NCBI GenBank assembly: GCA_001189215.1
Contig: LFCR01000002.1
Coordinates: 10,677-74,676, forward strand
Length of the DNA stretch: 64,000 bases
Direction of reading: 5' to 3'
Source: Parcubacteria bacterium C7867-008
GTDB lineage: Bacteria; Patescibacteriota; Minisyncoccia; Phycocordibacterales; Phycocordibacteraceae
Positions within the stretch are counted from its first letter, which is position 1, and the number at the start of each line of letters is the position of its first letter. Under the pieces are notes generated by a model. That model was not told where the DNA came from. It made no database searches and was given only the letters and a program-made list of their open reading frames with translations. The translations under genes were made by a program, and so were the position numbers. Below are positions 1 through 64,000 of this stretch, one piece after another.

Positions 1-237
1 GGTTTACCGCAACGTAGCTGATGCGTGGGCGTACGGTACGAGAACGATTCTTACCATGTCCACGAAGTTTAGGCATCTTCTTGATGAGGTCACGCATCTC
101 AGGACGCTTCTTGTGACCAGCACGTGCATTCTGACCCTTGGTACCACGACCAGAAGTCTTTCCACGAGTACCGCCACGTCCGACACGAGCGGAAGTGATG
201 CGAGGAGTCTTGGGTGCGAGTGTGTTTATCTGCATAA
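1..237 (-). CDS. rplO: 50S ribosomal protein L15, N-terminal part (gene continues past window start)
   Basis: revcomp of 1-237 reads MQINTLAPKTPRITSARVGRGGTRGKTSGRGTKGQNARAGHKKRPEMRDLIKKMPKLRGHGK, the canonical L15 N-terminus; ATG at 235-237. Confidence 0.85.
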
Positions 238-244
238 AAATGTC

Positions 245-853
245 TTAGCCTTTGAGCTGCTTGAGTGCGGCGATGGTGGCGCGGGCGATGGTGAGCTTGT
301 TCTTAGAACGAGTCTGGATCTTTGCAATCACGTTGGTGACACCAGCGTGCTCAAGTACCACACGCATTGCTGAGCCAGCAACAATACCGCGACCTGGAGA
401 TGGAATCATCTCTACCGTGCTTGATGCATACTTTGCGTGTACCTCATGTGCGATAGAGCGTTCCTTGGTAAGAGGGACTGTGAAGAGTGCCTTCTTTGCA
501 GCACGTACTGCCTTATCGATAGCAAGTGCGGTATCTGCTCCCTTTCCAACACCAACACCAACACGTCCCTTCTTGTCTCCGATAACTACGGTAACGCTGA
601 ATGAGAAACGACGACCTCCTGCCATAACACGAGCAACACGACGTACTTCAAGCGTAGCCTGTTCGAACTCGCTGCGCTCACGGGGAGCACGTTCGCGAGG
701 ACGACCACCAGGACGTCCACCTGGGCGACCACCTGCACCGCGAGCACCGCGCTGCGGACGGGTGTCTGCAGGAGCTGCTTCAACAGGTGCAGCCTCAATA
801 GGTGCTTCGGTTGGAACGATCTCGTTCTCGGTCATAGTAGTAGTGTCAGTCAT
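245..853 (-). CDS. rpsE: 30S ribosomal protein S5 with Pro/Gly/Arg-rich N-terminal extension
   Basis: GGRRFSFSVTVVIGDKKGRVGVGVGKG and C-terminal S5 motifs; position between L18 and L15. Confidence 0.95.
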   Translation of the reverse strand: MTDTTTMTENEIVPTEAPIEAAPVEAAPADTRPQRGARGAGGRPGGRPGGRPRERAPRERSEFEQATLEVRRVARVMAGGRRFSFSVTVVIGDKKGRVGVGVGKGADTALAIDKAVRAAKKALFTVPLTKERSIAHEVHAKYASSTVEMIPSPGRGIVAGSAMRVVLEHAGVTNVIAKIQTRSKNKLTIARATIAALKQLKG

Positions 854-859
854 AAAATA

Positions 860-1204
860 TTAGAAAGCGAGACCTGATTCACGGGCAGCATCCGCAAGCT
901 TCTTAACCTGAGCAGCGTATGCATAGCCACCGCGATCGAATACGACCGTAGTGATGCCTGCTTTTACTGCACGCTCAGCAACCGCCTTCCCTACTGCAGC
1001 AGCCTGAAGGGTCTGTGCACCTGGGAATTCGCGGCCATGTGCAGCAGCAATAGTACGTCCTGCAACATCATCGATAATCTGTGCAGATACGAAACGGTTT
1101 GAGCGATGGATCGCAAGGCGTGGACGAACAGCCGTTCCAGAAACCTGAGAACGAATGCGCTTGTGTCGTCGTGCGCGAAGCACTTGTTTGCTGATAGTAG
1201 TCAT
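860..1204 (-). CDS. rplR: 50S ribosomal protein L18
   Basis: translation [17 protein letters not shown]...[28 protein letters not shown] matches L18; operon position. Confidence 0.95.
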
Positions 1205-1210
1205 AGTGGA

Positions 1211-1744
1211 TTAGACGGCTTTCTTGCCCTGCTTACGGCGGATTACTTCGTCATCATACTTAATACCCTTACCAAGATATGGTTCCGGTGGCTTGATTCC
1301 GCGTATCTCAGCAGCGAACTGGCCAACCTTCTGCTTGTCTGCACCCTCAATAGTCATTGTGGTCTTAACAACACCAACGGTGATACCTTCAGGAATCTTA
1401 ACTACAACTGGGTGTGAGAAACCAACTGCGAATACGAGCTCACTTCCCTTTAGTTCAACCTTGTATCCAACACCGTTAAGGATGAGTACCTTCTTGAACG
1501 GAGTCTCTACGCCCTGCATCATTGCAATAACGTGTGCAGCGAATGTTCCGGTTAGTGCCTTTGCAAGTTTGCTTGAGTTGTTTGGAGTGATGACAACACC
1601 TTCATCTGTAACATTGATAGAAATAGAAGAATGTACAGAACGAGAGAGAGTCTCCTTTGCTCCTTTTACGGAAAGCATGCCATCACCTGCGGTAACGGTT
1701 ACTTTTGAAGGAATCTGGATTGGTTTCTTTGCAAGACGGCTCAT
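1211..1744 (-). CDS. rplF: 50S ribosomal protein L6
   Basis: MSRLAKKPIQIP...two L6 repeats; ORF track extends to 1858 but homology starts at ATG 1744. Confidence 0.9.
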   Translation of the reverse strand: MSRLAKKPIQIPSKVTVTAGDGMLSVKGAKETLSRSVHSSISINVTDEGVVITPNNSSKLAKALTGTFAAHVIAMMQGVETPFKKVLILNGVGYKVELKGSELVFAVGFSHPVVVKIPEGITVGVVKTTMTIEGADKQKVGQFAAEIRGIKPPEPYLGKGIKYDDEVIRRKQGKKAV

Positions 1745-1754
1745 AAATAATGTA

Positions 1755-2147
1755 TTACCAGATCTCGAAGAGATTCTCACCTCCTGCACGTACCTTGCGT
1801 GCTTCCTTGTCTGTAAGGATTCCCTTTGGAGTTGAGATGATGCGAGCACCAAGACCATTCTTTACGGCATGTGCTTCAGTAGAAGAAACATAGAGACGAC
1901 GACCTGGCTTAGAGATACGCTTTACGTCAGTGATCTTGTGATTACCACGCGCATCATAGGCGAGAGTAACTTCGATCTGGAACGGTGCCTTCTTGGTAAC
2001 CTCAACACGCTCTACGAAGCCAAGCTCCTTAAGCTTGTTAGCAATCTCTTCAATATGCTTGGAATGAGGAGCAGACACCATCGTGTTACCGATAGCTCCT
2101 GCATTCTTTAGACGGATTATAAAATCTCCTACGCGGTCAGATACCAT
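1755..2147 (-). CDS. rpsH: 30S ribosomal protein S8
   Basis: MVSDRVGDFIIRLKNA...ISTPKGILTDKEARKVRAGGENLFEIW typical S8. Confidence 0.9.
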   Translation of the reverse strand: MVSDRVGDFIIRLKNAGAIGNTMVSAPHSKHIEEIANKLKELGFVERVEVTKKAPFQIEVTLAYDARGNHKITDVKRISKPGRRLYVSSTEAHAVKNGLGARIISTPKGILTDKEARKVRAGGENLFEIW

Positions 2148-2158
2148 ACAAAAAATAA

Positions 2159-2428
2159 TTACCAAGAAGCTTTCTTAACACCCGGAATCTTACCCTCACG
2201 TGCCATCTCGCGGAACTGGATGCGAGAAAGACCGAATGTACGCATATAGCCACGACCACGACCAGTGATAGCACAACGATTCTTGATACGTACTGGGGAA
2301 GAGTTCTTCGGAAGAGCCTGTAGACCTTCCCAGTCACCCGCAGCCTTAAGAGCCGCCCGCTTTTCAGCGTACTGCGCGACAAGCTTCACCTTCTTGGCGT
2401 TGCGAGCGATTTGGGATGTTTTAGCCAT
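2159..2428 (-). CDS. rpsN: 30S ribosomal protein S14 (long, non-zinc type)
   Basis: [13 protein letters not shown]...[21 protein letters not shown]. Confidence 0.9.
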
Positions 2429-2539
2429 ACGAAAAATAGCTCCGGAGAGCGTGCAAGTAATGTATCAGTTAGTATTTAGCGTGTCAAACAGCGGAGGACC
2501 CAGTCAGAACGAGTGTCTGATTGGGTCCCCTTGTTTGGC

Positions 2540-2890
2540 TTACCAGCTGAGGTGAATAGGTACCAGGAATGGTGCTTCCTGATCGATTTCGGACCGCGCA
2601 ATCGTCCTGAAAGTGGCCCGGACAGTAATCCCGACCTTTTGCACCTCCCGTATCAGCGCGTCGAGGAACTTCCGGAGCTTCCCCTCCACGAAGTGGCCGG
2701 CCTCAGACGTAAGGAACCAAATAACAGTTTCATCCTTTCCTGAGTCTGCTGCGGCCTTCTGATACTGAAGCAGATCGCTCGCGAACCACTCGCGGGCGAC
2801 CTGAACTGGATCCCGATCGTCGAGCTGGATCCCGATGGGATCTCCAGCTATCGCTGCGTCAAATATGTCAGGTGATTTAGTCAAGATCAT
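2540..2890 (-). CDS. hypothetical 116-aa protein inserted between rpsN and rplE
   Basis: uninterrupted ORF, visibly GC-richer than the flanking r-protein genes, no r-protein similarity. Confidence 0.45.
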   Translation of the reverse strand: MILTKSPDIFDAAIAGDPIGIQLDDRDPVQVAREWFASDLLQYQKAAADSGKDETVIWFLTSEAGHFVEGKLRKFLDALIREVQKVGITVRATFRTIARSEIDQEAPFLVPIHLSW

Positions 2891-2982
2891 ATCTCCACCG
2901 CTTATGTTTCAGTCTGTCAGCAGCTAACCATCTAAGTATACCAATGTCAAAAAAGACCCCTTTGCGGGGCCCTTTGTTTTTC

Positions 2983-3522
2983 CTATACACCAACCTTGAG
3001 TGGTATGCCGAGGTGTCGGTAGAAGGCTTCTGCCTCCTCCTTACCTTTTGCGGTGGTTACGAGTGTGATAGCAAGACCAAACACATCCTTGAGATCCTCT
3101 TCGCTTGTTTCAGGGAAGATGCTGTTCTCACGGATACCAATGGTGAGGTTACCCATTGCATCGATAGCACTTGCATTAAGACCACGGAAGTCACGAGTAC
3201 GTGGAAGTGCGATGTTTACGAGCTTGTCGAGGAAGTCGCGCATACGGTCCCCACGAAGGGTTACCTGGTATCCAACTACTTCACCCTCACGAAGCTTGAA
3301 TGATGCAATAGACTGGCGTGCAGCGCGCTCAGATGGCTTCTGGCCGGTGATACGAGCAAGACGATCTGCCACAACCTTGTTGCGGTTCTTGTCACGAGCC
3401 TTTCCAACGCCCGATGATACGACGATCTTAAGAAGGCGTGGTGCTGCCATCGGATTGGTGTATCCGAAGGTACCCTTGAGGGTATCGTATGCGTTCTTCT
3501 GCTTTTCTTTGGTAATAATCAT
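2983..3522 (-). CDS. rplE: 50S ribosomal protein L5
   Basis: MIITKEKQKNAYDTLKGTFGYTNPMAAPRLLKIVVSSGVG... typical L5. Confidence 0.95.
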   Translation of the reverse strand: MIITKEKQKNAYDTLKGTFGYTNPMAAPRLLKIVVSSGVGKARDKNRNKVVADRLARITGQKPSERAARQSIASFKLREGEVVGYQVTLRGDRMRDFLDKLVNIALPRTRDFRGLNASAIDAMGNLTIGIRENSIFPETSEEDLKDVFGLAITLVTTAKGKEEAEAFYRHLGIPLKVGV

Positions 3523-3532
3523 AAAAGTGTAA

Positions 3533-3850
3533 TTACGAGAGTGTCGTGTTGCTCTTCTTTGCTACACGAACCATCTTTCCGTCTTCCTTAGTACGAGCAA
3601 TGCGAGTTCCCTTCTTGCTCTTAGGATCGAGGAACATAACGTTAGATGCATCAATAGCACGTGGACGCTCAACGATAGAGCCAGACTGCTGTCCGCCGCG
3701 ACCACCCTTGAGGTGACGCTTTACGAGTGCAACACCGTCAATAACCACCTGACCAGTTGCAGGAAGTGCACGAGTGATAGTGCCAGTACGGCCCTTATCC
3801 TTTCCTGATACTACGATCACCTGATCTCCTTTTTTGAGTTTCATCTTCAT
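3533..3850 (-). CDS. rplX: 50S ribosomal protein L24
   Basis: KLKKGDQVIVVSGKDKGRTGTI KOW motif. Confidence 0.9.
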   Translation of the reverse strand: MKMKLKKGDQVIVVSGKDKGRTGTITRALPATGQVVIDGVALVKRHLKGGRGGQQSGSIVERPRAIDASNVMFLDPKSKKGTRIARTKEDGKMVRVAKKSNTTLS

Positions 3851-3861
3851 AAATAAATAGG

Positions 3862-4239
3862 TTAGATGACTTCAGGTGCGATAGACGCGATGTTCTGCCA
3901 TCCGCGTTCGATAAGGTCGCGAGGTACTGGACCGAATACACGATTGCCCTTAGGTCCCATCTCCTTACCCTGCTTCTCGATGAGAACAACTGCGTTGTCA
4001 TCAAAGCGGATGTAGGAACCGTTTGCACGGCGATATGCCTTGCGCTGACGTACTACAACAGCCTTGTAGATGTCCTTCTTCTTTACTGCCTTACGAGGCT
4101 CTGCTGTCTGAACAGACACCACAACGACGTCTCCGATTTCTGCATAGCGACGCTTTGAACCACCGAGCACCTTGAAGACGCGCGCTACTTTAGCGCCTGA
4201 GTTGTCTGCGACGGTGACGATGGATTGTGGCTGCAACAT
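3862..4239 (-). CDS. rplN: 50S ribosomal protein L14
   Basis: MLQPQSIVTVADNSGAKVARVFKVLGG... Confidence 0.95.
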   Translation of the reverse strand: MLQPQSIVTVADNSGAKVARVFKVLGGSKRRYAEIGDVVVVSVQTAEPRKAVKKKDIYKAVVVRQRKAYRRANGSYIRFDDNAVVLIEKQGKEMGPKGNRVFGPVPRDLIERGWQNIASIAPEVI

Positions 4240-4256
4240 AGTAAATAAGTTAAATG

Positions 4257-4499
4257 CTATTTCGCGATAGCGAAGTGCTTGTTCTTAGAGATTGGACGGC
4301 ACGCGACGATTGTTACGTCATCTCCTACCTTCACCGTGTTCTCTGGGTCATGCACAAGGTATTTCTTCGTGCGTACCTGGTACTTCTTGTACTTAGGGTG
4401 CTTCACGTAGCGAGATACTGCAACGGTTGCCGTATCCTTCATGGCCGTCTTTACGACAGTTCCGCGGAAGGTCTGGGGGCGAGTAGTGGTTGTTTCCAT
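4257..4499 (-). CDS. rpsQ: 30S ribosomal protein S17
   Basis: RPQTFRGTVVKTAMKDTATVAVSRYVKHPKYKKY... Confidence 0.9.
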   Translation of the reverse strand: METTTTRPQTFRGTVVKTAMKDTATVAVSRYVKHPKYKKYQVRTKKYLVHDPENTVKVGDDVTIVACRPISKNKHFAIAK

Positions 4500-4507
4500 A
4501 GTAAATG

Positions 4508-4720
4508 TTATGCAGCTGCTTCTTCTGATACAGCACCGCGAGTACCGAGCTCGTAGAGTACACGTGCGATCTCCTTACGGATGCGTGAATGTGCATTCGT
4601 ATCTTTCGGACGAGCGCCGACAGATGCGAAACGAGTTGATCGAAGTTCTTCGCGCTTCTCAGCAAGCATCTTCTTGAGCTCTTCGGTCTTCTTCTCGGTG
4701 AGGGTAATTTTCTTTGCCAT
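4508..4720 (-). CDS. rpmC: 50S ribosomal protein L29
   Basis: 70-aa helical protein KKTEELKKMLAEKREELRSTRF, position between L16 and S17. Confidence 0.9.
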   Translation of the reverse strand: MAKKITLTEKKTEELKKMLAEKREELRSTRFASVGARPKDTNAHSRIRKEIARVLYELGTRGAVSEEAAA

Positions 4721-4729
4721 ACGTAAATT

Positions 4730-5152
4730 CTAGCTGCGGGTGATGACACTTGTCTTAAGAGGAAGCTTTGCAGCAGCGCGACGCATTGCGTCACGAGCCA
4801 CACCATCCGCTACACCATCGAGTTCGAAGAGAACACGTCCCGGACGTACTTCGAATACGAAGTGCTTCGGATCACCCTTACCCTTACCCATCTTCAGACC
4901 AGCTGCCTTCTCGGTGATTGGACGATCTGGGAAGATACGGATCCAAAGCTTTCCTCCCTTACCTGTTGCACGAGTGAGCACTTTACGTGCTGCTTCGATC
5001 TGGTTAGAAGTGATGCGGCTTGGGGTGATTGCCTTCATGCCGTATGCACCGAAAGATACCGTGGTACCACGCGTGTCTGGACGTGCGAGCTTTTCAGGGC
5101 TCTTGCGCATGGTCTGCCACTTTCGGTGTTTTACTTTCTTAGGAAACAACAT
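4730..5152 (-). CDS. rplP: 50S ribosomal protein L16
   Basis: MLFPKKVKHRKWQTMR...GKGKGDPKHFVFEVRPGRVLFEL. Confidence 0.95.
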   Translation of the reverse strand: MLFPKKVKHRKWQTMRKSPEKLARPDTRGTTVSFGAYGMKAITPSRITSNQIEAARKVLTRATGKGGKLWIRIFPDRPITEKAAGLKMGKGKGDPKHFVFEVRPGRVLFELDGVADGVARDAMRRAAAKLPLKTSVITRS

Positions 5153-5158
5153 ACGCGT

Positions 5159-5857
5159 TTATTTAGAGCGAGCGTTAGAAGAACCTGCTGGTGCATTATC
5201 TGCAGCGAACTGATCGCCGAGATAGATCCACACCTTGATGCCGATAACACCGTACGGAAGAAGTGCTTCCTGATGAGCGTAATCAATATTTGCACGGAAG
5301 GTCTGAAGTGGAATACGACCACGCTTGATCTGCTCTGTGCGAGACATATCAGCGCCACCAAGACGACCAGACACTACGATGCGAACACCGATAACGTCAC
5401 GGACGGCCATTACCTTCTCTACCGTCTGCTTAAGCACACGACGGAATGGCATACGCTTCTCAAGTCCTTCAACCACCATCATGCCTACTACTGCAGCAGA
5501 AGTTTCTGGCTGTCGGATCTCCATGATGTCTAGCTTGATCGTACGACCATGTTTAGAAGCAACCTTCTGTACTGCCATAGTGAGTTCCTTGCGGAGCTTT
5601 GTGGCATTCTCGCCAGAACGACCAATCACGAGGCCAGGGCGCGCGGTGTGGAGGATCACACGGACTTCAGCTGAAGATCGTTCGATCTCGATCTCTGCAA
5701 TGTGCATGTTACGAAGCTTCTTCTTGAGGAATGCACGGATAGTCTCATCAACGAGAATGTTCTCGCGATACGTCTTCTTGTCTGCAGCAAACCAACGGCT
5801 TCGCCAATCGCGAATGATGCCAAGTCGGTGTGCGTAAGGATGTACGGTGTGAGTCAT
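5159..5857 (-). CDS. rpsC: 30S ribosomal protein S3
   Basis: MTHTVHPYAHRLGIIRDWRSRWFA... KH domain ... Confidence 0.95.
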   Translation of the reverse strand: MTHTVHPYAHRLGIIRDWRSRWFAADKKTYRENILVDETIRAFLKKKLRNMHIAEIEIERSSAEVRVILHTARPGLVIGRSGENATKLRKELTMAVQKVASKHGRTIKLDIMEIRQPETSAAVVGMMVVEGLEKRMPFRRVLKQTVEKVMAVRDVIGVRIVVSGRLGGADMSRTEQIKRGRIPLQTFRANIDYAHQEALLPYGVIGIKVWIYLGDQFAADNAPAGSSNARSK

Positions 5858-6120
5858 GGTATTGAAAAGGGCATGTACTTAACGAGCATACCTGCGCTGT
5901 TAACCGTGATGTTCTGAACACGGAGAGCTGCTTCGTCTTCACCCTGCTGCTTAGCATTAGCTACCGCAGACTGGATGAGCTTAGCGATAGGTAGAGATGC
6001 ACGCTTCGGAAGGAACGCGAGGGCATTAAGCGCATCCTGCACTGACTTACCCTTAACAAGGTCCGTAACGAGACGTACCTTGCGAGGAGACTGGTTGTAG
6101 CTAGTGAGTTCTGCTTTCAT
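5854..6120 (-). CDS. rplV: 50S ribosomal protein L22 (short, 88 aa; C-terminal GRA..KRTSHI segment absent)
   Basis: MKAELTSYNQSPRKVRLVTDLVKGKSVQDALNALAFLPKRA...; stop overlaps rpsC ATG (ATGA); no continuation in other frames. Confidence 0.85.
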   Translation of the reverse strand: MKAELTSYNQSPRKVRLVTDLVKGKSVQDALNALAFLPKRASLPIAKLIQSAVANAKQQGEDEAALRVQNITVNSAGMLVKYMPFSIP

Positions 6121-6123
6121 ACC

Positions 6124-6474
6124 TTATTTCTTCTTTGCGGTTGCAGCAGGTGCTGCCTTAGCAGCCTTTGCAGCTGCGATTTCAGAGTCTTTCTTCTTCT
6201 GCTCGAGTTCCTTCTGCATCTTACCGCCGTGACGGATGAATTTCTTGGTTGGTGAGAACTCGCCAAGGCGGTGCCCCACCATTTCCTCAGAAACAAGCAC
6301 TTCAAGGTGCTTCTGGCCATTATGGACACCAATGGTAAAGCCCACCATTTCTGGAGAGATCATGCTGGCACGTGCCCACGTCTTAATGACGCCTGCAGTT
6401 GATGCCTTAGCGTTGGATACCTTTTTGAGGAGTTTTACGTCCACGTAAGGGCCTTTCTTGAGTGATCGAGACAT
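6124..6474 (-). CDS. rpsS: 30S ribosomal protein S19 with about 28-aa Lys/Ala-rich C-terminal tail
   Basis: [19 protein letters not shown]...[13 protein letters not shown] then ...[17 protein letters not shown]; ORF track start 6495 is upstream of the homologous ATG 6474. Confidence 0.9.
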
Positions 6475-6481
6475 GCGAAGT

Positions 6482-6502
6482 AAAAACCCGCGCAAGCGCG
6501 AG
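6482..6502 (-). promoter_or_regulatory. GC hairpin plus U-tract (minus-strand cucgcg-cuug-cgcggg-uuuuu) about 10 nt upstream of the rpsS ATG; terminator or attenuator-like leader element
   Basis: plus strand AAAAACCCGCGCAAGCGCGAG; near-identical AAAAACCCGCGC element also precedes rpsL (20948-20966). Confidence 0.4.
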
Positions 6503-6593
6503 ATAGGTAAAATCTATATGAAACTAAGTGTCAAATTTAGGGGGTCGTGGTAGGGTCGTAGCAGGAAGCACCATGACATGAGGGGTTTGCGAA

Positions 6594-6971
6594 ATGTCCG
6601 GAGGGCACGGGAATATCATCCAATTTGAGCTGAAACTTGAATTAGAGGGGAAAATATCGCTTGGCACATACCGAGTCTATGACAACCAGGGTAATGCCTT
6701 TACAACCCTTTTCCTGAGCCTGAGAAGGGATGGCTGGGTTCTGTCTACAGAAAGCCTCAGGAAGCTGTTGCTCGTTCTGCTCACGCACACACGAGTCTCG
6801 CTTAATGAAGTGGTGGTTGATGCTTTGTGTTACTACCGCAAGTTGAGCTACGCCGAGAAGGCAGCTCTTGGTGGCGCGATTGATTCAGGCACCGGAATCA
6901 AATTCTATGTGTACGACGGTTGTGATCTATACAGCAACACTCCAGGCGCCTGCATCGCAAGTTTGATGTAA
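6594..6971 (+). CDS. hypothetical 125-aa protein
   Basis: ORF with GAGGGG Shine-Dalgarno 7 nt upstream of the ATG; opposite strand to the ribosomal operon. Confidence 0.4.
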   Translation: MSGGHGNIIQFELKLELEGKISLGTYRVYDNQGNAFTTLFLSLRRDGWVLSTESLRKLLLVLLTHTRVSLNEVVVDALCYYRKLSYAEKAALGGAIDSGTGIKFYVYDGCDLYSNTPGACIASLM

Positions 6972-7049
6972 ATACTAGCCAAGGAGCACGAATGGGGTCT
7001 TGCGGAAACGCAGGACCCTTCCGTTTTTTCTCATGATGCGGAGCTATAC

Positions 7050-7886
7050 TTGGAACATATGGAATATACAGAAATGAATAACAAGCATAAGGCACTGATC
7101 GGTGTAGGAGCCCTTGTACTTATCTTTCTTATCTTTGCTATCTGGTACATGGCTACCCATCAAGCTCCTGCTCCTGTTGGGCCTGTTATAGCAACCTCCA
7201 CTCCAGTGACCACAAGCAGCAGTACACAGACCATTACTGATAACAGCCAATATTACGAGATCAAAGCGACTTATCCTGCTTCTACCCTTCTCAAACAAAC
7301 AACTAGTGAACGAGCCGATACTGAAGCGGTATCCATAATGAAAACATTCGTTGAACAGGAAATCGCTCGATTTAAAGACAATGGAAACTTTGCCAACTTA
7401 ACTCAAGAGGATATCCAGATACAGGGTCTGGGAAATGGCCGCAAATACACTCTCGATGCTGAGTATCAGACATACCAAGGAAAACACACGGTCTCCTACG
7501 TATATACGATAAACCTCGATACCCTTGGAGCACACGGAAACAGCTATTACCGGGTATTCACCTTCGATACTGCAGCAGGCCAGAGTCTTGAGCTGGATGA
7601 CCTCTTTGTCTCAAACAGTGGGTACCTGGAGAAACTCAGTAACATTAGTCGTGTTGATCTACCTGGTGTCATTAGTGCTAAGTTTGGTGAGAGTCCAGAC
7701 ATGGAAGATATTAAGAGTGGTACTACTGCAGACGCTGAAAACTTCCAGAGTTGGTACATAGAAGGTACAAACCTTGTACTTATATTTCCTCCCTATCAGG
7801 TTGGTCCTTACACAATTGGAACCACACTCCTCCCTATTCAACTTTCTCGTCTAGGTGACATGCTTAAAGCAACCTACGTTCCCTAA
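7050..7886 (+). CDS. membrane-anchored DUF4163/DUF3298-like (RsiV/PdaC-type) protein
   Basis: N-terminal TM helix (ALIGVGALVLIFLIFAIWY), Ser/Thr linker, then a two-domain body resembling anti-sigma-V RsiV-like proteins; TTG start with GGAG 6 nt upstream (alternative ATGs at 7059 and 7074). Confidence 0.55.
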   Translation: MEHMEYTEMNNKHKALIGVGALVLIFLIFAIWYMATHQAPAPVGPVIATSTPVTTSSSTQTITDNSQYYEIKATYPASTLLKQTTSERADTEAVSIMKTFVEQEIARFKDNGNFANLTQEDIQIQGLGNGRKYTLDAEYQTYQGKHTVSYVYTINLDTLGAHGNSYYRVFTFDTAAGQSLELDDLFVSNSGYLEKLSNISRVDLPGVISAKFGESPDMEDIKSGTTADAENFQSWYIEGTNLVLIFPPYQVGPYTIGTTLLPIQLSRLGDMLKATYVP

Positions 7887-7969
7887 CTACACCTTCTTCA
7901 ACCGCACCAGTTCTACGAGCGTTGCCTGCACGTTCAGAACGAGGCTCTGTGTGTTGAGAACTATCTTCT

Positions 7970-8215
7970 CTAGAGAGAGAGAAACCTGTCTTCCAGTTTC
8001 TTGAATCTTAGATCAACTTTATCGAACCGTTGATCGATCTGAATGAACCCCTGGTCAATCTTTGAGAATCTTTCATCCACATGCTCGCGAAGAGCATCTA
8101 TACGATCATCAGAGATATCACATCGATCATGTAACGACACAATCTGATCCATTACGTCATAAAGTGTTGGTTCTGTCGTATCAGTCTGAATAACGGATTC
8201 GATTGTGTGTGGCAT
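7970..8215 (-). CDS. hypothetical 81-aa coiled-coil protein with 11-residue RF-x-K-x-D repeats
   Basis: ERFSKIDQGF/IQIDQRFDKVD/LRFKKLEDRFL periodic repeats. Confidence 0.4.
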   Translation of the reverse strand: MPHTIESVIQTDTTEPTLYDVMDQIVSLHDRCDISDDRIDALREHVDERFSKIDQGFIQIDQRFDKVDLRFKKLEDRFLSL

Positions 8216-8276
8216 ACAGATTGCATTAGTGGTGAGTACCTATTAAGGCTAGCAACCTATGCTCATAAACAACGAA

Positions 8277-8301
8277 GAAACCCGTCCACAGGACGGGTTT
8301 C
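8277..8301 (-). terminator. intrinsic terminator after rplB (11-bp stem gaaacccgtcc/ggacgggtttc, loop aca, followed by a modest U-rich run on the minus strand)
   Basis: perfect inverted repeat 27 nt downstream of the rplB stop. Confidence 0.6.
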
Positions 8302-8327
8302 TTCTAAAGGAAAACTTTATATCTTCC

Positions 8328-9173
8328 TTAGCTGCGCTTCTTTCCAACCTTACGGCGAGAAACAATAAATACGTTTGAGTATTTCTTCGGTGTACGAGTC
8401 TTCTGACCCTTACCGGTTGGCTTGCCCCACATGCTCTTAGCACGGCGGAGACCACGACCCTGCTTGCCTTCACCACCTCCGTGTGGGTGATCAACTGGGT
8501 TCATGGCGGTACCACGAACCGTAGGACGAATACCGAGCCAGCGGCTGCGACCTGCCTTACCAATATTTACAAGGCGACTGTTCTCGTTACCAACTGCGCC
8601 AATGGATGCGTAGCAGAGATCAGATACCTTACGAATCTCGCTTGAAGGAAGCTTGACCTGAGCGTATCCAGCATCATGTGCAACGATCTCAGCATAGTTA
8701 CCTGCAGAGCGTACGAGACGTGCTCCTGCACCAACTTTAAGTTCGATGTTGTAGATGAAGGTACCAGATGGGATCTTACCGATCGGCACGCGGTTACCAG
8801 CTTTGATAGGCGCATTCTCTCCAACAATGAATGTATCTCCAACCTTGGTGTCCTTGGGAGCAAGCACATAGCGACGCTCACCATCTGCGTAGAGAGCAAT
8901 AGAGATGAATGCGGTGCGATATGGATCGTACTCAATAGTCTCGATGCGAGCTGGAATATCCTTCTTATTGTATGAGAAATCAATCTCACGGTAGCGACGC
9001 TTGTGTCCACCACCCTGATGACGAGTGGTGATGCGTCCAGCATTGTTGCGACCAGCCTGGCGCTTCTTTGAAGAAAGAAGGCTCTTTGTTGGTTTGTCAC
9101 CAGAAAGAAGCTTCTTGTACGGAAGCGTCGTCATGCTGCGACGGCTTGGGGATGTTGGCTTGTAGGTCTTCAT
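8328..9173 (-). CDS. rplB: 50S ribosomal protein L2
   Basis: ...GRNNAGRITTRHQGGGHKRRYR...NPVDHPHGGGEGK... Confidence 0.95.
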   Translation of the reverse strand: MKTYKPTSPSRRSMTTLPYKKLLSGDKPTKSLLSSKKRQAGRNNAGRITTRHQGGGHKRRYREIDFSYNKKDIPARIETIEYDPYRTAFISIALYADGERRYVLAPKDTKVGDTFIVGENAPIKAGNRVPIGKIPSGTFIYNIELKVGAGARLVRSAGNYAEIVAHDAGYAQVKLPSSEIRKVSDLCYASIGAVGNENSRLVNIGKAGRSRWLGIRPTVRGTAMNPVDHPHGGGEGKQGRGLRRAKSMWGKPTGKGQKTRTPKKYSNVFIVSRRKVGKKRS

Positions 9174-9193
9174 AAATAAGTGCTTACTCGATA

Positions 9194-9556
9194 CTAGAAT
9201 TCAATGGAGTCACCCTTCGCAAGGTACACATACGCCTTGTGACGACGTGCACGGGTACCAGTGCCACGGCGAGTGCGGAGTGAGACAGACTTCGCAGGAA
9301 GATTCGTGACGTTCACCTTACGTGGTGTTACGTTGTAGACCTTCTCAATAGCAGCGGCAACCTCCAGTTTCGATGCATCAGCAGGAATCTGGAATACATA
9401 CACACCGTTGCCAGAAGAAAGAAGCGCCTTCTCTGAGAGCCATGGTGCAACAAGGACGTTCGCAAGACGGCCATCATCGTTCTTCGATACCGGCTGCTTT
9501 GAGCGGACCGATTCCTTCTTAGACTTCTTCTTGGTGTCAGATGAGAAAAGAGGCAT
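9194..9556 (-). CDS. rplW: 50S ribosomal protein L23 with Lys-rich N-terminal extension
   Basis: LLSSGNGVYVFQIPADASKLEVAAAIEKVYNVTPRKVNVTN... L23 core. Confidence 0.85.
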   Translation of the reverse strand: MPLFSSDTKKKSKKESVRSKQPVSKNDDGRLANVLVAPWLSEKALLSSGNGVYVFQIPADASKLEVAAAIEKVYNVTPRKVNVTNLPAKSVSLRTRRGTGTRARRHKAYVYLAKGDSIEF

Positions 9557-9566
9557 ACGAGTAGAG

Positions 9567-10328
9567 TTACTTTGCGAGACGTGTTGCGAGTACCTGAAGT
9601 GATTCTTCAGGACGCTCGATCACGAGGAACTTTTTATTCATGAGGTCGACCGGATTGAGGTTACGCACCTCTTCCGTCATGAGGCTGCCGATGTTGCGGA
9701 ATGAACGAGCAGCCACAGTGTCCTTCGAAGCGAAGGCAACGATTGCTGCATTCTTACGCTTAGTTACGAGTGTTGGCTGTCCTGCACCGTTCGCAATTGC
9801 TACAAGCATTGCCTTTGCATCCTTGGTCTTTGGTGTAGAGAACTCAAGCTTATCAACGAAGATGATTTCACCATCCTTCCACTTGCGTGAGAGTACGGTT
9901 GCGAGTGCTGCCACACGCATCTTCTTGTTGATCTTCACTGAGTAATCTTTCTCAGCACGTGGGCCATGAGTCACACCTCCACCCTTCCAGATTGGAGAAC
10001 GGTTAGATCCGTGACGTGCACGTCCAGTTCCCTTTTGCTTCCATGGCTTCTTACCACCACCAGATACTTCACCGCGGAATTTAGTGTGTGCAACGGTAGG
10101 ACGAGCATTAGCCTGCATACCGATAACAACCTGGTGTACGAGGTCTGCATTCCACTTCTTGCCGAAGAGCTCTTCAGGAAGTGTGATGGTACTTCCCTTT
10201 GCACCTCCTGCAGTCCAGATAGTAGCTTCCATGCTCACGGTCTTCTTAGACGCAGCAGCGACTGGAGCGGTCTTTGCGACTGCCTTCTTTGCTGGTGCTT
10301 TCTTGGTTGTTGCTTTGGTAGTAGCCAT
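9567..10328 (-). CDS. rplD: 50S ribosomal protein L4 with Lys/Ala-rich N-terminal extension
   Basis: ...KPWKQKGTGRARHGSNRSPIWKGGGVTHGP... L4 signature. Confidence 0.9.
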   Translation of the reverse strand: MATTKATTKKAPAKKAVAKTAPVAAASKKTVSMEATIWTAGGAKGSTITLPEELFGKKWNADLVHQVVIGMQANARPTVAHTKFRGEVSGGGKKPWKQKGTGRARHGSNRSPIWKGGGVTHGPRAEKDYSVKINKKMRVAALATVLSRKWKDGEIIFVDKLEFSTPKTKDAKAMLVAIANGAGQPTLVTKRKNAAIVAFASKDTVAARSFRNIGSLMTEEVRNLNPVDLMNKKFLVIERPEESLQVLATRLAK

Positions 10329-10339
10329 ACGTATGAAAA

Positions 10340-10957
10340 TTATGCAGAGATGATCTCTACGAGGGAGCCACGTGCTCCGGGGATAGCGCCAGAGATGATG
10401 ATCTCACCCTTAGCAGCATCCACGTGAAGCACCTTAAGGCTTGGCACCGTGACGCGATCACCACCCATGCGTCCACCCATGCGCATACCCTTAGCTACAC
10501 GACCGCCAGCGCGACCACCGCCACCGATAGAACCTACTTCACGCTCAGAGTGCTTCTGACCGTGTGAACGACGACCTCCCTTGAAGCCGTAGCGCTGCAC
10601 ACCGCCTGCAAATCCCTTACCCTTGCTGGTTCCAGCGATGGTAACTCCATCCCCTACAGCGAATGAATCGAGAGTAATCTCACTACCAACCGTGAAGTCT
10701 GCAGGATTCTCAACACGGAACTCTTTGATAACCTTGAACGCCTTTCCCTTGGTGTGGCCAAGTACTGCTTTAGAAACGCGGCTTTCCTTCTGATCGTCGA
10801 ACGCAACCTGGATGGCATTGTATCCATCAGCACCATCCGCAGTCTTAACCTGCGTAACGGTAAGTGGGGTCGTCTTGAGGACGGTACCAGCCTTAACATC
10901 CCCATTCTCCTGGAAGATTTGGGTCATGCGCTCTTTGCGTGCGAGAAGGAATTTCAT
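10340..10957 (-). CDS. rplC: 50S ribosomal protein L3
   Basis: ...FKGGRRSHGQKHSEREVGSIGGGGRAGGRVAKGMRMGGRMGGDRVTV... Confidence 0.95.
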   Translation of the reverse strand: MKFLLARKERMTQIFQENGDVKAGTVLKTTPLTVTQVKTADGADGYNAIQVAFDDQKESRVSKAVLGHTKGKAFKVIKEFRVENPADFTVGSEITLDSFAVGDGVTIAGTSKGKGFAGGVQRYGFKGGRRSHGQKHSEREVGSIGGGGRAGGRVAKGMRMGGRMGGDRVTVPSLKVLHVDAAKGEIIISGAIPGARGSLVEIISA

Positions 10958-11140
10958 GTAAAAAGTGAAAACGCGCCCTATTGAAAGTGTCTGTGGGAAT
11001 TCGGGGCGATCCGTTCACCTGGATCTTCCCTGTGCCTGACGGGGCCAGCAACGATCCCTTCAATGGCGCCCTGCCAGATGGAGGCGAGATCAAGCCCGTT
11101 CTCTGCTAGACGATGAGTCTGGCACCTGACACGCAAATAC

Positions 11141-11180
11141 GGTCCCGGTAGCGCAAGCTGCCGGGACTTTGCTTTATATA
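11141..11180 (+). terminator. 12-bp hairpin capped by a GCAA (GNRA) tetraloop followed by UUUGCUUUAUAU on the plus strand; terminator-like element in the rpsJ-rplC spacer
   Basis: GGTCCCGGTAGC-GCAA-GCTGCCGGGACT then TTTGCTTTATATAAA; no plus-strand CDS upstream. Confidence 0.4.
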
Positions 11181-11373
11181 AACAGATAGACCACCCCCAA
11201 GGGAGTAGTCCATACGGCAGCTTATTAATTGACTCGAGTCCCCCAAGGAGAACAGGTCAAAATGATGAGATTTAATCTCCGAAGCTACTCCAGCACTATA
11301 CATAGGAGGCACTAAAGAATGCATGAAGAGAGGTCGGTCCCGCAGGTCCGACCTCTTCTCACAGTAAGAAACA

Positions 11374-11751
11374 TCAGCCTCTGGGAATTTCAAGCGCAGC
11401 CGTCTTGATGAACGCGTCGCTGACCGCAAATAGACCACCACCTAGATCATAGATAAAGAATTCCCCTTCTCCTGAGCTGAATCCTTCTCTGAGAAACAGG
11501 AGCCCATCGAACATGGTTTCCGGAACCCAGTCCTGGAACAGGTAATATCCAATGAGCTGATCTTTGGTGAAAGAAACCCAGTAGTTGAGGTACTGGAAGA
11601 ACTTCACCAAACGCCCCGCTGAGAGTCGCGCGGTTTCACTACCCACCTGACCACATAAGGAACCGTCTGGACGTGTCCTGATGACAGCGGGACGGATTGG
11701 GAACGTTGCCTTTGCAGGCTCTTCACATACGATGCATATTGGGCTATTCAT
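11374..11751 (-). CDS. hypothetical 125-aa protein (C-terminal FIYDLGGGLFAVSD motif)
   Basis: ORF in the rpsJ-rplC spacer, same strand as the operon; motif loosely resembles SMI1/KNR4 (SUKH) GGG motif. Confidence 0.3.
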   Translation of the reverse strand: MNSPICIVCEEPAKATFPIRPAVIRTRPDGSLCGQVGSETARLSAGRLVKFFQYLNYWVSFTKDQLIGYYLFQDWVPETMFDGLLFLREGFSSGEGEFFIYDLGGGLFAVSDAFIKTAALEIPRG

Positions 11752-11848
11752 TCAAGTACCTTTCCAAAACAATCTATTTGGAACGTATCACGGGGCGAGA
11801 AAAAGAAAAGTGCGCCCATTGCTGGGTGCACTCATTCATGCGGACACA

Positions 11849-12118
11849 CTACAAGTACCCGCTCGCTTGCTGTGTGCTCATCTTCAGACGTCGTGCTAGC
11901 CCATAGTGCTGCCACTCAAGCCTGCGTAGCCATCCCGTTACTTGATCTTCGCCATTCATGCGGTCTTCGAATCCACCAAGACACGTCGGTCGATAGTCGC
12001 GCACAGCAGCAAGCTGAGCTCTTACTTCTACAATACTGCGATTAACTCTACGAAGGCTTGAGATGAGCTTGCGCCGCTTAAGTGCTCTGCGGAATCGTAA
12101 CCATCGTCTTATAGACAT
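11849..12118 (-). CDS. hypothetical small basic protein (89 aa, MSIRRWLRFRRALKRRK...)
   Basis: AGGAAA Shine-Dalgarno 8 nt before ATG 12118; lies directly after the rpsJ terminator. Confidence 0.4.
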   Translation of the reverse strand: MSIRRWLRFRRALKRRKLISSLRRVNRSIVEVRAQLAAVRDYRPTCLGGFEDRMNGEDQVTGWLRRLEWQHYGLARRLKMSTQQASGYL

Positions 12119-12164
12119 GTTGGGTTTCCTTTCTGGAAGAACCATATCAGGTATGACAAAAAGA

Positions 12165-12193
12165 AAAAGCTCGGCGGTATGCCGAGCTTTTTC
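12165..12193. terminator. bidirectional intrinsic terminator directly after rpsJ (aaaaagctcggc/gccgagcttttt, loop ggtat)
   Basis: perfect 12-bp A/T-flanked palindrome 20 nt past the rpsJ stop. Confidence 0.65.
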
Positions 12194-12211
12194 TTTAGTC
12201 TGTTCTTTCGA

Positions 12212-12565
12212 TTAGACCATCTTCACGTCGATGGTAACACCAGACGGAAGGTTGAGGTTCGTAAGCGCTTCGATGACCTTCGCGTTTGGCGAGAGGATAT
12301 CGATGAGACGCTTATGAATGCGCATCTCGAACTGCTCGCGTGCATCTTTGTGGACGAACGTAGAGCGGTTAACGGTCCAGCGCTTGATCTCAGTTGGAAG
12401 CGGTACCGGGCCCACAATCTTCGCATCGAAGCGATTTGCGGTATCCATGATCTGCTTCACCGAGAGGTCGAGGATCTTATGCTCGTACGCACGCACGCGG
12501 ATGCGAAGCTTTGGCTCAGCACCAGGTGCTGCCTCGGTCTTCTTTGCTTTGGTAGCGGTAGCCAT
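12212..12565 (-). CDS. rpsJ: 30S ribosomal protein S10 with N-terminal Ala/Lys-rich extension
   Basis: ...LRIRVRAYEHKILDLSVKQIMDTA...PNAKVIEALTNLNLPSGVTIDVKMV. Confidence 0.9.
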   Translation of the reverse strand: MATATKAKKTEAAPGAEPKLRIRVRAYEHKILDLSVKQIMDTANRFDAKIVGPVPLPTEIKRWTVNRSTFVHKDAREQFEMRIHKRLIDILSPNAKVIEALTNLNLPSGVTIDVKMV

Positions 12566-12588
12566 ACGAGTAAGGATCTAGAGGGCTA

Positions 12589-13791
<1,203 letters not shown>

Positions 13792-14016
13792 AGAATTTGT
13801 AAGTTACTGGTAGGTAAAAATAATTTGCCGCCGCGCCTGCCTGCGCCTTACAAAAGGCAGACAGGCGACCAAGGCTCCGGCGATACCCGCGCAGCGCCTT
13901 CCAGCCACCCCTGCCCCGTTATGGAGAGGAATATCGAAAAGAGCGCCGATCTCGCGTTATGTATAAAGTACCGGAGGCAGAATTAAAGGTCAAGCAATGA
14001 GCTCCTTGCCCGGTTC

Positions 14017-16326
14017 TTAAGTATGGTTGAATAGGCTCAAAAGCCACGTAAACGGAAAGAGGAGATAGTGAATCAGCTGACTGAAGAATTCTCCCGCGCC
14101 TGAAGCAAATACCGCCGCAAGACGCGTCTCCTTAGGCTGGGGTGCGAATGCTGAAGGTCGCGTTCCGCCACCCACACCTGCACCAGTCCCAGTTAGAACG
14201 GATCCCGACTTGGCTGAGAAATCGTATGAATTGCCGGATGGATCGAAGCTGGCATAGGCCGCAACGTTATCCGGTACCACAATGTCGTTTACTTCCGGGG
14301 TTGAACCTTCATTGATAAATCCTCGTGCGGAATTGTTGGACATCACTACGTTAGAAGGGATTGGGTCAGATGCCGTCCTTCGCTTGACCGCTATCCATGT
14401 CGCTCTTCCATTGTCGGTATAGTTTACCGCCGTATTGTGGTCTATAACGCTATCTTTTACGTTGTACCAAGAGAGACCGTGCCACACCGACGTTATGACC
14501 ACATTATTACTTATCGTAAAGTTTATCAGTGGGCCATCAAATGATGCGATTCCCTGCATGCCACCTATAAGCGGCCGATTTGGATCAGTAGTCTCCTGCA
14601 CCCAGTTGTGGTCGATTACCACGTTACTAAATACGGCTCCATTCGTGAATACTTGGATACCATCGTCATGATTAGGATCACCCTGTGACTGATCCACATA
14701 CTCATCAAGGATGGTGTTATTGGAGACAATCATATCAGAACCATTCGGCACGATTCCATCTGCTGAGAAATTCTGAATGACGTTGTCCTTGATTATTCCT
14801 TTTACACTGTTCGCAGGTGCTGTGCCTCCACTGACGCCCGTATTCATGCCGATGCCGCCACGAACATTCTTTATGTGGTTGCGAAGTATAGATAGACACG
14901 GCCCTCCCTTAAGAGTCACGCCGCTTCTTGTACCATTCATCCATTTGTCTACACTCCAACCGGAACTGTTTTTCGCTGTATAGAAATTACCATCTGCGAT
15001 TATGATGTTTGAAACATTGCCACCATAAACCATCACGCCACTTGGAGTAGCTATTGAAGTCATCTCAGGCTTCGTTACAATCCATTTCTTTGCATCATAA
15101 AACTCTAAGCCATCCATGATCGCACCGCTCTCGAACTCTATCCAGAACCATGCGGTCGGATTGTTATATGGTGCTACATTCGCGCTAATCTTCGCTTTTG
15201 GATGATTGCCTGACATAAGCACAATATGATCTCCGGGTTTAACTACTCGTGCTGCCATCATTGCATTCAGCGTTTTGAAAGGACGCACTCTTGTTCCATC
15301 CCCGGTATCTAGTCCAACCACTGGATCAACATAAAGGGTACGTAGATAATTCCTGTCTGGCGCTTCGCATCCTGAATACACTTGGTATGAACCTGAGAGT
15401 GTGGATGGGGCAGGAGGAGGGGTTGGAGTTGGTACCGGCGTTGGGGTAGGGGTAGGGGTTGGCGTGGGAGTTGGTGTCGGTACAGGTGTAGGAGTGGGTG
15501 TAGGAGTTGGGGTCGGAGTAGGGCTTGGAGCAGGGGTAGGCGCCGGAGTGGGAGTTGATGTAGGAGTGGGAGTACCAACACGGGTAGTAATTTCTACTGT
15601 CTTACTAGTACTCCCTCCTGTGCCCTTACACGTAATACCGTAGACTGTATTTTTGCTTATAGATATATCTGCAGAACCATTTGTTTTGTATCCAGCATCA
15701 AAGCCTGCCCCCACACATGACGTTGCTCTATCAGTCTTCCAAGAAAGAGTTACGGTTGATCCAACCAGCACATTTGTTTGATTTGCAGTAAAGGTAACTG
15801 TGGGTCCAGAAGAAGTGGTGGGTGTTTGAGAAGTAGCTACCGGTGTGACAGTTGGAGTTTCAGTTGGCTTTGTACTTCCAGAACCCTTGGGTGCGCTTGG
15901 AGTTGCTATAGCGACTGGTTCCTCTTTCACTACTGGGCTAATGCCAGATACTGGAATGAGCGAAGGCACATCCCGCAGCAGTTCATATTCTTTTAGCGTA
16001 TCTGTAACAGCTACTGGTTCACCTTTTATTGCTGGTACCGCAATACGCGTTACAAGACCATACGCACCTGGAGCAGATATGAGTAATACGAGTATAAGAA
16101 ATATTTGAAAGAATGATCCCTTCGAATTAGTTTTGCTGGGCACAAAAGATTGATGTATACCCGATGGCACTGCGAATGAAGATTTCTGCAACGCAATAAT
16201 TGCAAGCGCACCATGTATATCTTCCGCGGAATACCCTTTTGCAGTGAAGTCCTTCAGCATCTTCTCTTCACTTTCTCCAAGTTGGTGTCTATTGGATAGA
16301 AGTGCCAGAAGTTCTTTGTCTGCCAT
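14017..16326 (-). CDS. membrane-anchored surface protein: cytoplasmic N-terminus, one TM helix, Pro/Thr-rich linker, right-handed parallel beta-helix (pectate-lyase-like) domain
   Basis: [23 protein letters not shown]; (TP)n linker; repeated beta-helix rungs [61 protein letters not shown]; ORF track start 16344 is GTG, first ATG at 16326. Confidence 0.65.
15400..15560. repeat. tandem low-complexity repeat encoding the (Thr-Pro)n linker of the surface protein
   Basis: repeated GTTGG/GTAGG hexamer-like units; reverse strand gives a spurious [12 protein letters not shown]. Confidence 0.7.
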
Positions 16327-16701
16327 ATATTGAAATAGTAGCACTAGGTAGCAAGAAAGAAGGGCGGCCCTTTGGGGGCCGCCGCGAGCACTATCTATTG
16401 CTCGTCGTGTGTATCAGGAACCGCGCCTGCCCATTCCGCGCTGTTGCGCGAGATGATCAGGACCATAGCTGCTGCTCCGTGCGTGACCAACATTGTGGCC
16501 CCAGATCGTTGCGCCGCCTTGCACTTCACCCTGCTGCTGCTGCTGCGGGCCGAGTGTTTCGAAATGCTGCGGCTGTTGCGGTGACCTCACCGCACGAGCG
16601 TCAGGTTGGATGTCCGCCATGGCAGTTCTCCCTATGACCTGCACTAACCATAGCACTGTACTTCTCTATTCTTTGCTGAAAAATTCGAAAGGGGGATATC
16701 T

Positions 16702-17169
16702 CTAGCAGTGAATATTACTAAGCGCTGTGTTAGTGGTTGTTGCACTTCCGTCAAAATCAACACAGAAGTATCCTCCACGCTGGAGCGGAATCGATGCAGC
16801 CCACACGCCAGGGCTTGGAATCTTTTGATAAACCGTTATTACCCCTGGTGCATCAACCTTTTTGTATAGTGACCCGCTTGGATAACAGGATGCTGAGACT
16901 GAATTTACTGCGTTCAATCCAACAGCCCGGTCGAACATGGCACCAGGTGTCGAGGTGGAGTCACACACAGAGTAGTAATCACCGTTTGTTTCGAAATAGA
17001 TCTGTGCAGCTGTTCGCATTTCAGATAGTTGCTGCTTTATTGCTCCATCAGCAGCCCTTTCACGCGCCTTACCAAGCGCAGACATGACGATAGAAGCCAA
17101 TGTCCCAAGTATGGCGATCACCACAAGGAGCTCAATGAGAGTGAATCCGAGCGAGGCACGTCTGCTCAT
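16702..17169 (-). CDS. type IV pilin (major pilin-like, class III prepilin signal)
   Basis: MSRRASLG/FTLIELLVVIAILG prepilin cleavage/methylation motif with Glu at +5; 155 aa, C-terminal Cys pair. Confidence 0.85.
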   Translation of the reverse strand: MSRRASLGFTLIELLVVIAILGTLASIVMSALGKARERAADGAIKQQLSEMRTAAQIYFETNGDYYSVCDSTSTPGAMFDRAVGLNAVNSVSASCYPSGSLYKKVDAPGVITVYQKIPSPGVWAASIPLQRGGYFCVDFDGSATTTNTALSNIHC

Positions 17170-17201
17170 ATACGAGAAATTGTACCACTGCGTATAAATC
17201 T

Positions 17202-17248
17202 AAAGAGAAAGGCCACTGTAGTAGTGGCCTTTCTCTTTAGATTTATTT
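17202..17248. terminator. strong bidirectional intrinsic terminator between fusA and the pilin gene (16-bp perfect stem aaagagaaaggccact/agtggcctttctcttt)
   Basis: perfect inverted repeat with 5-nt loop, T-runs on both sides. Confidence 0.75.
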
Positions 17249-17254
17249 TATCTC

Positions 17255-19402
17255 TTACTTACGAGCTGCAATGATTTCCTGAGCAACGTTGCTTGGAACG
17301 ATCTCATAGTGATCGAATTCCATAGTCATAGATCCACGACCTTCTGTCATAGAGCGAAGAGTTGTGGTGTATCCGAACATTTCAGAGAGCGGTACCTTAG
17401 CGTTAACCACCTTATTCATGCCACGATCTTCCATACCTTCGATAGCACCACGCTTTCCTGAAAGGTTCCCGGTGATATCACCCATGAACTGTTCAGGGAC
17501 CACCACCTCAACACGCATGATCGGTTCGAGGATAACGGGCTTAGCTTTAAGTGCTGCCTCCTGGAATGCCTGAGATGCTGCGATCTTGAAAGCGATTTCA
17601 GAAGAGTCCACATCGTGATACGAACCGTCGTAGAGATCTACCGATACGTCTACGATTGGGTACCCAGCGAGAATACCGCGATGGAGTGATTCACGAATAC
17701 CCTTCTCAACAGCAGGGATGTATTCCTGAGGAATAACACCTCCCTTAATGTTGTTGATGAATTCGAAGTGGTCCTCGCGCTTAACGTTCTTGAGTTCTTT
17801 AGCATCTGGATCAAGTGGTTCAAGGTGCTTGAGCTTGATCTTAACGTGTCCGTATTGACCCTTACCTCCTGTCTGCTTGATGTACTTGTTGTCTACATCG
17901 GCAGTACCCGTGATAGTTTCGCGGTATGCCACCTGCGGCTTACCAACGTTTGCGCCAACATTGAATTCACGTTGCATACGGTCCACAAGAATCTCGAGGT
18001 GCAGCTCACCCATACCTGCGATGATAGTCTCTGATGTTTCTTCATCAGATGTGATCTTGAAGGTTGGGTCTTCATCCGAAAGCTTCTTGAGTGCCATACC
18101 CATCTTTTCCTGGTCTGCCTTAGTCTTCGGCTCAATGCGAAGAGACACCACTGGTTCTGGGAATACAATCTGCTCAAGGATGATTGGATTCGCTTCATCA
18201 CAAAGGGTGTGTGAAGTCTTTGTATCCTTAAGACCTACGAATGCTGCAATCTCTCCGGTGAATACCTTTTCAACTTCCTCACGCTTATCTGCCTGAAGAC
18301 GAACGATACGTCCAATACGTTCCTTGCTACCCGTGTTTGCGTTGTAGATATAGGAACCAGCTGCAACGGTACCTGCGTACACACGGAAGAATGTAAGTGC
18401 TCCCACGAATGGGTCTGTCTGAAGCTTGAAAGCGAGCGCTGTGAATGGCTCTTCATCAGAAGGCTTACGCTGAATCTCTTCATCCGTCTTAGGATTAATA
18501 CCCTTTACTGGAGGAAGATCGAGTGGAGATGGAAGATAATCAACAACCGCATCGAGCACAAGCTGCACACCCTTGTTCTTAAGCGCAGAACCGGTGTATA
18601 CGGGGAAGATCTCGTTTGCAATCACTGCCTTACGGAGTGTTGCCTGCAGTTCAGCGTATGATGGTTCGTTGCCTTCGAGGTATGCCTGCATCTGTGCTTC
18701 GTCATTCTCAACAATGCGCTCTACAAACTCAGCATGATACTTCTCAGCTTCAGCTTTGTACTGCTCAGGAATTTCTCCTTCAATAACATCCTCACCCATG
18801 TTGCCTGTGAAGGTATATGCCTTCATGCCAAGCAGATCGATAACACCTTCGAAGTCTCCTTCTGCACCCATAGGGAGCTGTGCACGAACTGCCTTCTTTG
18901 AAAGACGATCAAGAATAGACTTGTATGAATCCTCGAATGATGCGCCAGTACGGTCGAGCTTGTTGATGAAACAAACACGAGGCACACCTGCTTCGTCTGC
19001 ATAGCGCCAGTTAGTTTCAGACTGTGGCTCTACACCAGCTACACCGTCGAATACGACGATCGCGCCGTCGAGCACACGCATGGAGCGCTTCACTTCTGCA
19101 GTAAAGTCGATGTGTCCTGGCGTGTCGATCACGTTGAAGCGGTACTTCTTAGCGATATCCTTCTTGTCCTTCTCATTGGTACGTGTCCAGAAACACGTAA
19201 TAGCAGCAGAGGTGATCGTGATACCACGTTCACGTTCCTGCTCCATCCAGTCGGTGGTGGTTCCACCATCGTGCACTTCACCAATCTTGTGCTGGGAACC
19301 AGTGTAGAAAAGCACACGCTCAGACGTAGTGGTTTTACCCGCGTCCACGTGGGCGACGATACCGAAGTTGCGCACTTTGTCGAGAGGATAATCGCGATTC
19401 AT
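17255..19402 (-). CDS. fusA: elongation factor G
   Basis: [26 protein letters not shown]...; 715 aa. Confidence 0.97.
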
Positions 19403-19424
19403 ATAATAAGTAGATAAATAAATG

Positions 19425-19440
19425 GAAAAGCCCGCCAGGG
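19425..19440 (-). promoter_or_regulatory. short GC hairpin plus U-tract (gcccuggcgggcuuuu) 25 nt upstream of the fusA ATG
   Basis: plus strand AAAAGCCCGCCAGGGC. Confidence 0.3.
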
Positions 19441-19465
19441 CGTTAGCTATAAGATACGTTTTTAG

Positions 19466-19514
19466 AGGTAAAAAGGCAAGAATCAGGGGCGCCGAGCAAG
19501 TTACTCGACGCCCC
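19466..19514 (-). terminator. GC-rich hairpin (ggggcgccgag/ctcgacgcccc, 10 of 11 bp paired) followed by a U-rich tract on the minus strand
   Basis: seen in sequence; follows the small GC-rich minus-strand ORF 19542-19727. Confidence 0.45.
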
Positions 19515-19541
19515 GTTGATTGATTAGCGATCAGGCCCTGT

Positions 19542-19727
19542 CTAAGGATTTGCCATCATTCTCAGACGGCGACTGATCTGACTTGCGGCGCTTGCTCGTG
19601 CAGCAAGGTCGCGGTCCCTCGCAAAGGCGCGATTCTCGGGACGAACTGACCTTCCAGCCTTTGCTCGAACTGCGCTTACCTCTTCAGGAGTTGGTCGTGT
19701 TCCACCTCTTTTTTGAGTTTCGCCCAT
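19542..19727 (-). CDS. doubtful small Arg-rich ORF (61 aa) in GC-rich patch
   Basis: only an ORF plus a downstream terminator; low-complexity translation. Confidence 0.2.
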
Positions 19728-19843
19728 GTACTACCCCACCAGTTAGTGTTGCCTGTAGTGAAAATACGATTTTAGTACTGTTTAGTCAAATTAGGTTACG
19801 CACAGGTTGCATCCATACAGCACGGTGCTACTCTCACTGAGGT

Positions 19844-20137
19844 TTGTACGGGGAAACAGTTATGACCGAAGTGACCACCGAACGCCGGCCTTCTTTCGCC
19901 GAATGCTTTCCTGGAATTACCATCACCAACTTGGACTTGATGGCCTTACCCGAAGGACTTCGTCCTGAACATCGGGGTAATTGGTTCGCAGACGGCCCCA
20001 AGGGGCAGCTCATCGTCGGGAGCGTCGTGAAGGGAGACGTTCTTTGTTGGACCACTTGCTGCAGGGACACCGGGAAGCACGATTGCATTAAACGGCTCGA
20101 AACTGAACTACTCAGTAATGGGTTCGTGAAGAAATAA
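19844..20137 (+). CDS. hypothetical 97-aa Cys-containing protein (alternative start 19862)
   Basis: ORF converging on the terminator at 20155-20180; no recognised family. Confidence 0.3.
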   Translation: MYGETVMTEVTTERRPSFAECFPGITITNLDLMALPEGLRPEHRGNWFADGPKGQLIVGSVVKGDVLCWTTCCRDTGKHDCIKRLETELLSNGFVKK

Positions 20138-20154
20138 GATTCTGAAGGAAAACG

Positions 20155-20180
20155 AAAGCGCGCCAATCCGGGCGCGCTTT
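20155..20180. terminator. intrinsic terminator (aaagcgcgcc/ggcgcgcttt) 25 nt downstream of rpsG, also closing the plus-strand ORF
   Basis: 10-bp GC stem, U-rich flank on the minus strand (cguuuucc). Confidence 0.55.
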
Positions 20181-20204
20181 AACGTTTCTATGTGATTGAG
20201 GAGA

Positions 20205-20654
20205 TTACCAAGCGAAGTGAGCGAATGCCTTGTTGGCGTCTGCCATGCGGTGCATGTCGTCCTTCTTCTTGATTGCTGCACCTTCGTTCTTTACATCAGC
20301 AAGTTTGTCTGCCATAGGCTTACCTTTCTTAGCGCGTGCTGCGTTGATGAGCCATCGGTATGCAAGAGATACACGGCGCTGCTGAGGTACCTCGCGTGGA
20401 ACCTGGTAGTTTGCACCACCGACACGACGTGAACGAACCTCCATGAGTGGTGATACGTTACGGATCGCAGTCTCAAATGTTTCGAGTGGATCAAGATCCT
20501 GTTCCTTGATCTTGTTAAGGGCTCCGTACACAACGGCACGAGCAGTATCCTTCTTACCGTCCCACATTACGGTGTTGATGAAGCGAGAGATTGCTTCAGA
20601 ACCGTACTCTTGGTCCGGGCGGCGAGGATGCTTATTTTTTAGGGGATGTCGCAT
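20205..20654 (-). CDS. rpsG: 30S ribosomal protein S7
   Basis: ...RFINTVMWDGKKDTARAVVYGAL...EVRSRRVGGANYQVP...HRMADANKAFAHFAW. Confidence 0.95.
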   Translation of the reverse strand: MRHPLKNKHPRRPDQEYGSEAISRFINTVMWDGKKDTARAVVYGALNKIKEQDLDPLETFETAIRNVSPLMEVRSRRVGGANYQVPREVPQQRRVSLAYRWLINAARAKKGKPMADKLADVKNEGAAIKKKDDMHRMADANKAFAHFAW

Positions 20655-20656
20655 GA

Positions 20657-20938
20657 TTAAAAATTAAAGAGCTCCTGAAGGTTGTGTCCTTCACCTGGAA
20701 TGTATGCAGTAACTTCCATACCGTTCGTGAGACGTACACGAGCGATCTTACGGATAGCAGAGTTTGGCTTGCGAGGGGTCTTTGTAGTCACCTTGGTGCA
20801 CACGCCACGCTTGAATGGAGCAGCGTAGAACGTAGGGCGGTTCTTCAGTGCATTGAAGCCACGACCAAGAGCCACCACCTTTGTTTTGCGGGTGACCGGC
20901 TTGCGAGACTTCTTTGTGAGCTGATTAAGCGTTGCCAT
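20657..20938 (-). CDS. rpsL: 30S ribosomal protein S12, apparently C-terminally truncated (93 aa; lacks the [24 protein letters not shown]... segment)
   Basis: matches S12 through ...[47 protein letters not shown] then LFNF-stop; S7 ATG follows 2 nt later; no continuation in other frames. Confidence 0.8.
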
Positions 20939-20947
20939 GTGGTGAAT

Positions 20948-20966
20948 GAAAAACCCGCGCTGCGGG
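20948..20966 (-). terminator. hairpin plus U-tract (gcgcggguuuuuc on the minus strand) between the oxygenase gene and the rpsL ATG
   Basis: plus strand AAAAACCCGCGCTGCGGG; same AAAAACCCGCGC core as the element before rpsS. Confidence 0.45.
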
Positions 20967-20999
20967 ATAGGGAGACTATATAAGAATAGGCCAGAGTCC

Positions 21000-21938
21000 C
21001 TACTCTTTGGAAAGTAAGCCGAGCGCTGCCAAGCGGTCGAGGAGAAATTCCCCCGCTGTCTGAAAGTGATAGATTTCCAGGTCTGAAGGGCCCAGATGGG
21101 CCAACGGAACGATACTGGTGTCGCCTCGCACGTGGCCGAAATGTGGCACAGAGAACCTTTCGAGGCCGGGCTGGCAGACTACACGGTGCTTTCCAGACCG
21201 GTATCTGCCACCGGTCAAATGCTCGAGCATGTCGCCCACATTCACGATCAGAACATTGGGGTTCGTGATATGAGCAGACATCCACTCACCCTCGTGCCAG
21301 AGCTGGAGCCCTGGCTCTCGAGCGAGCAGCAGCGTGAGCATGTTGATGTCCGTGTGCGCTGCCGCACACATCCCAACAATATTCCCTCCCCGCCGTATCG
21401 CGGCGTCATCGTCTTGCGGATTATCGTGTGCAGGATAATGAAGCGCTCGCGTAAGGCTGTCACCCTCCAGAAAGTCGAAATGATTCCCTGGTAAACCGAG
21501 CGACAGGGCCACACCCTGCATGACCAAGCGATACACCCGAGTGAATTCCTCGTACAACATCTGTTGCGTCAGGGTGAACGAAGGAAGTTCTTCCACATCC
21601 GGGCACTCACCCTTATGCGTGTGCCAGAAATGTTTCAGATCTTCGGTGGCCGCTCCTTCAGCGCGTTCAATGTTCATTGGTGTATATCCCATCTGGCCGT
21701 GAGATCCGGGGACAATGTACTTCGAGCGCTGTTCAGGAGTGAGCTGCGTGAAGAACGCATGCATTGCTCTCGTCGCCTTTTCAATTAGCTGTTGCGAGAT
21801 GCCGTGATTCTCCAGGAAGAGAAAACCTGTCTGGCCAAATGCTTTACGAAGACTTTCCACGAACAAATCAACACGTTCAGGATCACCGGACGTCAGTGAG
21901 CCGAGGTTCAACGTGAGAATGGGAGCACTCTTTGACAT
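21000..21938 (-). CDS. 2-oxoglutarate/Fe(II)-dependent oxygenase (isopenicillin-N-synthase-like family)
   Basis: [10 protein letters not shown] ... H motif pattern and overall 2OG-FeII_Oxy layout; start taken at [13 protein letters not shown]. Confidence 0.7.
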
Positions 21939-22099
21939 TGCTAAGACCCTTTGATTAGCCGGCAGCGCCGAGCGTGAAAACGTTATCCGCATGCAGCCTA
22001 ACAATGTAGGAGGGATACGTAAATCCCCAGATAATTATCAGTGAATATTTACTTCCCTCTTACGGTCCTCATATCACCTTTTGGCTAGAGTGCGGTCAT

Positions 22100-25051
22100 A
22101 TGAATACCATCATTTCCACCTTCTTCCGTTCTCTTGTGTCTGCATTCCTACTTATATCTCTGATACTAGAAATGATCCTACCTGGTATCGCTGAGGCAGC
22201 AGTAACTCCCCCTACTGACCCTCCTATATATGCTGAGTTCAACTTCACATATCCATATTGGTATCACCCGGTGATTGGTGGGGGCCAAGATGCAGTGAAA
22301 TTTGGCGACACCGTTCAAACAAGTGGATTGGTTCGTAGTGACGCAAAAATCACGAGCATAACAATTGATGCAACAGAACTAGGAATCTCTGAATTAATTG
22401 AATACCCCGTACTGTATAACCCTACTGAACAACTCTATCCATTTGGAGCAGCATTACATGTTAGAACACACGCAAACGGTACTGCAAAACTACGCGTCAC
22501 AATTATCGATGAACATGGCAACAAGAATATACAGGTACAGACATTGAAACTTGATAACACGCCCGCAGTCATTCGTATTGATGACACGCGTTACGCAACA
22601 ACCTCAGGTGCAACGGGCACGTTACTGGTATCTGGTTCACTTGATGAAAACGAAACAAAACTCTATGCCTATGACTATCGCTATGTACTCTACGGTGCTG
22701 ATCACACCGAAATTGATAGCGGGAGTCTTGAACAGCGCGCAGAAGGTGTCCAAGCATTTACTGATCTACCAAAAGGTCCTTTTACTGATTATTCAGTACG
22801 ACTTGGTTCCTATCCGCTCGATCGTCATCCGGAGGCAGTATATGTAGCAATACGCTTGGTTATGCGTGATGGTGCAGGAAATGACACCGTTGCATTTGGA
22901 CCAATGGTCGCGCTATCTGGAACAACCACTCCCACTCTTCCAGAGATACCGCATGGAACTGGTGTATCGAGTGTTCTATTTCTTCCAGGTATTGAAGGAA
23001 GTCGTCTATATCGAACTACTGATGGATGCTCACCAACCCAAAGCTCATGTGTTGAACAAAAACTGTGGGATCCATCAGGAACTACGGATGTGCGTGATCT
23101 GTACCTAAACGAGAATGGCACTAGTGTTCGCCCAGACATATACACAAAGGCGGGAGATTCAATAAACAATGTCTTGTTATTTAAATTCTATGAATCATTC
23201 GCAAAGGATATGGATTCCTTTCGAAGTGCTGGGGCGATGACTGAATGGCGTTCTGTTGCGTATGACTGGCGACTATCCCTCAACGACGTTGTTTCAAAAG
23301 GTGCACAGCACGATTCACGCATCTACTACAGCGAGGCAACCAGCACGCCGTATATAGTACAAACGCTACGTGAACTGGCGTCTCGTTCGAAGACGGGAAA
23401 AGTGACGATTGTTGCCCATTCAAATGGTGGTCTCGTTGCAAAGACCTTGCTTGAAAAGATTGGAGCCACAGAGACAGCGCGATTGATAGACAACGTGATA
23501 CTGGTAGGAACACCCCAAAGTGGTGCACCTCAATCAATTGCCGGTCTTTTACATGGATACGGTACGGCACTTCCTGCGGACTGGTGTTCAACTTGGGCCG
23601 TAGTGGGAGCACTGTGTTCTAAGAATGTGTCGCGTACACGCGCACGAGCACTAGCAGAGAACATGCCCGGTACTTATCACCTTCTTCCTTCACTTTCCTA
23701 TTTCGATCTGGTGCGTGACGCCTTACATCCACTCATCGCTTTCACTACGAACAATGCATACCGTGCGGAACGAACAGCCTATGGTCGCACTATCGATTCT
23801 GAAAGTGAACTGTTTAAATTCCTCACCGCACAGGAAGGTGGAAGAACAAAACCTATTCCGAGTGAACTATCGAAACCAAATGTATTAAATGCATTACTAC
23901 TCTCATACACACACGACACACATGGAGTGATTGATGCGTGGACGCCACCTCCAAGCGTGCAGGTATATCAGATTGGTGGTTGGGGCATAGACACACTATC
24001 TGGAATTGAATACTACGACCGCAAGAAACCTAGTGGTGCTCCGGGTGAGACTGTCGTTGCGTATCGCCCTGCATTTGTAGAGGATGGTGACGCTACGGTA
24101 CCAATCCCCAGTGCACTACTCATGCCGGTAGCATCAAATGTAAAACGCTACTGGTTAGATCTGTCTGGCTCAGCACTTCTTGCATCCCTTGCAGGCATTC
24201 GTCACGCCAACCTCCTTGAATCTGATCAACTGCGTGTGTTTATTGGAAATATACTTCTTGCAAAACAGACTACGCTTCCCCGCTCAATAACCACCACACA
24301 GCCAGCAACGATAAATCCTAAAAAGAAATTACTCTTCATGCTGCGCGGACCAGCCACACTGCATGCCTATGATCGAAATGGAAGACACACCGGACAAAGT
24401 GTGGATGGTCCACTTGAAGAAAGTATTCCTGGGACAACATACGGAGAGATTGGTGAAACTAAATATATTCTTGCCGTAGCGGACGACACCTACCAAATCG
24501 TTGCACGAGGATTTGAAGCAGGTATTGCAAGTCTTGAAATTGAAGAGCAGAGCGAAGACACATCCATTGCATCAAGCACATATGAAACAACAACTAGTAT
24601 GAGTAGCGAAGTATCACTAACGATTACAAACGGTATTGAAGGAACAATAGGATTTGAGGATACCGAATCCACTTCAACCATCCCTGTTCTTTCACCGATT
24701 CAAGAGGAGAATGGTGAACGTCATTCTGGAAAAAGTTCTTCATTGCACAGCACATCTAGTACCGAACTAATAATTAGTGAGACACCACGGCATGTTCCTG
24801 CACCCGTTAGTATTGAGATTCCAGTTGGATCTGATGCTGAAACTGCTAAAGAAGAAGTGGTTTCAACTACAAGCACATCGTCTGTGGTACCACTGACAGC
24901 ATCTACCGAACTTTCGGTATCTCGTAAAAGAAATTCACGCATGACCGCCAGTGCACTGGTACCTGTACAAGACTTTGTCTACGAATTACTTGCAGCAATC
25001 TTGAAACTACTTAGTTCTATACTGTCGCTTATCTCAAGTATCTGGAAGTAA
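22100..25051 (+). CDS. large secreted alpha/beta-hydrolase (LCAT/PGAP1-like lipase or esterase fold) with Ser/Thr-rich region and C-terminal hydrophobic anchor
   Basis: signal peptide; LFLPGIEGSRL and TIVAHSNGGLVAK (GxSxG nucleophile elbow); C-terminal LAAILKLLSSILSLISSIW. Confidence 0.65.
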   Translation: MNTIISTFFRSLVSAFLLISLILEMILPGIAEAAVTPPTDPPIYAEFNFTYPYWYHPVIGGGQDAVKFGDTVQTSGLVRSDAKITSITIDATELGISELIEYPVLYNPTEQLYPFGAALHVRTHANGTAKLRVTIIDEHGNKNIQVQTLKLDNTPAVIRIDDTRYATTSGATGTLLVSGSLDENETKLYAYDYRYVLYGADHTEIDSGSLEQRAEGVQAFTDLPKGPFTDYSVRLGSYPLDRHPEAVYVAIRLVMRDGAGNDTVAFGPMVALSGTTTPTLPEIPHGTGVSSVLFLPGIEGSRLYRTTDGCSPTQSSCVEQKLWDPSGTTDVRDLYLNENGTSVRPDIYTKAGDSINNVLLFKFYESFAKDMDSFRSAGAMTEWRSVAYDWRLSLNDVVSKGAQHDSRIYYSEATSTPYIVQTLRELASRSKTGKVTIVAHSNGGLVAKTLLEKIGATETARLIDNVILVGTPQSGAPQSIAGLLHGYGTALPADWCSTWAVVGALCSKNVSRTRARALAENMPGTYHLLPSLSYFDLVRDALHPLIAFTTNNAYRAERTAYGRTIDSESELFKFLTAQEGGRTKPIPSELSKPNVLNALLLSYTHDTHGVIDAWTPPPSVQVYQIGGWGIDTLSGIEYYDRKKPSGAPGETVVAYRPAFVEDGDATVPIPSALLMPVASNVKRYWLDLSGSALLASLAGIRHANLLESDQLRVFIGNILLAKQTTLPRSITTTQPATINPKKKLLFMLRGPATLHAYDRNGRHTGQSVDGPLEESIPGTTYGEIGETKYILAVADDTYQIVARGFEAGIASLEIEEQSEDTSIASSTYETTTSMSSEVSLTITNGIEGTIGFEDTESTSTIPVLSPIQEENGERHSGKSSSLHSTSSTELIISETPRHVPAPVSIEIPVGSDAETAKEEVVSTTSTSSVVPLTASTELSVSRKRNSRMTASALVPVQDFVYELLAAILKLLSSILSLISSIWK

Positions 25052-25684
25052 TTACGCACCAATCAAGAAACGGAAAACATGTGTCACAAAATATGAGAAC
25101 GGTGCTGCAAGGAAATAACTGAAGACCAGCAACACAACAATAAGTGTTATGACACCTCCCTGACGAAGTCGTTCTTCAAATTCAAGAAACGCCATGGCGT
25201 TCTTCGGAGGAATAAGTCCACGAAGGAAAGTGTACCCATCAAGCGGCGGAATAGGGATCAGATTAAAGAGGCCAAGATAGAGATTCACGAGTGTAACAAT
25301 AGAGGCAAGTGCGGCAAACGATTCCATGCCGTTTGCAAAGGCAAATCGAGCCAGAAGTGCAAAAAACACTGCAAGCAGAAGGTTAGTGCCCACTCCAGCT
25401 ACTGCAACAAATGCTTCACCGTAGCGCTGATTCCTTAGATTAAAAGGGTTATATGGGACCGGTTTTGCCCAACCAAACAAGAATCCTGAGTTTGTTAGAA
25501 CCAAAATAGCAGGCAGAATAACGGAACCAATGGGGTCTAAATGACGAATAGGATTGAGTGTGAGGCGTCCTGCCAGCTTTGCTGTTGGATCTCCCAACGC
25601 GTATGCCGCGTACGCATGAGCAACCTCATGGATTATGACTGACATTATAAGGACAGCGATGGTGAAAAAGGCCTCTGGTTGCAT
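25052..25684 (-). CDS. site-2 protease family (M50) zinc metalloprotease
   Basis: HEVAHAYAA ... LDG motifs, multi-TM. Confidence 0.8.
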   Translation of the reverse strand: MQPEAFFTIAVLIMSVIIHEVAHAYAAYALGDPTAKLAGRLTLNPIRHLDPIGSVILPAILVLTNSGFLFGWAKPVPYNPFNLRNQRYGEAFVAVAGVGTNLLLAVFFALLARFAFANGMESFAALASIVTLVNLYLGLFNLIPIPPLDGYTFLRGLIPPKNAMAFLEFEERLRQGGVITLIVVLLVFSYFLAAPFSYFVTHVFRFLIGA

Positions 25685-25715
25685 GTGAAGAATGATATGG
25701 TACCATGCGGAAACT

Positions 25716-25958
25716 ATGGCACGAAGCTGCGCAATTACAGGAAAGACTACTCAGGTAGGCGGACGGTACTCTAACCGTACGCGTGCTACTGAGTTCAATC
25801 CAACCGGAAAGGTACGACGTCATGCTAATCTTCAGAAGCGTAATATCTTCGTTCCTGAACTCGGTCAGAGCTTCCTCATTGATATTTCAACTTCTGCGCT
25901 CCGCACCATCAAAAAGAACGGTGCATACGCGACACTTCGCAAAGCAGGTCTTATCTAA
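25716..25958 (+). CDS. rpmB: 50S ribosomal protein L28
   Basis: MARSCAITGKTTQVGGRYSNRTRATEFNPTGKVRRHANLQKRNIFVPE... Confidence 0.85.
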   Translation: MARSCAITGKTTQVGGRYSNRTRATEFNPTGKVRRHANLQKRNIFVPELGQSFLIDISTSALRTIKKNGAYATLRKAGLI

Positions 25959-26001
25959 GAGCAACGAAAGAAAAACCGCCTCTACTTGGGGCTGTTTTTC
26001 T

Positions 26002-26868
26002 TTATCTCTGTGTCTTTGTTTGTACCGCTACTCCGTCACTCACAAAGCGAATAGTTCCTGAATCAATAGTCGAATAAACAGTTGCACCTTCCCTTTGTAT
26101 TCGTTCAAGTACTTCAGGATTTGGATGTCCATATGTATTTCCCTTCCCTGCTGAAATAGCGACTATGGATGGTTGCACCGCCGTAAGCCATACAGCATCT
26201 GTAGAATGTTTTGATCCGTGGTGACCTGCTTTTAATACATCACTTTCTAGTCCCTCAGTACCATACCGACTCATAAGGTAGTCCTCCTGTTCTGATGGAA
26301 GATCGCCAGTTAAAAGAAAAGAGGTATCTCCGTACACTACACGCATCGTCACAGAGCCTGCATTAGTTTCTCCTTTGGACACATCGTGATCTGGGTACAA
26401 GACATCTGCGTACGCAGTACCCCCAAGATGAATACGCATTCCTCTACGAGCAATAAAACTCTTGGCATTTGGTTCACGCATAACGGAATCTTCAACGGTA
26501 TGCGTGATGGCTGTGTCGTTTGAGATACCTGGACTTAAGAAATATGAAATAACATACGTACCAAATACTCCCGGAAGTCCTGCAATATGGTCTTTATCTG
26601 GGTGTGTCTCAACAACGAGATCTATGGATCTATCCAGTATTCCTATTTCTTTTGGTAGTTGTCGAGACACCGAACGATCGGGGCCAGCATCTATAAGCAT
26701 TTGAATACCAGTGGGACCTTGTACTAAAATTGAATCTCCCTGCCCAACATCAAGAATCGAAACACGTAATGACTGATCGTTGTGTACAAATACTGTATGC
26801 CACACAAACACGTTCATAGCAGTAGCTACTGCAATGATGCACACTAGCGCGCCATAGGAGATTCGCAT
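26002..26868 (-). CDS. ComEC/Rec2-related protein, metallo-beta-lactamase domain only, with N-terminal TM helix
   Basis: ILDVGQGDSILVQ...VVETHPDKDHIAG...KAGHHGSKHS MBL motifs. Confidence 0.8.
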   Translation of the reverse strand: MRISYGALVCIIAVATAMNVFVWHTVFVHNDQSLRVSILDVGQGDSILVQGPTGIQMLIDAGPDRSVSRQLPKEIGILDRSIDLVVETHPDKDHIAGLPGVFGTYVISYFLSPGISNDTAITHTVEDSVMREPNAKSFIARRGMRIHLGGTAYADVLYPDHDVSKGETNAGSVTMRVVYGDTSFLLTGDLPSEQEDYLMSRYGTEGLESDVLKAGHHGSKHSTDAVWLTAVQPSIVAISAGKGNTYGHPNPEVLERIQREGATVYSTIDSGTIRFVSDGVAVQTKTQR

Positions 26869-26871
26869 GGG

Positions 26872-27231
26872 CTAGTGCACCGTTTCATTCGGTATATTGA
26901 GCTGATCAAGTATTTCATCTAATGCATTCACATCAGACAGATCAATTGACTCAGATGTCTCTGCAGCCTTTTCCAGGAATGCGCGATATCTCGCATTTAT
27001 CGCAGTTTTCTCATCTCCATCGAGCCAACGACTCATCGCTTCCTCGCGAATGGCGCTACTTACGGCACGGGGTTCACGTTCATCCATTTGCACACCAGGA
27101 TGCGATCGTCGGTACAGACGTAGCGCGAGCATTGCTTGAAGCTTAAATCCAGCTTCTGAAATAAGTACGTGTACATCACGGGACTCTGAGTGTTGAATCG
27201 GGCGTTCCGGTAATGCTTCGCTCATAGACAT
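26872..27231 (-). CDS. hypothetical 119-aa acidic protein
   Basis: ORF only. Confidence 0.35.
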   Translation of the reverse strand: MSMSEALPERPIQHSESRDVHVLISEAGFKLQAMLALRLYRRSHPGVQMDEREPRAVSSAIREEAMSRWLDGDEKTAINARYRAFLEKAAETSESIDLSDVNALDEILDQLNIPNETVH

Positions 27232-27348
27232 AAGTATATCTTGTTGCCAGATAGGAATCTGCAGATCTCAGCAAGCTTTTATATAGGGCTTATTTTGTAC
27301 TTATTTTTAAAAGCGTATACTTATATCTATCTCATAACCAGCCGAACC

Positions 27349-27945
27349 ATGACCTACATCGCACGAACATTTAACCTTCCAGAGCTTAAAGGACTTTCCA
27401 AGAAACAGATTGATATACACCTTGCTCTCTATGAGGGGTATGTAAAACACACGAATCTTATTACCGAGAAGATTGAGAAGCTCCGAGAAGAAGATGCTGA
27501 AGGTAACGCGTACCTTATGGCAGAACTACGTCGCCGTCTTGGATTTGAGTTTGATGGCATGCGTATGCACGAGTATTATTTCGAACAATTCGAAGGAGAT
27601 ATGACATCTCAGGATTCAAGTCATCCGCTTACGGAAGCAGTAACCGACCGCTACGGTTCATGGGAAAAGTTTATTGCACACATCAAGGAAGTGGCTGGCA
27701 CGCGTGGTATCGGTTGGACGGTCGTATATTACGATCCACGCGGTCGTGCAATCCACACGGTTTGGGTCAATGATCATGAAGTTGGTCAGCTTGCAGGACT
27801 CCCTATCTTACTTGCGCTTGATATGTGGGAGCACGCATACATGGTTGATTACGTTCCTGCAGATAAGAAATCATACGTAGAAGCATTTCTTGATAACGTA
27901 AACTGGTGCGTTCCAGAAGGTCGTTTCCTCGATGCAGTAACCTAA
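27349..27945 (+). CDS. Fe/Mn superoxide dismutase family protein
   Basis: C-terminal DMWEHAYMVDY...NVNW signature; N-terminal LPELKG...IH..Y..YV; start at MTYIARTFNLPELKG. Confidence 0.7.
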   Translation: MTYIARTFNLPELKGLSKKQIDIHLALYEGYVKHTNLITEKIEKLREEDAEGNAYLMAELRRRLGFEFDGMRMHEYYFEQFEGDMTSQDSSHPLTEAVTDRYGSWEKFIAHIKEVAGTRGIGWTVVYYDPRGRAIHTVWVNDHEVGQLAGLPILLALDMWEHAYMVDYVPADKKSYVEAFLDNVNWCVPEGRFLDAVT

Positions 27946-29471
27946 TACGCAGTTCCATAGAATCGCCCCGCACTCTCTGTGTGCGGGGCGATTTCTTTTT
28001 GCTTCCATACCCACCACCCTAAAATTCCATACGTAGGGATCAGTAACCACGCAGAGAATGCTGGAATGATGACGTTTGCAAATGGTACCGATGCACCAAT
28101 CTCAGCAATATGGATCACATACGTGAGTAGTAGATATGCGGGAACGCCAGCTATGAGTGCAATCAGGGGTGCATAGCTTGAGAACAGAAATGCGCACACT
28201 GCACTAAGTGCCGATGCAGCCATAGCAGCAGGCAGTACGGGCATAGCAAGAAGATTTGCCGGTATGGCAACGAATGAAAGATTACCACTCTGGTACAACA
28301 AGACCGGGAGTACTGCTGCTTGTGCTGCAAGTGTAGTGGCAACCATCTCGTGAAGGGTCGGGTTATGAATCCAATGAAGTCGATTGCCGATATGAGTCGA
28401 ACCGAGTATCAACCCAAGTGTTGCCATAAAAGAGAGTTGTAGGCCGGGATCAAATACCAGTAACGAAGGATTAACCAGAAGCATAAGTACGAGTGCAACA
28501 AAGAGCGAACGTAGTACGTCATACGTTCGAGCAGCACCACGAGCAAATAGTGCAATGAGTGCCATGATACCCGCACGCACGGCTGCCGTTCCTGCACCAG
28601 CGGCAAGTACAAAAAGTGCTATCACCAGAGCAGCAAGTATGAGCGCGGTCTTCTTAGGTAGTTTTCGTAAAACAACAAGAACACCTTCAGCAACAATCAT
28701 GACGTTGTATCCAGAGAGCACAACAATCTGAAGCATCCCGGTAATCGTAAACGCATCAAGGAGTTGTGCACCTAATCCCTGCTTCCCCCCTGCAAGGATC
28801 CCTATAGCAAGCGCACTCTCTGGTTCAGGAATCGATTGTCGTATCGCACGAACAAAACCATCTTTTACATATTCAAGACTACGGAGAAATACAAACCATG
28901 GGCGCGTATCACGACCAACAATCTCAACGTTTGCAGGAGACGCTAAACCAAACACACCGTCTTTCGCAAGAAATTGATCGTATCGAAACACTCTTCCTCC
29001 ATCACCATCAAAAGGTTCGGGTGATTTTATGGTTCCTGTTACACGAACACGATCTCCCACATGATAGGTGTCTCGCAAAGATGCGCTTGCAATGATGCGT
29101 GTTGATTCTCCACCCTGTTCGATTTCAACCGTTAGCCGGTTACTAGATTCTCGTGTGTCTGGAGGAACAACTATCACCCCTTCAACAACAGACTTAGTAC
29201 CAAGAAGTGACGCGAATGGATATGGAATGCGGGTGGGCACGTAGTGGGTACGAATAGTCCCAATGCCAAACGCAACCAACGCAACACATAGCACGAATAG
29301 ATATTGATGTTTAAGTTCTAAAGTTTTCCTGAAGGTGAATAGTTGTACTCCACAGAAAAATCCTAGGAGGAGAAATACTATTGAGACAGTAGTAGGTATC
29401 GAGTGCACTGATTCTAAAAAGATGCCAGACAAGAATCCACTTACTGCAGCATAAAAGTACGGTGCACCCAT
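27942..29471 (-). CDS. comEC: ComEC/Rec2 membrane channel part (DUF4131 plus competence domain), lacking the MBL domain
   Basis: about 10 TM helices, OB-like N-terminal region, competence-domain layout. Confidence 0.75.
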   Translation of the reverse strand: MGAPYFYAAVSGFLSGIFLESVHSIPTTVSIVFLLLGFFCGVQLFTFRKTLELKHQYLFVLCVALVAFGIGTIRTHYVPTRIPYPFASLLGTKSVVEGVIVVPPDTRESSNRLTVEIEQGGESTRIIASASLRDTYHVGDRVRVTGTIKSPEPFDGDGGRVFRYDQFLAKDGVFGLASPANVEIVGRDTRPWFVFLRSLEYVKDGFVRAIRQSIPEPESALAIGILAGGKQGLGAQLLDAFTITGMLQIVVLSGYNVMIVAEGVLVVLRKLPKKTALILAALVIALFVLAAGAGTAAVRAGIMALIALFARGAARTYDVLRSLFVALVLMLLVNPSLLVFDPGLQLSFMATLGLILGSTHIGNRLHWIHNPTLHEMVATTLAAQAAVLPVLLYQSGNLSFVAIPANLLAMPVLPAAMAASALSAVCAFLFSSYAPLIALIAGVPAYLLLTYVIHIAEIGASVPFANVIIPAFSAWLLIPTYGILGWWVWKQKEIAPHTESAGRFYGTAY

Positions 29472-29525
29472 GCCAGAAGCATAGACGCGCGATGTTCAAA
29501 TTACCGTAATGGGATTCTAAAGAAA

Positions 29526-29948
29526 CTATGACTTTCTATCCATTGCCTTGTTAGCAAGTTCATCTGCATCTTTGTTCTTCTCGCGTGGAACATGTTCGAA
29601 ATGCACCGTACCGAAGTTACGAGCAAGAACATTCTTCACTGAAAGGTACCGAGGAATAAGATTTGGGTGTTTCACTTTGTATGCACCCTTCAACTGTTCA
29701 ATAACGAGTTTACTGTCCATGCGAATTCGCAGTGACATGTGTTGAAAATATCCATCAGGATAGTGCTCGTGTAGTTTCACGAGACCACGCAGTACTGCTT
29801 CGTACTCAGCAACGTTATTCGTTGCAGTTCCAAGATAGTCAGCAACTTCCACTACCCTTTTGCCAGCGGTATCAAAGACTACTGCACCCGCACCTGCATG
29901 ACCTGGGTTACCGCGTGACCCACCATCTGCGTATAGCGTAAATTCCAT
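29526..29948 (-). CDS. rnhA: ribonuclease HI
   Basis: LYADGGSRGNPGHAGAGAVVF...NNVAEYEAVLRGL... Confidence 0.85.
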   Translation of the reverse strand: MEFTLYADGGSRGNPGHAGAGAVVFDTAGKRVVEVADYLGTATNNVAEYEAVLRGLVKLHEHYPDGYFQHMSLRIRMDSKLVIEQLKGAYKVKHPNLIPRYLSVKNVLARNFGTVHFEHVPREKNKDADELANKAMDRKS

Positions 29949-29957
29949 GAAACCAGT

Positions 29958-31712
29958 TTACCCTATCGAAACGAGCCGCATACGCACCGGCTGACCACGG
30001 GTATAGGTGTCTCGTTCAAGAGTACCGAGTATGGTAGCTGGCTTCCCTGTTACTAAGCGCTCATGGTCCTTACCGAGCTCTCTTCGCGCAAAGAATGTTA
30101 TTGCTTCAATCTCCGTGCAATTGAATCCGTCATCGCGTGTAACACGAACGCGAAGATGTTCTTCCCCCTTTCCGAACCATGAAACCTGCGTAACCACACA
30201 ATCCTGTAACGCAAATACTGGTTTAGGATTCTCCATACCAAAGGGTGCAAGCTTCTCCGTTCGAATGAGTAGTGTAGAAAGTTCGTCAGCTGCAGTGATG
30301 GCATGATCTGCTAGTGAGACGCTATCTGTTAGAGATATCGGGGACAGTGTTGCATATGCGGTACATAGTCGCTCTTCAAACGTAAACACTGCATCATCCT
30401 TGAGTGTGAAACCACCTGACGCTGCATGACCTCCTGCCTCTACGAATATATCTTCTGCACGTGCCATAAGTTCCACAACAGACACTCCTTTACGTCCTGC
30501 ACGACAAGAACCCTTTGCGGTCGTGGAACCTTCACGACCCCAAAGAAAGACTGGTCGCTCATATTCCTCGGCTAGTGAGTTCGCTACCAAACCAAGGAGT
30601 CCTGGACGCCAGTCCGGATCACCCATAGCAATCACGGGAGGGAGCTCACCATTATTCTCTTCCTTCTTACGTTCAAGACGTTCACGTGCTGCTCGTGTAA
30701 CTGCCGCGCCTGATGCTTTACGACTTCTGTTCACTTTCTCAAGTCCTTTTGCGAGTTCGTCGGCACGTACTTCATCAGTGGTGGTAAATAATTCAAACGC
30801 ATCACGAGGATCTCCCATGCGTGATGCTGCATTCACTCGTGGAGCAATCATAAAACCAACATCGTCTTCTGTTATAAATCGTTGATTCACGCGAGCAACA
30901 GTGCAGAGTTTTTGTAACCCAATTCGTGGAGACTTGCGCATCACCAGTAGTCCATATTTTGCGATCACACGATTCTCTCCCGTAAGCGGAACCATATCTG
31001 CAATGGTTGAGAGTCCTGCCATATCAAGAAGCCATTTCTCCCATCCAACAGGAATGGCATCACGCCCTTTGAAACCGGTAGCCAGAACAGCACATACGAG
31101 TTTCCATGCGAGACCTCCTCCACAAAAATCACGATAGATATTTGTTTCTCCTTCTTGCTTAGGATCTATCACCGCATACGCAGGAGGAAGTTCTTCGGTA
31201 CCATCTTGGTTTCGTCGTGGAAGGTGATGGTCTGTGACAATAACATCAATACCGAGAGACTGCGCGAACGCAACGTGCTCAACATCAGCGATACCACAAT
31301 CCACCGTGATGATGAGTGTCGTACCCTCATCTTTAAGTTTCTGTATTCCAATCTGATTGAGACCAAATCCTTCGAGGTGTCGATGAGGAATATAGTTAGT
31401 AAAGTTTGCACCAGCCTTCTTAAAGAAGTCGTGCATGAGTGTACCCCCAGGTATACCGTCGCAATCATAATCACTCCACACCGTAATACGTTCCTGATTA
31501 TCAATTGCCTTAGCAATACGCGTTGCTGCACGAGACATATTGAGAATATGCATTGGGTCTCCAATATGTGCATCGTAGTTAGGAGAGAGAAATGCTTCAG
31601 CAGCTTCAGGTGTCTCTATACCACGTCTAGAAAGTAGCCCGGCAGTAAAGTCGTCATAGGCGCCAAGCGCATCTCGCACCGCACCCTCTAGGGACTTATG
31701 GAAAGATGGCAT
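29958..31712 (-). CDS. recJ: single-stranded-DNA-specific exonuclease RecJ
   Basis: DHH motifs (DYDCDGIPG, ITVDCGI, VTDHH), DHHA1 and C-terminal OB region. Confidence 0.9.
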   Translation of the reverse strand: MPSFHKSLEGAVRDALGAYDDFTAGLLSRRGIETPEAAEAFLSPNYDAHIGDPMHILNMSRAATRIAKAIDNQERITVWSDYDCDGIPGGTLMHDFFKKAGANFTNYIPHRHLEGFGLNQIGIQKLKDEGTTLIITVDCGIADVEHVAFAQSLGIDVIVTDHHLPRRNQDGTEELPPAYAVIDPKQEGETNIYRDFCGGGLAWKLVCAVLATGFKGRDAIPVGWEKWLLDMAGLSTIADMVPLTGENRVIAKYGLLVMRKSPRIGLQKLCTVARVNQRFITEDDVGFMIAPRVNAASRMGDPRDAFELFTTTDEVRADELAKGLEKVNRSRKASGAAVTRAARERLERKKEENNGELPPVIAMGDPDWRPGLLGLVANSLAEEYERPVFLWGREGSTTAKGSCRAGRKGVSVVELMARAEDIFVEAGGHAASGGFTLKDDAVFTFEERLCTAYATLSPISLTDSVSLADHAITAADELSTLLIRTEKLAPFGMENPKPVFALQDCVVTQVSWFGKGEEHLRVRVTRDDGFNCTEIEAITFFARRELGKDHERLVTGKPATILGTLERDTYTRGQPVRMRLVSIG

Positions 31713-31752
31713 CGTCTGCACAGTGTACCAAAACGCGGTATCATTCACGCAT

Positions 31753-32166
31753 ATGGAAGAAACTATTTTCATGAAAATTATTAAACGTGAGATTCCTGCG
31801 GAAATCGTCTATGAGGATGAACTCACTCTAGCGTTCCTTGATATTGCGCCAAATAACCCGGGCCACACACTTGTTGTTCCCAAGAAAGCCACACAGAACG
31901 TATTCGACGTGGACTCAGCAACGTGGGCAGCAGTGCTAGAAACAGTACGAAAGATTGCTCCAGCAGTGCGTGATGGCGCTGGTGCCACTGGCGTTAACAT
32001 CCAATCGAACCACGGCGTAGACGCAGGGCAAGAGGTGTTTCATCTACACATTCACATCATTCCTCGCTTCACGAAGAAAGAGTTTCAGTTCTGGCCAAAG
32101 ATTGAGTATGGTCCGGGCGAAGCATCAGCTGTGGCAGATAAGATTCGTGCCAACATCAGTACTTAG
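31753..32166 (+). CDS. HIT family (histidine triad) protein
   Basis: PNNPGHTLVVPK ... HLHIHIIPR. Confidence 0.85.
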   Translation: MEETIFMKIIKREIPAEIVYEDELTLAFLDIAPNNPGHTLVVPKKATQNVFDVDSATWAAVLETVRKIAPAVRDGAGATGVNIQSNHGVDAGQEVFHLHIHIIPRFTKKEFQFWPKIEYGPGEASAVADKIRANIST

Positions 32167-33299
32167 CCAAGTACTTCAATTCCTGGGAGAGTTCCCTTTG
32201 CAAGAAAGTCCAACATTGCTCCACCACCCGTAGAAATAAAAGAGAACCGATCACTAAGTCCCAATTTCTCTACGGCAGCAACCGTATCACCTCCTCCTAG
32301 AATTGAGTACGCATCAGATTGTGCGATTACTTTTGCGAGCTCTTCAGTAGCATCAACAAATCCTTTCTCATAGTTACCGAGCGGTCCGTTCCAGAGAATA
32401 GTCTTTGCACCCACTGCAATCTTTGCAAGTGCCGCTACCGTCTTTGGTCCATCATCAAGTATGGCTTCGTTCTTTGGTACCTCGTTAAGTCCAACGACAT
32501 GTCCACTACTACGTGTTGATCCTGGCTCGGCAGTTATCTCATCAAGGGGGAGCATGAGACGCGGATTCGTAAGGAGTGAACGTATTTCACGTTCATCTGC
32601 ATCTGCTGAAAGAAGCGAAGACCCTACCGTCTTACCACTCACGCGCATAAAATCATTTGCGAGTGCTCCACCCACAAATACACGGTCATATCTCTCTAGA
32701 AGACGAACTAGTACTGGTTCCTTTGTGGCAAACTTAGCCCCTCCAATGATCGCAAGCGAAGGAGATCCTGGTGTTAGTGCTTTTTCTAGGTGTTTTACTT
32801 CCTCTTCTACTAATAAACCTGCATAGGATGGAAGTAGTTCTGGTACCCCAACCACCGACGCGTGTTCACGATGACAGACATCAAAGGCGTCTTCTACAAA
32901 CACATCGGCAAGTTCAGCAAGTGCTACTGCAAACTTTGGATCATTCTTAGTTTCTCCTACACTTCGACGGAGGTTCTCCATCATCAACACGTCACCTGGA
33001 TTCATGGCGCGAACTGCAGCTCGTGCTTCAGGCCCCGTGGAAACCGGACAAAACGAAAGACGCGGCACAAATGCTTTCATTGCCTCACATACTGGTTCGA
33101 GCGTTTCAGTTCCTTTCTCTCCCAGATGACCAATTAGTATCACTCGTGCATGACGTGATCGAAGGTATTCAATGGTAGGAATGGCACTACGGAGGCGAAA
33201 GGTATTAGCTACCTTGCCATCTGCAATCGGTACATTTAATGCAGCACGTACCAGCACAGGAATATTAGTTAGTTCAGGGATGTCTCGGACACTTCTCAT
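32163..33299 (-). CDS. pgk: phosphoglycerate kinase
   Basis: RVILIGHLG...; C-terminal GGGDTVAAV...STGGGAMLDFL. Confidence 0.9.
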   Translation of the reverse strand: MRSVRDIPELTNIPVLVRAALNVPIADGKVANTFRLRSAIPTIEYLRSRHARVILIGHLGEKGTETLEPVCEAMKAFVPRLSFCPVSTGPEARAAVRAMNPGDVLMMENLRRSVGETKNDPKFAVALAELADVFVEDAFDVCHREHASVVGVPELLPSYAGLLVEEEVKHLEKALTPGSPSLAIIGGAKFATKEPVLVRLLERYDRVFVGGALANDFMRVSGKTVGSSLLSADADEREIRSLLTNPRLMLPLDEITAEPGSTRSSGHVVGLNEVPKNEAILDDGPKTVAALAKIAVGAKTILWNGPLGNYEKGFVDATEELAKVIAQSDAYSILGGGDTVAAVEKLGLSDRFSFISTGGGAMLDFLAKGTLPGIEVLG

Positions 33300-33307
33300 A
33301 TGTATGC

Positions 33308-33550
33308 ATGATACCCCACGACGGTACGCTATACTTTCCTTATATGGATCCTGTACTTGAAGCACGACTTACCACTCTTGAACAAAAGATTGATGCGGTG
33401 TATGTGTCTACAGAAAAGACTCGGAAGTATTTCATGTGGACCATGATTATCTCCATTGTGTTGTTTGTTCTTCCTCTTATTGGCGCAGCGTTGCTAGTTC
33501 CAACTTTCCTCAGCAGTTACACCAGCAGCATTGACGCACTTACACTCTAG
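33308..33550 (+). CDS. hypothetical small membrane protein
   Basis: ORF with one TM helix; weak. Confidence 0.3.
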   Translation: MIPHDGTLYFPYMDPVLEARLTTLEQKIDAVYVSTEKTRKYFMWTMIISIVLFVLPLIGAALLVPTFLSSYTSSIDALTL

Positions 33551-34264
33551 TTATTTCTTCAATTGTTTCGAGACATCTTCGAACCATAGTTCGTATCCTT
33601 CAGAAGAAGGGTGGAGCCCATCTGCTGCTAGGTATATTTTTGGGCTGGCACTAATAGTTTTTGTTGTTGGTAAAATACCAAAGTTTATATATTCACCAAT
33701 TCCAGCACGCGCTACTGCAGCAATAAACTCTCTGTGATGTTCATTATTCAAGTACGTGTGTATCCATCTGACCGGGGGAGGAAATAGCGTTGCACCACCC
33801 ACATCACCTGCTGAAATAATAATGACCTGTTCTGCTTGGGGAAGCTGCCTCAATGCAGCTTCAAGTTGTATCCCAGACTTCTTAGGATCATGGAATTGAA
33901 TGATGTCGTTCCCACCAATCTGAATAAGAATCAAATCGTAATGAGTCAGCTGTGCCTGCGCAATCTGTCCCGGAAGATCTGCGGTCAGTGCACCAGATTT
34001 TGCATTATTCTCTACATACGTCATGTCCGCATACGTACTGAGACGACCAGCGAGTGATTCCTCTGGGTGTGTAGCACCAACACCTACGGCCGTACTGTCA
34101 CCAAGAATAAGAAACGTTTTTGTGTGATCCTCTGAACGCAACTGGAATGATACTGCGTTATGAATAAGTTTCTTTGAAACTTGCACGGTCATATAAAAGT
34201 GCACTGCCCACGCAGCAACACTAATAACAATAAGTACCAGGAGTACAAGTAGGATGAGTTTCAT
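33551..34264 (-). CDS. SGNH/GDSL-family hydrolase, membrane anchored
   Basis: ILGDSTAVG ... GGNDI ... DGLHPS blocks. Confidence 0.8.
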   Translation of the reverse strand: MKLILLVLLVLIVISVAAWAVHFYMTVQVSKKLIHNAVSFQLRSEDHTKTFLILGDSTAVGVGATHPEESLAGRLSTYADMTYVENNAKSGALTADLPGQIAQAQLTHYDLILIQIGGNDIIQFHDPKKSGIQLEAALRQLPQAEQVIIISAGDVGGATLFPPPVRWIHTYLNNEHHREFIAAVARAGIGEYINFGILPTTKTISASPKIYLAADGLHPSSEGYELWFEDVSKQLKK

Positions 34265-34268
34265 CCGC

Positions 34269-35003
34269 CTATGATACCGCTTTTATGAGTGAGGTTAAAT
34301 TCTGAACGTCAGTACTTGCTCTCCCTACTAGAAACCCGTCTATACCACTTCCTGCAGCAAGAGAACGTGCATTTCCTGCTTCAACAGAACCACCGTATAG
34401 CACTTGATTAACGGATGGATATTCACCAAGTACTTTTCGTATATACAGAATCATCTCACTAAGATCTTCTGGTGTGATCACACCTGTTGCTTGTGGACCA
34501 ATTGCCCATACTGGCTCATACGCAATGATGACTTGAGTTCGTTCTTTAGCAGAAAGTGCACTGAAGACAGCCGTGATTTGCGCTCGTATGAATTGGAGAT
34601 ATTGAGCATCTGCATCTCGTTCATGCTCCCCTACGCAGAGTATAGGGGTCATACCGTGTGCGAGTACGTGCTGGGTCTTTGAACGAACCACATCGTCATT
34701 CTCACCACGAGCGCGACGCTCTGAATGTCCAACAATCACGTACCGCGCACCGAGTGCCTGTGCAGCTGCAGCAGTAATCTCACCCGTTGCAGCACCTCCG
34801 GTAGAGTCTGAAATATCCTGTAGTGCAAAAGCAACTTTTGATCGATTACCGGGAGCGAGCAATCCAAGATACGGAGCAGATGGGGCTAGTACGATACGAA
34901 TACCCTTACGTCCTGCAACACGCTTTGCTGCAGCAAATAGTGCCTTTGCTTTTTGAGGAGATTCAATATACGCCTTCCAGTTACCTACGAATAGCATACG
35001 CAT
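34269..35003 (-). CDS. tpiA: triosephosphate isomerase
   Basis: FVGNWK ... VIVGHSERR ... AYEPVWAIG ... YGGSV. Confidence 0.9.
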   Translation of the reverse strand: MRMLFVGNWKAYIESPQKAKALFAAAKRVAGRKGIRIVLAPSAPYLGLLAPGNRSKVAFALQDISDSTGGAATGEITAAAAQALGARYVIVGHSERRARGENDDVVRSKTQHVLAHGMTPILCVGEHERDADAQYLQFIRAQITAVFSALSAKERTQVIIAYEPVWAIGPQATGVITPEDLSEMILYIRKVLGEYPSVNQVLYGGSVEAGNARSLAAGSGIDGFLVGRASTDVQNLTSLIKAVS

Positions 35004-35021
35004 AATCGTAGCATGCGACCT

Positions 35022-36488
35022 CTATTCCTCGTGCCAGTCGACAAACTTATAAATACTAGAGGTTATTGGCGTAAATGGAGGAGGGTTAGTAGACAGGGCA
35101 CGATCAAAGGCATCAATACGTGAGGCGTAGCCAGATAGTCTTGTACCACTACAGCCAAATCCTGAATAAGACCACAGGGTGTCGCTGCGTTTATTAGCAA
35201 CCGTGGTGCCATGAATGGAGAGCGCTCCACGAATATCATTCGGTGCATTACTGCATGGATACAAGTTTCTTCCAAACGAACCGGATTGTGCAATGAAGAC
35301 ACCAGTGAGAGTCATGTTAAAGGGAGAGTTTGGCGGGATGAGAACGTCATTGGAAGCAATGGCGGTAAGTCCTGACGTACCACTTGGATTACTGTAGGTT
35401 ATGTTGTTTGGAAGATAGATGTTTGGATTAACACCTGGTGTGGTTACATTTGCGGCAATCACCGTTACAGAAGTTGGGATCGCTCCCTCGATCCAGGTAT
35501 TATCTTCAACAAAGATAAGACCGCAGTCGGTAGAAAGTGTATAGGTATTTACCAATGTTTCAGTGGCAATACGTGAGTAGTCTGCCTGGAGTGAGGTAAC
35601 ACTTGGATTACTGATTGGTATAGAGGGTGTGTTGGTTTCGTTTGTCACACGATATACCGTTACTGTTCCTCCACTGTTGAACACGAGGTGGTACCCCTTC
35701 CCTGCATTAACACCGGTAGTACCTGTACTGGTGCGCGGGAAATATAATGCACCCCCTCCAGCAAGTGCGAGTGTCTTGAGACTGGTGAAGTCTGCAGCAA
35801 TTGCGGCAAAGTCTACTTGCGGTGTTGGGTAACTCCAATACTCAGGGTGTGGGCCCGTTCCGAACACACCCGGTTTGACTACTGATGGCGAACACCCAAA
35901 ACTTGCAGTACAACTCCACGTTGAAAGTGAACTACTGACGGATGAGTTTGCTACTCCATCGAGACGCACACCTCCGTTGGTGTGATACGGACCATTAATG
36001 ATGCGCTCATCGCTTGCCCAGTCACTACTGTTGAGAACATATGAATACTCAGCGACTGTTGGCTGTGCATATTTTGCATATACCGTACGTGACACATTTG
36101 AACCATCATTGGGTGAACCTGTTGAGGTTATATCGATAGACCTAATCTGACCACATGACATATGCCCTGCAATACCAAGTGTTATGGTGCCAGTCGTACC
36201 ACCTTCTGGATCAGTGAATGGAAGACTATACGGTCCTGGTGCACCAGTACCGTTCTGAAGATCTGTTGGGAAGTGCGCAAGATGCCATCGGTAATACTCG
36301 AGACCCGCTTCTGCCATAGCGAGCGCTTTACTGCGACCCGTACTTGCAGACTGTGCGTGATTCTCAGTCAGTACAAAGCTTGAGAGTGAACCTAGCACCG
36401 TAAGGAAAATTGAACCGAAGACGAGTGCAAGCAGCATGAGGTACCCTCCACGAGGATGTCCATGAAGATAAGATGTGGTTCGTTTCAT
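35022..36488 (-). CDS. membrane-anchored hypothetical protein in pseudopilin cluster (PilX-like by position only)
   Basis: N-terminal TM, Ser/Thr/Gly-rich extracellular body; no prepilin motif. Confidence 0.45.
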   Translation of the reverse strand: MKRTTSYLHGHPRGGYLMLLALVFGSIFLTVLGSLSSFVLTENHAQSASTGRSKALAMAEAGLEYYRWHLAHFPTDLQNGTGAPGPYSLPFTDPEGGTTGTITLGIAGHMSCGQIRSIDITSTGSPNDGSNVSRTVYAKYAQPTVAEYSYVLNSSDWASDERIINGPYHTNGGVRLDGVANSSVSSSLSTWSCTASFGCSPSVVKPGVFGTGPHPEYWSYPTPQVDFAAIAADFTSLKTLALAGGGALYFPRTSTGTTGVNAGKGYHLVFNSGGTVTVYRVTNETNTPSIPISNPSVTSLQADYSRIATETLVNTYTLSTDCGLIFVEDNTWIEGAIPTSVTVIAANVTTPGVNPNIYLPNNITYSNPSGTSGLTAIASNDVLIPPNSPFNMTLTGVFIAQSGSFGRNLYPCSNAPNDIRGALSIHGTTVANKRSDTLWSYSGFGCSGTRLSGYASRIDAFDRALSTNPPPFTPITSSIYKFVDWHEE

Positions 36489-36489
36489 A

Positions 36490-37092
36490 CTAGTTGCGAA
36501 GATTACGAAGCGTTACTGTTTCCGAAAGATTGAATGTATTCGGTGCACGATTCGGGTTGAGATCGATCCATATAGATATTGTAACCGCTGATACCGCTGC
36601 AACATTGGTCGAAGTAGCGGAAAGCGGCACACCAGAATCATCATAGTACGTAAAGATTGGACTGGACGTTGCATTACGTACGTACACAGCAACTGTCGTC
36701 GTTGCTTCAGGGCGTCCTGCATAGGAAGGCGGCGTACCCGCAGAATCCGTCACTCCACGGTACAGCGTTCCATTTGAAAGATAGTAGCGGACCTTTTCAA
36801 CCGAATTGTCATTATCAAGATCACTGAAGAATGTCAGAGACGACGTTGCTGCAGCACTAATTGGATACGTCCCATCATTACCGTATGATGCCTCACGAAT
36901 TGAATGGATGGCGTCCAGCACAGAGCGACGTGCATTATCAAGCGCAGCAGTCTGCTCAAGTAGAAATGCATTCTTCTGGTAGAAGAATTGCATCATGCCA
37001 CTGAGTGCGACACCAATACTAGTAAGCAGTGCAAGCACCACCATGGTCTCTACCAGTGAAAGACCTTTAGAATTTTTAGATCGAGTCTGCAT
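36490..37092 (-). CDS. type IV pilin-like protein (minor pilin or pseudopilin)
   Basis: MQTRSKNSKG/LSLVETMVVLALL prepilin motif with Glu at +5. Confidence 0.7.
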   Translation of the reverse strand: MQTRSKNSKGLSLVETMVVLALLTSIGVALSGMMQFFYQKNAFLLEQTAALDNARRSVLDAIHSIREASYGNDGTYPISAAATSSLTFFSDLDNDNSVEKVRYYLSNGTLYRGVTDSAGTPPSYAGRPEATTTVAVYVRNATSSPIFTYYDDSGVPLSATSTNVAAVSAVTISIWIDLNPNRAPNTFNLSETVTLRNLRN

Positions 37093-38791
37093 AGAAAGTA
37101 TGGCCCAGGATATTTACTCCTGATGTATTGGTAGAGCTATATCCCGGCTTGCTGCTTTGAATAGTGTACGCAGACGATGCAGTGATAGAACCGAAGTATG
37201 CTCCACCGCACGCACTCGTTGTAACGGTCTCCGTAAATCCGGGGCGTGAGAGTATTACCGTTGCTCCTGATACGGCAGCTCCCGCTGAATCACGCACAGA
37301 TACAAGCAATGAGTTGGTGCTTGCAGGACCAAGATACAATGCTGTCTCACTCGTGGTATTTGGTGAAATAGTATAGGGTGGCGCGTTACAAGCATCGATA
37401 GTGTCGTACCCAGACACACCAAGCTGGTATGCATCCCACTCAAGTGACAGAGTATTACTACCACCTGAACCAGTAGTGGTGGCGATCGTTGTTTTATATA
37501 TGGAGACTCCTGTTCCTGTTGAGCCAATCGTCTTTCCCCCAAAGAGCATGAAGTCTACATTTGGTACAGGAACTGGCCCTCGCTGATAAGCAATACCCCA
37601 GTCTTGCAACTCTGGTGTTGCAAGTACATCGGTAGTTGTTAGATCAACTATCAGTGAAAGTGACGGATATGTTGTGGTTGAAACTACGGAGAGATCAACG
37701 GGCGCAGTAAATCCAACCGCATTACCCGGAAGTACTGCATCAGGAAGAATCGTTCCCGTGCCATCTGCAACATGCACCACTGCCGACGTTCCTGCAGGCA
37801 GAACAGTGGTGGAACTCGCTGAAGACCATGCGTACAAATACGGAGGACTGAGTGGTGTCATGAGCACACTGCCACTTGGGCTGTACCCTGGACCACTAGT
37901 GCTTAGGACCACAGAACCTCCAGATAGTACTGTATTGGTGAAAGTAGTAATGCCTGCAGCTACCGAGAACGTATCAGCATATGAACTTGTTGCGACTGGC
38001 GTATATGTGCGGACCGTGAGATGAGAAAGTATATCGATAGCAAATGTACTGGTCGTGGTCATATCCTTTGTAACCGTGAGATATCCTGGTGTTGGATTCT
38101 GGTTGGTCGCGTCACGCAAATAGGTTTGCGCTGAAGAATAGCCAGATTTAGAAACATACACCTGATACTGCGTAGAAGTGGCAGCACCCGGAAGATACAC
38201 AATACCGTCCACATCTGAGAATGTGGTCAGATCCACTGTTGGAGAAGTGCTTGCGTTAACGATGCGTACCGAAGCGCCAGACAGAGGTGCACTTATGGCG
38301 TTCACTATAACAAGTCTGAGCGTACCTCCACCGGTACTAGTCTCCATACCCAGAGGACTGTAGTTAGAAATCATATCAACCGTGCGACTCCTTCCTCCTG
38401 CGATATAGGTAACCGTTACCTTGATACGTTTATAGTCTGTGATGATGCCATTAGTATCAGCACCAGCAAGACCATCTCCAGGATCATCTTCATACGCAAT
38501 GAATGTGCGAACACCATATGCAGTTCCATTACTCGTTGTTGTGGAGTATTGCGGTACGGTACCTGCAGGAATACCGCCAACCGTTCCAACCGAGCTGTAG
38601 CTTAGTGAACGCACATATTCAATCTGACTATCTGCAACTGCCGTTGCAATAGCTTTTGCTTTCGTTAGTTGTGCCACTGAAACAGATGCACGAAGTAAGC
38701 CGAAGAGCGCAAGAAATATAATGAGCACGAGTGCCGTACCGACAATCACGTCGACGAATGACATTCCGCGCATCGGACGGTTCATATGCAC
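37076..38791 (-). CDS. large pseudopilin-like protein with carboxypeptidase-regulatory-like beta-sandwich repeats
   Basis: MRG/MSFVDVIVGTALVLII prepilin-type N-terminus (Asp at +5); GASVRIVNA...VDGIVYL and GATVILSRPG... repeats. Confidence 0.6.
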   Translation of the reverse strand: MHMNRPMRGMSFVDVIVGTALVLIIFLALFGLLRASVSVAQLTKAKAIATAVADSQIEYVRSLSYSSVGTVGGIPAGTVPQYSTTTSNGTAYGVRTFIAYEDDPGDGLAGADTNGIITDYKRIKVTVTYIAGGRSRTVDMISNYSPLGMETSTGGGTLRLVIVNAISAPLSGASVRIVNASTSPTVDLTTFSDVDGIVYLPGAATSTQYQVYVSKSGYSSAQTYLRDATNQNPTPGYLTVTKDMTTTSTFAIDILSHLTVRTYTPVATSSYADTFSVAAGITTFTNTVLSGGSVVLSTSGPGYSPSGSVLMTPLSPPYLYAWSSASSTTVLPAGTSAVVHVADGTGTILPDAVLPGNAVGFTAPVDLSVVSTTTYPSLSLIVDLTTTDVLATPELQDWGIAYQRGPVPVPNVDFMLFGGKTIGSTGTGVSIYKTTIATTTGSGGSNTLSLEWDAYQLGVSGYDTIDACNAPPYTISPNTTSETALYLGPASTNSLLVSVRDSAGAAVSGATVILSRPGFTETVTTSACGGAYFGSITASSAYTIQSSKPGYSSTNTSGVNILGHTFYADSI

Positions 38792-38816
38792 CTATGATAC
38801 CGCGCCGACGCTTGAA

Positions 38817-39437
38817 TTACGTAAGTTCAAAACGGAACATCCGTTCAAGAACATCAATACTTCCTGGAATAAGATTGAAGAGCATGGGGAAGACGTAGAA
38901 GAAGATGCTTCCACCAATAAAGAATGGCGCACACAATATACCGAGAATATAAGAAACGGGAGTAAGTGTCATACGGATATGCGCCTGCTTCAAGAACCGT
39001 GATGAAAGTTCATGATGTAGCTCAGGACGCTTTAGCACATGTAGGAACATAGCTTTCGCTAACAGACTCACTATTAAGATAGTGAAGCCGTAAATGATTG
39101 CAGCTACAGAACTGTATGGGTGTTCACCAACCATATGCGCAACAAATGGAATGAAGACTACAAACAACAGGTAGAGGAGATTGAGAAGATTCAGTCCACG
39201 ATCAACTTTCTTTGTAAGGGTGTGAAATAGATAGTTGTGGTTGATCCAGAACACACTGATAACCAGGAAGCTCAGTGCAAAGCTGGCAAACAACGGCCAC
39301 AACTCAGCCAATTGCATGAGTAGCTCTTGATTGCTTATTTCACCAGCAAATTCCGGTAGCTTTATATCAATAACAAGTATGGTGAGAACGATTGCAAAGA
39401 CGCCGTCACTCAGAAATTCAACGCGTGTTTTATCCAT
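38817..39437 (-). CDS. DUF1211/TMEM175-family membrane protein (putative K+ channel)
   Basis: RVEFLSDGVFAIVLTILVIDIK and second repeat. Confidence 0.7.
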   Translation of the reverse strand: MDKTRVEFLSDGVFAIVLTILVIDIKLPEFAGEISNQELLMQLAELWPLFASFALSFLVISVFWINHNYLFHTLTKKVDRGLNLLNLLYLLFVVFIPFVAHMVGEHPYSSVAAIIYGFTILIVSLLAKAMFLHVLKRPELHHELSSRFLKQAHIRMTLTPVSYILGILCAPFFIGGSIFFYVFPMLFNLIPGSIDVLERMFRFELT

Positions 39438-39498
39438 ACCGGAAGCATAGCAGATAGAGTTCATGGCTTATACTTGCCCTATCAATAACTATATTTGT

Positions 39499-39849
39499 AT
39501 GTTCAAAGGACTTCGCTCAGTAATATATCCGTCCACAGACTTAGAGGCAGACAAGAAATTCTGGGAAGAGGTTACGGGAATAAAACCTTATTTTGATCAA
39601 CCGTATTACGTTGGTTTCGATATTAATGGATCAGAATTAGGTCTTGATCCAAACGCCTCAAAAGAAGGTCTAACCTACCCTGTTACGTATTGGCGCGTAG
39701 TAGATACGAAAGTCGCATCAGAAAAGATCCTAGCGAGCGGTGCATCTATTAACTCAGAAGCTAAAGATGTTGGTGGTGGCATGATGATGGCTACCTTTAA
39801 AGATAAGGCAGGCAATATATTCGGTATCATCGAACACGGTTCAGAATAA
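39499..39849 (+). CDS. VOC (glyoxalase/bleomycin-resistance fold) family protein
   Basis: about 117-aa beta-alpha-beta fold pattern, ...GNIFGIIEH. Confidence 0.65.
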   Translation: MFKGLRSVIYPSTDLEADKKFWEEVTGIKPYFDQPYYVGFDINGSELGLDPNASKEGLTYPVTYWRVVDTKVASEKILASGASINSEAKDVGGGMMMATFKDKAGNIFGIIEHGSE

Positions 39850-39853
39850 AAAA

Positions 39854-40645
39854 TCAGGCCACCCGTCGGGGTGGCCTGCGCACAGAGGGAGAGGACAGAG
39901 CCCTCGTCACCTTTGGCGGAATGAACATGACGTGGAACACTTTTTGCCTATGTTCCTCCGTTGCTTCGACGACGTTCTGTCGTTCGAGCTGTTTGAATTT
40001 CGTTCGCAGCCACCGAAGCTCACGCTCCGAGAGGCCGATCTTAGCGATGTCGACCGTTGCGCCGGTCGGGTGCGAAGATCGACGCGGCCCTGTTTTGGAC
40101 ACTGCCGCATTTCCGTTCTTCCTCCCCAGCTGCTGCTGTCGCTCCGTGGAGCGGACGGCAGAGTTGATCTGCAGAGGGTGGTGGAACGTCGAGTAGAAGT
40201 CGCCACTCAGGTTCAGTAACGCAGTGTTCACGTAAGGGCGGACGTAACGATACTTTTTCTTGAGTCGATGATCCACCCTGAGCGCCCGATTCGTTGAAAT
40301 CGGGACCAACGCACCGCTCTTCTTGAGCGCGGCGAGCTGTCGTTCATTCAGTCGAGAGAAGTCGGCCAGATCCGCGACGCGGTTCTGCTTCCGGAGCGCT
40401 GCAGCCGATCCCTTGAGAGGGTCAACACGGCGTGGTGGACACTTCACCGCCTTATGGCCCTTGCGCGCCTTGGAAGGAACGCATTTGGCTGCGAGGGTCT
40501 TGTGCCCTTTGCCGTGATTAGCGGACTGAGCTTGCTTGGCTGCGACAGGAGCTGCCGCAAGCATCAGGCTCAGAGCGAGTGCGAGGACAACTTTCAAATT
40601 CGTCTCCAGTTTTGTGCCTATACGGAGTGTATAGACTACATCCAA
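39854..40645 (-). CDS. secreted peptidase M15 (VanY-like D-Ala-D-Ala carboxypeptidase) family protein, GC-rich
   Basis: signal peptide; SAVRSTERQQQL (SxxRSxxxQxxL) and SSHPTGATVDIA (HxxGxAxD) motifs. Confidence 0.55.
   Translation of the reverse strand: MDVVYTLRIGTKLETNLKVVLALALSLMLAAAPVAAKQAQSANHGKGHKTLAAKCVPSKARKGHKAVKCPPRRVDPLKGSAAALRKQNRVADLADFSRLNERQLAALKKSGALVPISTNRALRVDHRLKKKYRYVRPYVNTALLNLSGDFYSTFHHPLQINSAVRSTERQQQLGRKNGNAAVSKTGPRRSSHPTGATVDIAKIGLSERELRWLRTKFKQLERQNVVEATEEHRQKVFHVMFIPPKVTRALSSPSVRRPPRRVA
39855..39878 (-). terminator. intrinsic terminator (caggccaccc/gggtggcctg) overlapping the 3' end of the M15 peptidase ORF, U-run on the minus strand
   Basis: 10-bp perfect stem, atttttttatt follows on the minus strand. 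Confidence 0.6.
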
Positions 40646-40682
40646 TATCTATTATCATACATAATAGGATAATGTCAAGTAC

Positions 40683-41816
40683 CTACTGTACGGTCTTGTT
40701 GAGGAATTCGTGGACTCCTAAATAGGCTATGAGGGTATCAAATGGCAGGGTCTCTAGTCGAGCAACTTCTGCATTTAGGAACTGTATAGACTGAGCAAAC
40801 GGCTTATCTAGCTCATCCGCTTCCCCTTCAAAATATCTAAATTCCTTTGCGATCTCTGCTTTAAGTCCCTCTGGTTCAATACCGTTCAATTCATCAAGAA
40901 AATGTCTTTTGCGACTCTCTGCAAATCCTGGCTGTATTTGCATGGTGCCTAACAGCTTAAGCCGATACGCTTCTTCATTATCACCAACCGTACCTAATCG
41001 GATTGCTTCAATAATATTACTGTTATCTTCAATAGCGAGCTGACGTCCACTCTTAAGAAGTTTCTCTGATCCATCGATACCAAAGTCTGCAAGATCTGCG
41101 AGTGCGAGATAGCGTGTGGTGAGTGGGGTTTCTTTGGTTAGGAGTTTCTGAGTTACTCCCTCTTCCAGACTGAAACTTGGGATGGTGACATTAATAATTT
41201 CGACATCCTGATCAGGATCAACGGTATATACCGCTTCTTTACCAGCTTTTATAAGTGCATTGTTTGCAGCTTCTTTTACTGTGGTGATGCGCGCAGCACT
41301 GCGCTTTTCACCATCTCCAGTCTTTCGCTTGCGGAGACCCTTCTCCGTACGTTCAAATACATGTTCTGCATCATGCCCAGCAGCTGCAAGAATTGCATTT
41401 GCTTTTTCTTCTGACGAAATACGCCCTGATTGAAATGTATTTGTTATCTGTATGAATCGTTCAACCCGTGCTGTTACCAACTCACTGTGTTCCCTATTAT
41501 GAAATGCGAGCTTTACGTCTTGATTTTCGGGACTACCATACTTCACTTCAACAAGATCAAGAAGAATCTCGCGAGTTACTTCTGTTATCTTCTCTCGTAG
41601 TGCGTCACCTTCAAGACCTTCCAGTGCACCTTCACCAAGAAGTGTAGCTATCTTCACATCAACTGATTCAGTTAATGCTTTACTCTCACGTTCCTGACGA
41701 TCATTAGGATCTTCTAAATAGGAAGGAATCTTTTCTGCACCTGCAGTTTCAGGTGTTGCTACTTGTTTCGCAGCTTTAGGTGTTTCGTGTATTCCGTTGA
41801 AGCCTCCTTCACTCAT
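40683..41816 (-). CDS. hypothetical protein with HD-like His/Asp motifs
   Basis: AFHNREHS ... AAAGHDAEHV; otherwise unassigned. Confidence 0.45.
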   Translation of the reverse strand: MSEGGFNGIHETPKAAKQVATPETAGAEKIPSYLEDPNDRQERESKALTESVDVKIATLLGEGALEGLEGDALREKITEVTREILLDLVEVKYGSPENQDVKLAFHNREHSELVTARVERFIQITNTFQSGRISSEEKANAILAAAGHDAEHVFERTEKGLRKRKTGDGEKRSAARITTVKEAANNALIKAGKEAVYTVDPDQDVEIINVTIPSFSLEEGVTQKLLTKETPLTTRYLALADLADFGIDGSEKLLKSGRQLAIEDNSNIIEAIRLGTVGDNEEAYRLKLLGTMQIQPGFAESRKRHFLDELNGIEPEGLKAEIAKEFRYFEGEADELDKPFAQSIQFLNAEVARLETLPFDTLIAYLGVHEFLNKTVQ

Positions 41817-41925
41817 GGCCTGATGGTATCACATTGATGCAGCCTAAAAGATAGCTGATAAATATTGACAAGCATATAATTATACGTATTATATGTTCAG
41901 GTCTTACTGTTCCAGGGGAATAGAC

Positions 41926-42075
41926 ATGGGTCGCTCGATTATGACGGTCAAAGGCTGGAAAGCCATAGTGATGGGTGCATACCATCTGGCGGAATACGCC
42001 CGCGACTACTACTTCAGCCGACACGGCGTCTGCACCGGCGTCAGTGACGAATACCTCACCGGCCGATACCGGTAA
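41926..42075 (+). CDS. hypothetical small protein (49 aa)
   Basis: AGGGGAA Shine-Dalgarno 5 nt upstream, hairpin terminator downstream. Confidence 0.35.
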   Translation: MGRSIMTVKGWKAIVMGAYHLAEYARDYYFSRHGVCTGVSDEYLTGRYR

Positions 42076-42087
42076 ACAACCACCAAC

Positions 42088-42130
42088 AACCCACTGCGGA
42101 GTCCCACCCGCCAGTGGGTTCTCTGTTTGT
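42088..42130 (+). terminator. intrinsic terminator (aacccactgcgg / ccgccagtgggtt, then ctctgtttgtat)
   Basis: long imperfect GC stem plus T-rich tail. Confidence 0.5.
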
Positions 42131-42138
42131 ATAGCGAA

Positions 42139-43353
42139 CTAAATTTCACTCGAGAGCGAGTAGATAGGAGCGATCATCGCGAGCGCGAACACACCAACGA
42201 ATGCACCAATGAAGAGCATGAGCATCGGTTCGATGATGGTTGAGAGATCCTTAGTGCGATCTTCCACATCCACTTCATAGTATTCAGCTACCTGTCCAAG
42301 CATGTCTGATACCTTACCGGTCTCCTCACCCACCGCGATCATGTCGGTAAAGAGGATGGGATAGAGCTTTGGATATGATTCAAATGTCGCCGAAAGCGGT
42401 TCACCTTTCTTTACGCGTTCTGCTGCTTCAACAAGTACGTGGCCGAATACATTGTCTCCAACCACTTCAGATGCGATCTGTATTGCGGATAGCATTTCAA
42501 CGCCAGAAGATAGGAGTGAAGAAAGCGTACGTGCAGCACGTGCACCCATAGTCTCACGGGTCAGTTCACCAATAACAGGAATACGCAGTGCAACCGTAAG
42601 CATGACCGCGCTACCTACCTTTGATTTTATGAACGACATAAACCCACCAATCACCACAACAAATCCGATGACCACTATAATCACATTCTTAACCACAAAG
42701 TCAGACATATCAATGATTACGCGTGTGGCAAGGGGCAGTTCGCTACCAAACGAGGCAAAGGTGCTTGCGAGTGTTGGTACCACGAAGATGAGCATGAGCA
42801 CACCGATGATCGCGATAGCCACGAGAATGATCGATGGATAGATCATTGCTCCCTTTACCTTCTTGGTGAGTTGCTCGGATCGATCCATCTGACGAGCCAC
42901 CACTTTAAGTGCTTCAGAGAGTTTTCCTGACTCCTCACCTGCTTTGGTCATCGCAATAAAGAGCGGTGAGAATACTTTCGGGAACTGCTGGAGTCCCTCG
43001 TGGAAAGAAAGACCTGACTTCACGGATGACTCAAGCGAAGTCGTAATCGTCTTAAGATATTTATTGTTTGACTGCCTCTCGATAACAGAGAGCGCACGTG
43101 AAAGCGTGAGGCCTGCAGAAAGCATCGCAGAAAGGTTCTTCGTGAACGTGATGCGCTGCTCATTCTTGATGCGACCATGACCAAACTGAATACTGCCGAG
43201 TGACGAAAGACCACCACTCTTTGCTTCTTCTACGGAAATAACACTCTCACCCGCTTTCTCAATGTCTTCGTATACAGCAAAACGAGTTGGCGCTTCAATA
43301 ACACGCTTAGATTGTGATCCATCGGCCTGCTTTACTACGACCTGGAATTTCAT
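42139..43353 (-). CDS. pilC: type IV pilus assembly protein PilC (GspF family)
   Basis: two T2SSF repeats, 3 TM segments. Confidence 0.9.
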   Translation of the reverse strand: MKFQVVVKQADGSQSKRVIEAPTRFAVYEDIEKAGESVISVEEAKSGGLSSLGSIQFGHGRIKNEQRITFTKNLSAMLSAGLTLSRALSVIERQSNNKYLKTITTSLESSVKSGLSFHEGLQQFPKVFSPLFIAMTKAGEESGKLSEALKVVARQMDRSEQLTKKVKGAMIYPSIILVAIAIIGVLMLIFVVPTLASTFASFGSELPLATRVIIDMSDFVVKNVIIVVIGFVVVIGGFMSFIKSKVGSAVMLTVALRIPVIGELTRETMGARAARTLSSLLSSGVEMLSAIQIASEVVGDNVFGHVLVEAAERVKKGEPLSATFESYPKLYPILFTDMIAVGEETGKVSDMLGQVAEYYEVDVEDRTKDLSTIIEPMLMLFIGAFVGVFALAMIAPIYSLSSEI

Positions 43354-43380
43354 ATCGCTATCGTAGCACGCGTGTGCACG

Positions 43381-45132
43381 CTATTCAGAAATAACCCGAA
43401 GAACTTCTTCCAAAGAAGTGACACCGCGCGCTGCTTTATACAACCCATCTTCCAGCATGGTGAGCATTCCTTCCTTGCGCGCCTGTTCTTCAATCGCATC
43501 TGGTGCAGCATTGTGAATAATAAGGTCACGAATGGTTGATGAGACTGACAATACCTCATGAATACCGATACGACTCTTGTATCCATCTTCACATTCAGCA
43601 GATGCTTTAGGGCGGAAGAACGGAATCTGATCAATACTTGTTCCCTTTGCAACAAGTTTCTCGTCAATGAGAGACTGTAGTGCTGATTCAAACTTATCTT
43701 TCGTGGCAATCTTTCCACGTGCAGTTGCATCTGGCGTATAGGTTTCCTTGTCTTCGCAAAGACGTCGCACCAGACGTTGTCCCACGATCAACCGCAGTGT
43801 TGAAACAAGGAGAAACGGCTCAACACCCATATCCATAAGGCGTGGGATGGCACCGGACGCTGAGTTGGTGTGGATAGTAGAAAGTACCACGTGTCCCGTA
43901 AGTGCAGCATTGATAGCAAGTGATGCCGTCTCCTTGTCGCGAATCTCACCCACCATGATGATGTTTGGATCCTGACGAAGAAGTGCACGCAGACCGTCGG
44001 CAAATGTAAAGCCAATCGCAGGATTCACCTGCGTCTGATTCACACGCTTCATCTGATACTCGATCGGATCTTCAATCGTTGAGATGTTTACATCAGGTTG
44101 ATTGAGAATATCCAGAATCGTATACAGCGTTGTTGTCTTACCAGAACCTGTAGGACCAGATACGAGAATGATACCGGTGGTGGTTTTCATTGCTCCATGT
44201 ATGCGCTCCATGGTCTCTCCGTGGAATCCAAGAGACTCGAGACTGAACCCTTCTCCTGTCTCGCGAAGCAAACGCATAACAATCTTCTCTCCATAATAGG
44301 TTGGGAGCAGCGACACACGGAAGGAAACCTTATCTGCATCGGTCTCCATCTTGAAACGACCGTCTTGTGGAAGACGCTTCTCATCGAGCTTTAGATTAGA
44401 GAGCACTTTAATACGTGCGGTGATACCAGACGTTGCCTGTTTTGGAAGCGTCATCGCATCGTGAAGCGTCCCATCGATACGATATCTAACGAGTACCTCC
44501 ATCTCCATGGGTTCAATGTGAATATCTGACGCACCCTGTATGATCGCGTGACGGAGCAAGGTATCAACAATACGTACGATAGGCAGATCTTCTGCCATCT
44601 TCTTAAGTTCATCACCAGACTTCTCTTCACCATCTGCTTCTCGCACTAGAGTAAGTTTTCCAGCTTCAGTGGTAATGAGATCACCGAACTCCTCTTTCAA
44701 GGATTTCTGATACTGCATCAACGAATGCTTGATAGAGTCATCATCGGTAAGACGAGGAAGAATCTTAAGACCTGTCTTCTTACGTACGGAATCAATAGCA
44801 GGTAGATCCTCGGTATCGAGCATCGCCACTTCAAGTTCCTGTCCATTCCTACGGAACCCGATAATATTGTGCGTACGCGCGATTGGTTCAGGAATGAGCG
44901 TAAGTATTTCAAGCGGAATCTTTAAATCCTTGAGATTAACAAACGGAATACCAAGCACGTAAGCCTTAATACGACGGAGTGCATCTGTAGTGAGCGCACC
45001 TTGCGATACGAGAATGTCTCCGAGAGATTGTTTGCGTTGTTTCCCTTCCGCTTCTGCAGCTTCAACCTCCTGCCGTGCAACAAGGCCGGAGTCTAGAATA
45101 AATGCTTTTAGTTCGCTTTCAGCAACTTGCAT
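43381..45132 (-). CDS. pilB: type IV pilus assembly ATPase PilB (GspE family)
   Basis: Walker A GPTGSGKTT, Asp and His boxes, tetracysteine motif. Confidence 0.9.
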   Translation of the reverse strand: MQVAESELKAFILDSGLVARQEVEAAEAEGKQRKQSLGDILVSQGALTTDALRRIKAYVLGIPFVNLKDLKIPLEILTLIPEPIARTHNIIGFRRNGQELEVAMLDTEDLPAIDSVRKKTGLKILPRLTDDDSIKHSLMQYQKSLKEEFGDLITTEAGKLTLVREADGEEKSGDELKKMAEDLPIVRIVDTLLRHAIIQGASDIHIEPMEMEVLVRYRIDGTLHDAMTLPKQATSGITARIKVLSNLKLDEKRLPQDGRFKMETDADKVSFRVSLLPTYYGEKIVMRLLRETGEGFSLESLGFHGETMERIHGAMKTTTGIILVSGPTGSGKTTTLYTILDILNQPDVNISTIEDPIEYQMKRVNQTQVNPAIGFTFADGLRALLRQDPNIIMVGEIRDKETASLAINAALTGHVVLSTIHTNSASGAIPRLMDMGVEPFLLVSTLRLIVGQRLVRRLCEDKETYTPDATARGKIATKDKFESALQSLIDEKLVAKGTSIDQIPFFRPKASAECEDGYKSRIGIHEVLSVSSTIRDLIIHNAAPDAIEEQARKEGMLTMLEDGLYKAARGVTSLEEVLRVISE

Positions 45133-45154
45133 AGAGTACGTACATAAAAGTATA

Positions 45155-45182
45155 GCGCGCCGCGAAACAAATCGCGGCGCGC
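45155..45182 (-). terminator. GC hairpin (gcgcgccgcga/tcgcggcgcgc) after the TetR gene
   Basis: 11-bp perfect stem; modest U-run on the minus strand. Confidence 0.45.
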
Positions 45183-45208
45183 ATAGTGATGATGTCGGGA
45201 AAACACGC

Positions 45209-45775
45209 TTACCCGAACAGCGGGCTCAGCCGCGCACTAAGTTCTTGTCTCATGAGTCCCGGCATATCACTCGTGTACGGCACTGGTCTGCAGAGATCAC
45301 AATGGATACTCAAGATCGCACCGCCGATTGACGGTGAGACCGTGGCAAACTCTTCAAGCACACGCACCGCTTCGGCGATACGCTCGTTGACCAGATTCAT
45401 GACCGCTTCACTTCCTGCGTACGCGCAACTGAGTTGCGAACGCAGGATATTCAGTCGTGCAGATTCGTAGTCTATGCTGAGGATACTGATGATGGTCTCC
45501 GAGGGAGACAGCTGCGACGCATCAAGTGACCGGGCCACACTGTCATATTCCAGAAGGTCATCCTTTGAAATGACCACAAAAACCTCTTCCTTGCCCCCGA
45601 AGGAGTTAAAAACGGCACCTGTAGACATCCCACAGGTGGCGACCACATCCCGAATAGTGGTCCCCTCATAGGGTCGTTCGGAGAAGAGCTTCCGGGCAGC
45701 GCTGAGCACTTTGTTACGCGTTTCGCGTTTGGCATCTGCTCTGGTGACGCCCGGAGACAACTTCTGATTAGCCAT
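45209..45775 (-). CDS. TetR/AcrR family transcriptional regulator, GC-rich
   Basis: TRNKVLSAARKLFSERPYEGTTIRDVVATCGMSTGAVFNSF HTH. Confidence 0.75.
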   Translation of the reverse strand: MANQKLSPGVTRADAKRETRNKVLSAARKLFSERPYEGTTIRDVVATCGMSTGAVFNSFGGKEEVFVVISKDDLLEYDSVARSLDASQLSPSETIISILSIDYESARLNILRSQLSCAYAGSEAVMNLVNERIAEAVRVLEEFATVSPSIGGAILSIHCDLCRPVPYTSDMPGLMRQELSARLSPLFG

Positions 45776-45957
45776 TTGACAAATTCCCTGTTTCTGTTGA
45801 TCTGGGGAAACCATACCCTTTCTCCTTTATTGACGCAATACCTATATATGGTATGTTATGGGTATCTGGAATGTCCGCTCTTGCGGGCCTTTCTTTTTAG
45901 AAATCCGTGCGTGTGCGAAAATCATATTTATAGGGCGTACAACTAAATAACGAAGGT

Positions 45958-47406
45958 ATGTTGGATCTAAAAACAATCAACTCTGTGTTCGGGGAATTTG
46001 AAGATCGTGGAATCACCCGCGAGATCATGATGGAAGCTATCGAAAGTGCAATGGCTACCGCATATAAGAAGGAGTACGGAAAGCGTGGTCAAGTTATCCG
46101 CGCCATGGTGGATATGAATAGTGGCACCGTTGGCTTTGAGCAGATAAAGACTATTGTGGACGATTCACTCGTTCGCTTCCCTGACGAAGACGAACTCGCT
46201 GCTGAAGAACAAGCACCTATCCGTCAGTACTTCCCTCACGAAGGTGAAGAGGTCGTACCAGAAGGTGAACTTCCTCGCTACGATGCCGAGAAGCACATGC
46301 TTCTGGAGGATGCGAAGCGTATTAAGCGCGATGCTGAGCTCGGTGGAGAGATTGTGTTCCCTCTTGAGCCACAGGACGACTTCGGTCGCATTGCGGCACA
46401 AACGGCAAAGCAGGTGGTAATCCAGAAGATTCGCGAAGCAGAGAAGAAATCTCAGCTTGAGGAGTTTGAGCACAAGAAGGGTGAGGTAGTTACTGGTATC
46501 GTGCAGCGCGTAGAGCGTGGCGCGATCTTTATCGACCTTGGTCGTGCAACCGGTATCATCCCCTACGAGGAGCAAATTCCTGGTGAGCGCTACCGTTCTG
46601 GTGAGCGAATCTCCGCATACCTCTATAACGTTGATGAGGGATTCCGTGGCGTATACCTCCGTCTCTCTCGTTCACATCCTAAGTTCATCATTAAACTCTT
46701 CGAAATGGAGGTACCTGAGCTCGCGTCAGGAGCTCTTGAAGTAAAGGGTATTGCTCGTGAGGCAGGTAGCCGAACGAAGATTGCAATCGCGTCTGTTGAT
46801 CCGCACGTTGATCCTGTTGGCTCACTCGTTGGTCAGCGTGGTGTTCGTGTCTCAACCGTTATGGGTGCTATCGGTGGTGAGCGCATCGACATCATTGAAT
46901 GGTCTGAGGATCAGGCAGCATACATTAAGGAGTCTCTATCACCCGCTACTGTTATGGAAGTGGAGCTTGATGAGGCAGGTCATCGTGCAGCTGTTACTGT
47001 TTCTGATGATCAGCAGTCTCTCGCAATCGGCCGCGGCGGACAAAATGTTCGTCTTGCTGCGAAGCTCACTGGTTGGAACATTGATATCGCCTCAACAGGT
47101 GGCGACAATGTAGTCGAAGCAGACACTAATGAAGGCGCATCCGTAGAACGTGTCGAGAACGGTGAAGAAGCTATTGTTGAGGCTGAAGCAGCACTCGAAG
47201 AAGCTGAGGAAGCATTCGAGAATGATCCTGCCAAGGAGGCTGGCGTTGATGCTGGTGAGACTGAATCAGTTATTACTGGTGATGAAGACACTTCAGAAAC
47301 AACGCTTCCTATGGAAGAAGAGGTTGCTCTCACAGACAACGCTTCTCTTTCAGATGAGCTTGAGGCTCGTGACGAAAGCACCGAAACCCTAAAAGATAAC
47401 GCGTAA
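45958..47406 (+). CDS. nusA: transcription termination/antitermination factor NusA with acidic C-terminal tail
   Basis: N-terminal domain, S1, two KH domains. Confidence 0.9.
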   Translation: MLDLKTINSVFGEFEDRGITREIMMEAIESAMATAYKKEYGKRGQVIRAMVDMNSGTVGFEQIKTIVDDSLVRFPDEDELAAEEQAPIRQYFPHEGEEVVPEGELPRYDAEKHMLLEDAKRIKRDAELGGEIVFPLEPQDDFGRIAAQTAKQVVIQKIREAEKKSQLEEFEHKKGEVVTGIVQRVERGAIFIDLGRATGIIPYEEQIPGERYRSGERISAYLYNVDEGFRGVYLRLSRSHPKFIIKLFEMEVPELASGALEVKGIAREAGSRTKIAIASVDPHVDPVGSLVGQRGVRVSTVMGAIGGERIDIIEWSEDQAAYIKESLSPATVMEVELDEAGHRAAVTVSDDQQSLAIGRGGQNVRLAAKLTGWNIDIASTGGDNVVEADTNEGASVERVENGEEAIVEAEAALEEAEEAFENDPAKEAGVDAGETESVITGDEDTSETTLPMEEEVALTDNASLSDELEARDESTETLKDNA

Positions 47407-47411
47407 CGCAC

Positions 47412-47930
47412 ATGAATCTTCTTCACGACATTCCTGCAGGTTCGAAGGATGAAATGAACGTCATCATTGAGATCAACAAGGGTTCGAAGAATAAGTATGA
47501 AATAGATAAGGAGACCGGTATCATCGCGCTTGATCGCGTGATGCATTCTGCACAAGACTATCCATTCGACTACGGCTTTGTACCGCAGACACTTTGGGAT
47601 GATGGTGATGCACTTGATGTGGTACTTCTCACGACCTATCCTCTCTTCCCTGGCCTACTCGTAACCGCCCGTCCTGTTGGCATCATGCACATGATTGATG
47701 GTGGTGAGGCAGATGAGAAGGTTATCGCTGTTCCGGTAGGTGATCCGCGCTTTGCAGACGTAAAAGATCTTGCAGACGTAAACGCGCACACCCTTAAGGA
47801 AATTGCGCACTTCTTCGCTACCTATAAGCAACTTCAGAAAAAGGAGGTGCAGGTTGGTGAGTTTGAAGGCGCAGATGTTGCGAAAGCAGCGTTTGAACGA
47901 GCACAGCAGCTCTACACAGAGAAGAAATAA
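47412..47930 (+). CDS. ppa: inorganic pyrophosphatase
   Basis: ...DYPFDYGFVPQTLWDDGDALDVVLL... Confidence 0.9.
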   Translation: MNLLHDIPAGSKDEMNVIIEINKGSKNKYEIDKETGIIALDRVMHSAQDYPFDYGFVPQTLWDDGDALDVVLLTTYPLFPGLLVTARPVGIMHMIDGGEADEKVIAVPVGDPRFADVKDLADVNAHTLKEIAHFFATYKQLQKKEVQVGEFEGADVAKAAFERAQQLYTEKK

Positions 47931-47942
47931 ACTCAATTCATT

Positions 47943-48221
47943 TTGGGTTATGGAATGATGCCCCTATACTTAGGGGCATCATTCTTATATATGGAAGACA
48001 CCACAAACCCAACCCCTGTTACTATCGAAGCTCCCGTAATGCCCGCGGCAAGTACTGCAGCAGCAGCTCCTGAAATGAAAAAGACAAACAAGTCGTGGGG
48101 AGCACTTATTGTGATCTTCCTTATTCTTGCTGTTGTAGTGATCGGTGCCTTCTACGCATGGGGCGAACGTGTTGCGCAACAAGCAGACGCACTACCGGTT
48201 CCAACCGAAACAGTTAACTAG
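47943..48221 (+). CDS. hypothetical small membrane protein
   Basis: ORF with one TM helix; start uncertain. Confidence 0.3.
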   Translation: MGYGMMPLYLGASFLYMEDTTNPTPVTIEAPVMPAASTAAAAPEMKKTNKSWGALIVIFLILAVVVIGAFYAWGERVAQQADALPVPTETVN

Positions 48222-48861
48222 AGCGTCTTCGGAAACGAACACAAATCTTGTTTGCAAGAACAATTACAACACCAAACACCAAGAAGAACGGCACGAATGC
48301 TGCACACGCGTGCAGCATTCGTTCGTAACTACCAAGACGTACGGGATCAAGAAAGAAGTACGGATACGTACCGGTATACAGTCCAAGAATCTGTACTACT
48401 GCTGCATATACCGCGGTGAGCATGATCCAGTACAAGATTGAGAACCATCGCACGTTGTTTTTGGGCGGGAAGACTATCCAATCAATCGCTACGACAATGG
48501 GAATAATTTGATGGAATAACATGTTTGCCCAAGGAAGTGCATATGCAATGTGATCCATGGCGCCAGGACCACGCAGAAAGAAGGTGTACGTAACACCCGT
48601 AGCAACAATACAGAACACACTGAAGCCACGAACCCATTCAAATCGTTTTGAGAATGCTCCGTTACGAACAGTTGCAAACGCCTCAGCACTCAACACGAGT
48701 GCGACCAATATGTTACTGAGAATTGTGAAGTAGCTAAAGAAGAGGCCAACGTATTGCGTGGTGAATCCCCCAACACTAGCGCCATAGGTAAACTGCGCAA
48801 CAAGTGCAACCGTTATAAGAGTGGCGAATAGAAACTGATAGATACTACGGAATTTGATCAT
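48214..48861 (-). CDS. Pr6Pr-family integral membrane protein
   Basis: six predicted TM helices, FAR-17a/AIG1-like pattern. Confidence 0.55.
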   Translation of the reverse strand: MIKFRSIYQFLFATLITVALVAQFTYGASVGGFTTQYVGLFFSYFTILSNILVALVLSAEAFATVRNGAFSKRFEWVRGFSVFCIVATGVTYTFFLRGPGAMDHIAYALPWANMLFHQIIPIVVAIDWIVFPPKNNVRWFSILYWIMLTAVYAAVVQILGLYTGTYPYFFLDPVRLGSYERMLHACAAFVPFFLVFGVVIVLANKICVRFRRRSS

Positions 48862-48944
48862 GCATTGGGTAGTATACCGGAGCTAATAAGTTCAGCTATA
48901 CTTAGCGGCACGGAGTTCATCCGCTTACCTTCTTACCTTCATCC

Positions 48945-49736
48945 ATGAAATCATCCATATCTATAGGAGTTATTGCAGCGCTTGCATTAGCTGTTACTTC
49001 AACACCAGTCGCACACGCAATAGTTACCAATTACCAAGTGAACGTTGATGTCCCAGGGGTATCCGTTAAAACCGTAAATGGCACCGCAACCGTAAAGGTG
49101 GATGGTGTTGGTACAGTAAATGGAAACGGCACGGTGGACATTAATACCGGAGACATGATGGTGAGCACCAGTGACGCCATGGTGAACGTACAGACGCCTG
49201 GTCTCGTTGTTAAGACCACAGGAGGAGCTGATGTGAATCTTGGGTATGGGGGACAGACTCTCAGTACCGTAGTAGAGAGTGGCGTTGATGCTTCAAGTGC
49301 AAAGACTATCGCATCTCTTGAGGGAAATGCTGCCACATACATCAAGACACAAGAAGATGTTGATGCATATGGAAAGATTGTCGTTGAAAGCACTCCTCAA
49401 GTGCAGAATGTTGAAGCACGAGCCAGTGGTGTGAATGTTAGCTACGCACAGAAAGGAAAACTTTTCGGGTTCATTCCTGTAACCATGAATGCGCATGTGA
49501 GTGTTGATGCGTCTGGAAATGTCTCGGTGAAACTTCCTTGGTACCACGTACTTGTTATGAGTGAGGGCGATACTATCGCAACTTCTGTAGAGACCCGTAT
49601 TGCAGCAGCGAAGTCTACCGAAGAGGTAACCGTAACAGGTGAAGCTGAACTAAATCCAGTGGAACAGGCTCGTATTACGCACTATGTAACCGAGGTACTC
49701 ATAAGTGACGGTTCAGTTGAAATAAACGTTAAATAG
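48945..49736 (+). CDS. secreted hypothetical protein (Val/Thr/Gly-rich)
   Basis: signal peptide ...ALALAVTSTPVAHA; strong terminator downstream. Confidence 0.5.
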   Translation: MKSSISIGVIAALALAVTSTPVAHAIVTNYQVNVDVPGVSVKTVNGTATVKVDGVGTVNGNGTVDINTGDMMVSTSDAMVNVQTPGLVVKTTGGADVNLGYGGQTLSTVVESGVDASSAKTIASLEGNAATYIKTQEDVDAYGKIVVESTPQVQNVEARASGVNVSYAQKGKLFGFIPVTMNAHVSVDASGNVSVKLPWYHVLVMSEGDTIATSVETRIAAAKSTEEVTVTGEAELNPVEQARITHYVTEVLISDGSVEINVK

Positions 49737-49750
49737 CCACGTTGGTTCGA

Positions 49751-49787
49751 AAGAAGGACTCCTGCATGCAGGAGTCCTTCTTTTTTG
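49751..49787 (+). terminator. intrinsic terminator, 16-bp perfect palindrome aagaaggactcctgca/tgcaggagtccttctt plus TTTTTT
   Basis: seen in sequence. Confidence 0.8.
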
Positions 49788-49835
49788 GTACCATTCCTTA
49801 TTATGGCTACCAAAACATCATCTTCCCCGTCTTCG

Positions 49836-50414
49836 ATGCTCGTTCCTATGGTGCTCGAGAAATCACAGTTCGGTGAGCGTGCATACGATATATACTCTCG
49901 CCTTCTCCGCGACCGTATCATCTTCCTTGGCGGCCCTATCGATGATGATGTAGCAAACCTCATCATTTCTCAGCTTCTCTTCCTTGAGACAGAAGACCCT
50001 AAGCGTGATATCTGGCTCTACGTGAACTCACCGGGTGGTCACGTGCACTCTGGTCTCGCTATTGTTGACGCAATGAACCATGTAAAACCAGATGTCGCTA
50101 CCGTTGCTATCGGTATGGCAGCCTCTATGGGTTCTATCATTCTCGCCTCAGGTGCTAAAGGAAAGCGTTTCGCTCTTCCAAACGCAGACATCATGATCCA
50201 TCAGCCACACGGTGGTGCAGAAGGACAGGCTGCTGATATTGAGATTAGCGCGCGTCGTATTCTCTCTCTGCGTGAACGTCTCAACAAAATCCTTGCCAAA
50301 ACAACCGGTCAACCACTTGAGAAGATAACGCGTGATGTTGATCGTGACTTCTATCTTTCAGCTGATGAAGCGAAGAAGTACGGCATCGTAGATCAGGTGT
50401 ACAAGACTAAGTAG
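49836..50414 (+). CDS. clpP: ATP-dependent Clp protease proteolytic subunit
   Basis: [24 protein letters not shown]...GMAASMGS...MIHQP; alternative start 49803; ORF-track start 49785 lies in the terminator T-tract. Confidence 0.9.
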
Positions 50415-50416
50415 GT

Positions 50417-50857
50417 ATGATCCATCTAGAGCGGCCAGCAGACTTCAACCCTAGGTTTGAAGTAGTGAGCTGCGTTCTAGAACATAATGGTTCGTTCCTG
50501 TTACTCCACCGCCACGCACACAAACCCCAAGGCAATACCTGGGGTCTTCCGGGAGGTAAAGCGGAACCTGAAGAAGACATCCAGACCGCTATTGCACGAG
50601 AAGTATTCGAAGAGACGGGATACGTTGCTTCACCAGAGGTCTTTATCCATTCCCATGAACTCCTCGTAACGCATGATGGATACGATTTCGTGTATCACGT
50701 CTTTGGTCATACCCTGTCGAACCCGTATGAAGTACAAGTAGAGGAGGCTGCACACCAAGGGTATCGTTGGGTATCGCTTGAAGAAGCATTGGAACTCCCT
50801 CTCATGCCAGATGAAGACCAAAGTATCCTACAGTTTTACCGAACCCGTGAAGCGTAG
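50417..50857 (+). CDS. NUDIX hydrolase
   Basis: Nudix box GLPGGKAEPEEDIQTAIAREVFEETG. Confidence 0.8.
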   Translation: MIHLERPADFNPRFEVVSCVLEHNGSFLLLHRHAHKPQGNTWGLPGGKAEPEEDIQTAIAREVFEETGYVASPEVFIHSHELLVTHDGYDFVYHVFGHTLSNPYEVQVEEAAHQGYRWVSLEEALELPLMPDEDQSILQFYRTREA

Positions 50858-50932
50858 TAAGGTGCACCTGTTCCCTCTTATTTGATCCCTAACCCTTTGT
50901 AGACCTATTGGGCACGACCTACGAAGGACTGA

Positions 50933-52468
50933 ATGTATATGTCTATAAAATTAGTATTGATTCTGCTGGCCATTTCAGGCACAGCAGGTATCGCGCTTGG
51001 CTATGTCTTGCGTCTCCTTATCGCACTGGGACAACGTGGTTCTCTCGAGCTTGAAGTGAAGCAGCGTATGCTCGAAGCGAAGGAGCGTGCCAGTCGTATC
51101 ATCGCTGAAGCTGAAGCTCGTGGTGAAGAAATAGAAAAAGAAGCTACCGCTCCCCTTAAAGAGCGTGAAACTCGTATAGAGTCCTATGCTAATCGCCTTT
51201 CAAAGCGTGAAGAGTTTCTTGATGAGCGCGAACAGGGTCTTTCTGAACTAAGTGAGCAGGTGAAGATGCGTGAGAATGAAGCAGCAAACCTGAAACGAGA
51301 GGCTGCAGCACTTATTCAAAGCGAACAGGCAGAACTTGCACGTATTGCGGAACTTTCTGAAGAAGAGGCTCGTACAAAACTATTGAGTAACATAGAGCAA
51401 TTGCATGAGAAAGCGATTCTCGCACGTATTCAGAAGCTTGAGACTAACGGCCGTGAGCGTATTGAAGAAACTGCACGTGGCATTCTTCTCACCGCCATTC
51501 ATCGCATGGGCAATGCAGTGAACACAGAGGTGATGACACTGTCTGTGCAACTCCCCTCAGAAGAACTCAAAGGAAAGGTTATCGGCAAAGAGGGCCGTAA
51601 CATAAAGGCCTTTGAACGCGCTACCGGTGTAGACGTCATCATCGATGAAGCACCAGACCGTATTACTCTTTCTTCCTTTGATCCGCTACGTCGCCATATC
51701 GCCAAGATAGCGCTTGAACGCCTTATCGAAGATGGCCGTATCCAGCCTGCAAAGATTGAGGAGATCGTTGAGAAGGCAAAGCAGGAAGTTGAGACCATCA
51801 TTAAGCAAAAGGGTGAGGAAGCAGCGTATGAGGTTGGCATTGTTGGTCTCGACTCACGCCTTATTACCCTTCTCGGTCGTCTGCACTTCCGTACCAGCTA
51901 CGGACAGAACGTCCTACAGCACTCTATTGAAATGGCACACATTGCTGGCATGCTCGCAGCAGAACTTGATGCAGATGCTGAGGTTGCACGCACTGGTGCT
52001 CTCCTTCATGACATTGGAAAAGCCGTAGATCATGAGGTACAAGGCACTCATGTTGAGATTGGTCGCCGTATCCTTGAGAAGTTCGGTGTAGACAAGAAGG
52101 TTATTCAGGCGATGCAGGCACATCATGAGGAATATCCGTATGAAACACCTGAGTCAATCATCGTGCAGGTTGCAGATAGCATCTCTGCAAGTCGCCCAGG
52201 TGCACGCAGAGACACCATTGAGCGGTATCTAGAGCGTCTTGGTGATCTTGAGCGCATAGCAAAGGGATTTGAAGGTGTTGAGAAGGTGTATGCGATACAA
52301 GCAGGACGTGAAATACGTATCTTTGTTAATCCAGGTAAGGTATCAGACCTTGAAACACATAAACTTGCGCGAGAAATTGCTGCACGTATTCAAGAAGAGC
52401 TTAAATATCCGGGAGAAATTAAAGTGAATGTGATTCGTGAGAACCGTGTGGTTGAATTCGCACGCTAA
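50933..52468 (+). CDS. rny: ribonuclease Y
   Basis: N-terminal TM, coiled coil, KH, HD domain (LLHDIGKAVDHE). Confidence 0.9.
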   Translation: MYMSIKLVLILLAISGTAGIALGYVLRLLIALGQRGSLELEVKQRMLEAKERASRIIAEAEARGEEIEKEATAPLKERETRIESYANRLSKREEFLDEREQGLSELSEQVKMRENEAANLKREAAALIQSEQAELARIAELSEEEARTKLLSNIEQLHEKAILARIQKLETNGRERIEETARGILLTAIHRMGNAVNTEVMTLSVQLPSEELKGKVIGKEGRNIKAFERATGVDVIIDEAPDRITLSSFDPLRRHIAKIALERLIEDGRIQPAKIEEIVEKAKQEVETIIKQKGEEAAYEVGIVGLDSRLITLLGRLHFRTSYGQNVLQHSIEMAHIAGMLAAELDADAEVARTGALLHDIGKAVDHEVQGTHVEIGRRILEKFGVDKKVIQAMQAHHEEYPYETPESIIVQVADSISASRPGARRDTIERYLERLGDLERIAKGFEGVEKVYAIQAGREIRIFVNPGKVSDLETHKLAREIAARIQEELKYPGEIKVNVIRENRVVEFAR

Positions 52469-52488
52469 CCACACTTGACAGATTCTAT

Positions 52489-52514
52489 AAAAATCACCCT
52501 TATGGGTGATTTTT
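52489..52514 (+). terminator. intrinsic terminator after rny (aaaaatcaccc-ttat-gggtgattttt)
   Basis: 11-bp stem plus T-run. Confidence 0.7.
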
Positions 52515-52542
52515 CGCTATCCCCCTTATATTTCCTAGCCTA

Positions 52543-52570
52543 TTGCGTTATATCCCTCATTTTCTATACT
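52543..52570 (+). promoter_or_regulatory. candidate sigma70-type promoter for hup (TTGCGT-16-TATACT)
   Basis: hexamer match and spacing only. Confidence 0.3.
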
Positions 52571-52622
52571 TTCCGCACAGACCTCCCTTGGAGGACTTAG
52601 CCCTAAACCCCAATAGATTCGT

Positions 52623-52829
52623 ATGAACAAGGCAGATATCGTGATGAAGGTGCAGGATGTGCTCGGCGGAACGAAAGCTGATGCAGAGCGCGCTGTAGAG
52701 ATGGTTATCGAAAGCATCGTAGGTGGCCTCAAGGCTGGTGACGAAGTATCGATTGCAGGTCTCGGCATTTTCCGTGCAAAGCCTCGTGCTGCACGTATGG
52801 CACGTAACCCTCGCACAGGTGAGTTCTAA
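52623..52829 (+). CDS. hup: HU/IHF-family DNA-binding protein, apparently C-terminally truncated (68 aa)
   Basis: MNKADIVMKVQDVLGG...GLGIFRAKPRAARMARNPRTGE then stop; about 22 C-terminal residues of the DNA-binding arm are missing. Confidence 0.7.
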   Translation: MNKADIVMKVQDVLGGTKADAERAVEMVIESIVGGLKAGDEVSIAGLGIFRAKPRAARMARNPRTGEF

Positions 52830-52864
52830 AAGGAAAAGCCCCGCTAAGCGGGGCTTTTCCTTTT
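52828..52864. terminator. bidirectional intrinsic terminator between convergent hup and TrmB genes (17-bp perfect palindrome aaaaggaaaagccccgc/gcggggcttttcctttt)
   Basis: seen in sequence. Confidence 0.8.
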
Positions 52865-52866
52865 AT

Positions 52867-53634
52867 CTACACGAGTGGCCAAAGATTCTTAAACACCTCC
52901 CGTTGATCATGCGCCATGAGCTTGTCATGGATTTCAACAAGGTAAAACGGTTTTGTACGGGTATTAATCATGATTAGATAGTCTCCCACAATCCACGTGG
53001 TGGAGAGGAAGTCAGCTGCCTCTCCCCAGAACTTAATATTTCGATTCTTAAGGTGTCCACGTGATTTAGCAAATTGGACTTCAATTGGCGCACGATTACT
53101 TAACAGCTTAAGGTCAATACCTTCTGGCCAACGGAGCCAGTACCAACTTATCCATTCGTTGTAGTGTTCAACAAAAGTATGGTCTTGGAATCCCCACCAG
53201 GTGCGCTCATCGGTAGCGAGCAAGTTAGCATCCCAGACTTCTGCTTGTTGATGGAGAAAAGAAGATATCTTTGATTCTTCAATAAATCGAACGGTTGGGA
53301 CCGGATACGCAGTCTTAGCTGAAATCTTGGAAAGCTCAGCTGCTACTTTCTTTAATGTCTCCTCCTTAAGGACCAGCTTTTGTCTCTCACCTTCAATAAG
53401 TCCAATGATCTCGTCAGGAGTTGATGGCATAAACACACGAGGTCTTCGTGTTGAGTCTTCCGTAAGTAAACCCTTCTCTACTAACGAACGTGCAACGCTA
53501 TATGCTGTAGTGCGTTTCATCTGCGCCGCCTTAGCAAGACCTGCTGGTGCCAACGGGCCATTTTGAAGAATAGCTTGGTATAGAGCCAATTCGCTGTCAT
53601 TTAAATTAAGCGATTCAAGTAGTTTCTCGTCCAT
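52867..53634 (-). CDS. TrmB-family transcriptional regulator
   Basis: N-terminal winged helix LALYQAILQNGPLAPAGLAKAAQMKRTTAYSVARSLVEKGLL; TrmB-type C-terminal domain. Confidence 0.65.
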   Translation of the reverse strand: MDEKLLESLNLNDSELALYQAILQNGPLAPAGLAKAAQMKRTTAYSVARSLVEKGLLTEDSTRRPRVFMPSTPDEIIGLIEGERQKLVLKEETLKKVAAELSKISAKTAYPVPTVRFIEESKISSFLHQQAEVWDANLLATDERTWWGFQDHTFVEHYNEWISWYWLRWPEGIDLKLLSNRAPIEVQFAKSRGHLKNRNIKFWGEAADFLSTTWIVGDYLIMINTRTKPFYLVEIHDKLMAHDQREVFKNLWPLV

Positions 53635-53663
53635 TCCAAAAGCATATCTGTTGTCTAATGTTT

Positions 53664-53690
53664 GTCAACAAATGTCCGACATTTGTTGAC
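53664..53690. promoter_or_regulatory. 27-bp perfect palindrome GTCAACAAATGTC-c-GACATTTGTTGAC in the divergent TrmB / small-membrane-protein promoter region; candidate operator
   Basis: seen in sequence. Confidence 0.45.
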
Positions 53691-53742
53691 CGATGTTACT
53701 TTTATGACATGATTCGATCAGAAATCAATAGGAGCAATTTAA

Positions 53743-53985
53743 ATGAATGAGCTGGAAGAAGACGAAACCACCACGGTGATTCACAAGCTCTGGCTGAGTT
53801 TCATGATGTTCACATTTTCAGGCATATGCGGGTTCTGCTTCTGGACTGAAGGTGTGCAGAAACACGTAATGCTTCAACTGATCATGGGGCCTATCTCCGC
53901 GCTGATCTTTCTCTTTGTGAGTGCCCTCTGCTTCTGGCTGGCTCTAAGGCAACTCAAAAGAAGGAGCCAGAAGAGGGCGACGTAG
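53743..53985 (+). CDS. hypothetical small 2-TM membrane protein
   Basis: ORF downstream of the palindrome. Confidence 0.4.
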   Translation: MNELEEDETTTVIHKLWLSFMMFTFSGICGFCFWTEGVQKHVMLQLIMGPISALIFLFVSALCFWLALRQLKRRSQKRAT

Positions 53986-54073
53986 GTCGCCCTTCCCATT
54001 CAGACGCTGAAACACTTCTGCGTCTGATAGGAAACTTGAACCTTTCATCACCAAACCCCAGGAGGGTCCGATC

Positions 54074-54760
54074 ATGCGTACGCAAGGTATCATCGCTATC
54101 GCCACCACGATCATCACAATCCTGCTTGCACCCTCGGCATTTGCCGAATGCAGCAACACGATCTACGGCAAAGTCGCTACTGGCTACATTCTGAAGGATG
54201 TCGGTGTGACAGCATCCGATCAACCGGTGGCACAGGGTGGATATACTCGCACCTGCGGAAAGCTTTCCAGTGACATCTTCTTAAGTACCGGTCCGCAACA
54301 AAAGACTGCTCATGAAGTCGATTTCTCTGGCTTCTACGACGACCAGTACGGGCCAGTGAAAATTCAACTGTCTGGTCAGTACTACTTCGTAAACCTGGGT
54401 CACTCGCTCACGAAACCGAAAGATGATATCGCTGAGTTCTATGCTGATGCATCTGTTCCGATTTCTCTTGCGGGTGTGACGATCTCTCCGCTAATACGTG
54501 TTGTTCAGATCGTTGGAGTGAAAACTCTGCCAAGCGAAACTCTTCTTCAAGGTGGCGGACGTATATCCGTACAGTTAAATGAGCGCACATCGTTCAACGC
54601 AGAGATCCGTAAGTCCAGAAGCTCCAGACACTACTCTGTGTGGCGTTCATCCGCTACGCTCTCGAACAAAATCTCGAAGAGCACATCTATCAACGTTGGT
54701 TGGGAGAATACAGATCGTACTGATTCTGTCTTCTCGATCGGCGCCTCGCGCAGTTTCTAG
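54074..54760 (+). CDS. secreted hypothetical protein (beta-rich)
   Basis: AGGAGGG Shine-Dalgarno 6 nt upstream; signal peptide IAIATTIITILLAPSAFA. Confidence 0.5.
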   Translation: MRTQGIIAIATTIITILLAPSAFAECSNTIYGKVATGYILKDVGVTASDQPVAQGGYTRTCGKLSSDIFLSTGPQQKTAHEVDFSGFYDDQYGPVKIQLSGQYYFVNLGHSLTKPKDDIAEFYADASVPISLAGVTISPLIRVVQIVGVKTLPSETLLQGGGRISVQLNERTSFNAEIRKSRSSRHYSVWRSSATLSNKISKSTSINVGWENTDRTDSVFSIGASRSF

Positions 54761-54763
54761 AGG

Positions 54764-55015
54764 GTGTTGGACATGAGTAAAGATCCGTGCGAGGAACTTG
54801 ATGGCCTCCTTTGTCAGTATGTTTGTGAGATCTTGGTGGGTGAACCATTGGAGCGAATCCAAGAGCACCTAAAAGTCTGCACTGGCTGCCAGGAACTCCT
54901 TACATACTTGCAGGAAGGACGAGCTGCTGATTATGCAGCAGATCCTGAATGGGCCGCACTGGTGGCAAAAGATCGACAAGGTGTCATTGCCACACGTAAA
55001 TCTAAGCTCAATTGA
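54764..55015 (+). CDS. small zf-HC2 (anti-sigma-factor-type zinc finger) protein
   Basis: C-x18-H-x3-C-x2-C arrangement (CEILVGEP...HLKVCTGC). Confidence 0.5.
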   Translation: MLDMSKDPCEELDGLLCQYVCEILVGEPLERIQEHLKVCTGCQELLTYLQEGRAADYAADPEWAALVAKDRQGVIATRKSKLN

Positions 55016-55018
55016 GCT

Positions 55019-55052
55019 GCCGCGCTGCTAGTCAGCGCGGCTTTGTTTTATT
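55019..55052 (+). terminator. intrinsic terminator (gccgcgctg-ctagt-cagcgcggc-tttgtttta)
   Basis: seen in sequence. Confidence 0.7.
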
Positions 55053-56232
55053 CAAAATACTTCCTCTTCTTTAATTTCTCAGGCAAATAACTCTCTTCGT
55101 CATACATCTCATACCCCTTACCGTACTCAAGATCTTTCATAAGCTTCGTGGGTGCATTACGGATGTGTTTTGGTACCGGAAGATTACCCATCTTCTTTAT
55201 ATCTGCTTGTGCAGCGCGTAGTGCATCGTATGCAGAACGATCTTTCTTTGCTTGAGCTAGGTATGCAACACCATGAGCAAGATTTATTGCACATTCTGGA
55301 TATCCAATTACTTCGCATGCTCTAAACACTGCATTAGCCACCACTAGTGCTGTTGGTTGTGCCACGCCTATATCTTCTGAAGCGAAGATAACCATCCTGC
55401 GCGCGATAAAGAGTGGGTCTTCACCTGCTTCAACCATGCGTGCTAGATAATACACAGCAGCATCTGGTTGGGACGCGCGCATGCTTTTTATGAATGCACT
55501 GATAGTGTCGTAGTGTTCGTCACCCTTTTTGTCGTAGCGAAGATGCGGAGATTCTAGTGCTTTATTAAGAGTGTCAACGGTTATCTTTCCATAGAGACTG
55601 GTGGTGCTGTCTAGGAGAGTAAGGGCACGCCGTGCGTCCCCATTCGCATATCCCATCAACCATTCAAATGCATCCCTGCCGAGCTTTAGTTTGGCGCGCT
55701 TCACAATAGCTCGTAATGATTCTTCTGAAAGTGGTTCTAGTACAAACACTCTGCAACGAGACAGGAGTGCAGGTATCACTTCGAAGGAAGGGTTTTCTGT
55801 GGTTGCACCAATAAGTGTTAGCTTCCCACTTTCAACATACGGAAGAAGAAAGTCTTGCTGACTTTTATTAAACCGATGTATCTCATCTAGAAACAATACT
55901 TTTGGGCGCTCAGGTGCGAACACATCATCCGAGAACGGTTCTTGAAATGTGTTCTTCCCTCCCCTACCCTTTGCTGCTCCATCTACTATCTGACGAATGT
56001 CTTCCTTCCCCGCAGAAACGGCTGAGAGCTCGTATAGATCTGCATCTAATGCTTTGGCATAGATGCGTGCAATGGTCGTCTTACCGGTCCCTGGAGGGCC
56101 CCACAACAGGAACGAGAATCGATGTCTCTTCTCTATTGCAACTCGTATCGGCTTCCCTTCTCCTACCAAATGCTCTTGGCCCACGAACTCATCAAGAGTC
56201 TTAGGCCTGAGACGTGCTGCAAGAGGTTCCAT
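55048..56232 (-). CDS. rarA: replication-associated recombination protein A (RarA/MgsA AAA+ ATPase)
   Basis: LLWGPPGTGKTT, LFLDEIHRFNKSQQD, MgsA C-terminal domain. Confidence 0.9.
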   Translation of the reverse strand: MEPLAARLRPKTLDEFVGQEHLVGEGKPIRVAIEKRHRFSFLLWGPPGTGKTTIARIYAKALDADLYELSAVSAGKEDIRQIVDGAAKGRGGKNTFQEPFSDDVFAPERPKVLFLDEIHRFNKSQQDFLLPYVESGKLTLIGATTENPSFEVIPALLSRCRVFVLEPLSEESLRAIVKRAKLKLGRDAFEWLMGYANGDARRALTLLDSTTSLYGKITVDTLNKALESPHLRYDKKGDEHYDTISAFIKSMRASQPDAAVYYLARMVEAGEDPLFIARRMVIFASEDIGVAQPTALVVANAVFRACEVIGYPECAINLAHGVAYLAQAKKDRSAYDALRAAQADIKKMGNLPVPKHIRNAPTKLMKDLEYGKGYEMYDEESYLPEKLKKRKYFE

Positions 56233-56303
56233 ACATAAAGGGTACGCCGGTGTATCTGAAAATCAATCGAACACCATACCAAAACTCGTGATACCCTACC
56301 CTC

Positions 56304-56924
56304 ATGAAGAAGGTCTATATTGTTGGCATCCTGACGACTATTGTGCTTATTTTAGGTGTTTTCTACTTCGCTCAAAATAATTCTGGAGTAGATTTAACTA
56401 CTGTTACAGTGCAATTTCTTCCTGATAACAGTACGTACGGCAAAGGGACATTAACTCCACAGCAACAGCAAATTAAAGATGTAGCGTTTTCTCTCCTGCA
56501 AAAGTTTAACCATGCGAGCGAAGAGAATCGAGATGGCTATACCCTTCTTGGCGTCGGCCATACATACGTCGTAATGCGATACTATCCAGCAACCTCATTA
56601 TTCCCACGCGATTATGTGATTGATCTAAAAAAGAGAACCGTGCACGGACTTGAAACAGGCTATTCATTCCAAACCCGTGACACTATTGTCTACATATTTT
56701 CAAAGCGTATAGCGTACCTAAAACTGGACCAAGGATTTAGTATCGAACTACCAAATTCACTCTTGGGTGCTGATGAAACCTACGAGCCTAGCGACGGTCT
56801 TTTACCTAAACCAGAAGTAATCCAAACGGAAAGTTCTTTTGCCGTGTCTATTTTTACTAATGAATCTGAATATGGAAGTGTTGAGCATAAGAAGGTTCGC
56901 GAACAAACGTTTCAAATACCTTAA
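56304..56924 (+). CDS. hypothetical membrane-anchored protein, AT-rich
   Basis: N-terminal TM helix; start of a low-GC block. Confidence 0.45.
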   Translation: MKKVYIVGILTTIVLILGVFYFAQNNSGVDLTTVTVQFLPDNSTYGKGTLTPQQQQIKDVAFSLLQKFNHASEENRDGYTLLGVGHTYVVMRYYPATSLFPRDYVIDLKKRTVHGLETGYSFQTRDTIVYIFSKRIAYLKLDQGFSIELPNSLLGADETYEPSDGLLPKPEVIQTESSFAVSIFTNESEYGSVEHKKVREQTFQIP

Positions 56925-58697
56925 TTAATCCTCCCAGACAGTCGGTGTCTCCTTAGCGTTCTGAAGTGAGGAGTGGGCAACAATACTAACCATGTGTTCC
57001 TCTTTAACGTGATGCATTTGTGCAAGCTCTTTCTTATATTCAACCCATCGCTCTAGCAGATGTTTCTGCGACATCTTATCTAAATCATAGATACCCGGCG
57101 TCTGTTCACCAATCGAGAGAAGATGTGCAGCCTGCATGGCACCGATATACAATAGACAGCGAGTAAGAACAATATCTTCATCTGGTGTTGAATCTTTGAT
57201 GCGATCAAAGTTAATGGGATAGCCACCATTAAGTATTTTTAGATCTAAATCATCGTGAACCGTAACGATTTGGGTGCCATAAACATCTGAAGTTGGTTCA
57301 GCTAGTTTGAGTAACGATCCAAACTCCACATCTGCAGAGGATGCACTCACAAGAACTTTAGAGCCTGAAACACGTTCAAGGGCAGTACCAACAATTGAAT
57401 CAGTACCCACGGTTCCGACTATTAAATCGCACTTGTTTAGAAGTACATCAATTGAGCTTATGGAATTCTCTGGTACCGAGTCACTTGAGTGATAGGTTGG
57501 GTCATAACAAAGTACGGTTCTTCCCATTGCAGTAAGCGCTCTTTGCACTGCTCCACCAATACTACCTACACCTAGAATGCCTATCTGTTTTGAATCAGAA
57601 ATAGCACCTAGTTCATTTAGTTTCTTAACAACAGAGATTCCAATGAATTCGGATTCAATCAACTTCTTAATACCCGAAGAAGCAACGCTAATTATTGGTG
57701 GAGTCTTTATGGTGCTTCCCTCAACACGAGTGATCCCTCGTTGAGTTTGTTCAACACCAACAATTTGTACTCCCTCTAACTCCTTCCAGGGTATTGAGTG
57801 CCAGAGATCTCCACCATCATCCACAATTAGAAGCTTCTTAAAACGGTACTTCTTTTGGCTCTCAATAACCTTCCTCCACAACACTTCAATACTTTTCTGT
57901 GTAGCGAATTCATACGGCATACCTGCCTCCATATGCACTTTCGTTACGTCGTATCCAGATCTAACAAGATCATTAAATACTGAGCGTATGGTTGAGTATG
58001 GCTTTTCAAGAATATATATACGCCCAGGCGCTACGAGATGTGAAAGATGTCTAAAGAATGGAGAGCTATTGGGCAGTAAGTGGGTATGCACAATAATTGC
58101 GCAATCAGGAAGTCTTGATCGTGTTGTATGATCCGCTGCCCAATCAAGCAGAGGGAGAGAACTAATGGGCTGTGGTACGTGATCTGCTCGTGCCAATGCT
58201 ATGAAGTAGTTTCTGAATTCAGAAGCTTGTGCTGTTTCCTCTTGGAGTAGGGACGAACCAAAGTACATAACATCGCACTCCGTGTCTGCAATTAGTGTCC
58301 ACTCTCCTATTTGGCGAGAACGCTTAGTTAAAAGCCAGTCACTTGTTTCGAATAGTCCAATGAAATCTCCTGGTCCGAGAGTCTTAGTCCCCTTTCCTGC
58401 TTTTAACACAACAATATTTCCTCTTAGCACCACCCCAAGTGGGACATGCGCATATTGTAGGTCTGGATTAGAATCAATATCACAAGCTGTTAGTACTCCA
58501 TCGTTAACAACTTCTACACCTTTGCAATATTCAGCGACAAGAACCTTCCCACGCTTCTTTGCAAGGAATACCTGAAGCGCATTAGCATTAGCTACCGGTA
58601 TCTTGTGATATCCAACAGAAGTATCAGACGAAATACGTTCTAGTACACGCTGTACTACTTGCAGATCAGCCTCTTTCCATGAAACAGGTATGTTCAT
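56925..58697 (-). CDS. fusion protein: N-terminal cyclic-nucleotide-binding-like domain plus C-terminal S-adenosyl-L-homocysteine-hydrolase-like domain (with NAD-binding Rossmann region)
   Basis: GPGDFIGLFE cNMP-binding motif; KLLIVDDGGDLWHS (AdoHcyase DDGGD signature); IGILGVGSIGGAVQRALTAMGRTVLCYDP Rossmann. Confidence 0.5.
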   Translation of the reverse strand: MNIPVSWKEADLQVVQRVLERISSDTSVGYHKIPVANANALQVFLAKKRGKVLVAEYCKGVEVVNDGVLTACDIDSNPDLQYAHVPLGVVLRGNIVVLKAGKGTKTLGPGDFIGLFETSDWLLTKRSRQIGEWTLIADTECDVMYFGSSLLQEETAQASEFRNYFIALARADHVPQPISSLPLLDWAADHTTRSRLPDCAIIVHTHLLPNSSPFFRHLSHLVAPGRIYILEKPYSTIRSVFNDLVRSGYDVTKVHMEAGMPYEFATQKSIEVLWRKVIESQKKYRFKKLLIVDDGGDLWHSIPWKELEGVQIVGVEQTQRGITRVEGSTIKTPPIISVASSGIKKLIESEFIGISVVKKLNELGAISDSKQIGILGVGSIGGAVQRALTAMGRTVLCYDPTYHSSDSVPENSISSIDVLLNKCDLIVGTVGTDSIVGTALERVSGSKVLVSASSADVEFGSLLKLAEPTSDVYGTQIVTVHDDLDLKILNGGYPINFDRIKDSTPDEDIVLTRCLLYIGAMQAAHLLSIGEQTPGIYDLDKMSQKHLLERWVEYKKELAQMHHVKEEHMVSIVAHSSLQNAKETPTVWED

Positions 58698-58707
58698 GAG
58701 TACCTGG

Positions 58708-59433
58708 TTACGAACCCTTCTTTAGAGAACACGTATACACCTGACAGTTGTAGTTAAAGTCTGGGCCACTGTATGCAGGATCATTCCAGTCATTCTTTTC
58801 TTCAAAGTCATCTATCTTAAGGTTGTTTGTTTCAAGTGCTTTCTTAAAGCGAACAACATCTCCGGACTGTGAGAAACCTAGATACAATTTGCCATCTTCC
58901 TTAAGGAAATGTTTAACCTCTGCTAGAAGGGTTTCCATGGCGTAGTAATCAGCATCTATAACACCCTTCTCGAGATCATTTGCTGGAACACCGTTATGGT
59001 ATGGAAGATTAAATATGATCGAATCATATGCAATCTTTGGAACGTTTGAGAACACATCTGAAACCACAGCCACAGCATTTGTGAGCTTAAATTTCTCAAA
59101 GTTAATCTTAGTATTTTCAATAGCCGCAGGATTAATATCAGCTGCAGTGATAGATTTTGCACCACGCAGACCAACAAACACTGAAACGAGACCAGACCCA
59201 GGACCTAGCTCAAGTACATTCTGCCCTGAAAAGTCTTTTGGGATGTAATCAATCATGTACACACCTGCCCAGTCGTACTTGGGCGACATTACACCAGGTA
59301 GTACAGTAATTTCCTCGCCAAATACTGTTACGTCGTATGGGGCAGTATGTGTATTAACCTTATTCAAGTATGGACGTGTGGTTAGGTGAATCTGATCATC
59401 ATCGAGAGCGGTAAGATATTCTTTTTCGTTCAT
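58708..59433 (-). CDS. class I SAM-dependent methyltransferase, MTS/HemK-RsmC-like (NLPY motif)
   Basis: motif I VLELGPGSGLVSV; motif IV IIFNLPYH; 10 nt upstream of the fusion gene. Confidence 0.75.
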   Translation of the reverse strand: MNEKEYLTALDDDQIHLTTRPYLNKVNTHTAPYDVTVFGEEITVLPGVMSPKYDWAGVYMIDYIPKDFSGQNVLELGPGSGLVSVFVGLRGAKSITAADINPAAIENTKINFEKFKLTNAVAVVSDVFSNVPKIAYDSIIFNLPYHNGVPANDLEKGVIDADYYAMETLLAEVKHFLKEDGKLYLGFSQSGDVVRFKKALETNNLKIDDFEEKNDWNDPAYSGPDFNYNCQVYTCSLKKGS

Positions 59434-59472
59434 GGCCCAAATTTAACTTTAGTTTTCAGAAAAGTCAATTTA

Positions 59473-59559
59473 TAGTCATTAGTATATTCATATATATAAA
59501 TGACTAAATACATTGATATTTAATGATTTATTAGATAATATAGTCATAAATATATGACT
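59473..59559. promoter_or_regulatory. AT-rich divergent promoter region with two inverted repeats built on AGTCAT/ATGACT (TAGTCATT-N18-AATGACTA at 59473-59506; AGTCAT-aaatat-ATGACT at 59542-59559, overlapping the regulator's ATG)
   Basis: seen in sequence. Confidence 0.4.
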
Positions 59560-60297
59560 GTTAAAAATCAGAATCATCTGGAAAATGCTTTAAAGGTTGG
59601 TCTTTCTGCTAAAGCAGCAAGTGTATATGTAACGCTTCTCGAAGCCGGTTCTGCACTTAGTCCGAAAGCACTTATCATTAGAACCTCTCTTCATCGACAG
59701 TACGTATACGACGCACTATATGAACTGGAAGAACGCAGACTCATTAGTACATCTGGTGAGAAGAGAGCAATTAAGTATTTGGCCACTAGCCCAGATAGAT
59801 TGCTTCAAGATGTAGAAAAGCAGCGCCTAGAAACTATTGATGGCGTACAAGCGCTTATGAAGCTGTACGATCACTCCCCTGCTGGTTTCGTTGAAATTAT
59901 ACGCGGCAGCAAAGCAGCCATTGAGAGTGAATTCAAAATGATTACTGAAGCAAAGAGGGGTGATTATCTAGATATCGTTGGAGGGGCTGGCATGAGCTTT
60001 GTTCAACTTTTTGAAGGCCGTATTGAGGAATGGGAGCAGCTGCGTAAAGAGAAGCAAATTAAACTACGCTATATCGGTACTGATGAAGATGTTCGACACA
60101 ATAAAGAGATTAGCGTTATACAGAATGAATCACGTGCCATACCGGGTATCGGTAACATCGTTAATGTTTGTATACGCCCCGAAAGCGTAAGTTTTAATAT
60201 CTACGAACCCGAGATCGTAACAGTTCGTGTACGCAATCAAGCTGCTGTATTAAGTCAGCGAGCACTATTCGAAGTGCTTTGGAATGTGGCTAAATAG
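59554..60297 (+). CDS. TrmB-like winged-helix transcriptional regulator
   Basis: N-terminal GLSAKAASVYVTLLEAGSALSPKALIIRTSLHRQYVYDALYELEERRLI resembles the TrmB HTH. Confidence 0.55.
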   Translation: MTVKNQNHLENALKVGLSAKAASVYVTLLEAGSALSPKALIIRTSLHRQYVYDALYELEERRLISTSGEKRAIKYLATSPDRLLQDVEKQRLETIDGVQALMKLYDHSPAGFVEIIRGSKAAIESEFKMITEAKRGDYLDIVGGAGMSFVQLFEGRIEEWEQLRKEKQIKLRYIGTDEDVRHNKEISVIQNESRAIPGIGNIVNVCIRPESVSFNIYEPEIVTVRVRNQAAVLSQRALFEVLWNVAK

Positions 60298-60324
60298 TTA
60301 CCGTAACGCACTGTAGTAAATTTG

Positions 60325-60395
60325 TGCGGGATAGGAGAATCGAACTCCTGTCTGCTCTTTGGAAGAGAGCCATTTTACCATTAAACTAATCCCGC
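60325..60395 (-). tRNA. tRNA-Gly (anticodon UCC); no encoded CCA
   Basis: revcomp GCGGGAT TA ... GCTCT-CTTCCAA-AGAGC ... AGGAG-TTCGATT-CTCCT-ATCCCGC-A folds as a cloverleaf with 7-bp acceptor stem, U33, TTCGATT T-loop. Confidence 0.85.
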
Positions 60396-61066
60396 TCTTT
60401 TATTTTCTCTAACGCTACCTCACTCCAAACCTGAATCTTTCTCGCGAATCTTACCCCGAATTCCTTTCTTCCACGAGCCCGTACATTTATATGCAGGGTT
60501 CCAAATGGAAGCTTTTTAAATGTCCTGTTCTTCTTTTTGCTTCTTAGATCAAGAATAGTCTTTTGGAACTGGGACTCTGGAATCGTAGTCGCTTGAGACC
60601 AAAATTGCAAACATTGAGAGTTATCTAGATCAGGATATATATACATACGAGCCGTAAATTGATCAGTCTCAACTCCCAACAATCTGAACCAAGCCACCAT
60701 ACAACGCATTACCTCAGGGTTTGAATTACTTACAGCGACTATTCCATTTGTTTTTGACCCTTCACCTAAGTAGATCGCGAGTCCAAATATGAATAAATCT
60801 CTATTGGTTATTTCACCAATTTCCACTAAAACAGTCTCGCGTAATTCATTTAGCTCCGTTTTGAGTACTTGTGCTCGTTTTTCTCCCGCAGCTGCTCTCG
60901 CTTTTCCATAGAGTTTAATGACTTCTTCATTTGGTTTATATGGAACTTTACTCAGCCAATTACTTAGAGTGCTTTTAGGTATACCTAACTCCTTCGAAAT
61001 ATACAGATATGAATATCCCTGTTTTCGTAAATCAATTGCAGTTTCACGTGTTGGCAGATTATGCAT
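60386..61066 (-). CDS. HTH plus LAGLIDADG-like (degenerate) homing-endonuclease-like protein; 3' end overlaps the tRNA-Gly 5' end by 10 nt
   Basis: N-terminal HTH YSYLYISKELGIPKSTLSNWL; IFGLAIYLGEGSK resembles the LAGLIDADG dodecapeptide. Confidence 0.45.
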   Translation of the reverse strand: MHNLPTRETAIDLRKQGYSYLYISKELGIPKSTLSNWLSKVPYKPNEEVIKLYGKARAAAGEKRAQVLKTELNELRETVLVEIGEITNRDLFIFGLAIYLGEGSKTNGIVAVSNSNPEVMRCMVAWFRLLGVETDQFTARMYIYPDLDNSQCLQFWSQATTIPESQFQKTILDLRSKKKNRTFKKLPFGTLHINVRARGRKEFGVRFARKIQVWSEVALEKIKERD

Positions 61067-61143
61067 ACGCTGTAGAGGTAGCGTAACAATTCAGTGATCA
61101 ATACTTGATAAGGAGAAAATCAAATATTCCTTAACCTATCTTT

Positions 61144-62379
61144 TTGAACGTTCTGTTGTACCCTACAGCTATGAAAGTGGTAGTTCTAGGGATGGTTGCT
61201 GCGCTGGTATTCAGTGCAGGGGCTGCGTATCTAGTATTCGTACCAAATAGCCAGAAGCCAATTCCTATAGCAACACTCACTGCTGCAGCTGGTTCCACGA
61301 TCTACGACACATCCAGTATCGTGGAACTGTTTCGTCAGCTGTTCGTTCTTCAACAGAAGGTGAAGGAACTGCAACCACCACTGGCGACTACAACAATTCC
61401 CTTTGCTCCCAACGTTGGAACGACCACTACAAGCAAGAAGGCTCCAGTAAAGGCCGTGAAACCTGTTGCGCCAAAAGTTGTGGCACCAGTGAACACAGAA
61501 ACGAAGCTTGGCCTTGCGCTCCCTAAACTACGCAGTGCAATCGTAAATATTGTCTGTATCCCAAACAAAGCAGGTACAGGGCTACGAGGTATCTCTGGTA
61601 CCGGTGTCATTATCGACTCACGTGGCATTATTTTGACCGTGGCACACGTTGCGCAGTATGAATTGATTGCAGCTGCACGTCCTGATCTCCTTACGTGTGT
61701 GGTACGTACTGGTAGTCCAGCTGCTTCTGCGTATTTTGCTAAACCTATATATGTTTCACAGGACTGGATTGATCGTAATTCGAAACTACTTTCCTCTTCT
61801 GATCCCCGTGGAACGGGTGAGGATGACTTTGCACTGCTTGCCATAACTGAAACAGCCACCAAGACTCCCCTGCCAGCCAGCTTCCCTTCTGTTTCACTAG
61901 CTAACAACACACCAACTCTCAAACAGGGTGTTGTTATAGGTTCGTATGGTGCTGAGTTTCTAAGTACAGAAACTATCCGTTCTGGCATATTCCCCACCCT
62001 CGTATTCGCATCCGTTAAAGATCGTCTCACCTTTGGTTCTCAGATGGTTGATCTGATATCTCTTGGTGGCGGGGCTGCTGCACAAGAAGGGTCTTCAGGA
62101 GGAGGTGCAGTGAACGAAGACGCGCAATTAGTTGGGCTGATCACCTCACGTTCTAACGCAGCAAACCTAAACGATCGCGATCTGCGTGCTATCACAAACA
62201 CTTACCTGCAAAGCGCATTCCGTGAAGAGACTGGTGAGTCTATAGACTCATTCCTTTCTACAGATAGAAAATCTCTGGTGAGCGATTATGCGTCTGACGC
62301 CACAAAACTCGGGGCCATGCTCGTAAAGGTAAACCGTATCACCAATCAGGTTTCAATCTCAACCCCAACAGGATTGTGA
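61144..62379 (+). CDS. membrane-anchored trypsin-like (S1 family) serine protease
   Basis: catalytic triad context TVAHV ... DFALL ... QEGSSGGGAV. Confidence 0.65.
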   Translation: MNVLLYPTAMKVVVLGMVAALVFSAGAAYLVFVPNSQKPIPIATLTAAAGSTIYDTSSIVELFRQLFVLQQKVKELQPPLATTTIPFAPNVGTTTTSKKAPVKAVKPVAPKVVAPVNTETKLGLALPKLRSAIVNIVCIPNKAGTGLRGISGTGVIIDSRGIILTVAHVAQYELIAAARPDLLTCVVRTGSPAASAYFAKPIYVSQDWIDRNSKLLSSSDPRGTGEDDFALLAITETATKTPLPASFPSVSLANNTPTLKQGVVIGSYGAEFLSTETIRSGIFPTLVFASVKDRLTFGSQMVDLISLGGGAAAQEGSSGGGAVNEDAQLVGLITSRSNAANLNDRDLRAITNTYLQSAFREETGESIDSFLSTDRKSLVSDYASDATKLGAMLVKVNRITNQVSISTPTGL

Positions 62380-63122
62380 TCTGAACCATGAAGTTCTGGG
62401 TGTACCCACGCTCTGCACGCCTTAACCCCATCTGAAAGAAGAATATGATCAAGTTGTGACCGTGAGAAATTGTGTGTCACTTTCCCTTTCAAAGGATTCT
62501 TAAGTTTCACACCTTCAAATCGTTCTTCAAACAAATCACGTTCTGGGTACCACGGTACCGCTTGTGACAGAGGTGCGCCAAGCAGCCAGTTAAGTATCTT
62601 CATTGGACCGTATTCAATCACATTGAAATCTCCACACACAATTGCTGGTAGCTCTGGCTGGATGTGCCCCACTACTGCTTCGAACTCCTGTGCACGATTG
62701 TGTGGGCCCCAGAGCGTTAAGTGCACTGAGAATATTCTTGTCAGAACACCGTTACCTAAATCAATATCTGCATACACGGCACCGCGCTCTGTTACAAAAG
62801 ACCACTGAAACATGCGCATAAATCCTATGAACAGCCGTGTATGTAGTGGAAATCCGAAATCGAAGAATTGCAAAGTTCCTTGATTGGCAATCGAATGTTT
62901 TGAAAGTATTGCTACATAATTCTTTTCTTGTCTTTTATCAGACATCAATCGTATTACATCTACATGATAGGTAAGATGAAAGGGCATCTTCTTAATATAT
63001 GCGAGAAGTTCTGGTGTTACTTCTTGCAAGCAGAGCACATCAAAATCCAGATTATCAATAAACTTGCACATTTCCTTGAACTTAGTGTTGTAGCAATAAA
63101 CGTTCCAGGAATATATTTTCAT
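62346..63122 (-). CDS. endonuclease/exonuclease/phosphatase (EEP) family protein
   Basis: CLQEV ... GDFN ... SDHNPV motifs. Confidence 0.75.
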   Translation of the reverse strand: MKIYSWNVYCYNTKFKEMCKFIDNLDFDVLCLQEVTPELLAYIKKMPFHLTYHVDVIRLMSDKRQEKNYVAILSKHSIANQGTLQFFDFGFPLHTRLFIGFMRMFQWSFVTERGAVYADIDLGNGVLTRIFSVHLTLWGPHNRAQEFEAVVGHIQPELPAIVCGDFNVIEYGPMKILNWLLGAPLSQAVPWYPERDLFEERFEGVKLKNPLKGKVTHNFSRSQLDHILLSDGVKACRAWVHPELHGSDHNPVGVEIET

Positions 63123-63229
63123 GTGTATTAAATAGTACTGCGCAAAACCGATAATTCAATGAAGTCTGTATTGAAAGGACCTTTCATAAATTACCGCAGT
63201 CTGGGTCGACGCTAGAACTTTACTGGCAC

Positions 63230-63565
63230 TTGACAACAAATGAGTACTGTGAGATTATAGCTATGGGTCGGAGGCACTCGATGCCGACCTGCCTTAGGCA
63301 CTTTCCCTAGGAAAGACGCGCCGAAAAGCCTCGATTGGACTTTGCTACCAGTAGCGTAAAGAAATAGGCACTACGTTGATACCGCTTGGGAAACCAAGCA
63401 AAGTTTGAGACGTGTAATTGTTTAGTCTAAGCACTACAGGAACGTTAAAAAGCGATTGACTGCATCCTAGGGCTGCTATCGGTCCGCTCATCAAAACAAC
63501 GCGAAACTCTACGGAGTCTCGCAACAAGGTCGCTACCTCACGGTGCGGCCTTTTTCTTTTATAAA
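63230..63565 (+). ncRNA. candidate structured non-coding RNA of about 300 nt, identity unresolved
   Basis: no ORF above 60 aa on either strand; TTGACA-17-GATTAT promoter-like hexamers at 63230-63258; multiple hairpins (one with a GGGAAACC loop); intrinsic terminator at its 3' end. Confidence 0.3.
63527..63565 (+). terminator. intrinsic terminator (GGUCGC-11 nt loop-GCGGCC followed by UUUUUCUUUU)
   Basis: seen in sequence. Confidence 0.55.
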
Positions 63566-63612
63566 GTTCGATACCTTTAGGCAGGGGTGGCAGCCTGGGA
63601 CGATGTTGGAAC

Positions 63613-64000
63613 CTATTTCACTCTGGCGATGAAATGAAACACATGCCAATGTTTCATTATTCCCGCGGCTGTAGGCTTATCTACCTCTTCCTCCTCAAAT
63701 TCAAGTACCGTTAGCTTTTCCAAAAGCTTTTCAGCTTCAGCACGGGTATGAAAGGTCATTGTGTCCTTTCCCTGCCACTCATCTCGGTCTCCAAAGAATT
63801 GGCCCGTGAAAATTCCACCAGTCTTTAATGATCTAATGATTTCAGACCATACTTTTTCAAATTGATCAGGGTGCAGGAATGGAAGGGTATATTGTGCATT
63901 TACGAGATCATATTCTTTAGCACGAAACGTAAATGACTCCATTTTCTCAACGACGTATGTAAATTTATCTGCTGGAAGTTTATCTGCAATTTCTGTCGCC
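63613..64000 (-). CDS. class I SAM-dependent methyltransferase, C-terminal part (gene continues beyond window end)
   Basis: open frame runs past position 64000 without a stop; translation AGIMKHWHVFHFIARVK end typical of a small MTase. Confidence 0.55.
   Translation of the reverse strand, partial: ATEIADKLPADKFTYVVEKMESFTFRAKEYDLVNAQYTLPFLHPDQFEKVWSEIIRSLKTGGIFTGQFFGDRDEWQGKDTMTFHTRAEAEKLLEKLTVLEFEEEEVDKPTAAGIMKHWHVFHFIARVK

Follow-up and report, generated by a model that had tools for sequence, protein, structure and literature searches.

The interval that separates the ribosomal protein genes rplB (L2) and rpsS (S19) in Parcubacteria bacterium C7867-008 is, with a probability of about 0.8, a local version of an ancient boundary between transcription units and not a recent insertion. 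Both genes are located on the minus strand, 1853 bp apart, in the window analysed here, a stretch of 64,000 nucleotides of contig LFCR01000002.1. In this Parcubacteria lineage, a partition of the cluster at S10|L3, L2|S19 and L5|S14 is inherited and the gene order is kept. The L2|S19 junction would accept cargo because it separates transcription units, with different genes in different clades. The adjacency of L2 and S19 is among the most conserved prokaryotic gene arrays and is assumed in the binning, curation and placement of CPR genomes. Such gaps between ribosomal protein genes should not be taken for misassemblies or recent insertions. Three fixed openings with clade-specific cargo offer a testable map of transcription-unit ends in an uncultivated CPR class.

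Layout of the Ribosomal Protein Cluster

From the rplB side, the gap contains a 14-bp hairpin, the small gene cc81, an antisense DUF3298 gene, an 11-bp terminator, orf125 and a hairpin with a U-tract (Table 1). A first-pass annotation had placed the gap at 6475–8327 and described three ORFs with their strands and two flanking hairpins. All are present, and the gap was confirmed with the start codon of rpsS at ATG 6474–6472 (MSRSLKKGP...). The rpsS product has an Ala/Lys-rich C-terminal tail of the type known from Parcubacteria (Tsurumaki et al. 2022, PMC9297842).

Table 1. Features of the L2|S19 junction and related elements of the window; terminators, promoters and leaders are predictions.
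Feature	Position	Strand	Remarks
rplB (uL2, 281 aa), final gene of the rplC-rplD-rplW-rplB unit	8328..9173	-	Pfam L2_N 6e-32, L2_C 8e-50; identical protein on L081
Terminator-like hairpin after rplB	8274..8304	-	24 nt past stop; perfect 14-bp stem, 3-nt loop
cc81, small coiled-coil protein gene, 81 aa	7970..8215	- (operon strand)	ORF, jackhmmer homologues
DUF3298/MPT64-fold protein, predicted membrane-anchored, 275 aa	7059..7886	+ (antisense to operon)	Pfam PF11738 3.7e-10
TATACT, -10-like box	7045..7050	+	8 nt before DUF3298 ATG
Intrinsic terminator, 11-bp stem, GAAA loop, TCCGTTTTTT tail	6994..7029	+	orf125/DUF3298-promoter interval
orf125 (AB203_03425), 125 aa	6594..6971	+	variable slot between rpsS and DUF3298 gene
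rpsS promoter region: TTGACA (6534-6529), TATAGA/TAGATT (6518-6511)	6511..6534	-	
rpsS leader: 6-bp hairpin CTCGCG-CTTG-CGCGGG (6502-6487) + UUUUU (6486-6482)	6482..6502	-	7 nt before ATG
rpsS (uS19, 116 aa), opens the rpsS...rplE unit	6124..6474	-	Pfam S19 4e-33
Terminator hairpin, 15 bp, S10|L3 break	12161..12195	-	17 nt after rpsJ
Terminator hairpin, L5|S14 break	2954..2972	-	11 nt after rplE
rpsN promoter: TTGACA 2487-2482, 17-nt spacer, TGaTACATT	2439..2487 incl. leader	-	
rpsN leader hairpin GCTC-TCCG-GAGC (2450-2439) + U-tract	before ATG at 2428	-	
rpsL leader module TATAGTctccctat-CCCGC-AGC-GCGGG-TTTTTCATTCACCAC-ATG	20954..20966	-	14 rpsL instances in relatives

The order on the minus strand is unbroken: tuf, S10, L3, L4, L23, L2, S19, L22, S3, L16, L29, S17, L14, L24, L5, S14, S8, L6, L18 and S5. 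It includes the gene order of a canonical contiguous S10 operon, in which rpsJ-rplCDWB-rpsS-rplV-rpsC-rplP-rpmC-rpsQ form a single transcription unit. The genes of the window do not abut as in such an operon; S10|L3 is opened by 1254 bp and L2|S19 by 1853 bp, with ORFs on both strands. A canonical S10 operon is also free of internal terminators and promoters and has a single regulated leader upstream of rpsJ. At the sequence level, this is contradicted by terminator-like hairpins after rpsJ and rplB and by a promoter-like site and a leader before rpsS in relatives. The gap at L5|S14 is 554 bp.

The hairpin behind rplB is very stable (−24.7 kcal/mol, z −6.2, 0/200 shuffles equally stable); its 5′ arm is rich in A and its 3′ arm in U. 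The tract that follows is U-rich but interrupted (GUUGUUUAUG). The element has the form of an intrinsic (Rho-independent) terminator and is predicted to end transcription. In 48 of 63 relatives (76%), the 110 nt after rplB contain a terminator-like hairpin, in comparison to 7%–13% after internal genes. The first-pass annotation had described this hairpin with an 11-bp stem. The hairpin exists, but the stem has 14 bp; the 11-bp stem belongs to the plus-strand terminator after orf125 (stem-loop 6994–7019 and TTTTTT, −24 kcal/mol, z −4.2). Relatives with an ORF upstream of the DUF3298 promoter carry an equivalent terminator there. Strong terminators are also located after rpsJ and rplE, so the cluster would comprise at least four units. 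Separate transcription, earlier predicted in at least three pieces, stands as a prediction, and the count rises to at least four.

We infer the transcription layout, including the actual transcript ends, from conserved motifs. The rplC-rplD-rplW-rplB transcript would end at the strong intrinsic terminator directly past rplB, and rpsS...rplE would be restarted from its own sigma-70-type promoter. At its 5′ end, within about 0–3 nt, the rpsS transcript would form a short GC hairpin; a U-rich stretch and the start codon would come next. Since no terminator was found after cc81, read-through of the rplB unit could continue through the gap into rpsS, on the strand opposite to the DUF3298 gene.

The assembly was supported by a second, independent contig from a JGI metagenome (L081, 4503 bp). 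It spans window positions 10961–6464, from rplC to the start of rpsS, in the same order and with 99.9% identity. The sole difference is a 5-nt indel inside the L2|S19 gap. This indel, the origin of the genome from metagenome assembly and an apparently truncated rplV next to the gap could be taken as signs of two unrelated contigs fused between rplB and rpsS, a misassembly that the first-pass annotation had named as a possible objection. Such an artefact has a negligible probability, given the contig across the junction and the recurrence of a DUF3298 gene between L2 and S19 in about 20 genomes. An identical copy of the truncated L22 elsewhere was sought, and none is on record.

The Junction in Related Genomes

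The relatives sampled were Paceibacteria-type Parcubacteria with an L2 identity of 61% or more. The survey covered 19 S10/spc junctions in 80 related loci, and L2|S19 was measured in 63 genomes. Only S10|L3, L2|S19 and L5|S14 were ever opened by at least 300 bp, with shares of 31%, 84% (53/63) and 63%; the remaining junctions had shares of 0%–2%. The window is opened at exactly these three positions. The classical S17|L14 border is closed, with a gap of at least 300 bp in 0/57 relatives. The L2|S19 gap has a median of 904 bp and a minimum of 82 bp. Its cargo differs between clades: DUF3298 (nine cases), DagK (seven), an IS200-like transposase (five), PemK (three) and rplJ-rplL (two).

The first-pass annotation had assumed L2 and S19 to be neighbours in practically every bacterium, and had read the interval as an insertion specific to this organism. 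The premise is untrue for this lineage. The organism-specific insertion is not supported: the junction has at least 300 bp in 53/63 relatives and never less than 82 bp, and the DUF3298 gene has the same antisense position wherever it was found. Relatives with an identical conserved arrangement had been named as evidence against an insertion; the synteny comparison found them.

It is very improbable that a recent, organism-specific cassette of three genes, brought by horizontal transfer or a mobile element, split a contiguous rplB-rpsS pair. The gap has a GC content of 0.41–0.45, slightly below that of its flanks, and the codon usage of orf125, a singleton, is atypical. IS200-like transposases and PemK toxins occupy the same junction in other Parcubacteria, so mobile DNA does land there. 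These observations are opposed by the junction being open in 63/63 relatives, by DUF3298 and cc81 being kept in place and by a gap free of bounding repeats, integrase or transposase. A search for element-boundary repeats in the gap revealed chance-level pairs only (a 23-nt pair with 74% identity; 9-nt seeds are expected by chance). Integrase, transposase or phage genes were not annotated in the gap by Pfam, NCBIfam or PHROG. Patchiness among relatives is absent for DUF3298 and cc81 and present for orf125. If anything was added to the old boundary recently, it could only be orf125.

The Antisense DUF3298 Gene

The ORF of the DUF3298 gene extends over 7050–7886 on the plus strand, and the start is probably ATG 7059, as called in the JGI contig. 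The match to PF11738 has 41 bits, above the curated cut-off of 24.1. An AF2 model (pLDDT 92) has a transmembrane helix at residues 8–33. Foldseek matched the model to 3cyg (2e-10), the RsiV ectodomain in the lysozyme complex 5jen (9e-9; TM-score (target) 0.64–0.70), MPT64 (2hhi, 3e-7), 3s5t and 4e72. A PDB sequence search found 3s5t at 6e-5. The above-threshold profile and the shared fold place the protein in the DUF3298/MPT64-like beta-grasp family. NCBIfam had the MPT64-like Rv3036c esterase as its only match, sub-threshold with 32.9 bits for a cut-off of 200. The protein is predicted to be extracytoplasmic and membrane-anchored.

An earlier description as RsiV-like holds for the extracytoplasmic fold. 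RsiV and the window protein share the N-terminal membrane anchor and the ectodomain fold; a single transmembrane helix precedes an extracytoplasmic DUF4163/DUF3298 ectodomain (PF11738, 5jen). The description does not extend to the anti-sigma domain, which was absent in Pfam and NCBIfam searches and in the AF2 model. RsiV has an N-terminal cytoplasmic sigma-binding domain, whereas the window protein has about seven residues before the transmembrane helix and therefore lacks such a domain. In RsiV, lysozyme binding triggers proteolysis. The cognate ECF sigma gene (sigV) is located beside RsiV, but none adjoins the DUF3298 gene. Its neighbours are orf125, cc81, rpsS and rplB, and in relatives ribosomal protein genes and assorted cargo.

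All 20 genomes examined have an orthologue antisense in the L2|S19 junction. They comprise the window, eight genome loci, eight metagenome contigs and 4/4 distant orthologues, one of which overlaps a contig. The distant orthologues have 41%–54% identity, and the position is constant over 41%–100% identity. The arrangement spans both subclades of a rough neighbour-joining tree of ribosomal proteins. Since the antisense position is the same in all genomes checked, the gene is, as judged by synteny, ancestral and in the junction since the common ancestor of the family-level clade of the window. With a tree of this coarseness, several independent gains could in principle have occurred instead. The gene was lost from the junction in the close relatives L002, L003, L004, L007 and L010. 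The clade with DUF3298 in the junction is defined by a phylogenetically informative synteny marker.

A TATACT-N7-9-ATG arrangement is kept before the orthologue in many relatives (L005, L012, L014, L082, L084, L085, L087, L089, L090 and L092). Conservation of the motif points to a promoter of the gene's own and to an mRNA that is leaderless or nearly so. DUF3298 and rpsS are divergent, and in some relatives only 120–155 bp apart.

cc81 and orf125

The operon-strand gene cc81 often accompanies the DUF3298 gene. In its product, the N-terminal motif EPTLYDVMDQIVSLHD is conserved, and D-x-RF repeats lie in the C-terminal part. The codon log-odds is 0.11. A word-indexed homologue search gave just two marginal matches. 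The view of cc81 as an orphan was dropped after jackhmmer on the ORFs of the relatives' loci found homologues at the same place and strand in L090 (44% identity), L012, L082 and L083. PHROG matches were of unknown function and ran through the coiled coil.

DUF3298, cc81 or both may have been retained for a function, being co-regulated with ribosome synthesis or acting on it. Possible routes are a divergent promoter region common to rpsS and an antisense transcription over the junction that tunes read-through. The constant position across 41%–100% identity and the short divergent spacing to rpsS are consistent with this idea, as are S30AE/HPF (ribosome hibernation) matches of cc81, weak and insignificant with E 0.04–0.06. 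We consider such a retention improbable. The HPF-like matches are far under the curated cut-offs. The DUF3298 protein, with its transmembrane anchor and its MPT64/RsiV-ectodomain fold, is predicted to be extracytoplasmic, and a connection to the ribosome is therefore hard to make. The gene is lost from the junction in the five close relatives named above, and a variable ORF with a terminator often stands between DUF3298 and the rpsS promoter.

That variable slot is occupied by orf125 in the window. It had no homologue but itself among 5.8e9 clustered proteins (word-indexed search), in 1.84e9 representatives (full phmmer), by jackhmmer on the ORFs of all loci and by tblastn on the window. Pfam, NCBIfam and PHROG had no match. 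The codon log-odds of 0.00 is a value that 18% of spurious ORFs reach. The slot is hypervariable, the coding status of orf125 is doubtful and it may not be a gene. A single family of orf125 and the other variable ORFs between DUF3298 and rpsS was rejected; only those of L082, L085 and L090 form a family.

Promoter and Leader of rpsS

The −35 and −10 elements before rpsS are 12 nt apart in the window and have the canonical spacing on the JGI contig (TTGACA-17-TAGATT). Relative to this contig, the window is without GACCC between 6524 and 6523. A consensus promoter scan of 5800–9300 found 0 sites for 4.4 expected, because the spacer of the window is 5 nt shorter. A promoter-like site, defined as TTGAC-N16-18-TAnnnT within 100 nt upstream, precedes rpsS in 76% of the relatives and is found in 3.5% of random segments.

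The leader hairpin of the window alone is not significant (z −1.1). It was counted as significant because it recurs in relatives: of 63, 51 (81%) carry a hairpin with a U-tract in the 80 nt ahead of rpsS, in comparison to 8% for shuffles and 9% for random segments. By the median, the hairpin begins 8 nt past the −10 box and ends 18 nt before the ATG. Leader hairpins are a separate class from terminators, with medians of 6 bp and −7.0 kcal/mol versus 11 bp and −16.8 kcal/mol (p = 2e-11). They comprise 32 distinct stem sequences; within the close clade, the stem is invariant.

The module heads rpsL, rpsS, rpsN, tuf and some rplC. A promoter-like site was present upstream of rpsN in 20/26 relatives. 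The composite promoter–hairpin module was located before ORFs of ribosomal protein or tuf operons in 80 of 87 cases. It is present at 74/154 promoter-like sites before ribosomal protein and tuf ORFs and at 3/182 before other ORFs (p = 7e-27). Apart from the first genes of ribosomal protein and tuf operons, hardly any gene carries the module. No Shine-Dalgarno sequence was found at any ribosomal protein gene in the window, and the promoter–hairpin–U-tract module before rpsL, rpsS, rpsN and tuf is a candidate for a shared element controlling ribosome synthesis where Shine-Dalgarno sequences are absent. Rfam at gathering thresholds identified one tRNA in the whole window and no ribosomal protein leader; a permissive scan of 6300–8450 gave sub-threshold chance matches only. 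The window lacks the GGACCWATGGC motif that was observed in rplC leaders of relatives. The leaders listed by Eckert & Weinberg 2020 include none from Parcubacteria or for S19.

The hairpin is most likely a 5′-terminal stabilising stem-loop, and the U-rich stretch most likely a ribosome-loading region of highly expressed translation operons. Less probable, yet to be taken seriously, is a regulatory terminator. It would be either an attenuator that tunes operon output or an insulating terminator that overlaps the promoter; in both cases, the pieces of the cluster would stay transcriptionally coupled. A GC hairpin followed by a U-tract has the canonical shape of an intrinsic terminator, and the near restriction of the module to translation operons would suit a regulatory element. 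In the minimal junctions L004, L019, L046 and L062, no other hairpin separates rplB from rpsS. A precedent exists in the attenuator of the E. coli S10 leader. In Salmonella, S10, spc and alpha are linked by terminator–promoter overlaps, termed operon concatenation (PMC6735719). However, the hairpins are far weaker than the genomes' own terminators, and no ligand or regulator candidate was identified. They are also kept next to a divergent upstream neighbour, where nothing co-directional needs insulation. They are located downstream of the promoter, so a terminator would also strike the operon's own transcripts.

The leader hairpin may be part of a wider change, which we propose with considerable reservation as rather unlikely. 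Parcubacteria would have reorganised the control of ribosomal proteins into fixed units (S10 | L3-L2 | S19-L5 | S14...), placed with rpsL and tuf under one cis-module of a sigma-70 promoter, a hairpin from the transcription start and a U-tract. The module would act as a common switch, for example an attenuator sensitive to NTP or to a factor, or a binding site common to the units, in place of the autogenous leaders that other bacteria have for each operon. The antisense DUF3298/cc81 pair would belong to this arrangement and would not be a passenger.

Comparison With Known Systems

In the str-S10-spc-alpha supercluster, multigene insertions at operon borders and interoperon terminator–promoter overlaps were described (Brandis et al. 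2019, PMC6735719; Brandis 2021, PMC8046335). Colinearity is kept in both systems, non-ribosomal genes are located at unit borders only, and terminator and promoter are close together. The borders differ. S10|L3 and L2|S19 of Parcubacteria fall inside the single S10 operon of E. coli, Salmonella and Bacillus, and L5|S14 falls inside their spc operon, whereas the classical S17|L14 border is closed. The Parcubacteria hairpin is located downstream of the promoter and does not overlap it from upstream, and the lineage is CPR/Parcubacteria. The literature searched contained no specific description of the L2|S19 split, of the three-junction opening, of a CPR ribosomal protein leader such as the promoter–hairpin–U-tract module or of a Shine-Dalgarno loss in Parcubacteria.

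The leader of the E. coli S10 operon is subject to an L4-mediated, NusA-dependent attenuation. It shares with the Parcubacteria leader a hairpin and U-tract between the promoter and the first ribosomal protein cistron. In contrast, the Parcubacteria leader is a minimal hairpin of 5–9 bp without further structure and without an Rfam match. It is common to several operons, and its sequence is freely variable.

5′-terminal stem-loops stabilise mRNA against RNase E or J1 in the ompA 5′ UTR of E. coli and in ermC and aprE of B. subtilis. A short, stable hairpin a few nucleotides from the predicted 5′ end, followed by an unstructured A/U-rich ribosome-binding region, is the common feature. Unlike these stabilisers, the Parcubacteria element has a predicted 5′ end, is lineage-wide and tied to translation operons, and has a true terminator-like U-tract.

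Layout and assembly of the rplB-rpsS gap

The tuf-S10-spc ribosomal gene array of C7867-008, one of the Hanford aquifer genomes (Nelson & Stegen 2015, PMC4508563), is located on the minus strand of the window in the universal order. Checks of ORFs, hairpins and Pfam matches confirmed the first-pass annotation of the elements between rplB and rpsS, save for minor details. Both hairpins described there are present, but the 11-bp stem ascribed to rplB belongs to a plus-strand terminator. L081 (4503 bp), an independent JGI metagenome contig, practically rules out a misassembly: it spans rplC to the start of rpsS and matches the window bar one 5-nt indel.

Features of the rplB-rpsS gap and of neighbouring parts of the window
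Feature	Position	Strand	Remarks
rplB	8328-9173	-	upstream flank of the gap
post-rplB hairpin	8304-8274	-	perfect 14-bp stem, 24 nt past rplB stop; -24.7 kcal/mol, z -6.2
cc81, 81-aa ORF	8215-7970	-	operon strand
DUF3298 gene	7050-7886 (ORF); probable ATG 7059	+	opposite to operon; Pfam PF11738, 3.7e-10
TATACT	7045-7050		upstream of DUF3298 ATG
11-bp terminator	6994-7029	+	TTTTTT tail; ahead of DUF3298 gene; -24 kcal/mol, z -4.2
orf125, 125-aa ORF	6594-6971	+	ahead of 11-bp terminator
rpsS leader	6502-6482	-	6-bp hairpin and UUUUU, 7 nt upstream of rpsS ATG
rpsS	6124-6474	-	true ATG 6474-6472; protein N-terminus MSRSLKKGP
rplV	5854-6120	-	uL22 of 88 aa, ending VKYMPFSIP
L5|S14 gap	2429-2982
orf116	2540-2890		in L5|S14 gap
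rpsN leader	2439-2487	-	before rpsN
S10|L3 gap	10958-12211
12-bp hairpin	11141-11168		upstream of rplC
orf125b	11374-11751		in S10|L3 gap
orf98	11849-12145		in S10|L3 gap
tuf	12589-13791
fusA-tuf interval	13792-17254
775-aa protein	14017-16344		long Pro/Thr repeats
pilin-like gene	16702-17169		155 aa
bidirectional terminator	17201-17239		in fusA-tuf interval
fusA	17255-19402
rpsL leader	20966-20954	-

The array junctions in related genomes

One genome per species was scanned, which gave 80 loci of relatives (L001-L080) with L2 identities of 61-89%, the lower value marking how far the sampling reaches. All 80 are Parcubacteria of Kaiser-, Nomura-, Zambryski-, Taylorbacteria or Paceibacterota type. 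Every array junction was measured, and a junction was counted as open at a gap of at least 300 bp. L2|S19 (rplB|rpsS) was open in 53/63 loci (median gap 904 bp), L5|S14 (rplE|rpsN) in 32/51 and S10|L3 (rpsJ|rplC) in 19/62. Each of 16 other junctions, including the classical S10/spc border S17|L14, was open in 0-1 loci. These three junctions, and no others, are open in the window, with 1254 bp at S10|L3, 1853 bp between rplB and rpsS and 554 bp at L5|S14. The smallest L2|S19 spacing among the relatives was 82 bp, and six additional loci had no rpsS within 6-10 kb of rplB.

Pfam annotation of 121 ORFs in the L2|S19 gaps yielded DUF3298 (nine), diacylglycerol kinase (seven), IS200-like transposases of the Y1 type (five), DUF5674 (three), PemK/MazF (three), rplJ-rplL (two), MscS and nucleotide-metabolism enzymes. 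This cargo is unrelated between clades. Among L021-L076, the transposases occur in five loci, PemK/MazF in three, diacylglycerol kinase in seven and rplJ-rplL in two. Census and cargo together indicate a split that belongs to the lineage, with clade-specific content. The gap had been read as a three-gene insertion splitting rplB from rpsS; this view is not sustained by a junction that is open in most relatives, never narrower than 82 bp and occupied by conserved DUF3298 and cc81 genes. Sequence comparison favours, with a probability of about 0.8, an ancient, lineage-typical operon boundary with DUF3298 and cc81 as conserved residents and orf125 as a doubtful singleton.

Residents of the gap

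In eight of the closest genome loci and in 8/8 metagenome contigs encoding a relative, the DUF3298 gene sits between rplB and rpsS in antisense orientation. Distant orthologues (41-54% identity) occupied the same junction in all four contigs looked up. More than 120 orthologue clusters were found, all of about 250-300 aa. In a neighbour-joining tree of eight proteins, the trait occurs in both subclades of the clade to which the window belongs, and the genome loci L002, L003, L004, L007 and L010 seem to have lost it. On these comparative grounds, the gene is a resident of the junction since the ancestor of the clade. TATACT precedes its ATG by 7-9 nt in the window and in at least ten relatives, a distance that implies a leaderless or near-leaderless mRNA with its own promoter signal.

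In the protein, a transmembrane helix (residues 8-33) is joined by a Pro/Thr/Ser linker to a domain modelled with high confidence (pLDDT 92). The domain structure matches the DUF3298 structures 3cyg, 3s5t and 4e72, the RsiV ectodomain (5jen, E 9e-9) and MPT64; likeness to known structures was also seen by sequence search. It shares the ectodomain fold with RsiV. An identity as RsiV was ruled out, since the protein has no anti-sigma domain and the gene no adjoining sigma gene.

A word-indexed search suggested cc81 to be an orphan. This was overturned by jackhmmer against ORFs of the fetched loci, which found homologues in L012, a genome locus, and in the further loci L082, L083 and L090, at the same position and strand. 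The L090 homologue shares 44% identity across the N-terminal 60 residues. Judged by these positional homologues, cc81 is a true gene that evolves fast.

orf125 is identical to AB203_03425 of C7867-008; no other relatives were found in protein databases or among the ORFs of all fetched loci. Its codon log-odds of 0.00 resemble spurious ORFs, versus 0.20 for DUF3298 and 0.18-0.40 for ribosomal proteins. It sits in the slot between rpsS and DUF3298, which varies from 0 to 900 bp across relatives and contains unrelated ORFs. The coding status of orf125 appears doubtful. The strong terminator past it suggests that something there may be transcribed on the plus strand. In three relatives, the slot is occupied by an unannotated family of about 170-226 aa with the motif NPGWWRNC...AFEYD.RF (L082:281-877, L085:132-812, L090:2915-3427).

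Predicted terminators, promoter and leader of rpsS

A long hairpin with A-tract, GC-rich stem and U-tract was present within 110 nt past rplB in 48/63 relatives. The same type followed S10 in 45% and L5 in 57%, but internal genes in only 7-13%. TTGAC-N16-18-TAnnnT occurred within 100 nt upstream of rpsS in 48/63 relatives and upstream of rpsN in 20/26, compared with 0-8% for internal genes and 3.5% for random segments. A short GC hairpin with U-tract was located within 80 nt upstream of rpsS in 51/63 (shuffles 8%, random segments 9%); 44/63 had both promoter-like site and hairpin. The stem starts at a median of 8 nt past the -10 box, about 0-3 nt from the expected transcription start, and ends at a median of 18 nt upstream of the ATG. 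Shine-Dalgarno sequences are absent before all of the approximately 20 translation genes of the window (r-protein starts, 245-13791), where starts have A/U-rich contexts such as TTTACT-ATG, besides ACTCGT and TTACGT.

These conserved features point to rpsS...rplE as an independent transcription unit. The 5' terminus of its mRNA would form a stabilising stem-loop, with a U-rich region behind it for ribosome loading. The main alternative, which we regard as rather unlikely, takes hairpin and U-tract as an attenuator or as an insulating terminator that overlaps the promoter. Salmonella has an analogue of the latter in the terminator-promoter overlaps that concatenate S10-spc-alpha (PMC6735719). 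The leader hairpins comprise 32 distinct stems with medians of 6 bp and -7.0 kcal/mol; the terminators past rplB are clearly stronger, at 11 bp and -16.8 kcal/mol (p = 2e-11). The stabiliser is the preferred reading of the leader hairpin.

In the window, the rpsS promoter has a -35/-10 spacing of only 12 nt. GACCC is missing at 6523/6524, the sole difference from L081 over 4.5 kb; L081:4436-4503 reads TTGACA-17-TAGATT. The absence of GACCC may reflect faulty assembly or genuine variation. Since cc81 has no terminator behind it in the window, transcription might read through across the gap.

A leader module shared by translation operons

The most interesting point is a promoter-hairpin-U-tract module specific to translation operons. 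Defined as a promoter, a hairpin 2-14 nt on, a U-tract and an ORF start, it occurred 87 times in 1.66 Mb: before rpsS (44), rpsL (14), rpsN (13), tuf (6), rplC (3) and other genes (about 7). For ORFs of at least 80 aa, a hairpin followed the promoter-like site in 74/154 r-protein and tuf cases versus 3/182 other ORFs (Fisher p = 7e-27). This specificity would fit either a stabiliser on highly expressed genes or a shared regulatory element. No Rfam family matching the module was found in the window at gathering thresholds or in 6300-8450 in a permissive search. In the window, the rpsL leader nearly copies that of rpsS. The rpsN leader has the same design, found across the Parcubacteria loci L001-L080 at the head of units starting with rpsL, rpsS, rpsN, tuf and, in some cases, rplC. 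In this design, a sigma-70-like promoter is followed about 8 nt past the -10 by a hairpin of 5-9 bp and then by a U-tract, with the ATG about 18 nt further on.

In Gammaproteobacteria and Bacilli, foreign genes enter the ribosomal supercluster solely at operon borders (PMC6735719, PMC8046335). The Parcubacteria sampled differ: their borders interrupt S10 and spc operons as known from E. coli and are fixed across a CPR class, the units have one leader design, and one border has had the same antisense gene since the ancestor of the clade. Neither the L2|S19 break nor the leader module was found described in the literature searched; the Ala/Lys-rich tail of Parcubacteria uS19 was already described (PMC9297842).

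Neighbouring features

The window uL22 has no C-terminal 20-40 residues (PRAMGRAxPxRRRKSxV..., tunnel-lining beta-hairpin and last strand), which are kept in 12/12 relatives inspected. The rplV stop overlaps the rpsC ATG. The short gene reflects either a genuine deletion of the L22 loop or a fault of about 70-80 nt in the assembly.

orf98 has a 39%-identical homologue in the genome locus L012; orf98, orf125b and orf116 had no Pfam match. About 400 bp upstream of rplC appear non-coding. Many relatives (L001-L020, L045, L063, L064) have a longer, structured rplC leader about 40-90 nt upstream, GCTAYG-hairpin-GGACCWATGGC...-GCGCG hairpin-UUUU-ATG, which may be an undescribed r-protein leader. Window rplC has neither the GGACCWATGGC-type motif nor the 5' arm of the last hairpin. 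fusA and tuf are also apart in the window, separated by the pilin-like gene, the repeat-rich 775-aa protein and a bidirectional terminator.

Follow-up and report, generated by a model that had tools for sequence, protein, structure and literature searches.

A strain-variable spacer between rpsJ and rplC in Parcubacteria bacterium C7867-008 carries two small genes and a candidate regulatory module

Gene order is conserved to an extreme degree in the S10-spc cluster, which serves as the textbook example of such conservation and supplies the backbone of phylogenomic marker sets. What, then, occupies the 1254 bp that separate rpsJ from rplC (positions 10958-12211) in Parcubacteria bacterium C7867-008, an ultra-small groundwater bacterium? 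We analyzed a 64,000-nucleotide stretch of this genome (referred to here as the window), in which the ribosomal-protein operon runs on the minus strand in the order tuf (13791-12589), rpsJ (12565-12212), rplC (10957-10340), rplD, rplW, and rplB. The preliminary description of this DNA had reported an abnormal interruption of about 1.25 kb at the S10/L3 junction, and the ORF coordinates agree with it. rpsJ, a 117-aa ORF whose product is 62 to 97% identical to S10 at other Parcubacteria loci (tblastn), closes a tuf-rpsJ unit, and rplC, a 205-aa ORF with homologues, opens an rplC-rplD-rplW-rplB unit. An independent contig of 984 bp from the Logan assembly is 100% identical to positions 12217-11234 and crosses both junctions of the strain-specific segment described below, so that an assembly artifact was ruled out. 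The break is a genuine oddity, though not a toxin-immunity locus. The window contains a single tRNA, at 60324-60395, and no rRNA was found in it.

The comparison of synteny with relatives that had been proposed as a check revealed a gap between rpsJ and rplC in all 13 members of the clade, ranging from 219 to at least 3272 bp. This set comprised the genomes or contigs with an L3 at least 67% identical to that of the window and with rpsJ and rplC on one contig; in most of the more distant Parcubacteria, the gap was 8 to ca. 220 bp. The S10-spc cluster of the lineage has at least two more breaks, L2/S19 and L5/S14. The sister genome C7867-007, with 96% identity in L3 and 97% in S10, has a spacer of only 405 bp. 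Its homology to the window ends at 12188 and restarts at 11331, with flanks 91 to 100% identical, and the intervening 856 bp (11332-12187), which contain the small genes orf89 and orf125 with their hairpins, are absent from it. Both ends of this indel fall within hairpins, the G+C content of the segment is like that of its surroundings, and the difference represents either a recent gain here or a loss in the sister. The cargo of the gap varied in the relatives, with an SDR dehydrogenase and a 109-aa ORF in UBA6241, a weak HTH protein in L002, membrane proteins in L001 and L004, a GNAT acetyltransferase in L087, and one family shared by L004, L087, and L088. Conserved flanks with content differing among relatives are the mark of a genomic islet. 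Signatures of mobility were not detected, neither flanking direct repeats or a target-site duplication nor a recombinase among the ORFs of 9000-14500.

Terminator-like sites are abundant around the break (6 in 10300-12900, compared to 1.8 +/- 1.2 in shuffled sequences). The terminators, ORFs, and hairpins listed in the preliminary description are all present, and only the coordinates of a short repeat proved wrong. Behind rpsJ, where a perfect bidirectional terminator had been described, there is indeed a predicted intrinsic terminator of the tuf-rpsJ unit acting on both strands (12160-12196), with 16-nt arms that are 100% complementary (16 to 17 bp), A-tract and T-tract flanks, and a position 15 nt past the rpsJ stop. 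The sister genome has a terminator with a different stem at the corresponding place. Permissive Rfam matches around 12111-12273 (STnc50, Thr_leader, and others) merely detect this hairpin. Three minus-strand hairpins had been missed before. The one downstream of orf89 (11797-11831; stem 11831-11810), read from the sequence, is terminator-like, with 9 bp, a GCAA loop, and then TTTTCTTTTTCTC; a ctRNA-like Rfam match here is weak (19.5 bits; E, 0.53) and reflects the hairpin-plus-U shape alone. Downstream of orf125, the repeat search found 17-nt arms with 82% complementarity and a 4-nt loop (11324-11361), the 3' arm overlapping a -35-like box. The third, detected by the terminator scan, is a 12-bp terminator-like hairpin (11176-11213; stem 11213-11186) with CUGUUUAUAU after it; behind the stem on the minus strand is the U-tract CTGTTTATAT, and the G.U pairs would function on that strand only. 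In the sister, a G-to-A change in it preserves a pair and a C-to-T change extends the U-tract.

A further GC-rich hairpin of 12 bp with a GCAA cap (11141-11168) had been assigned to the opposite strand. The hairpin itself was confirmed by the scan, with TTGCTTTATA behind the stem on the plus strand, but it may act on either strand, as a plus-strand terminator or as the stem-loop that opens the rplC mRNA. Two G.U pairs in the window copy favor the plus strand, while the sister copy, which retains the hairpin with an altered loop, is perfect on both strands and has a Watson-Crick pair at the C.A/G.U position of the window. The combination of a G+C-rich stem-loop and a U-tract that defines intrinsic terminators was called by the scan at 12160-12196, 11213-11186, and 11141-11168 and was seen by eye at 11831-11810. 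The short direct repeat ATAGACCACC also exists, but at 11186-11195 and 11430-11439 instead of 11207 and 11436, and the two copies remain 84% identical when lengthened to 19 nt. By our estimate, a sequence of 1254 bp would contain about 0.75 exact 10-mer repeats at random, and the spacer has other repeats of 10 to 11 nt, so that ATAGACCACC lies within chance. A recombination or insertion scar was rejected on the same grounds of length, and the repeat does not flank the strain-specific segment. We also discarded a genome-wide family of repeated hairpins, given that the ACTCCC..GGGRGTGGT core has a single copy in the window and, beyond it, only the two copies of the sister.

Within the segment, orf89 (minus strand; ATG at 12118, stop at 11849) encodes an 89-aa protein with a predicted antiparallel helical hairpin. 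It had been described as a highly basic product preceded by a Shine-Dalgarno sequence, and both features hold (pI 11.7, with 21 K+R among 89 residues, and an SD-like GAAAGG 9 nt upstream). The gene is unannotated at NCBI, and a word-indexed protein search returned only the query itself. A 90-aa ORF of UBA6241 (L003, 6694-6966) is homologous (52% identity over 60 aa; E, 9e-16); the two proteins agree in length, begin alike with MSIRRW, and have an LGG.EDRM core in common. This homologue lies directly 3' of rplB and so occupies a different break of the ribosomal cluster. A profile of the two proteins found no further members, leaving a family of two among 5.8 billion proteins, and no relatives were found in viral contigs. 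The AF2 model (pLDDT 89) consists of two long helices, for which the fold matches were generic coiled coils only. The codon score was borderline (-0.10).

The other gene of the segment, orf125 (11374-11751, minus strand; the NCBI hypothetical protein AB203_03460), is the 125-aa ORF with FIYDLGGGLFAVSD that had been noticed before, and it encodes an acidic protein (pI 4.9) with a codon score within the coding range (+0.12). An exhaustive HMMER scan of 1.84 billion proteins gave 36 representatives of its family (E < 1e-3; lengths of ca. 110 to 160 aa), which a word-indexed search, returning orf125 alone, does not reveal. orf125 is full length relative to these homologues, and the family alignment conserves FGK.EVE.AAGRL..FFQ..G.W..FT..EL..FY...GW. 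Its AF2 model (pLDDT 89.4; pTM, 0.84) has the a1-b1-a2-a3-b2-b3 topology by which winged-helix domains are defined (H39-55, strand 61-62, H63-72, H77-88, E100-104, and E107-111 by DSSP). The top PDB fold matches, all of them winged-helix (Z-alpha, OmpR/PhoB, GntR, IclR, and Rpa2-WH), were weak (E, 0.7 to 3; TM, 0.3 to 0.4), and the family profile matched no PDB sequence. We place orf125, whose winged-helix-like core is predicted with confidence, in a small uncharacterized family. It resembles winged helix-turn-helix proteins in this predicted core, but the helix that would serve for recognition is glycine rich and hydrophobic (P..MFFGL.G), which is atypical for reading DNA, the protein is acidic, and HMM searches place it in no such family. 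Its homologues occupy unrelated genomic contexts; one adjoins a tyrosine recombinase, and another lies within a run of small unannotated ORFs. The tandem partner of the homologue in L081 was considered as a possible paralogue and rejected. The preliminary description had offered a decayed gene as an alternative, but the homologues and the confident models indicate that both orf89 and orf125 are real genes.

The third frame, orf111 (11441-11106, minus strand), overlaps orf125 and had been taken for a second ORF carrying the motif DYSLGGGLSVY. The frame of 111 aa exists, but it does not represent a gene. In the sister genome, it is disrupted by a 2-nt indel, substitutions between the two strains fall 4/8/6 at codon positions 1/2/3 with no third-position bias, the codon score is -0.24, and neither a homologue nor a family match was found. 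By comparison with the sister, its DNA is constrained noncoding sequence (91% identity versus ca. 75% at neutral sites), and the second "GGG motif" is encoded by the terminator-like hairpin 11176-11213. This bears on the suggestion that orf125 and orf111 are immunity-type proteins of the SUKH (SMI1/KNR4) type with a shared GGG, possibly the remnant of a toxin-immunity locus. The suggestion came only from a local likeness of FIYDLGGGLFAVSD and DYSLGGGLSVY to the aromatic-D-GGG stretch of SUKH proteins. The HMM check of the three ORFs that had been proposed gave no family match, since Pfam, NCBIfam, PHROG, and PADLOC contained nothing significant for orf89, orf125, orf111, or three plus-strand ORFs. 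SMI1_KNR4 or any other Pfam family was unmatched by the ORFs at an E value of ≤1, as was SMI1_KNR4 by all 35 orf125 family members examined at an E value of ≤0.1. The orf125 model has a winged-helix topology, and the top PDB and viral entries listed as similar in fold are winged-helix/HTH domains; its GGG is a beta-turn of the wing, where homologues show DG, GG, or NG, so that the motif is not conserved across the family. Besides, there is no toxin gene nearby (the neighbors of orf125 are rpsJ, orf89, and rplC), and homologues are found in unrelated contexts. The SUKH reading is therefore contradicted and highly improbable. Likewise, an Hsp70/actin-fold ATPase (phosphate-2 motif DLGGGTFD) was rejected, as only residues 94-111 of orf125 align to HscA (9 to 10 bits; E, 0.3).

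The cis-regulatory or RNA alternative fared better and is upheld for part of the spacer. Positions 11331-11135 are 91.4% identical to the sister, compared to 72 to 79% at 4-fold sites (binomial P, 2e-9), and the 85 nt of 11300-11216 differ by two substitutions; the interval from the -10 box through the terminator is the most constrained part. At the upstream end is a promoter-like box (11295-11324, minus strand; ATGCAT-18 nt-TATAGT), whose clade counterpart upstream of rplC is TTGCAT-17-TATAGT. The pattern matched in the window, L002 to L004, and L019, and a looser one added L001, L086 to L088, L091, and L094. The box is 1 of 15 such sites in the 64 kb, and a strict sigma-70 scan of 10300-12900 called no promoter, this box included. 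Next is a predicted structured RNA domain (11216-11288, minus strand) with a closing stem GUAGCUU/AAGCUGC and two inner hairpins, folding at -36.7 kcal/mol on the minus strand (z, -2.3) and at -24.5 on the plus strand. Both substitutions in 11300-11216 are at unpaired positions of this fold, and all those of the module are structure compatible. The hairpin 11213-11186 completes a candidate leader, that is, a structured element with a predicted terminator between the promoter-like box (11324-11295) and the first gene. Farther downstream, a stretch without constraint (10982-11134, 153 nt versus 121 nt in the sister) has many indels and an identity below neutral, and it ends at a U-rich region before the rplC start codon (10958-10981) that is 100% identical in the sister, has no Shine-Dalgarno sequence, and resembles the end of the clade leader (...GCGCG-UUUUAUUUUUU-AUG). 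The covariance-model scan of the spacer that had been proposed as a check gave unrelated subthreshold Rfam families only; the gathering threshold was reached neither in the window nor in any of 13 related loci, and a permissive search found no ribosomal leader. A search of the window and of 166 loci detected no other copy of the constrained element, leaving the copies of the window and its sister as the known ones.

The hairpin 11176-11213 may be an attenuator of the rplC leader or the 3' end of a small RNA of ca. 110 nt. Because it lies ca. 220 nt upstream of rplC with the unconstrained stretch in between, an independent small RNA fits as well as an attenuator. An antiterminator, in which the 5' GGAGUAG would pair with the terminator CUACUCC, was favored (-23.7 kcal/mol) only for transcripts that start at 11291 or farther upstream; in the nascent fold from 11288, the closing stem wins. 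This pairing, a product of fold prediction, is speculation.

The relatives have a different rplC leader, with the order P1-P2-P3 terminator-UUUU-AUG and covariation support. In their alignment, 90.6% of cells are paired and five pairs change on both sides; none of 500 shuffles reached its score, and slide controls collapsed. The covariance model that we built from it (R1; characterized by P1 with a GUAC/GGAC base, CCAAUGG, and the P3 terminator) scored 15 relatives at 50 to 94 bits. It matched neither the window nor the sister at an E value of ≤1, and with filters off, the best score in the window was 9 bits, from an alignment of the GUAUAGUGC promoter-like box only. The conserved elements CGCUACGUAC and GGACCAAUGG were likewise not found in the spacer of either strain. 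The search without filters rules out a diverged version of the canonical clade leader in the window, and because R1 fails to match it, the window leader is not demonstrably homologous in function to that of the clade. The two are alike in position, in a similar promoter-like box, in a terminator-type hairpin, and in a U-rich start region, but the window leader is much longer (ca. 330 versus ca. 95 nt). Judging from these alignments, an rplC leader bearing a predicted terminator is normal within the clade.

We consider it probable that the locus is a lineage-specific, clade-wide break of the operon that is used as a site of gene capture, with rplC regulated separately. The tuf-rpsJ transcript would end at the strong bidirectional terminator. 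Then would come the 856-bp segment with its two small genes, which a hairpin behind each would insulate from the ribosomal genes, the break being a permissive site for gain and loss of accessory genes. A constrained noncoding module of ca. 200 nt would follow, containing, in that order, a promoter-like box for rplC, the structured domain, and the terminator-like hairpin; downstream of it are the 12-bp hairpin, the unconstrained stretch, and the conserved U-rich start region. Such a module would give the L3-L4-L23-L2 unit expression signals of its own. By analogy, we infer that the structured domain and terminator form a transcription attenuator, probably with feedback by an encoded ribosomal protein. 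The points at which transcripts start and stop are consensus-level predictions.

Other explanations were weighed against this one. It is possible, if somewhat doubtful, that 11300-11176 encodes a separate small RNA of ca. 110 nt that has a promoter of its own and ends at an intrinsic terminator, the RNA being either a trans-acting regulator or one more item of cargo. In that case, rplC would depend on a weaker second promoter located between the two hairpins in the A/T-rich TTTATATAAAG, and the 12-bp hairpin would be the 5' stem-loop of its mRNA. A compact promoter, a multibranched fold, and a 12-bp terminator with a U-tract suit a small RNA, as does constraint that peaks from the -10 box to the terminator; the 150 nt without constraint downstream speak against one integrated leader, and directly past the terminator is a TATAAA with a weak TTGGGG -35. 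However, the promoter-like box corresponds to the one predicted to drive rplC in the relatives, the element has no Rfam match and no further copy in the loci searched, and the second promoter is weak and was not called by the scan. That the ORFs are decayed remnants or chance frames in a long noncoding leader is improbable. The codon scores of orf89 and orf111 are at or below the noncoding 95th percentile, word-indexed searches gave self-matches only, and NCBI did not annotate orf89, but this description suits orf111 only. A length that is complete by comparison with its 36 homologues, a confident fold, and a coding score speak against it for orf125, as do, for orf89, the start, length, and core in common with its homologue.

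A ribosome-associated role is also quite unlikely; on this reading, orf89, and perhaps orf125 as well, would be specific to the lineage and would owe its place in the ribosomal cluster to coexpression with ribosomal proteins and not just to a permissive site. In its favor, the orf89 product is small and very basic, the gene lies behind rpsJ in the same orientation and has an SD-like site, and both known members of the family are in breaks of the ribosomal cluster, one after rpsJ and one after rplB. Against this, it is missing at the site of the sister and from the cluster of other clade members, a strong terminator separates it from rpsJ, it matches no ribosomal-protein family, and helical hairpins are generic; the homologues of orf125 are in unrelated contexts. 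We assign an equally low probability to a small mobile, toxin-antitoxin, or defense cassette inserted into a hairpin-rich target. Two genes, one basic and one acidic, that are present or absent between near-identical genomes would fit a cassette, as would the ends of the indel in hairpins and the orf125 homologues beside a tyrosine recombinase or in a run of small unannotated ORFs. However, PADLOC and PHROG gave no match, orf89 has no viral relatives, terminal repeats and a target duplication were not found, the two genes are not together elsewhere, and the G+C content is that of the surroundings.

The favored reading, a clade-wide break with gene capture and separate regulation of rplC, can be extended to the whole cluster in a form that seems to us rather unlikely. 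The operon, the most conserved of bacteria, would be cut into modules under separate regulation (tuf-S10/L3-L4-L23-L2/S19.../...L5/S14...), and the cuts would be safe harbors in which small genes specific to the lineage are captured time and again. orf89 would be a ribosome-associated accessory protein, because its only two known members sit in such cuts. The clade would have undescribed rplC leader RNAs, that of the window being a replacement promoter-aptamer-terminator that senses a ribosomal protein. To our knowledge, almost no regulation has been described in the Patescibacteria, and the clade yields candidate ribosomal-protein leader RNAs. In reduced genomes, even the S10-spc operon appears to tolerate modularization, and its breaks offer defined places in which members of the Candidate Phyla Radiation can be searched for ribosome-linked factors specific to a lineage. 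The spacer also calls for caution in annotation, given that one of three ORFs was an artifact over a predicted regulatory RNA and the real small gene orf89 was missed by NCBI.

In Escherichia coli, the S10 leader is the target of transcription attenuation and translational repression, both mediated by L4. The locus of C7867-008 resembles it in having a promoter-proximal structured leader with a terminator-type hairpin before the L3, L4, L23, and L2 block, and feedback by an encoded ribosomal protein would be the natural expectation by analogy. However, the predicted leader of C7867-008 precedes rplC instead of rpsJ, which belongs to the upstream tuf unit, and its element matches no Rfam family and has two known copies. 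Cyanobacteria and plastids carry rps10 in the str operon (tufA-rps10), apart from the rplC cluster. Similarly, S10 would here be transcriptionally tied to tuf and uncoupled from L3, although the two units remain adjacent and their junction is an islet with cargo that differs in each relative. With genomic islets in general, the locus shares conserved flanks, variable content, and presence or absence between near-identical genomes. It differs from them in that no tRNA, integrase, or direct repeats are found at the site, in its very small size (0.8 to 3 kb), and in its location within a gene cluster that ranks among the best conserved in bacteria.

The window comes from C7867-008, a genome binned from a Hanford-site groundwater metagenome (PMC4508563). 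The ribosomal genes run on the minus strand, where a spacer of 1,254 bp (10958-12211) separates tuf (13791-12589) and rpsJ (12565-12212) from rplC (10957-10340; then rplD, rplW, and rplB). All of the spacer features listed in the preliminary description were recovered: a bidirectional terminator (12160-12196, both strands, with 16-nt perfect arms and an A-tract and a T-tract on either side), the minus-strand ORFs orf89 (12118-11849, 89 amino acids [aa], basic, pI 11.7), orf125 (11751-11374, 125 aa), and the overlapping orf111 (11441-11106, 111 aa), and a GCAA-capped 12-bp hairpin of ambiguous strand (11141-11168). Three minus-strand hairpins had been missed, one that follows orf89 and bears a U-tract (11831-11797), one after orf125 (11361-11324), and one of 12 bp followed by CTGTTTATAT (11213-11186). 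The short direct repeat is real, although its copies lie at 11186-11195 and 11430-11439 rather than at 11207 and 11436; it lengthens to 19 nt at 84% identity and is within chance, since the spacer has several other repeats of 10 to 11 nt. An assembly artefact is excluded by a separately assembled contig that was 100% identical to the window over 12217-11234. Translation signals differed between the cargo genes and the ribosomal gene: GAAAGG lies 8 to 9 nt 5' of the ATG in orf89 and orf125 (12119-12136 and 11752-11769), while rplC has no Shine-Dalgarno sequence (TTTTCACTTTTTACATG, 10958-10975).

A comparison of synteny with relatives had been proposed, and we measured the S10-L3 distance in L3 neighborhoods recovered from 80 species genomes and an equal number of metagenome contigs. 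Within the clade of the window (13 cases, the window among them, in which L3 was at least 67% identical and the contig carried both genes), rpsJ and rplC were never contiguous, with gaps of 219 to at least 3,272 bp in 13/13 members, versus 8 to about 220 bp in most of the more distant Parcubacteria, with a few exceptions. The cargo varied by genome, comprising a short-chain dehydrogenase with a 109-aa ORF, a weak helix-turn-helix protein, membrane proteins, or a GNAT acetyltransferase. The spacer of the sister genome, C7867-007 (locus L005; L3 96% and S10 97% identical to those of the window), measures only 405 bp. Homology ends at 12188 and restarts at 11331, so that the sister lacks an 856-bp stretch of the window that carries orf89 and orf125. 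Given the clade-wide gaps, the genome-specific cargo, and the 856 bp that the sister lacks, the S10|L3 junction is a clade-wide operon break with fast cargo turnover. Some cargo, however, predates strain-level turnover, since one unnamed protein family occupies the gaps of three relatives (L004, 1353-1856; L087, 831-1448; L088, 1907-2455), all sharing AHPEH and the last two also LIAVDMG...RSNNPHA.

Two other junctions, L2|S19 and L5|S14, are also broken by non-ribosomal ORFs, both in the window and in the related genome UBA6241 (locus L003). In the window, the L2|S19 gap (rplB-rpsS, 6496-8327) holds an 81-aa ORF (8215-7970, minus strand), a 278-aa gene running the other way (7050-7886) and resembling a UBA6241 DUF3298 gene at the same site, and a 125-aa ORF (6594-6971, plus strand); ca. 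560 bp of it (about 7086-6528) have no counterpart in the sister. The L5|S14 gap (rplE-rpsN, 2429-2982) holds a 116-aa ORF (2890-2540).

Among the spacer ORFs, orf89 is a real gene and a near-orphan. Its sole homologue found, 52% identical over 60 aa and sharing the MSIRRW start, the length, and an LGG.EDRM core, lies directly 3' of rplB in UBA6241, that is, at another break in the same ribosomal cluster. AlphaFold predicted an antiparallel two-helix hairpin (pLDDT, 89), matched only by generic coiled-coil hairpins. A ribosome-associated role is possible, because both known copies lie within ribosomal clusters.

The gene orf125 is also real. Its codon-usage score (+0.12) falls within the range of the true frames of the window. 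GenBank lists the exact protein as hypothetical protein AB203_03460 (Parcubacteria bacterium C7867-008), and a word-indexed protein search returned only this self-match. When 1.84 billion representatives were scanned exhaustively with HMMER, a family of 36 proteins emerged (E < 1e-3), nearly all of 110 to 160 aa, with the conserved core FGK.EVE.AAGRL..FFQ..G.W..FT..EL..FY...GW.P..MFFGL.G. With the family alignment as input, the AlphaFold model (pLDDT, 89.4; pTM, 0.84) has the order helix-strand-helix-helix-hairpin, a winged-helix topology. Fold matches to PDB and viral models were weak (E of about 0.2 to 3; TM, 0.3 to 0.4), although those from PDB were winged-helix domains without exception, and the family profile had no match among PDB sequences. 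By looks alone, the model is that of an acidic winged-helix-like protein. Homologues occur in unrelated contexts, including beside a tyrosine recombinase, among small unannotated ORFs, and between scpA and scpB. In the last case, MBI2410017.1 of "Candidatus Kaiserbacteria" (L082, 5001-5471) is inserted into a normally adjacent pair. The homologue among small ORFs belongs to a run of nine (L168, 1-5305), eight without a family match and one with a weak DUF2103 match, in a region resembling a mobile element or phage.

The GGG motifs had been likened to SMI1/KNR4 (SUKH) immunity proteins, a reading that we reject. No orf125 family member matched SMI1_KNR4 or any other Pfam family, the model has a winged-helix topology, and the GGG lies at the wing-hairpin turn, a position occupied by DG, GG, or NG in homologues. 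The "second GGG motif", in orf111, is the translation of hairpin 11213-11186, and orf111 itself is no gene: it scores as non-coding in codon usage, is put out of frame by a 2-nt indel in the sister, and has no third-position excess among the 17 substitutions of the shared stretch (4/8/6 at codon positions 1/2/3).

The DNA under orf111 is constrained in another way. Against a neutral reference of 4-fold degenerate sites in tuf, rpsJ, and rplC (72 to 79% identical between window and sister), 11331-11135 was 91.4% identical (p, 2e-9), with two differences in the 85 nt of 11300-11216. This block opens with a minus-strand promoter-like box, ATGCAT-18 nt-TATAGT (11324-11295). Minus-strand RNA from about 11288 is predicted to form a stem closing two hairpins, then the 12-bp hairpin 11213-11186 and a U-rich tract. 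The folding energy is -36.7 kcal/mol on the minus strand versus -24.5 on the plus strand, the G.U pairs of hairpin 11213-11186 work on the minus strand only, and all sister differences sit in a loop or linker, preserve a pair, or extend the U-tract. Between this hairpin and the 12-bp hairpin 11168-11141 lies TTTATATAAAG; two G.U pairs of the latter favor the plus strand in the window, while the copy in the sister pairs perfectly on either strand. In the sister, the rpsJ terminator stem (CCACTCCCTAGGGAGTGG; L005, 3619-3638) is nearly a copy of the leader terminator hairpin (ACTCCCCTGGGAGTGGT; L005, 3783-3799), a resemblance that recombination between hairpins may have left; in the window, the two are unrelated.

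A different leader of roughly 95 nt, following a box TTGCAT-17-TATAGT, is common to 15 relatives (among them L001, 3905-4003; L002, 2843-2939; L003, 3901-4003; L004, 3910-4003; L019, 3889-4003; L086, 3404-3503; L087, 1504-1614; L088, 3393-3503; L089, 3386-3503; L091, 437-535; L092, 3395-3503; L093, 3391-3503; L094, 3404-3503; L095, 359-461). It consists of CGCUACGUAC, a variable hairpin closed by GUAC/GGAC, CCAAUGG, a second variable hairpin (in most relatives, often tetraloop-capped), and a G+C terminator hairpin with a U-tract running to the AUG. The covariance model built from it (R1) found the relatives again at 50 to 94 bits; its two helices were 90.6% paired, with five pairs changed on both sides, and its covariation score was reached by no shuffle and collapsed in slide controls. 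It has no family match in Rfam and is a candidate new ribosomal-protein leader. Neither motif words nor R1 found this leader in the window or sister spacer, where it is replaced by the constrained element. R1 aligned only the box 11324-11295, the counterpart of the relatives' box, which lies 113 to 134 nt upstream of rplC. In six Kaiserbacteria-type loci (L025, L037, L131, L027, L033, and L049), rpsJ was absent from the 0.95 to 4 kb upstream of rplC, and three gave weak R1 matches of 26 to 27 bits (L025, 3914-4003; L037, 3896-3982; L131, 3396-3482), so that S10-L3 uncoupling may reach beyond the clade studied.

As to expression, tuf-rpsJ transcription would stop at the strong terminator, and orf89 and orf125, for which no promoters were identified, would be expressed at a low level through read-through or weak promoters, insulated by their own hairpins. 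The L3-L4-L23-L2 unit would be transcribed from the conserved box through the structured leader, whose terminator hairpin probably acts as an attenuator. The main rival, which we regard as less likely, makes the constrained element an independent small RNA of ca. 110 nt, with rplC read from another promoter, within the A/T-rich stretch. Downstream of the constrained block, 11134-10982 is hardly alignable to the sister, and the final 24 nt 5' of the rplC start are identical. Within the preferred attenuator reading, the leader 5' end can pair with the left arm of the terminator in a mutually exclusive way; we hold this as speculation, because such pairing is favored only with a transcription start at or before 11291.

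The split S10|L3 junction with its cargo is a real finding. Full-text literature searches found no description of it; the genome paper does not use the term "ribosomal protein" and mentions "operon" for the type IV pilus only (PMC4508563). What is new is the location within the S10-spc cluster, the clade-wide recurrence, the uncharacterized protein families, and the leader RNAs without an Rfam entry. The components are of known kinds, namely, an operon break, an islet, intrinsic terminators, a leader RNA, and a winged-helix domain. The leaders of the window and of its relatives, although different, both place their own promoter-like box and a terminator-type structure before rplC, and the model for reading that of the window as an attenuator is the control by L4 at the S10 leader of Escherichia coli.

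What the first reader, a model, noticed from the sequence alone, without database searches (positions are those of the whole stretch)
13792..17254. Type IV pilin and a 770-aa beta-helix surface protein inserted between fusA and tuf
fusA and tuf are normally adjacent in the str operon. Here fusA ends with a 16-bp perfect bidirectional terminator, followed by a classic G/FTLIE pilin gene and a membrane-anchored protein built from a (Thr-Pro)n stalk plus a pectate-lyase-like parallel beta-helix (possible polysaccharide-degrading or adhesive function). tuf therefore needs its own promoter in 13.8-14.0 kb. Placing highly expressed surface-appendage genes inside the translation superoperon is unusual.
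Basis: partly seen in the sequence, partly recalled or inferred. Interest (0 to 1): 0.55.

Follow-up and report, generated by a model that had tools for sequence, protein, structure and literature searches.

The report
Pilin and beta-helix genes between fusA and tuf
A groundwater Parcubacterium really does carry a type IV pilin gene and a membrane-anchored beta-helix surface-enzyme gene between the translation genes fusA and tuf, but most of its relatives also have extra genes at that spot, so the arrangement is ordinary for the group.

Summary
On the minus strand the order is fusA (17255-19402), a 24-bp perfect hairpin, a prepilin gene (16702-17169), a 357-bp spacer ending in a GC hairpin, a 769-aa gene (14017-16326) and tuf (12589-13791). 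The window comes from Parcubacteria bacterium C7867-008, from Hanford groundwater.

The 769-aa protein has a 3-helix N-domain, a membrane anchor, an Ig-like domain, a Thr-Pro linker and a right-handed beta-helix (AF2 pLDDT 90). Its nearest folds are PL9, GH136 and PL6 enzymes at 12-16% identity. No CAZy-type family can be assigned.

The junctions are not chimeric. The sister species C7867-007 is collinear across both, and a separate JGI assembly agrees.

The "unusual" reading does not hold for this clade. In 57 related Patescibacteria species the fusA|tuf gap has a median of 958 bp. Only 7 gaps are at most 300 bp and 28 exceed 1 kb, and their cargo is heterogeneous. By contrast, rpsL|rpsG and tuf|rpsJ are tight.

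fusA usually ends in a strong hairpin. tuf has its own TTGACC promoter and a roughly 167-nt leader that is 96% conserved. The pilin and beta-helix pair at this site is found only in C7867-007 and C7867-008. Elsewhere the beta-helix homologues sit in other neighbourhoods.

Verdict: ordinary accessory surface genes in a clade-wide permissive slot. Interest is low to moderate.

The parts
17255..19402 (-). fusA (EF-G, 715 aa), the upstream boundary of the slot
   Evidence: All EF-G Pfam domains match. 98% aa identity to sister C7867-007, dN/dS 0.016.
17194..17246 (.). 24-bp perfect inverted repeat with a 5-nt loop: palindromic intrinsic terminator of fusA, with an A-rich 5' flank and a U-rich 3' half
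   Evidence: Equivalent long hairpins follow fusA in 39 of 78 related loci.
17179..17187 (-). Putative extended -10 promoter of the pilin gene (TGGTACAAT), 9 nt before the ATG. Suggests a leaderless or near-leaderless mRNA (inferred).
   Evidence: Read from the sequence. TGCTACACT at the same place in the sister. The simple promoter scan did not flag it.
16702..17169 (-). Type IV-class prepilin (155 aa): leader MSRRASLG, mature FTLIE..., Glu5, 4 Cys, 38% Gly/Ala/Ser/Thr
   Evidence: PF07963 and TIGR02532 score above their cutoffs. Identical to AB203_03490 of C7867-008, with more than 2,000 homologues. Composition. dN 0.36 against the sister.
16345..16701 (-). Spacer not conserved in the sister, either a 3' UTR or junk. 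Contains the GC hairpin plus T-run at 16363-16383, a terminator for the pilin transcript.
   Evidence: The 68-aa ORF called by IMG has no counterpart in the sister.
16335..16343 (-). Putative extended -10 promoter of the beta-helix gene (TGCTACTAT), 8 nt before the ATG (inferred)
   Evidence: Read from the sequence. TGCTATTAT in the sister.
14017..16326 (-). 769-aa membrane-anchored beta-helix protein (whole gene)
   Evidence: Exact product on JGI contig 3300001199|J055_10004466. 81% identical to P0001, a 'putative glucanase' of C7867-007. dN/dS 0.12.
16183..16326 (-). N-terminal 3-helix bundle (aa 1-48), predicted cytoplasmic
   Evidence: AF2 pLDDT 74-87. Motif EDIxGALAI conserved. Module found in only 9 of 1.84 billion cluster representatives.
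16036..16125 (-). Single strong hydrophobic segment (aa 68-97), the membrane anchor
   Evidence: Kyte-Doolittle maximum 2.22. Conserved position.
15580..15801 (-). Ig-like beta-sandwich (aa 176-249)
   Evidence: AF2 pLDDT 81-94, all-beta.
15394..15576 (-). Thr/Pro-rich linker (aa 251-311), about 40% Pro and 31% Thr
   Evidence: 12-nt periodic repeat; disordered.
14167..15393 (-). Right-handed parallel beta-helix domain (aa 312-720). Conserved residues are R489, D523, D550, N552-H553-D554-D555, Q558, D597 and an Asn ladder.
   Evidence: AF2 pLDDT 89.9. Foldseek hits to PL9, GH136 and PL6. Conservation.
14029..14094 (-). C-terminal hydrophobic or amphipathic helix (aa 745-766)
   Evidence: Helix in both AF2 models at low confidence. 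Present in homologues P0001-P0005.
13792..13993 (-). tuf promoter (TTGACC at 13988-13993, 17-nt spacer, TACTTT at 13965-13970) and a roughly 167-nt GC-rich leader
   Evidence: 96% identical to the sister, while dS of flanking genes is 0.3-1.0. Also present in L053 and L010. Consensus fold with 5 compensatory pairs. No Rfam match.
12589..13791 (-). tuf (EF-Tu, 400 aa), the downstream boundary. Followed 23 bp later by rpsJ (12212-12565) and a 16-bp perfect hairpin at 12160-12196.
   Evidence: The tuf|rpsJ gap is tight across the clade, median 43 bp.

Best explanation
The 3.46 kb between fusA and tuf holds two self-contained accessory genes of a Parcubacterium (C7867-008).

1. A type IV-class pilin gene. 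Its product is probably a structural (major-type) subunit for the PilB/PilC machinery encoded 25 kb away in the same window.
2. A gene for a type-II-anchored surface protein. This protein holds a right-handed beta-helix carbohydrate-active domain away from the membrane on an Ig-like domain and a Thr-Pro stalk.

The genes sit there because, in this clade, fusA and tuf-rpsJ are separate transcription units. fusA ends in a strong palindromic terminator, and tuf starts from its own promoter with a conserved leader. The DNA between the two is a permissive slot that different lineages have filled with unrelated genes.

The pilin and beta-helix pair was placed there in the common ancestor of C7867-007 and C7867-008. 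The beta-helix gene lies in an RNR/SET/VanY neighbourhood in more distant relatives.

Shown: gene identities, the fold, collinearity with the sister species, the clade-wide variability of the junction, the terminators, and conservation of the tuf leader. Inferred: promoter use, leaderless transcripts, pilin assembly into a filament, and enzymatic activity on a polysaccharide (plausibly a host or own cell envelope).
For: Gene identities
- Pfam and NCBIfam hits identify the pilin.
- PilB and PilC lie at 42139-45132, with pseudopilin-like genes at 35022-38791.
- The AF2 models and Foldseek hits identify the beta-helix fold.
- Purifying selection acts on the beta-helix gene (dN/dS 0.12). The pilin diverges fast (dN 0.36, against 0.011 for fusA) while keeping all 4 Cys.

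Not an artefact
- The same order occurs in sister C7867-007, with blastn collinear across both junctions.
- The same order occurs in separate JGI contigs of both species.

Permissive slot
- Junction statistics in 80 related species: fusA|tuf median 958 bp, 28 of 57 above 1 kb, 13 of 57 above 3 kb. In contrast, rpsL|rpsG has a median of 30 bp and tuf|rpsJ 43 bp.
- Cargo is heterogeneous: 50 Pfam families in 87 ORFs.
- Cargo is not enriched in membrane proteins: 38% against 41%, p = 0.72.
- Hairpins after fusA are common across the clade.

Autonomy of tuf
- The tuf promoter and leader are 96% identical to the sister.
- The leader is present in L053 and L010, which have different gap content.

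Lineage specificity
- None of 80 genome loci and none of 41 metagenome loci places a beta-helix homologue beside fusA or tuf.
- Homologues P0002-P0005 and P0011 lie elsewhere.

Native composition
- GC is 0.47-0.49, against 0.475 for the window.
- There are no flanking repeats, integrase or tRNA.
Against: - No expression data exist. The promoters are read by eye; the simple scan did not flag them.
- No strong terminator follows the beta-helix gene, so read-through into tuf is possible.
- The prepilin peptidase PilD and a retraction ATPase were not found in the window.
- Whether this pilin is the major subunit is unknown, because the rest of the genome was not examined.
- The enzyme chemistry is unresolved. 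An acidic cluster, an invariant His and a mostly conserved Arg fit either a hydrolase or a Ca-dependent lyase.
- The 'permissive slot' idea rests on the distribution of gap sizes, not on a demonstrated mechanism.
- The relatives were sampled by fusA similarity (60-88%), one genome per species.
Confidence: 0.7

Rival explanations
1. Placement is adaptive. The surface genes were recruited into the translation gene cluster so that their expression is coupled to that of highly expressed, growth-rate-controlled genes, for example by read-through from fusA or into tuf.
For: - The arrangement is retained in two species despite dS of 0.3-1.0.
- No strong conserved terminator lies between the beta-helix gene and the tuf promoter.
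- Another relative (L008) has a pilin gene between rpsG and fusA.
Against: - A 24-bp perfect hairpin separates fusA from the pilin gene.
- Each inserted gene has its own conserved -10 element.
- The same slot carries unrelated cargo in other species, including purine and pyrimidine enzymes, toxin-antitoxin genes and APH.
- Pilins are absent from all other fusA|tuf gaps examined.
- Beta-helix homologues function from other loci.
Confidence: 0.1
2. The two genes form one functional host-interaction module. The pilus attaches the episymbiont to a partner cell, and the stalked beta-helix enzyme cuts the partner's surface polysaccharide, like a phage tailspike depolymerase. This reading is not exclusive of the best explanation.
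For: - The two genes are kept adjacent in both species.
- The fold resembles polysaccharide lyases and hydrolases as well as phage tailspikes.
- Type IV pili mediate host binding in cultivated Saccharibacteria (PMC9894109, PMC11623550).
- One homologue is fused to a GH10 xylanase.
Against: - Adjacency is seen only in this lineage.
- A prepilin-motif gene lies near a beta-helix relative on only two distinct contigs among L088-L131, and not adjacent to it.
- The two genes have separate promoters and a terminator between them.
- No substrate is known.
Confidence: 0.2
3. The 3.4-kb block is a recently acquired mobile or horizontally transferred island.
For: It is lineage-specific and lies in a variable site.
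Against: - There is no integrase, transposase, tRNA or flanking direct repeats.
- GC and GC3 are close to the rest of the window.
- The nearest homologues of both genes are from Parcubacteria and Paceibacteria.
Confidence: 0.05
4. The arrangement is an assembly chimera. Two closely related species co-occur in the same metagenome.
For: The same scaffold does carry a probable join artefact 3.4 kb away, at about 20670, where rpsL loses its 3' end exactly at the first base of the sister's contig.
Against: - Both junctions are spanned by continuous alignments to the sister genome.
- Both junctions are spanned by JGI contigs of each species.
- Both species have the same order, so swapping between them would not create it.
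Confidence: 0.02

Closest known systems
Type IV pilins of Patescibacteria (for example PilA1 and PilA2 and the 'orphan pilin' locus of Nanosynbacter lyticus TM7x, PMC11623550)
   Same: - Class III signal peptide, G|FTLIE, Glu5 and a hydrophobic N-terminal helix.
- Small size (147 aa mature) and 38% Gly/Ala/Ser/Thr, as in major pilins.
- Encoded away from the PilB/PilC machinery, as TM7x has pilin loci separate from the machinery.
   Different: - Only 35-42% identical to other Paceibacteria pilins, and 54% to the sister's.
- No experimental evidence that it is assembled or is the major subunit.
- It lies next to fusA.
PL9 pectate and rhamnogalacturonan lyases (Pel9A 1ru4; BT4170 5olq)
   Same: - Best Foldseek matches (E 2e-7, TM about 0.5).
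- Right-handed beta-helix with the N-cap motif.
- A cluster of conserved Asp on adjacent rungs. From memory, this is reminiscent of the PL9 Ca2+ site.
   Different: - 14-16% identity.
- Profile-sequence similarity is limited to the N-terminal cap.
- No conserved Lys base; only a mostly conserved Arg (R489 in the 769-aa numbering), present in 44 of 49.
- No Pfam lyase family hit in 49 members.
GH136 lacto-N-biosidases, PL6 alginate and chondroitin lyases, and AlgE mannuronan C5-epimerases
   Same: Same fold class, with comparable Foldseek scores (E 1e-6 to 1e-4). All act on polysaccharides along the helix groove.
   Different: Identity is 12-14%. No shared catalytic motifs could be verified, and domain contexts differ.
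GH28 polygalacturonases
   Same: Beta-helix fold. The motifs SADG and NHDDG on successive rungs loosely resemble the GH28 NTD and GDD motifs (recalled from memory; a lead only). JGI names some homologues 'polygalacturonase'.
   Different: No PF00295 hit in any of the 49 members. The GHG and RIK motifs were not identified. GH28 was not among the top structural matches.
Split str operon of reduced genomes (for example Rickettsia prowazekii, with fus and tuf separated and tuf joined to the S10 cluster; recalled from memory, Syvanen et al. 1996)
   Same: fusA and tuf are uncoupled, and tuf is tightly linked to rpsJ (median 43 bp in this clade).
   Different: Here the genes stay in the same order and neighbourhood, but variable cargo of 0.1 to more than 10 kb is wedged between them, differing from species to species.

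Membership tests
Type IV pilin / prepilin (class III signal peptide proteins) | N-terminal cleavage/methylation motif G|F(T/S)L(I/V)E with Glu at +5 | tested here: met
   MSRRASLG|FTLIE. PF07963 scores 30.3 bits (cutoff 21.2) and TIGR02532 28.4 (cutoff 16.3).
Type IV pilin / prepilin (class III signal peptide proteins) | About 20-25 hydrophobic residues forming the N-terminal helix, followed by a small globular domain with disulfide-forming Cys | tested here: inconclusive
   The hydrophobic segment at aa 3-35 has a KD maximum of 2.62. Four Cys (69, 95, 136, 155) are all conserved in the sister. The globular fold was not modelled.
Type IV pilin / prepilin (class III signal peptide proteins) | Cognate assembly machinery (PilB ATPase, PilC platform, PilD prepilin peptidase) in the genome | tested here: inconclusive
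   PilB (PF00437, 1e-125) and PilC (PF00482) are at 42139-45132. No Peptidase_A24 (PilD) was found among the ORFs scanned in this window. The rest of the genome was not available.
Type IV pilin / prepilin (class III signal peptide proteins) | Polymerises into a surface filament (major pilin) rather than acting as a pseudopilin or competence pilin | not testable with these tools
   NCBIfam hits to GspG, PilA and ComG models cover only the N-terminus and fall below their cutoffs. ComEC is present in the window.
Pectate-lyase-like right-handed parallel beta-helix fold | Stack of three-stranded coils forming a right-handed helix, with an Asn ladder | tested here: met
   AF2 pLDDT 89.9, with about 12 coils. 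40 PDB matches at E <= 1e-3, all beta-helix enzymes or tailspikes. Invariant Asn at regular spacing. PF13229 in 42 of 49 homologues.
GH28 polygalacturonase | Family signature (PF00295; NTD, DD, GHG and RIK motifs) | tested here: not met
   No PF00295 hit in the protein or in any of the 49 aligned family members at E <= 0.01.
Polysaccharide lyases PL1/PL6/PL9 | Ca2+ site of acidic residues plus an invariant Lys/Arg Bronsted base in the groove, with family-level sequence similarity | tested here: inconclusive
   A conserved acidic cluster is present (D523, D550, D554, D555, D597). The only widely conserved basic residue is R489, in 44 of 49. Sequence-profile similarity to PL6 and PL9 is confined to the N-cap. 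The geometry of the model could not be inspected.
Canonical str operon (rpsL-rpsG-fusA-tuf co-transcribed) | fusA and tuf adjacent, without an intervening terminator | tested here: not met
   3,463 bp and two genes intervene. A 24-bp hairpin follows fusA. The same holds in most relatives.
Mobile genetic element / genomic island | Integrase or transposase, flanking repeats, tRNA target, deviant composition | tested here: not met
   None found.

The most novel reading that the evidence does not exclude
In Paceibacteria and Parcubacteria the fusA|tuf boundary is a clade-wide 'open slot', the most variable junction of the rpsL-to-rplC stretch. Species-specific cargo accumulates there. The slot is tolerated because tuf-rpsJ is insulated by its own promoter and a conserved, structured leader RNA of about 167 nt that matches no Rfam family. 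That leader could be a new cis-regulatory element for EF-Tu and S10 expression. In C7867-007 and C7867-008 the slot holds a pilin together with a member of an uncharacterised beta-helix enzyme family (NHDDGIQ motif, with an N-terminal module that is very rare in public protein collections), which may act on a partner cell's envelope.
Probability: 0.3. Interest if true: 0.45.

Novelty: new member of a known kind. Interest (0 to 1): 0.27.

Why it matters
In itself it matters little. Both genes belong to known kinds and are already in GenBank, one as a 'hypothetical protein' and the sister's copy as a 'putative glucanase'. Split str operons are known from other reduced genomes.

Three by-products have some value.

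1. There is now a quantified picture of the rpsL-to-rplC region in Parcubacteria. It is broken into autonomous modules ([rpsL-rpsG] [fusA] [tuf-rpsJ] [rplC...]), with fusA|tuf the most variable junction. This matters for anyone using ribosomal-protein synteny for binning or for phylogeny of these genomes.
2. A strongly conserved leader upstream of tuf is a candidate regulatory RNA.
3. A small, clade-restricted family of stalked beta-helix enzymes could be tested for a role in the episymbiotic lifestyle.

Tried and rejected
- Sequence searches for the beta-helix protein gave only low-complexity or generic hits: Pfam, NCBIfam and PDB sequences for the protein itself, a PDB profile search that matched only the N-cap motif, and Pfam over all 49 aligned family members, which returned only PF13229 and PF05048.
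- Foldseek against viral structures gave only generic beta-helix matches.
- Rfam found only chance hairpin matches, both at gathering thresholds over the whole window and at E <= 1 over 10.9-20.3 kb.
- A repeat search found no flanking repeats that would mark a mobile element.
- The exact-product look-up failed with the 775-aa GTG start and succeeded with the ATG start.
- The first metagenome scan, with the single protein, found nothing. The alignment-based scan found 41 loci, none near fusA or tuf.
- I tested whether slot cargo is enriched in membrane or surface proteins. It is not: 38% against 41%, p = 0.72.
- I tested whether the N-terminal 3-helix-plus-TM module is a general Parcubacterial anchor. 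It is very rare: only 9 cluster representatives, mostly 600-760 aa like this family.
- nhmmer with the tuf-leader alignment found it only in the four closest species. I therefore did not build a covariance model.
- Literature searches found no paper on fusA/tuf synteny in Patescibacteria.
- I first suspected inteins or insertions in fusA in relatives with long 'matches'. These are most likely cross-hits of the EF-G GTPase domain to the downstream tuf.
Full report
**What is there**

All relevant genes lie on the minus strand, in this order:

| Feature | Coordinates | Note |
|---|---|---|
| rpsL | 20657-20938 | truncated, see "Seen in passing" |
| rpsG | 20205-20654 | |
| gap | | 802 bp |
| fusA | 17255-19402 | |
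| prepilin gene | 16702-17169 | |
| spacer | 16345-16701 | 357 bp |
| large ORF | 14017-16326/16344 | |
| gap | | 225 bp |
| tuf | 12589-13791 | |
| rpsJ | 12212-12565 | |
| gap | | 1,254 bp |
| rplC | 10340-10957 | |

fusA and tuf match every EF-G and EF-Tu Pfam domain.

The pilin reads MSRRASLG|FTLIELLVVIAILG.... It passes the curated cutoffs of PF07963 and TIGR02532. Its mature form is 147 aa, with 38% Gly/Ala/Ser/Thr and four Cys. A study of Saccharibacteria pilins (PMC11623550) gives 38-47% Gly/Ala/Ser/Thr as typical of major pilins.

The inverted repeat after fusA has 24 perfect base pairs and a 5-nt loop at 17194-17246, longer than the 16 bp reported.

**Source organism**

The pilin is identical to AB203_03490 of Parcubacteria bacterium C7867-008. 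This is a Hanford groundwater genome described by Nelson and Stegen 2015 (PMC4508563). That paper already lists a type IV pilus operon as part of the Parcubacterial core.

The window also carries PilB (43381-45132), PilC (42139-43353), several pseudopilin-like genes (35022-38791), ComEC and RecJ. No other gene in the window has a classical G|FTLIE motif. This pilin is therefore a candidate structural subunit encoded away from the machinery, much as TM7x has an 'orphan pilin' locus.

**The large protein**

The publicly called product starts at the ATG at 16326 and is 769 aa long.

The protein has no Pfam hit of its own. It has 48 homologues at E <= 1e-3, and 42 of the 49 aligned sequences match PF13229 Beta_helix. 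The closest homologue (87% over the C-terminal domain) is a 'putative glucanase' of C7867-007.

An AF2 model of aa 310-769, built on 49 sequences, is a confident right-handed beta-helix (pLDDT 89.9, pTM 0.87).

The full-length model and the hydropathy profile give this architecture:

- 3-helix bundle, aa 1-48
- hydrophobic anchor, aa 68-97
- disordered linker
- Ig-like sandwich, aa 176-249
- Thr-Pro linker, aa 251-311
- beta-helix, aa 312-720
- C-terminal hydrophobic helix, aa 745-766

Foldseek against the PDB puts PL9 rhamnogalacturonan and pectate lyases first (5olq, 1ru4). GH136 lacto-N-biosidases, PL6 alginate lyases and AlgE epimerases follow. All are at 12-16% identity with TM 0.4-0.5. 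Viral tailspike-like proteins score similarly.

A sequence profile reaches solved structures only through the N-terminal cap motif.

The conserved residues are an Asn ladder, D523, D550, N552-H553-D554-D555, Q558, D597 and a mostly conserved R489. This pattern fits a metal-assisted lyase or an acid-catalysed hydrolase. I cannot tell which. GH28 membership fails at the family-signature level.

The first 100 residues recur in only nine cluster representatives of 1.84 billion, mostly 600-760 aa proteins like this family. The gene is under purifying selection (dN/dS 0.12; the beta-helix domain is 90% identical to the sister's).

**Is the arrangement real?**

Yes.

- The sister species C7867-007 (GCA_001189195.1) has fusA, pilin, a 763-aa protein, tuf, rpsJ and rplC in the same order.
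- blastn between the two species is continuous across both junctions: window 19501-16995 and 16369-12188.
- JGI contigs of sample 3300001199, carrying each species' own sequence, also span the region.
- Only the pilin's globular half and the spacer behind it fail to align. This fits a fast-evolving surface protein: pilin dN is 0.36 against 0.011 for fusA.

**Is it unusual?**

It is not unusual in this clade. A fusA-based scan of one genome per species returned 80 Patescibacteria loci, with fusA 60-88% identical. Locating the neighbouring genes by tblastn gave these intergenic distances:

| Junction | Median gap | Distribution |
|---|---|---|
| rpsL\|rpsG | 30 bp | 62 of 63 at most 300 bp |
| rpsG\|fusA | 137 bp | 10 of 64 above 1 kb |
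| fusA\|tuf | 958 bp | 7 of 57 at most 300 bp; 28 of 57 above 1 kb; 13 of 57 above 3 kb |
| tuf\|rpsJ | 43 bp | 53 of 54 at most 300 bp |
| rpsJ\|rplC | 214 bp | 11 of 52 above 1 kb |

Ten further loci have no tuf within at least 3 kb downstream of fusA.

The window's 3,463-bp gap is therefore unremarkable. The 87 longer ORFs found in these gaps hit 50 different Pfam families, including PG_binding, HepT with a nucleotidyltransferase, APH, a subtilase, fn3, and purine and pyrimidine enzymes. They are no richer in membrane proteins than other genes of the same loci (38% against 41%, p = 0.72).

None of these gaps holds a pilin or a beta-helix homologue, apart from the window's own lineage.

Conversely, beta-helix homologues in other Parcubacteria lie in other neighbourhoods, often beside ribonucleotide reductase, SET-domain, VanY and MASE1 kinase genes. 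None of 41 metagenome loci carrying relatives has fusA or tuf nearby.

One relative (L008) has a 282-aa pilin between rpsG and fusA instead.

**Transcription layout (inferred)**

- Long perfect hairpins with A/T-rich flanks follow fusA in most of the closer relatives, whether or not cargo is present. Stems of at least 10 bp occur in 39 of 78 loci.
- In the window the hairpin is followed by TGGTACAAT 9 nt before the pilin ATG.
- A GC hairpin with a T-run at 16363-16383 is followed by TGCTACTAT 8 nt before the beta-helix ATG.
- Both -10 elements are kept in the sister, although the surrounding spacer is not. This suggests leaderless or near-leaderless mRNAs. I read these promoters by eye; the generic scan did not flag them.
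- Upstream of tuf, a TTGACC at 13988-13993 and the following 167 nt or so are 96% identical to the sister. Synonymous divergence of the flanking genes is 0.3-1.0.
- The same element precedes tuf in L053 and L010, whose gaps hold different DNA.
- Its consensus fold has 47 pairs, with 97% of cells paired and five compensatory pairs. Only 3 of 500 shuffles reach this. With only four sequences this is suggestive and no more.
- The leader matches no Rfam family.

The insertion therefore lies between a terminator and an autonomous tuf-rpsJ unit.

**Conclusion**

The inference that surface genes have been placed inside a translation operon is not.

The best reading is that these are two ordinary accessory surface genes: a pilin and a stalked beta-helix glycan-active protein. 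They lodged in a junction that is a permissive, frequently refilled slot in this clade, and they have been kept since the common ancestor of C7867-007 and C7867-008.

A functional pairing of pilus and depolymerase-like enzyme remains possible, but synteny elsewhere does not support it. No sign of a mobile element was found.

**Seen in passing**

- The scaffold's rpsL lacks its last 46 codons or so. The break coincides to the base with the first nucleotide of the sister's contig. This points to a contig-join artefact in a region where the two co-occurring species are nearly identical.
- The rpsJ|rplC gap contains about 860 bp that are absent from the sister.

Noticed in passing
window 20657-20938 (junction at about 20668-20670): rpsL encodes only 93 aa. 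Relative to L053, L010 and L008, about 150 bp (codons ~91-136 and the stop) are missing, and rpsG starts 3 bp after the premature stop. The break coincides exactly with the first base of the sister genome's contig LFCQ01000007.1. JGI contigs of both species also start inside rpsG. This is probably a contig-join artefact where the two co-occurring species are near-identical, not a real truncated S12.
   Followed up: partly
window 13792-13993 (minus strand): The tuf promoter (TTGACC at 13988-13993) and a roughly 167-nt GC-rich leader are 96% identical to sister C7867-007, although dS of neighbouring genes is 0.3-1.0. The element is also present in L053 and L010. Its consensus two-domain fold shows 5 compensatory pairs. 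There is no Rfam match and no internal ATG. It is a candidate cis-regulatory leader of a tuf-rpsJ unit.
   Followed up: partly
window 10958-12211: There is a second interruption of the ribosomal cluster, 1,254 bp between rpsJ and rplC. About 860 bp of it (11331-12188) are absent from the sister genome. It holds ORFs of 125 aa (11374-11751, called as a gene by IMG) and 98 aa (11849-12145), neither with a Pfam hit. It is bounded by a 16-bp perfect hairpin at 12160-12196 just after rpsJ and a hairpin at 11324-11361.
   Followed up: partly
window 19403-20204: The 802-bp rpsG|fusA gap has no convincing ORF and aligns to the sister only in patches. Terminator-like hairpins lie at 20155-20180 (after rpsG) and 19486-19514.
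   Followed up: no
window 33551-45132: This is a type IV pilus machinery cluster. It contains PilB (43381-45132), PilC (42139-43353) and pseudopilin-like proteins with degenerate prepilin N-termini (37076-38791, which has CarboxypepD_reg domains; 36490-37092, G|LSLVET; 35022-36488). ComEC (27942-29471) and RecJ (29958-31772) lie nearby. No PilD or PilT was recognised among the ORFs scanned.
   Followed up: partly
L008 9077-9925: A Kaiserbacteria relative (fusA 86% identical) carries a 282-aa prepilin (G|FTLIE plus a large C-terminal domain) between rpsG and fusA. Pilin genes therefore occur in other gaps of the same gene cluster in this clade.
   Followed up: partly
window 16345-16701: The spacer between the pilin and beta-helix genes is GC-richer, contains a (CAG)5 run, and holds a 68-aa ORF called by IMG. 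It has no similarity to the equivalent spacer of the sister genome, except for the terminator and promoter in the last 80 nt or so.
   Followed up: no
window 17179-17187 and 16335-16343: Both inserted genes have a TGnTAnnAT extended -10-like element ending 8-9 nt before the ATG and no Shine-Dalgarno sequence. This suggests leaderless mRNAs. Similar TGGTATAAT-like boxes directly follow the fusA hairpin in L012, L013 and L015.
   Followed up: partly
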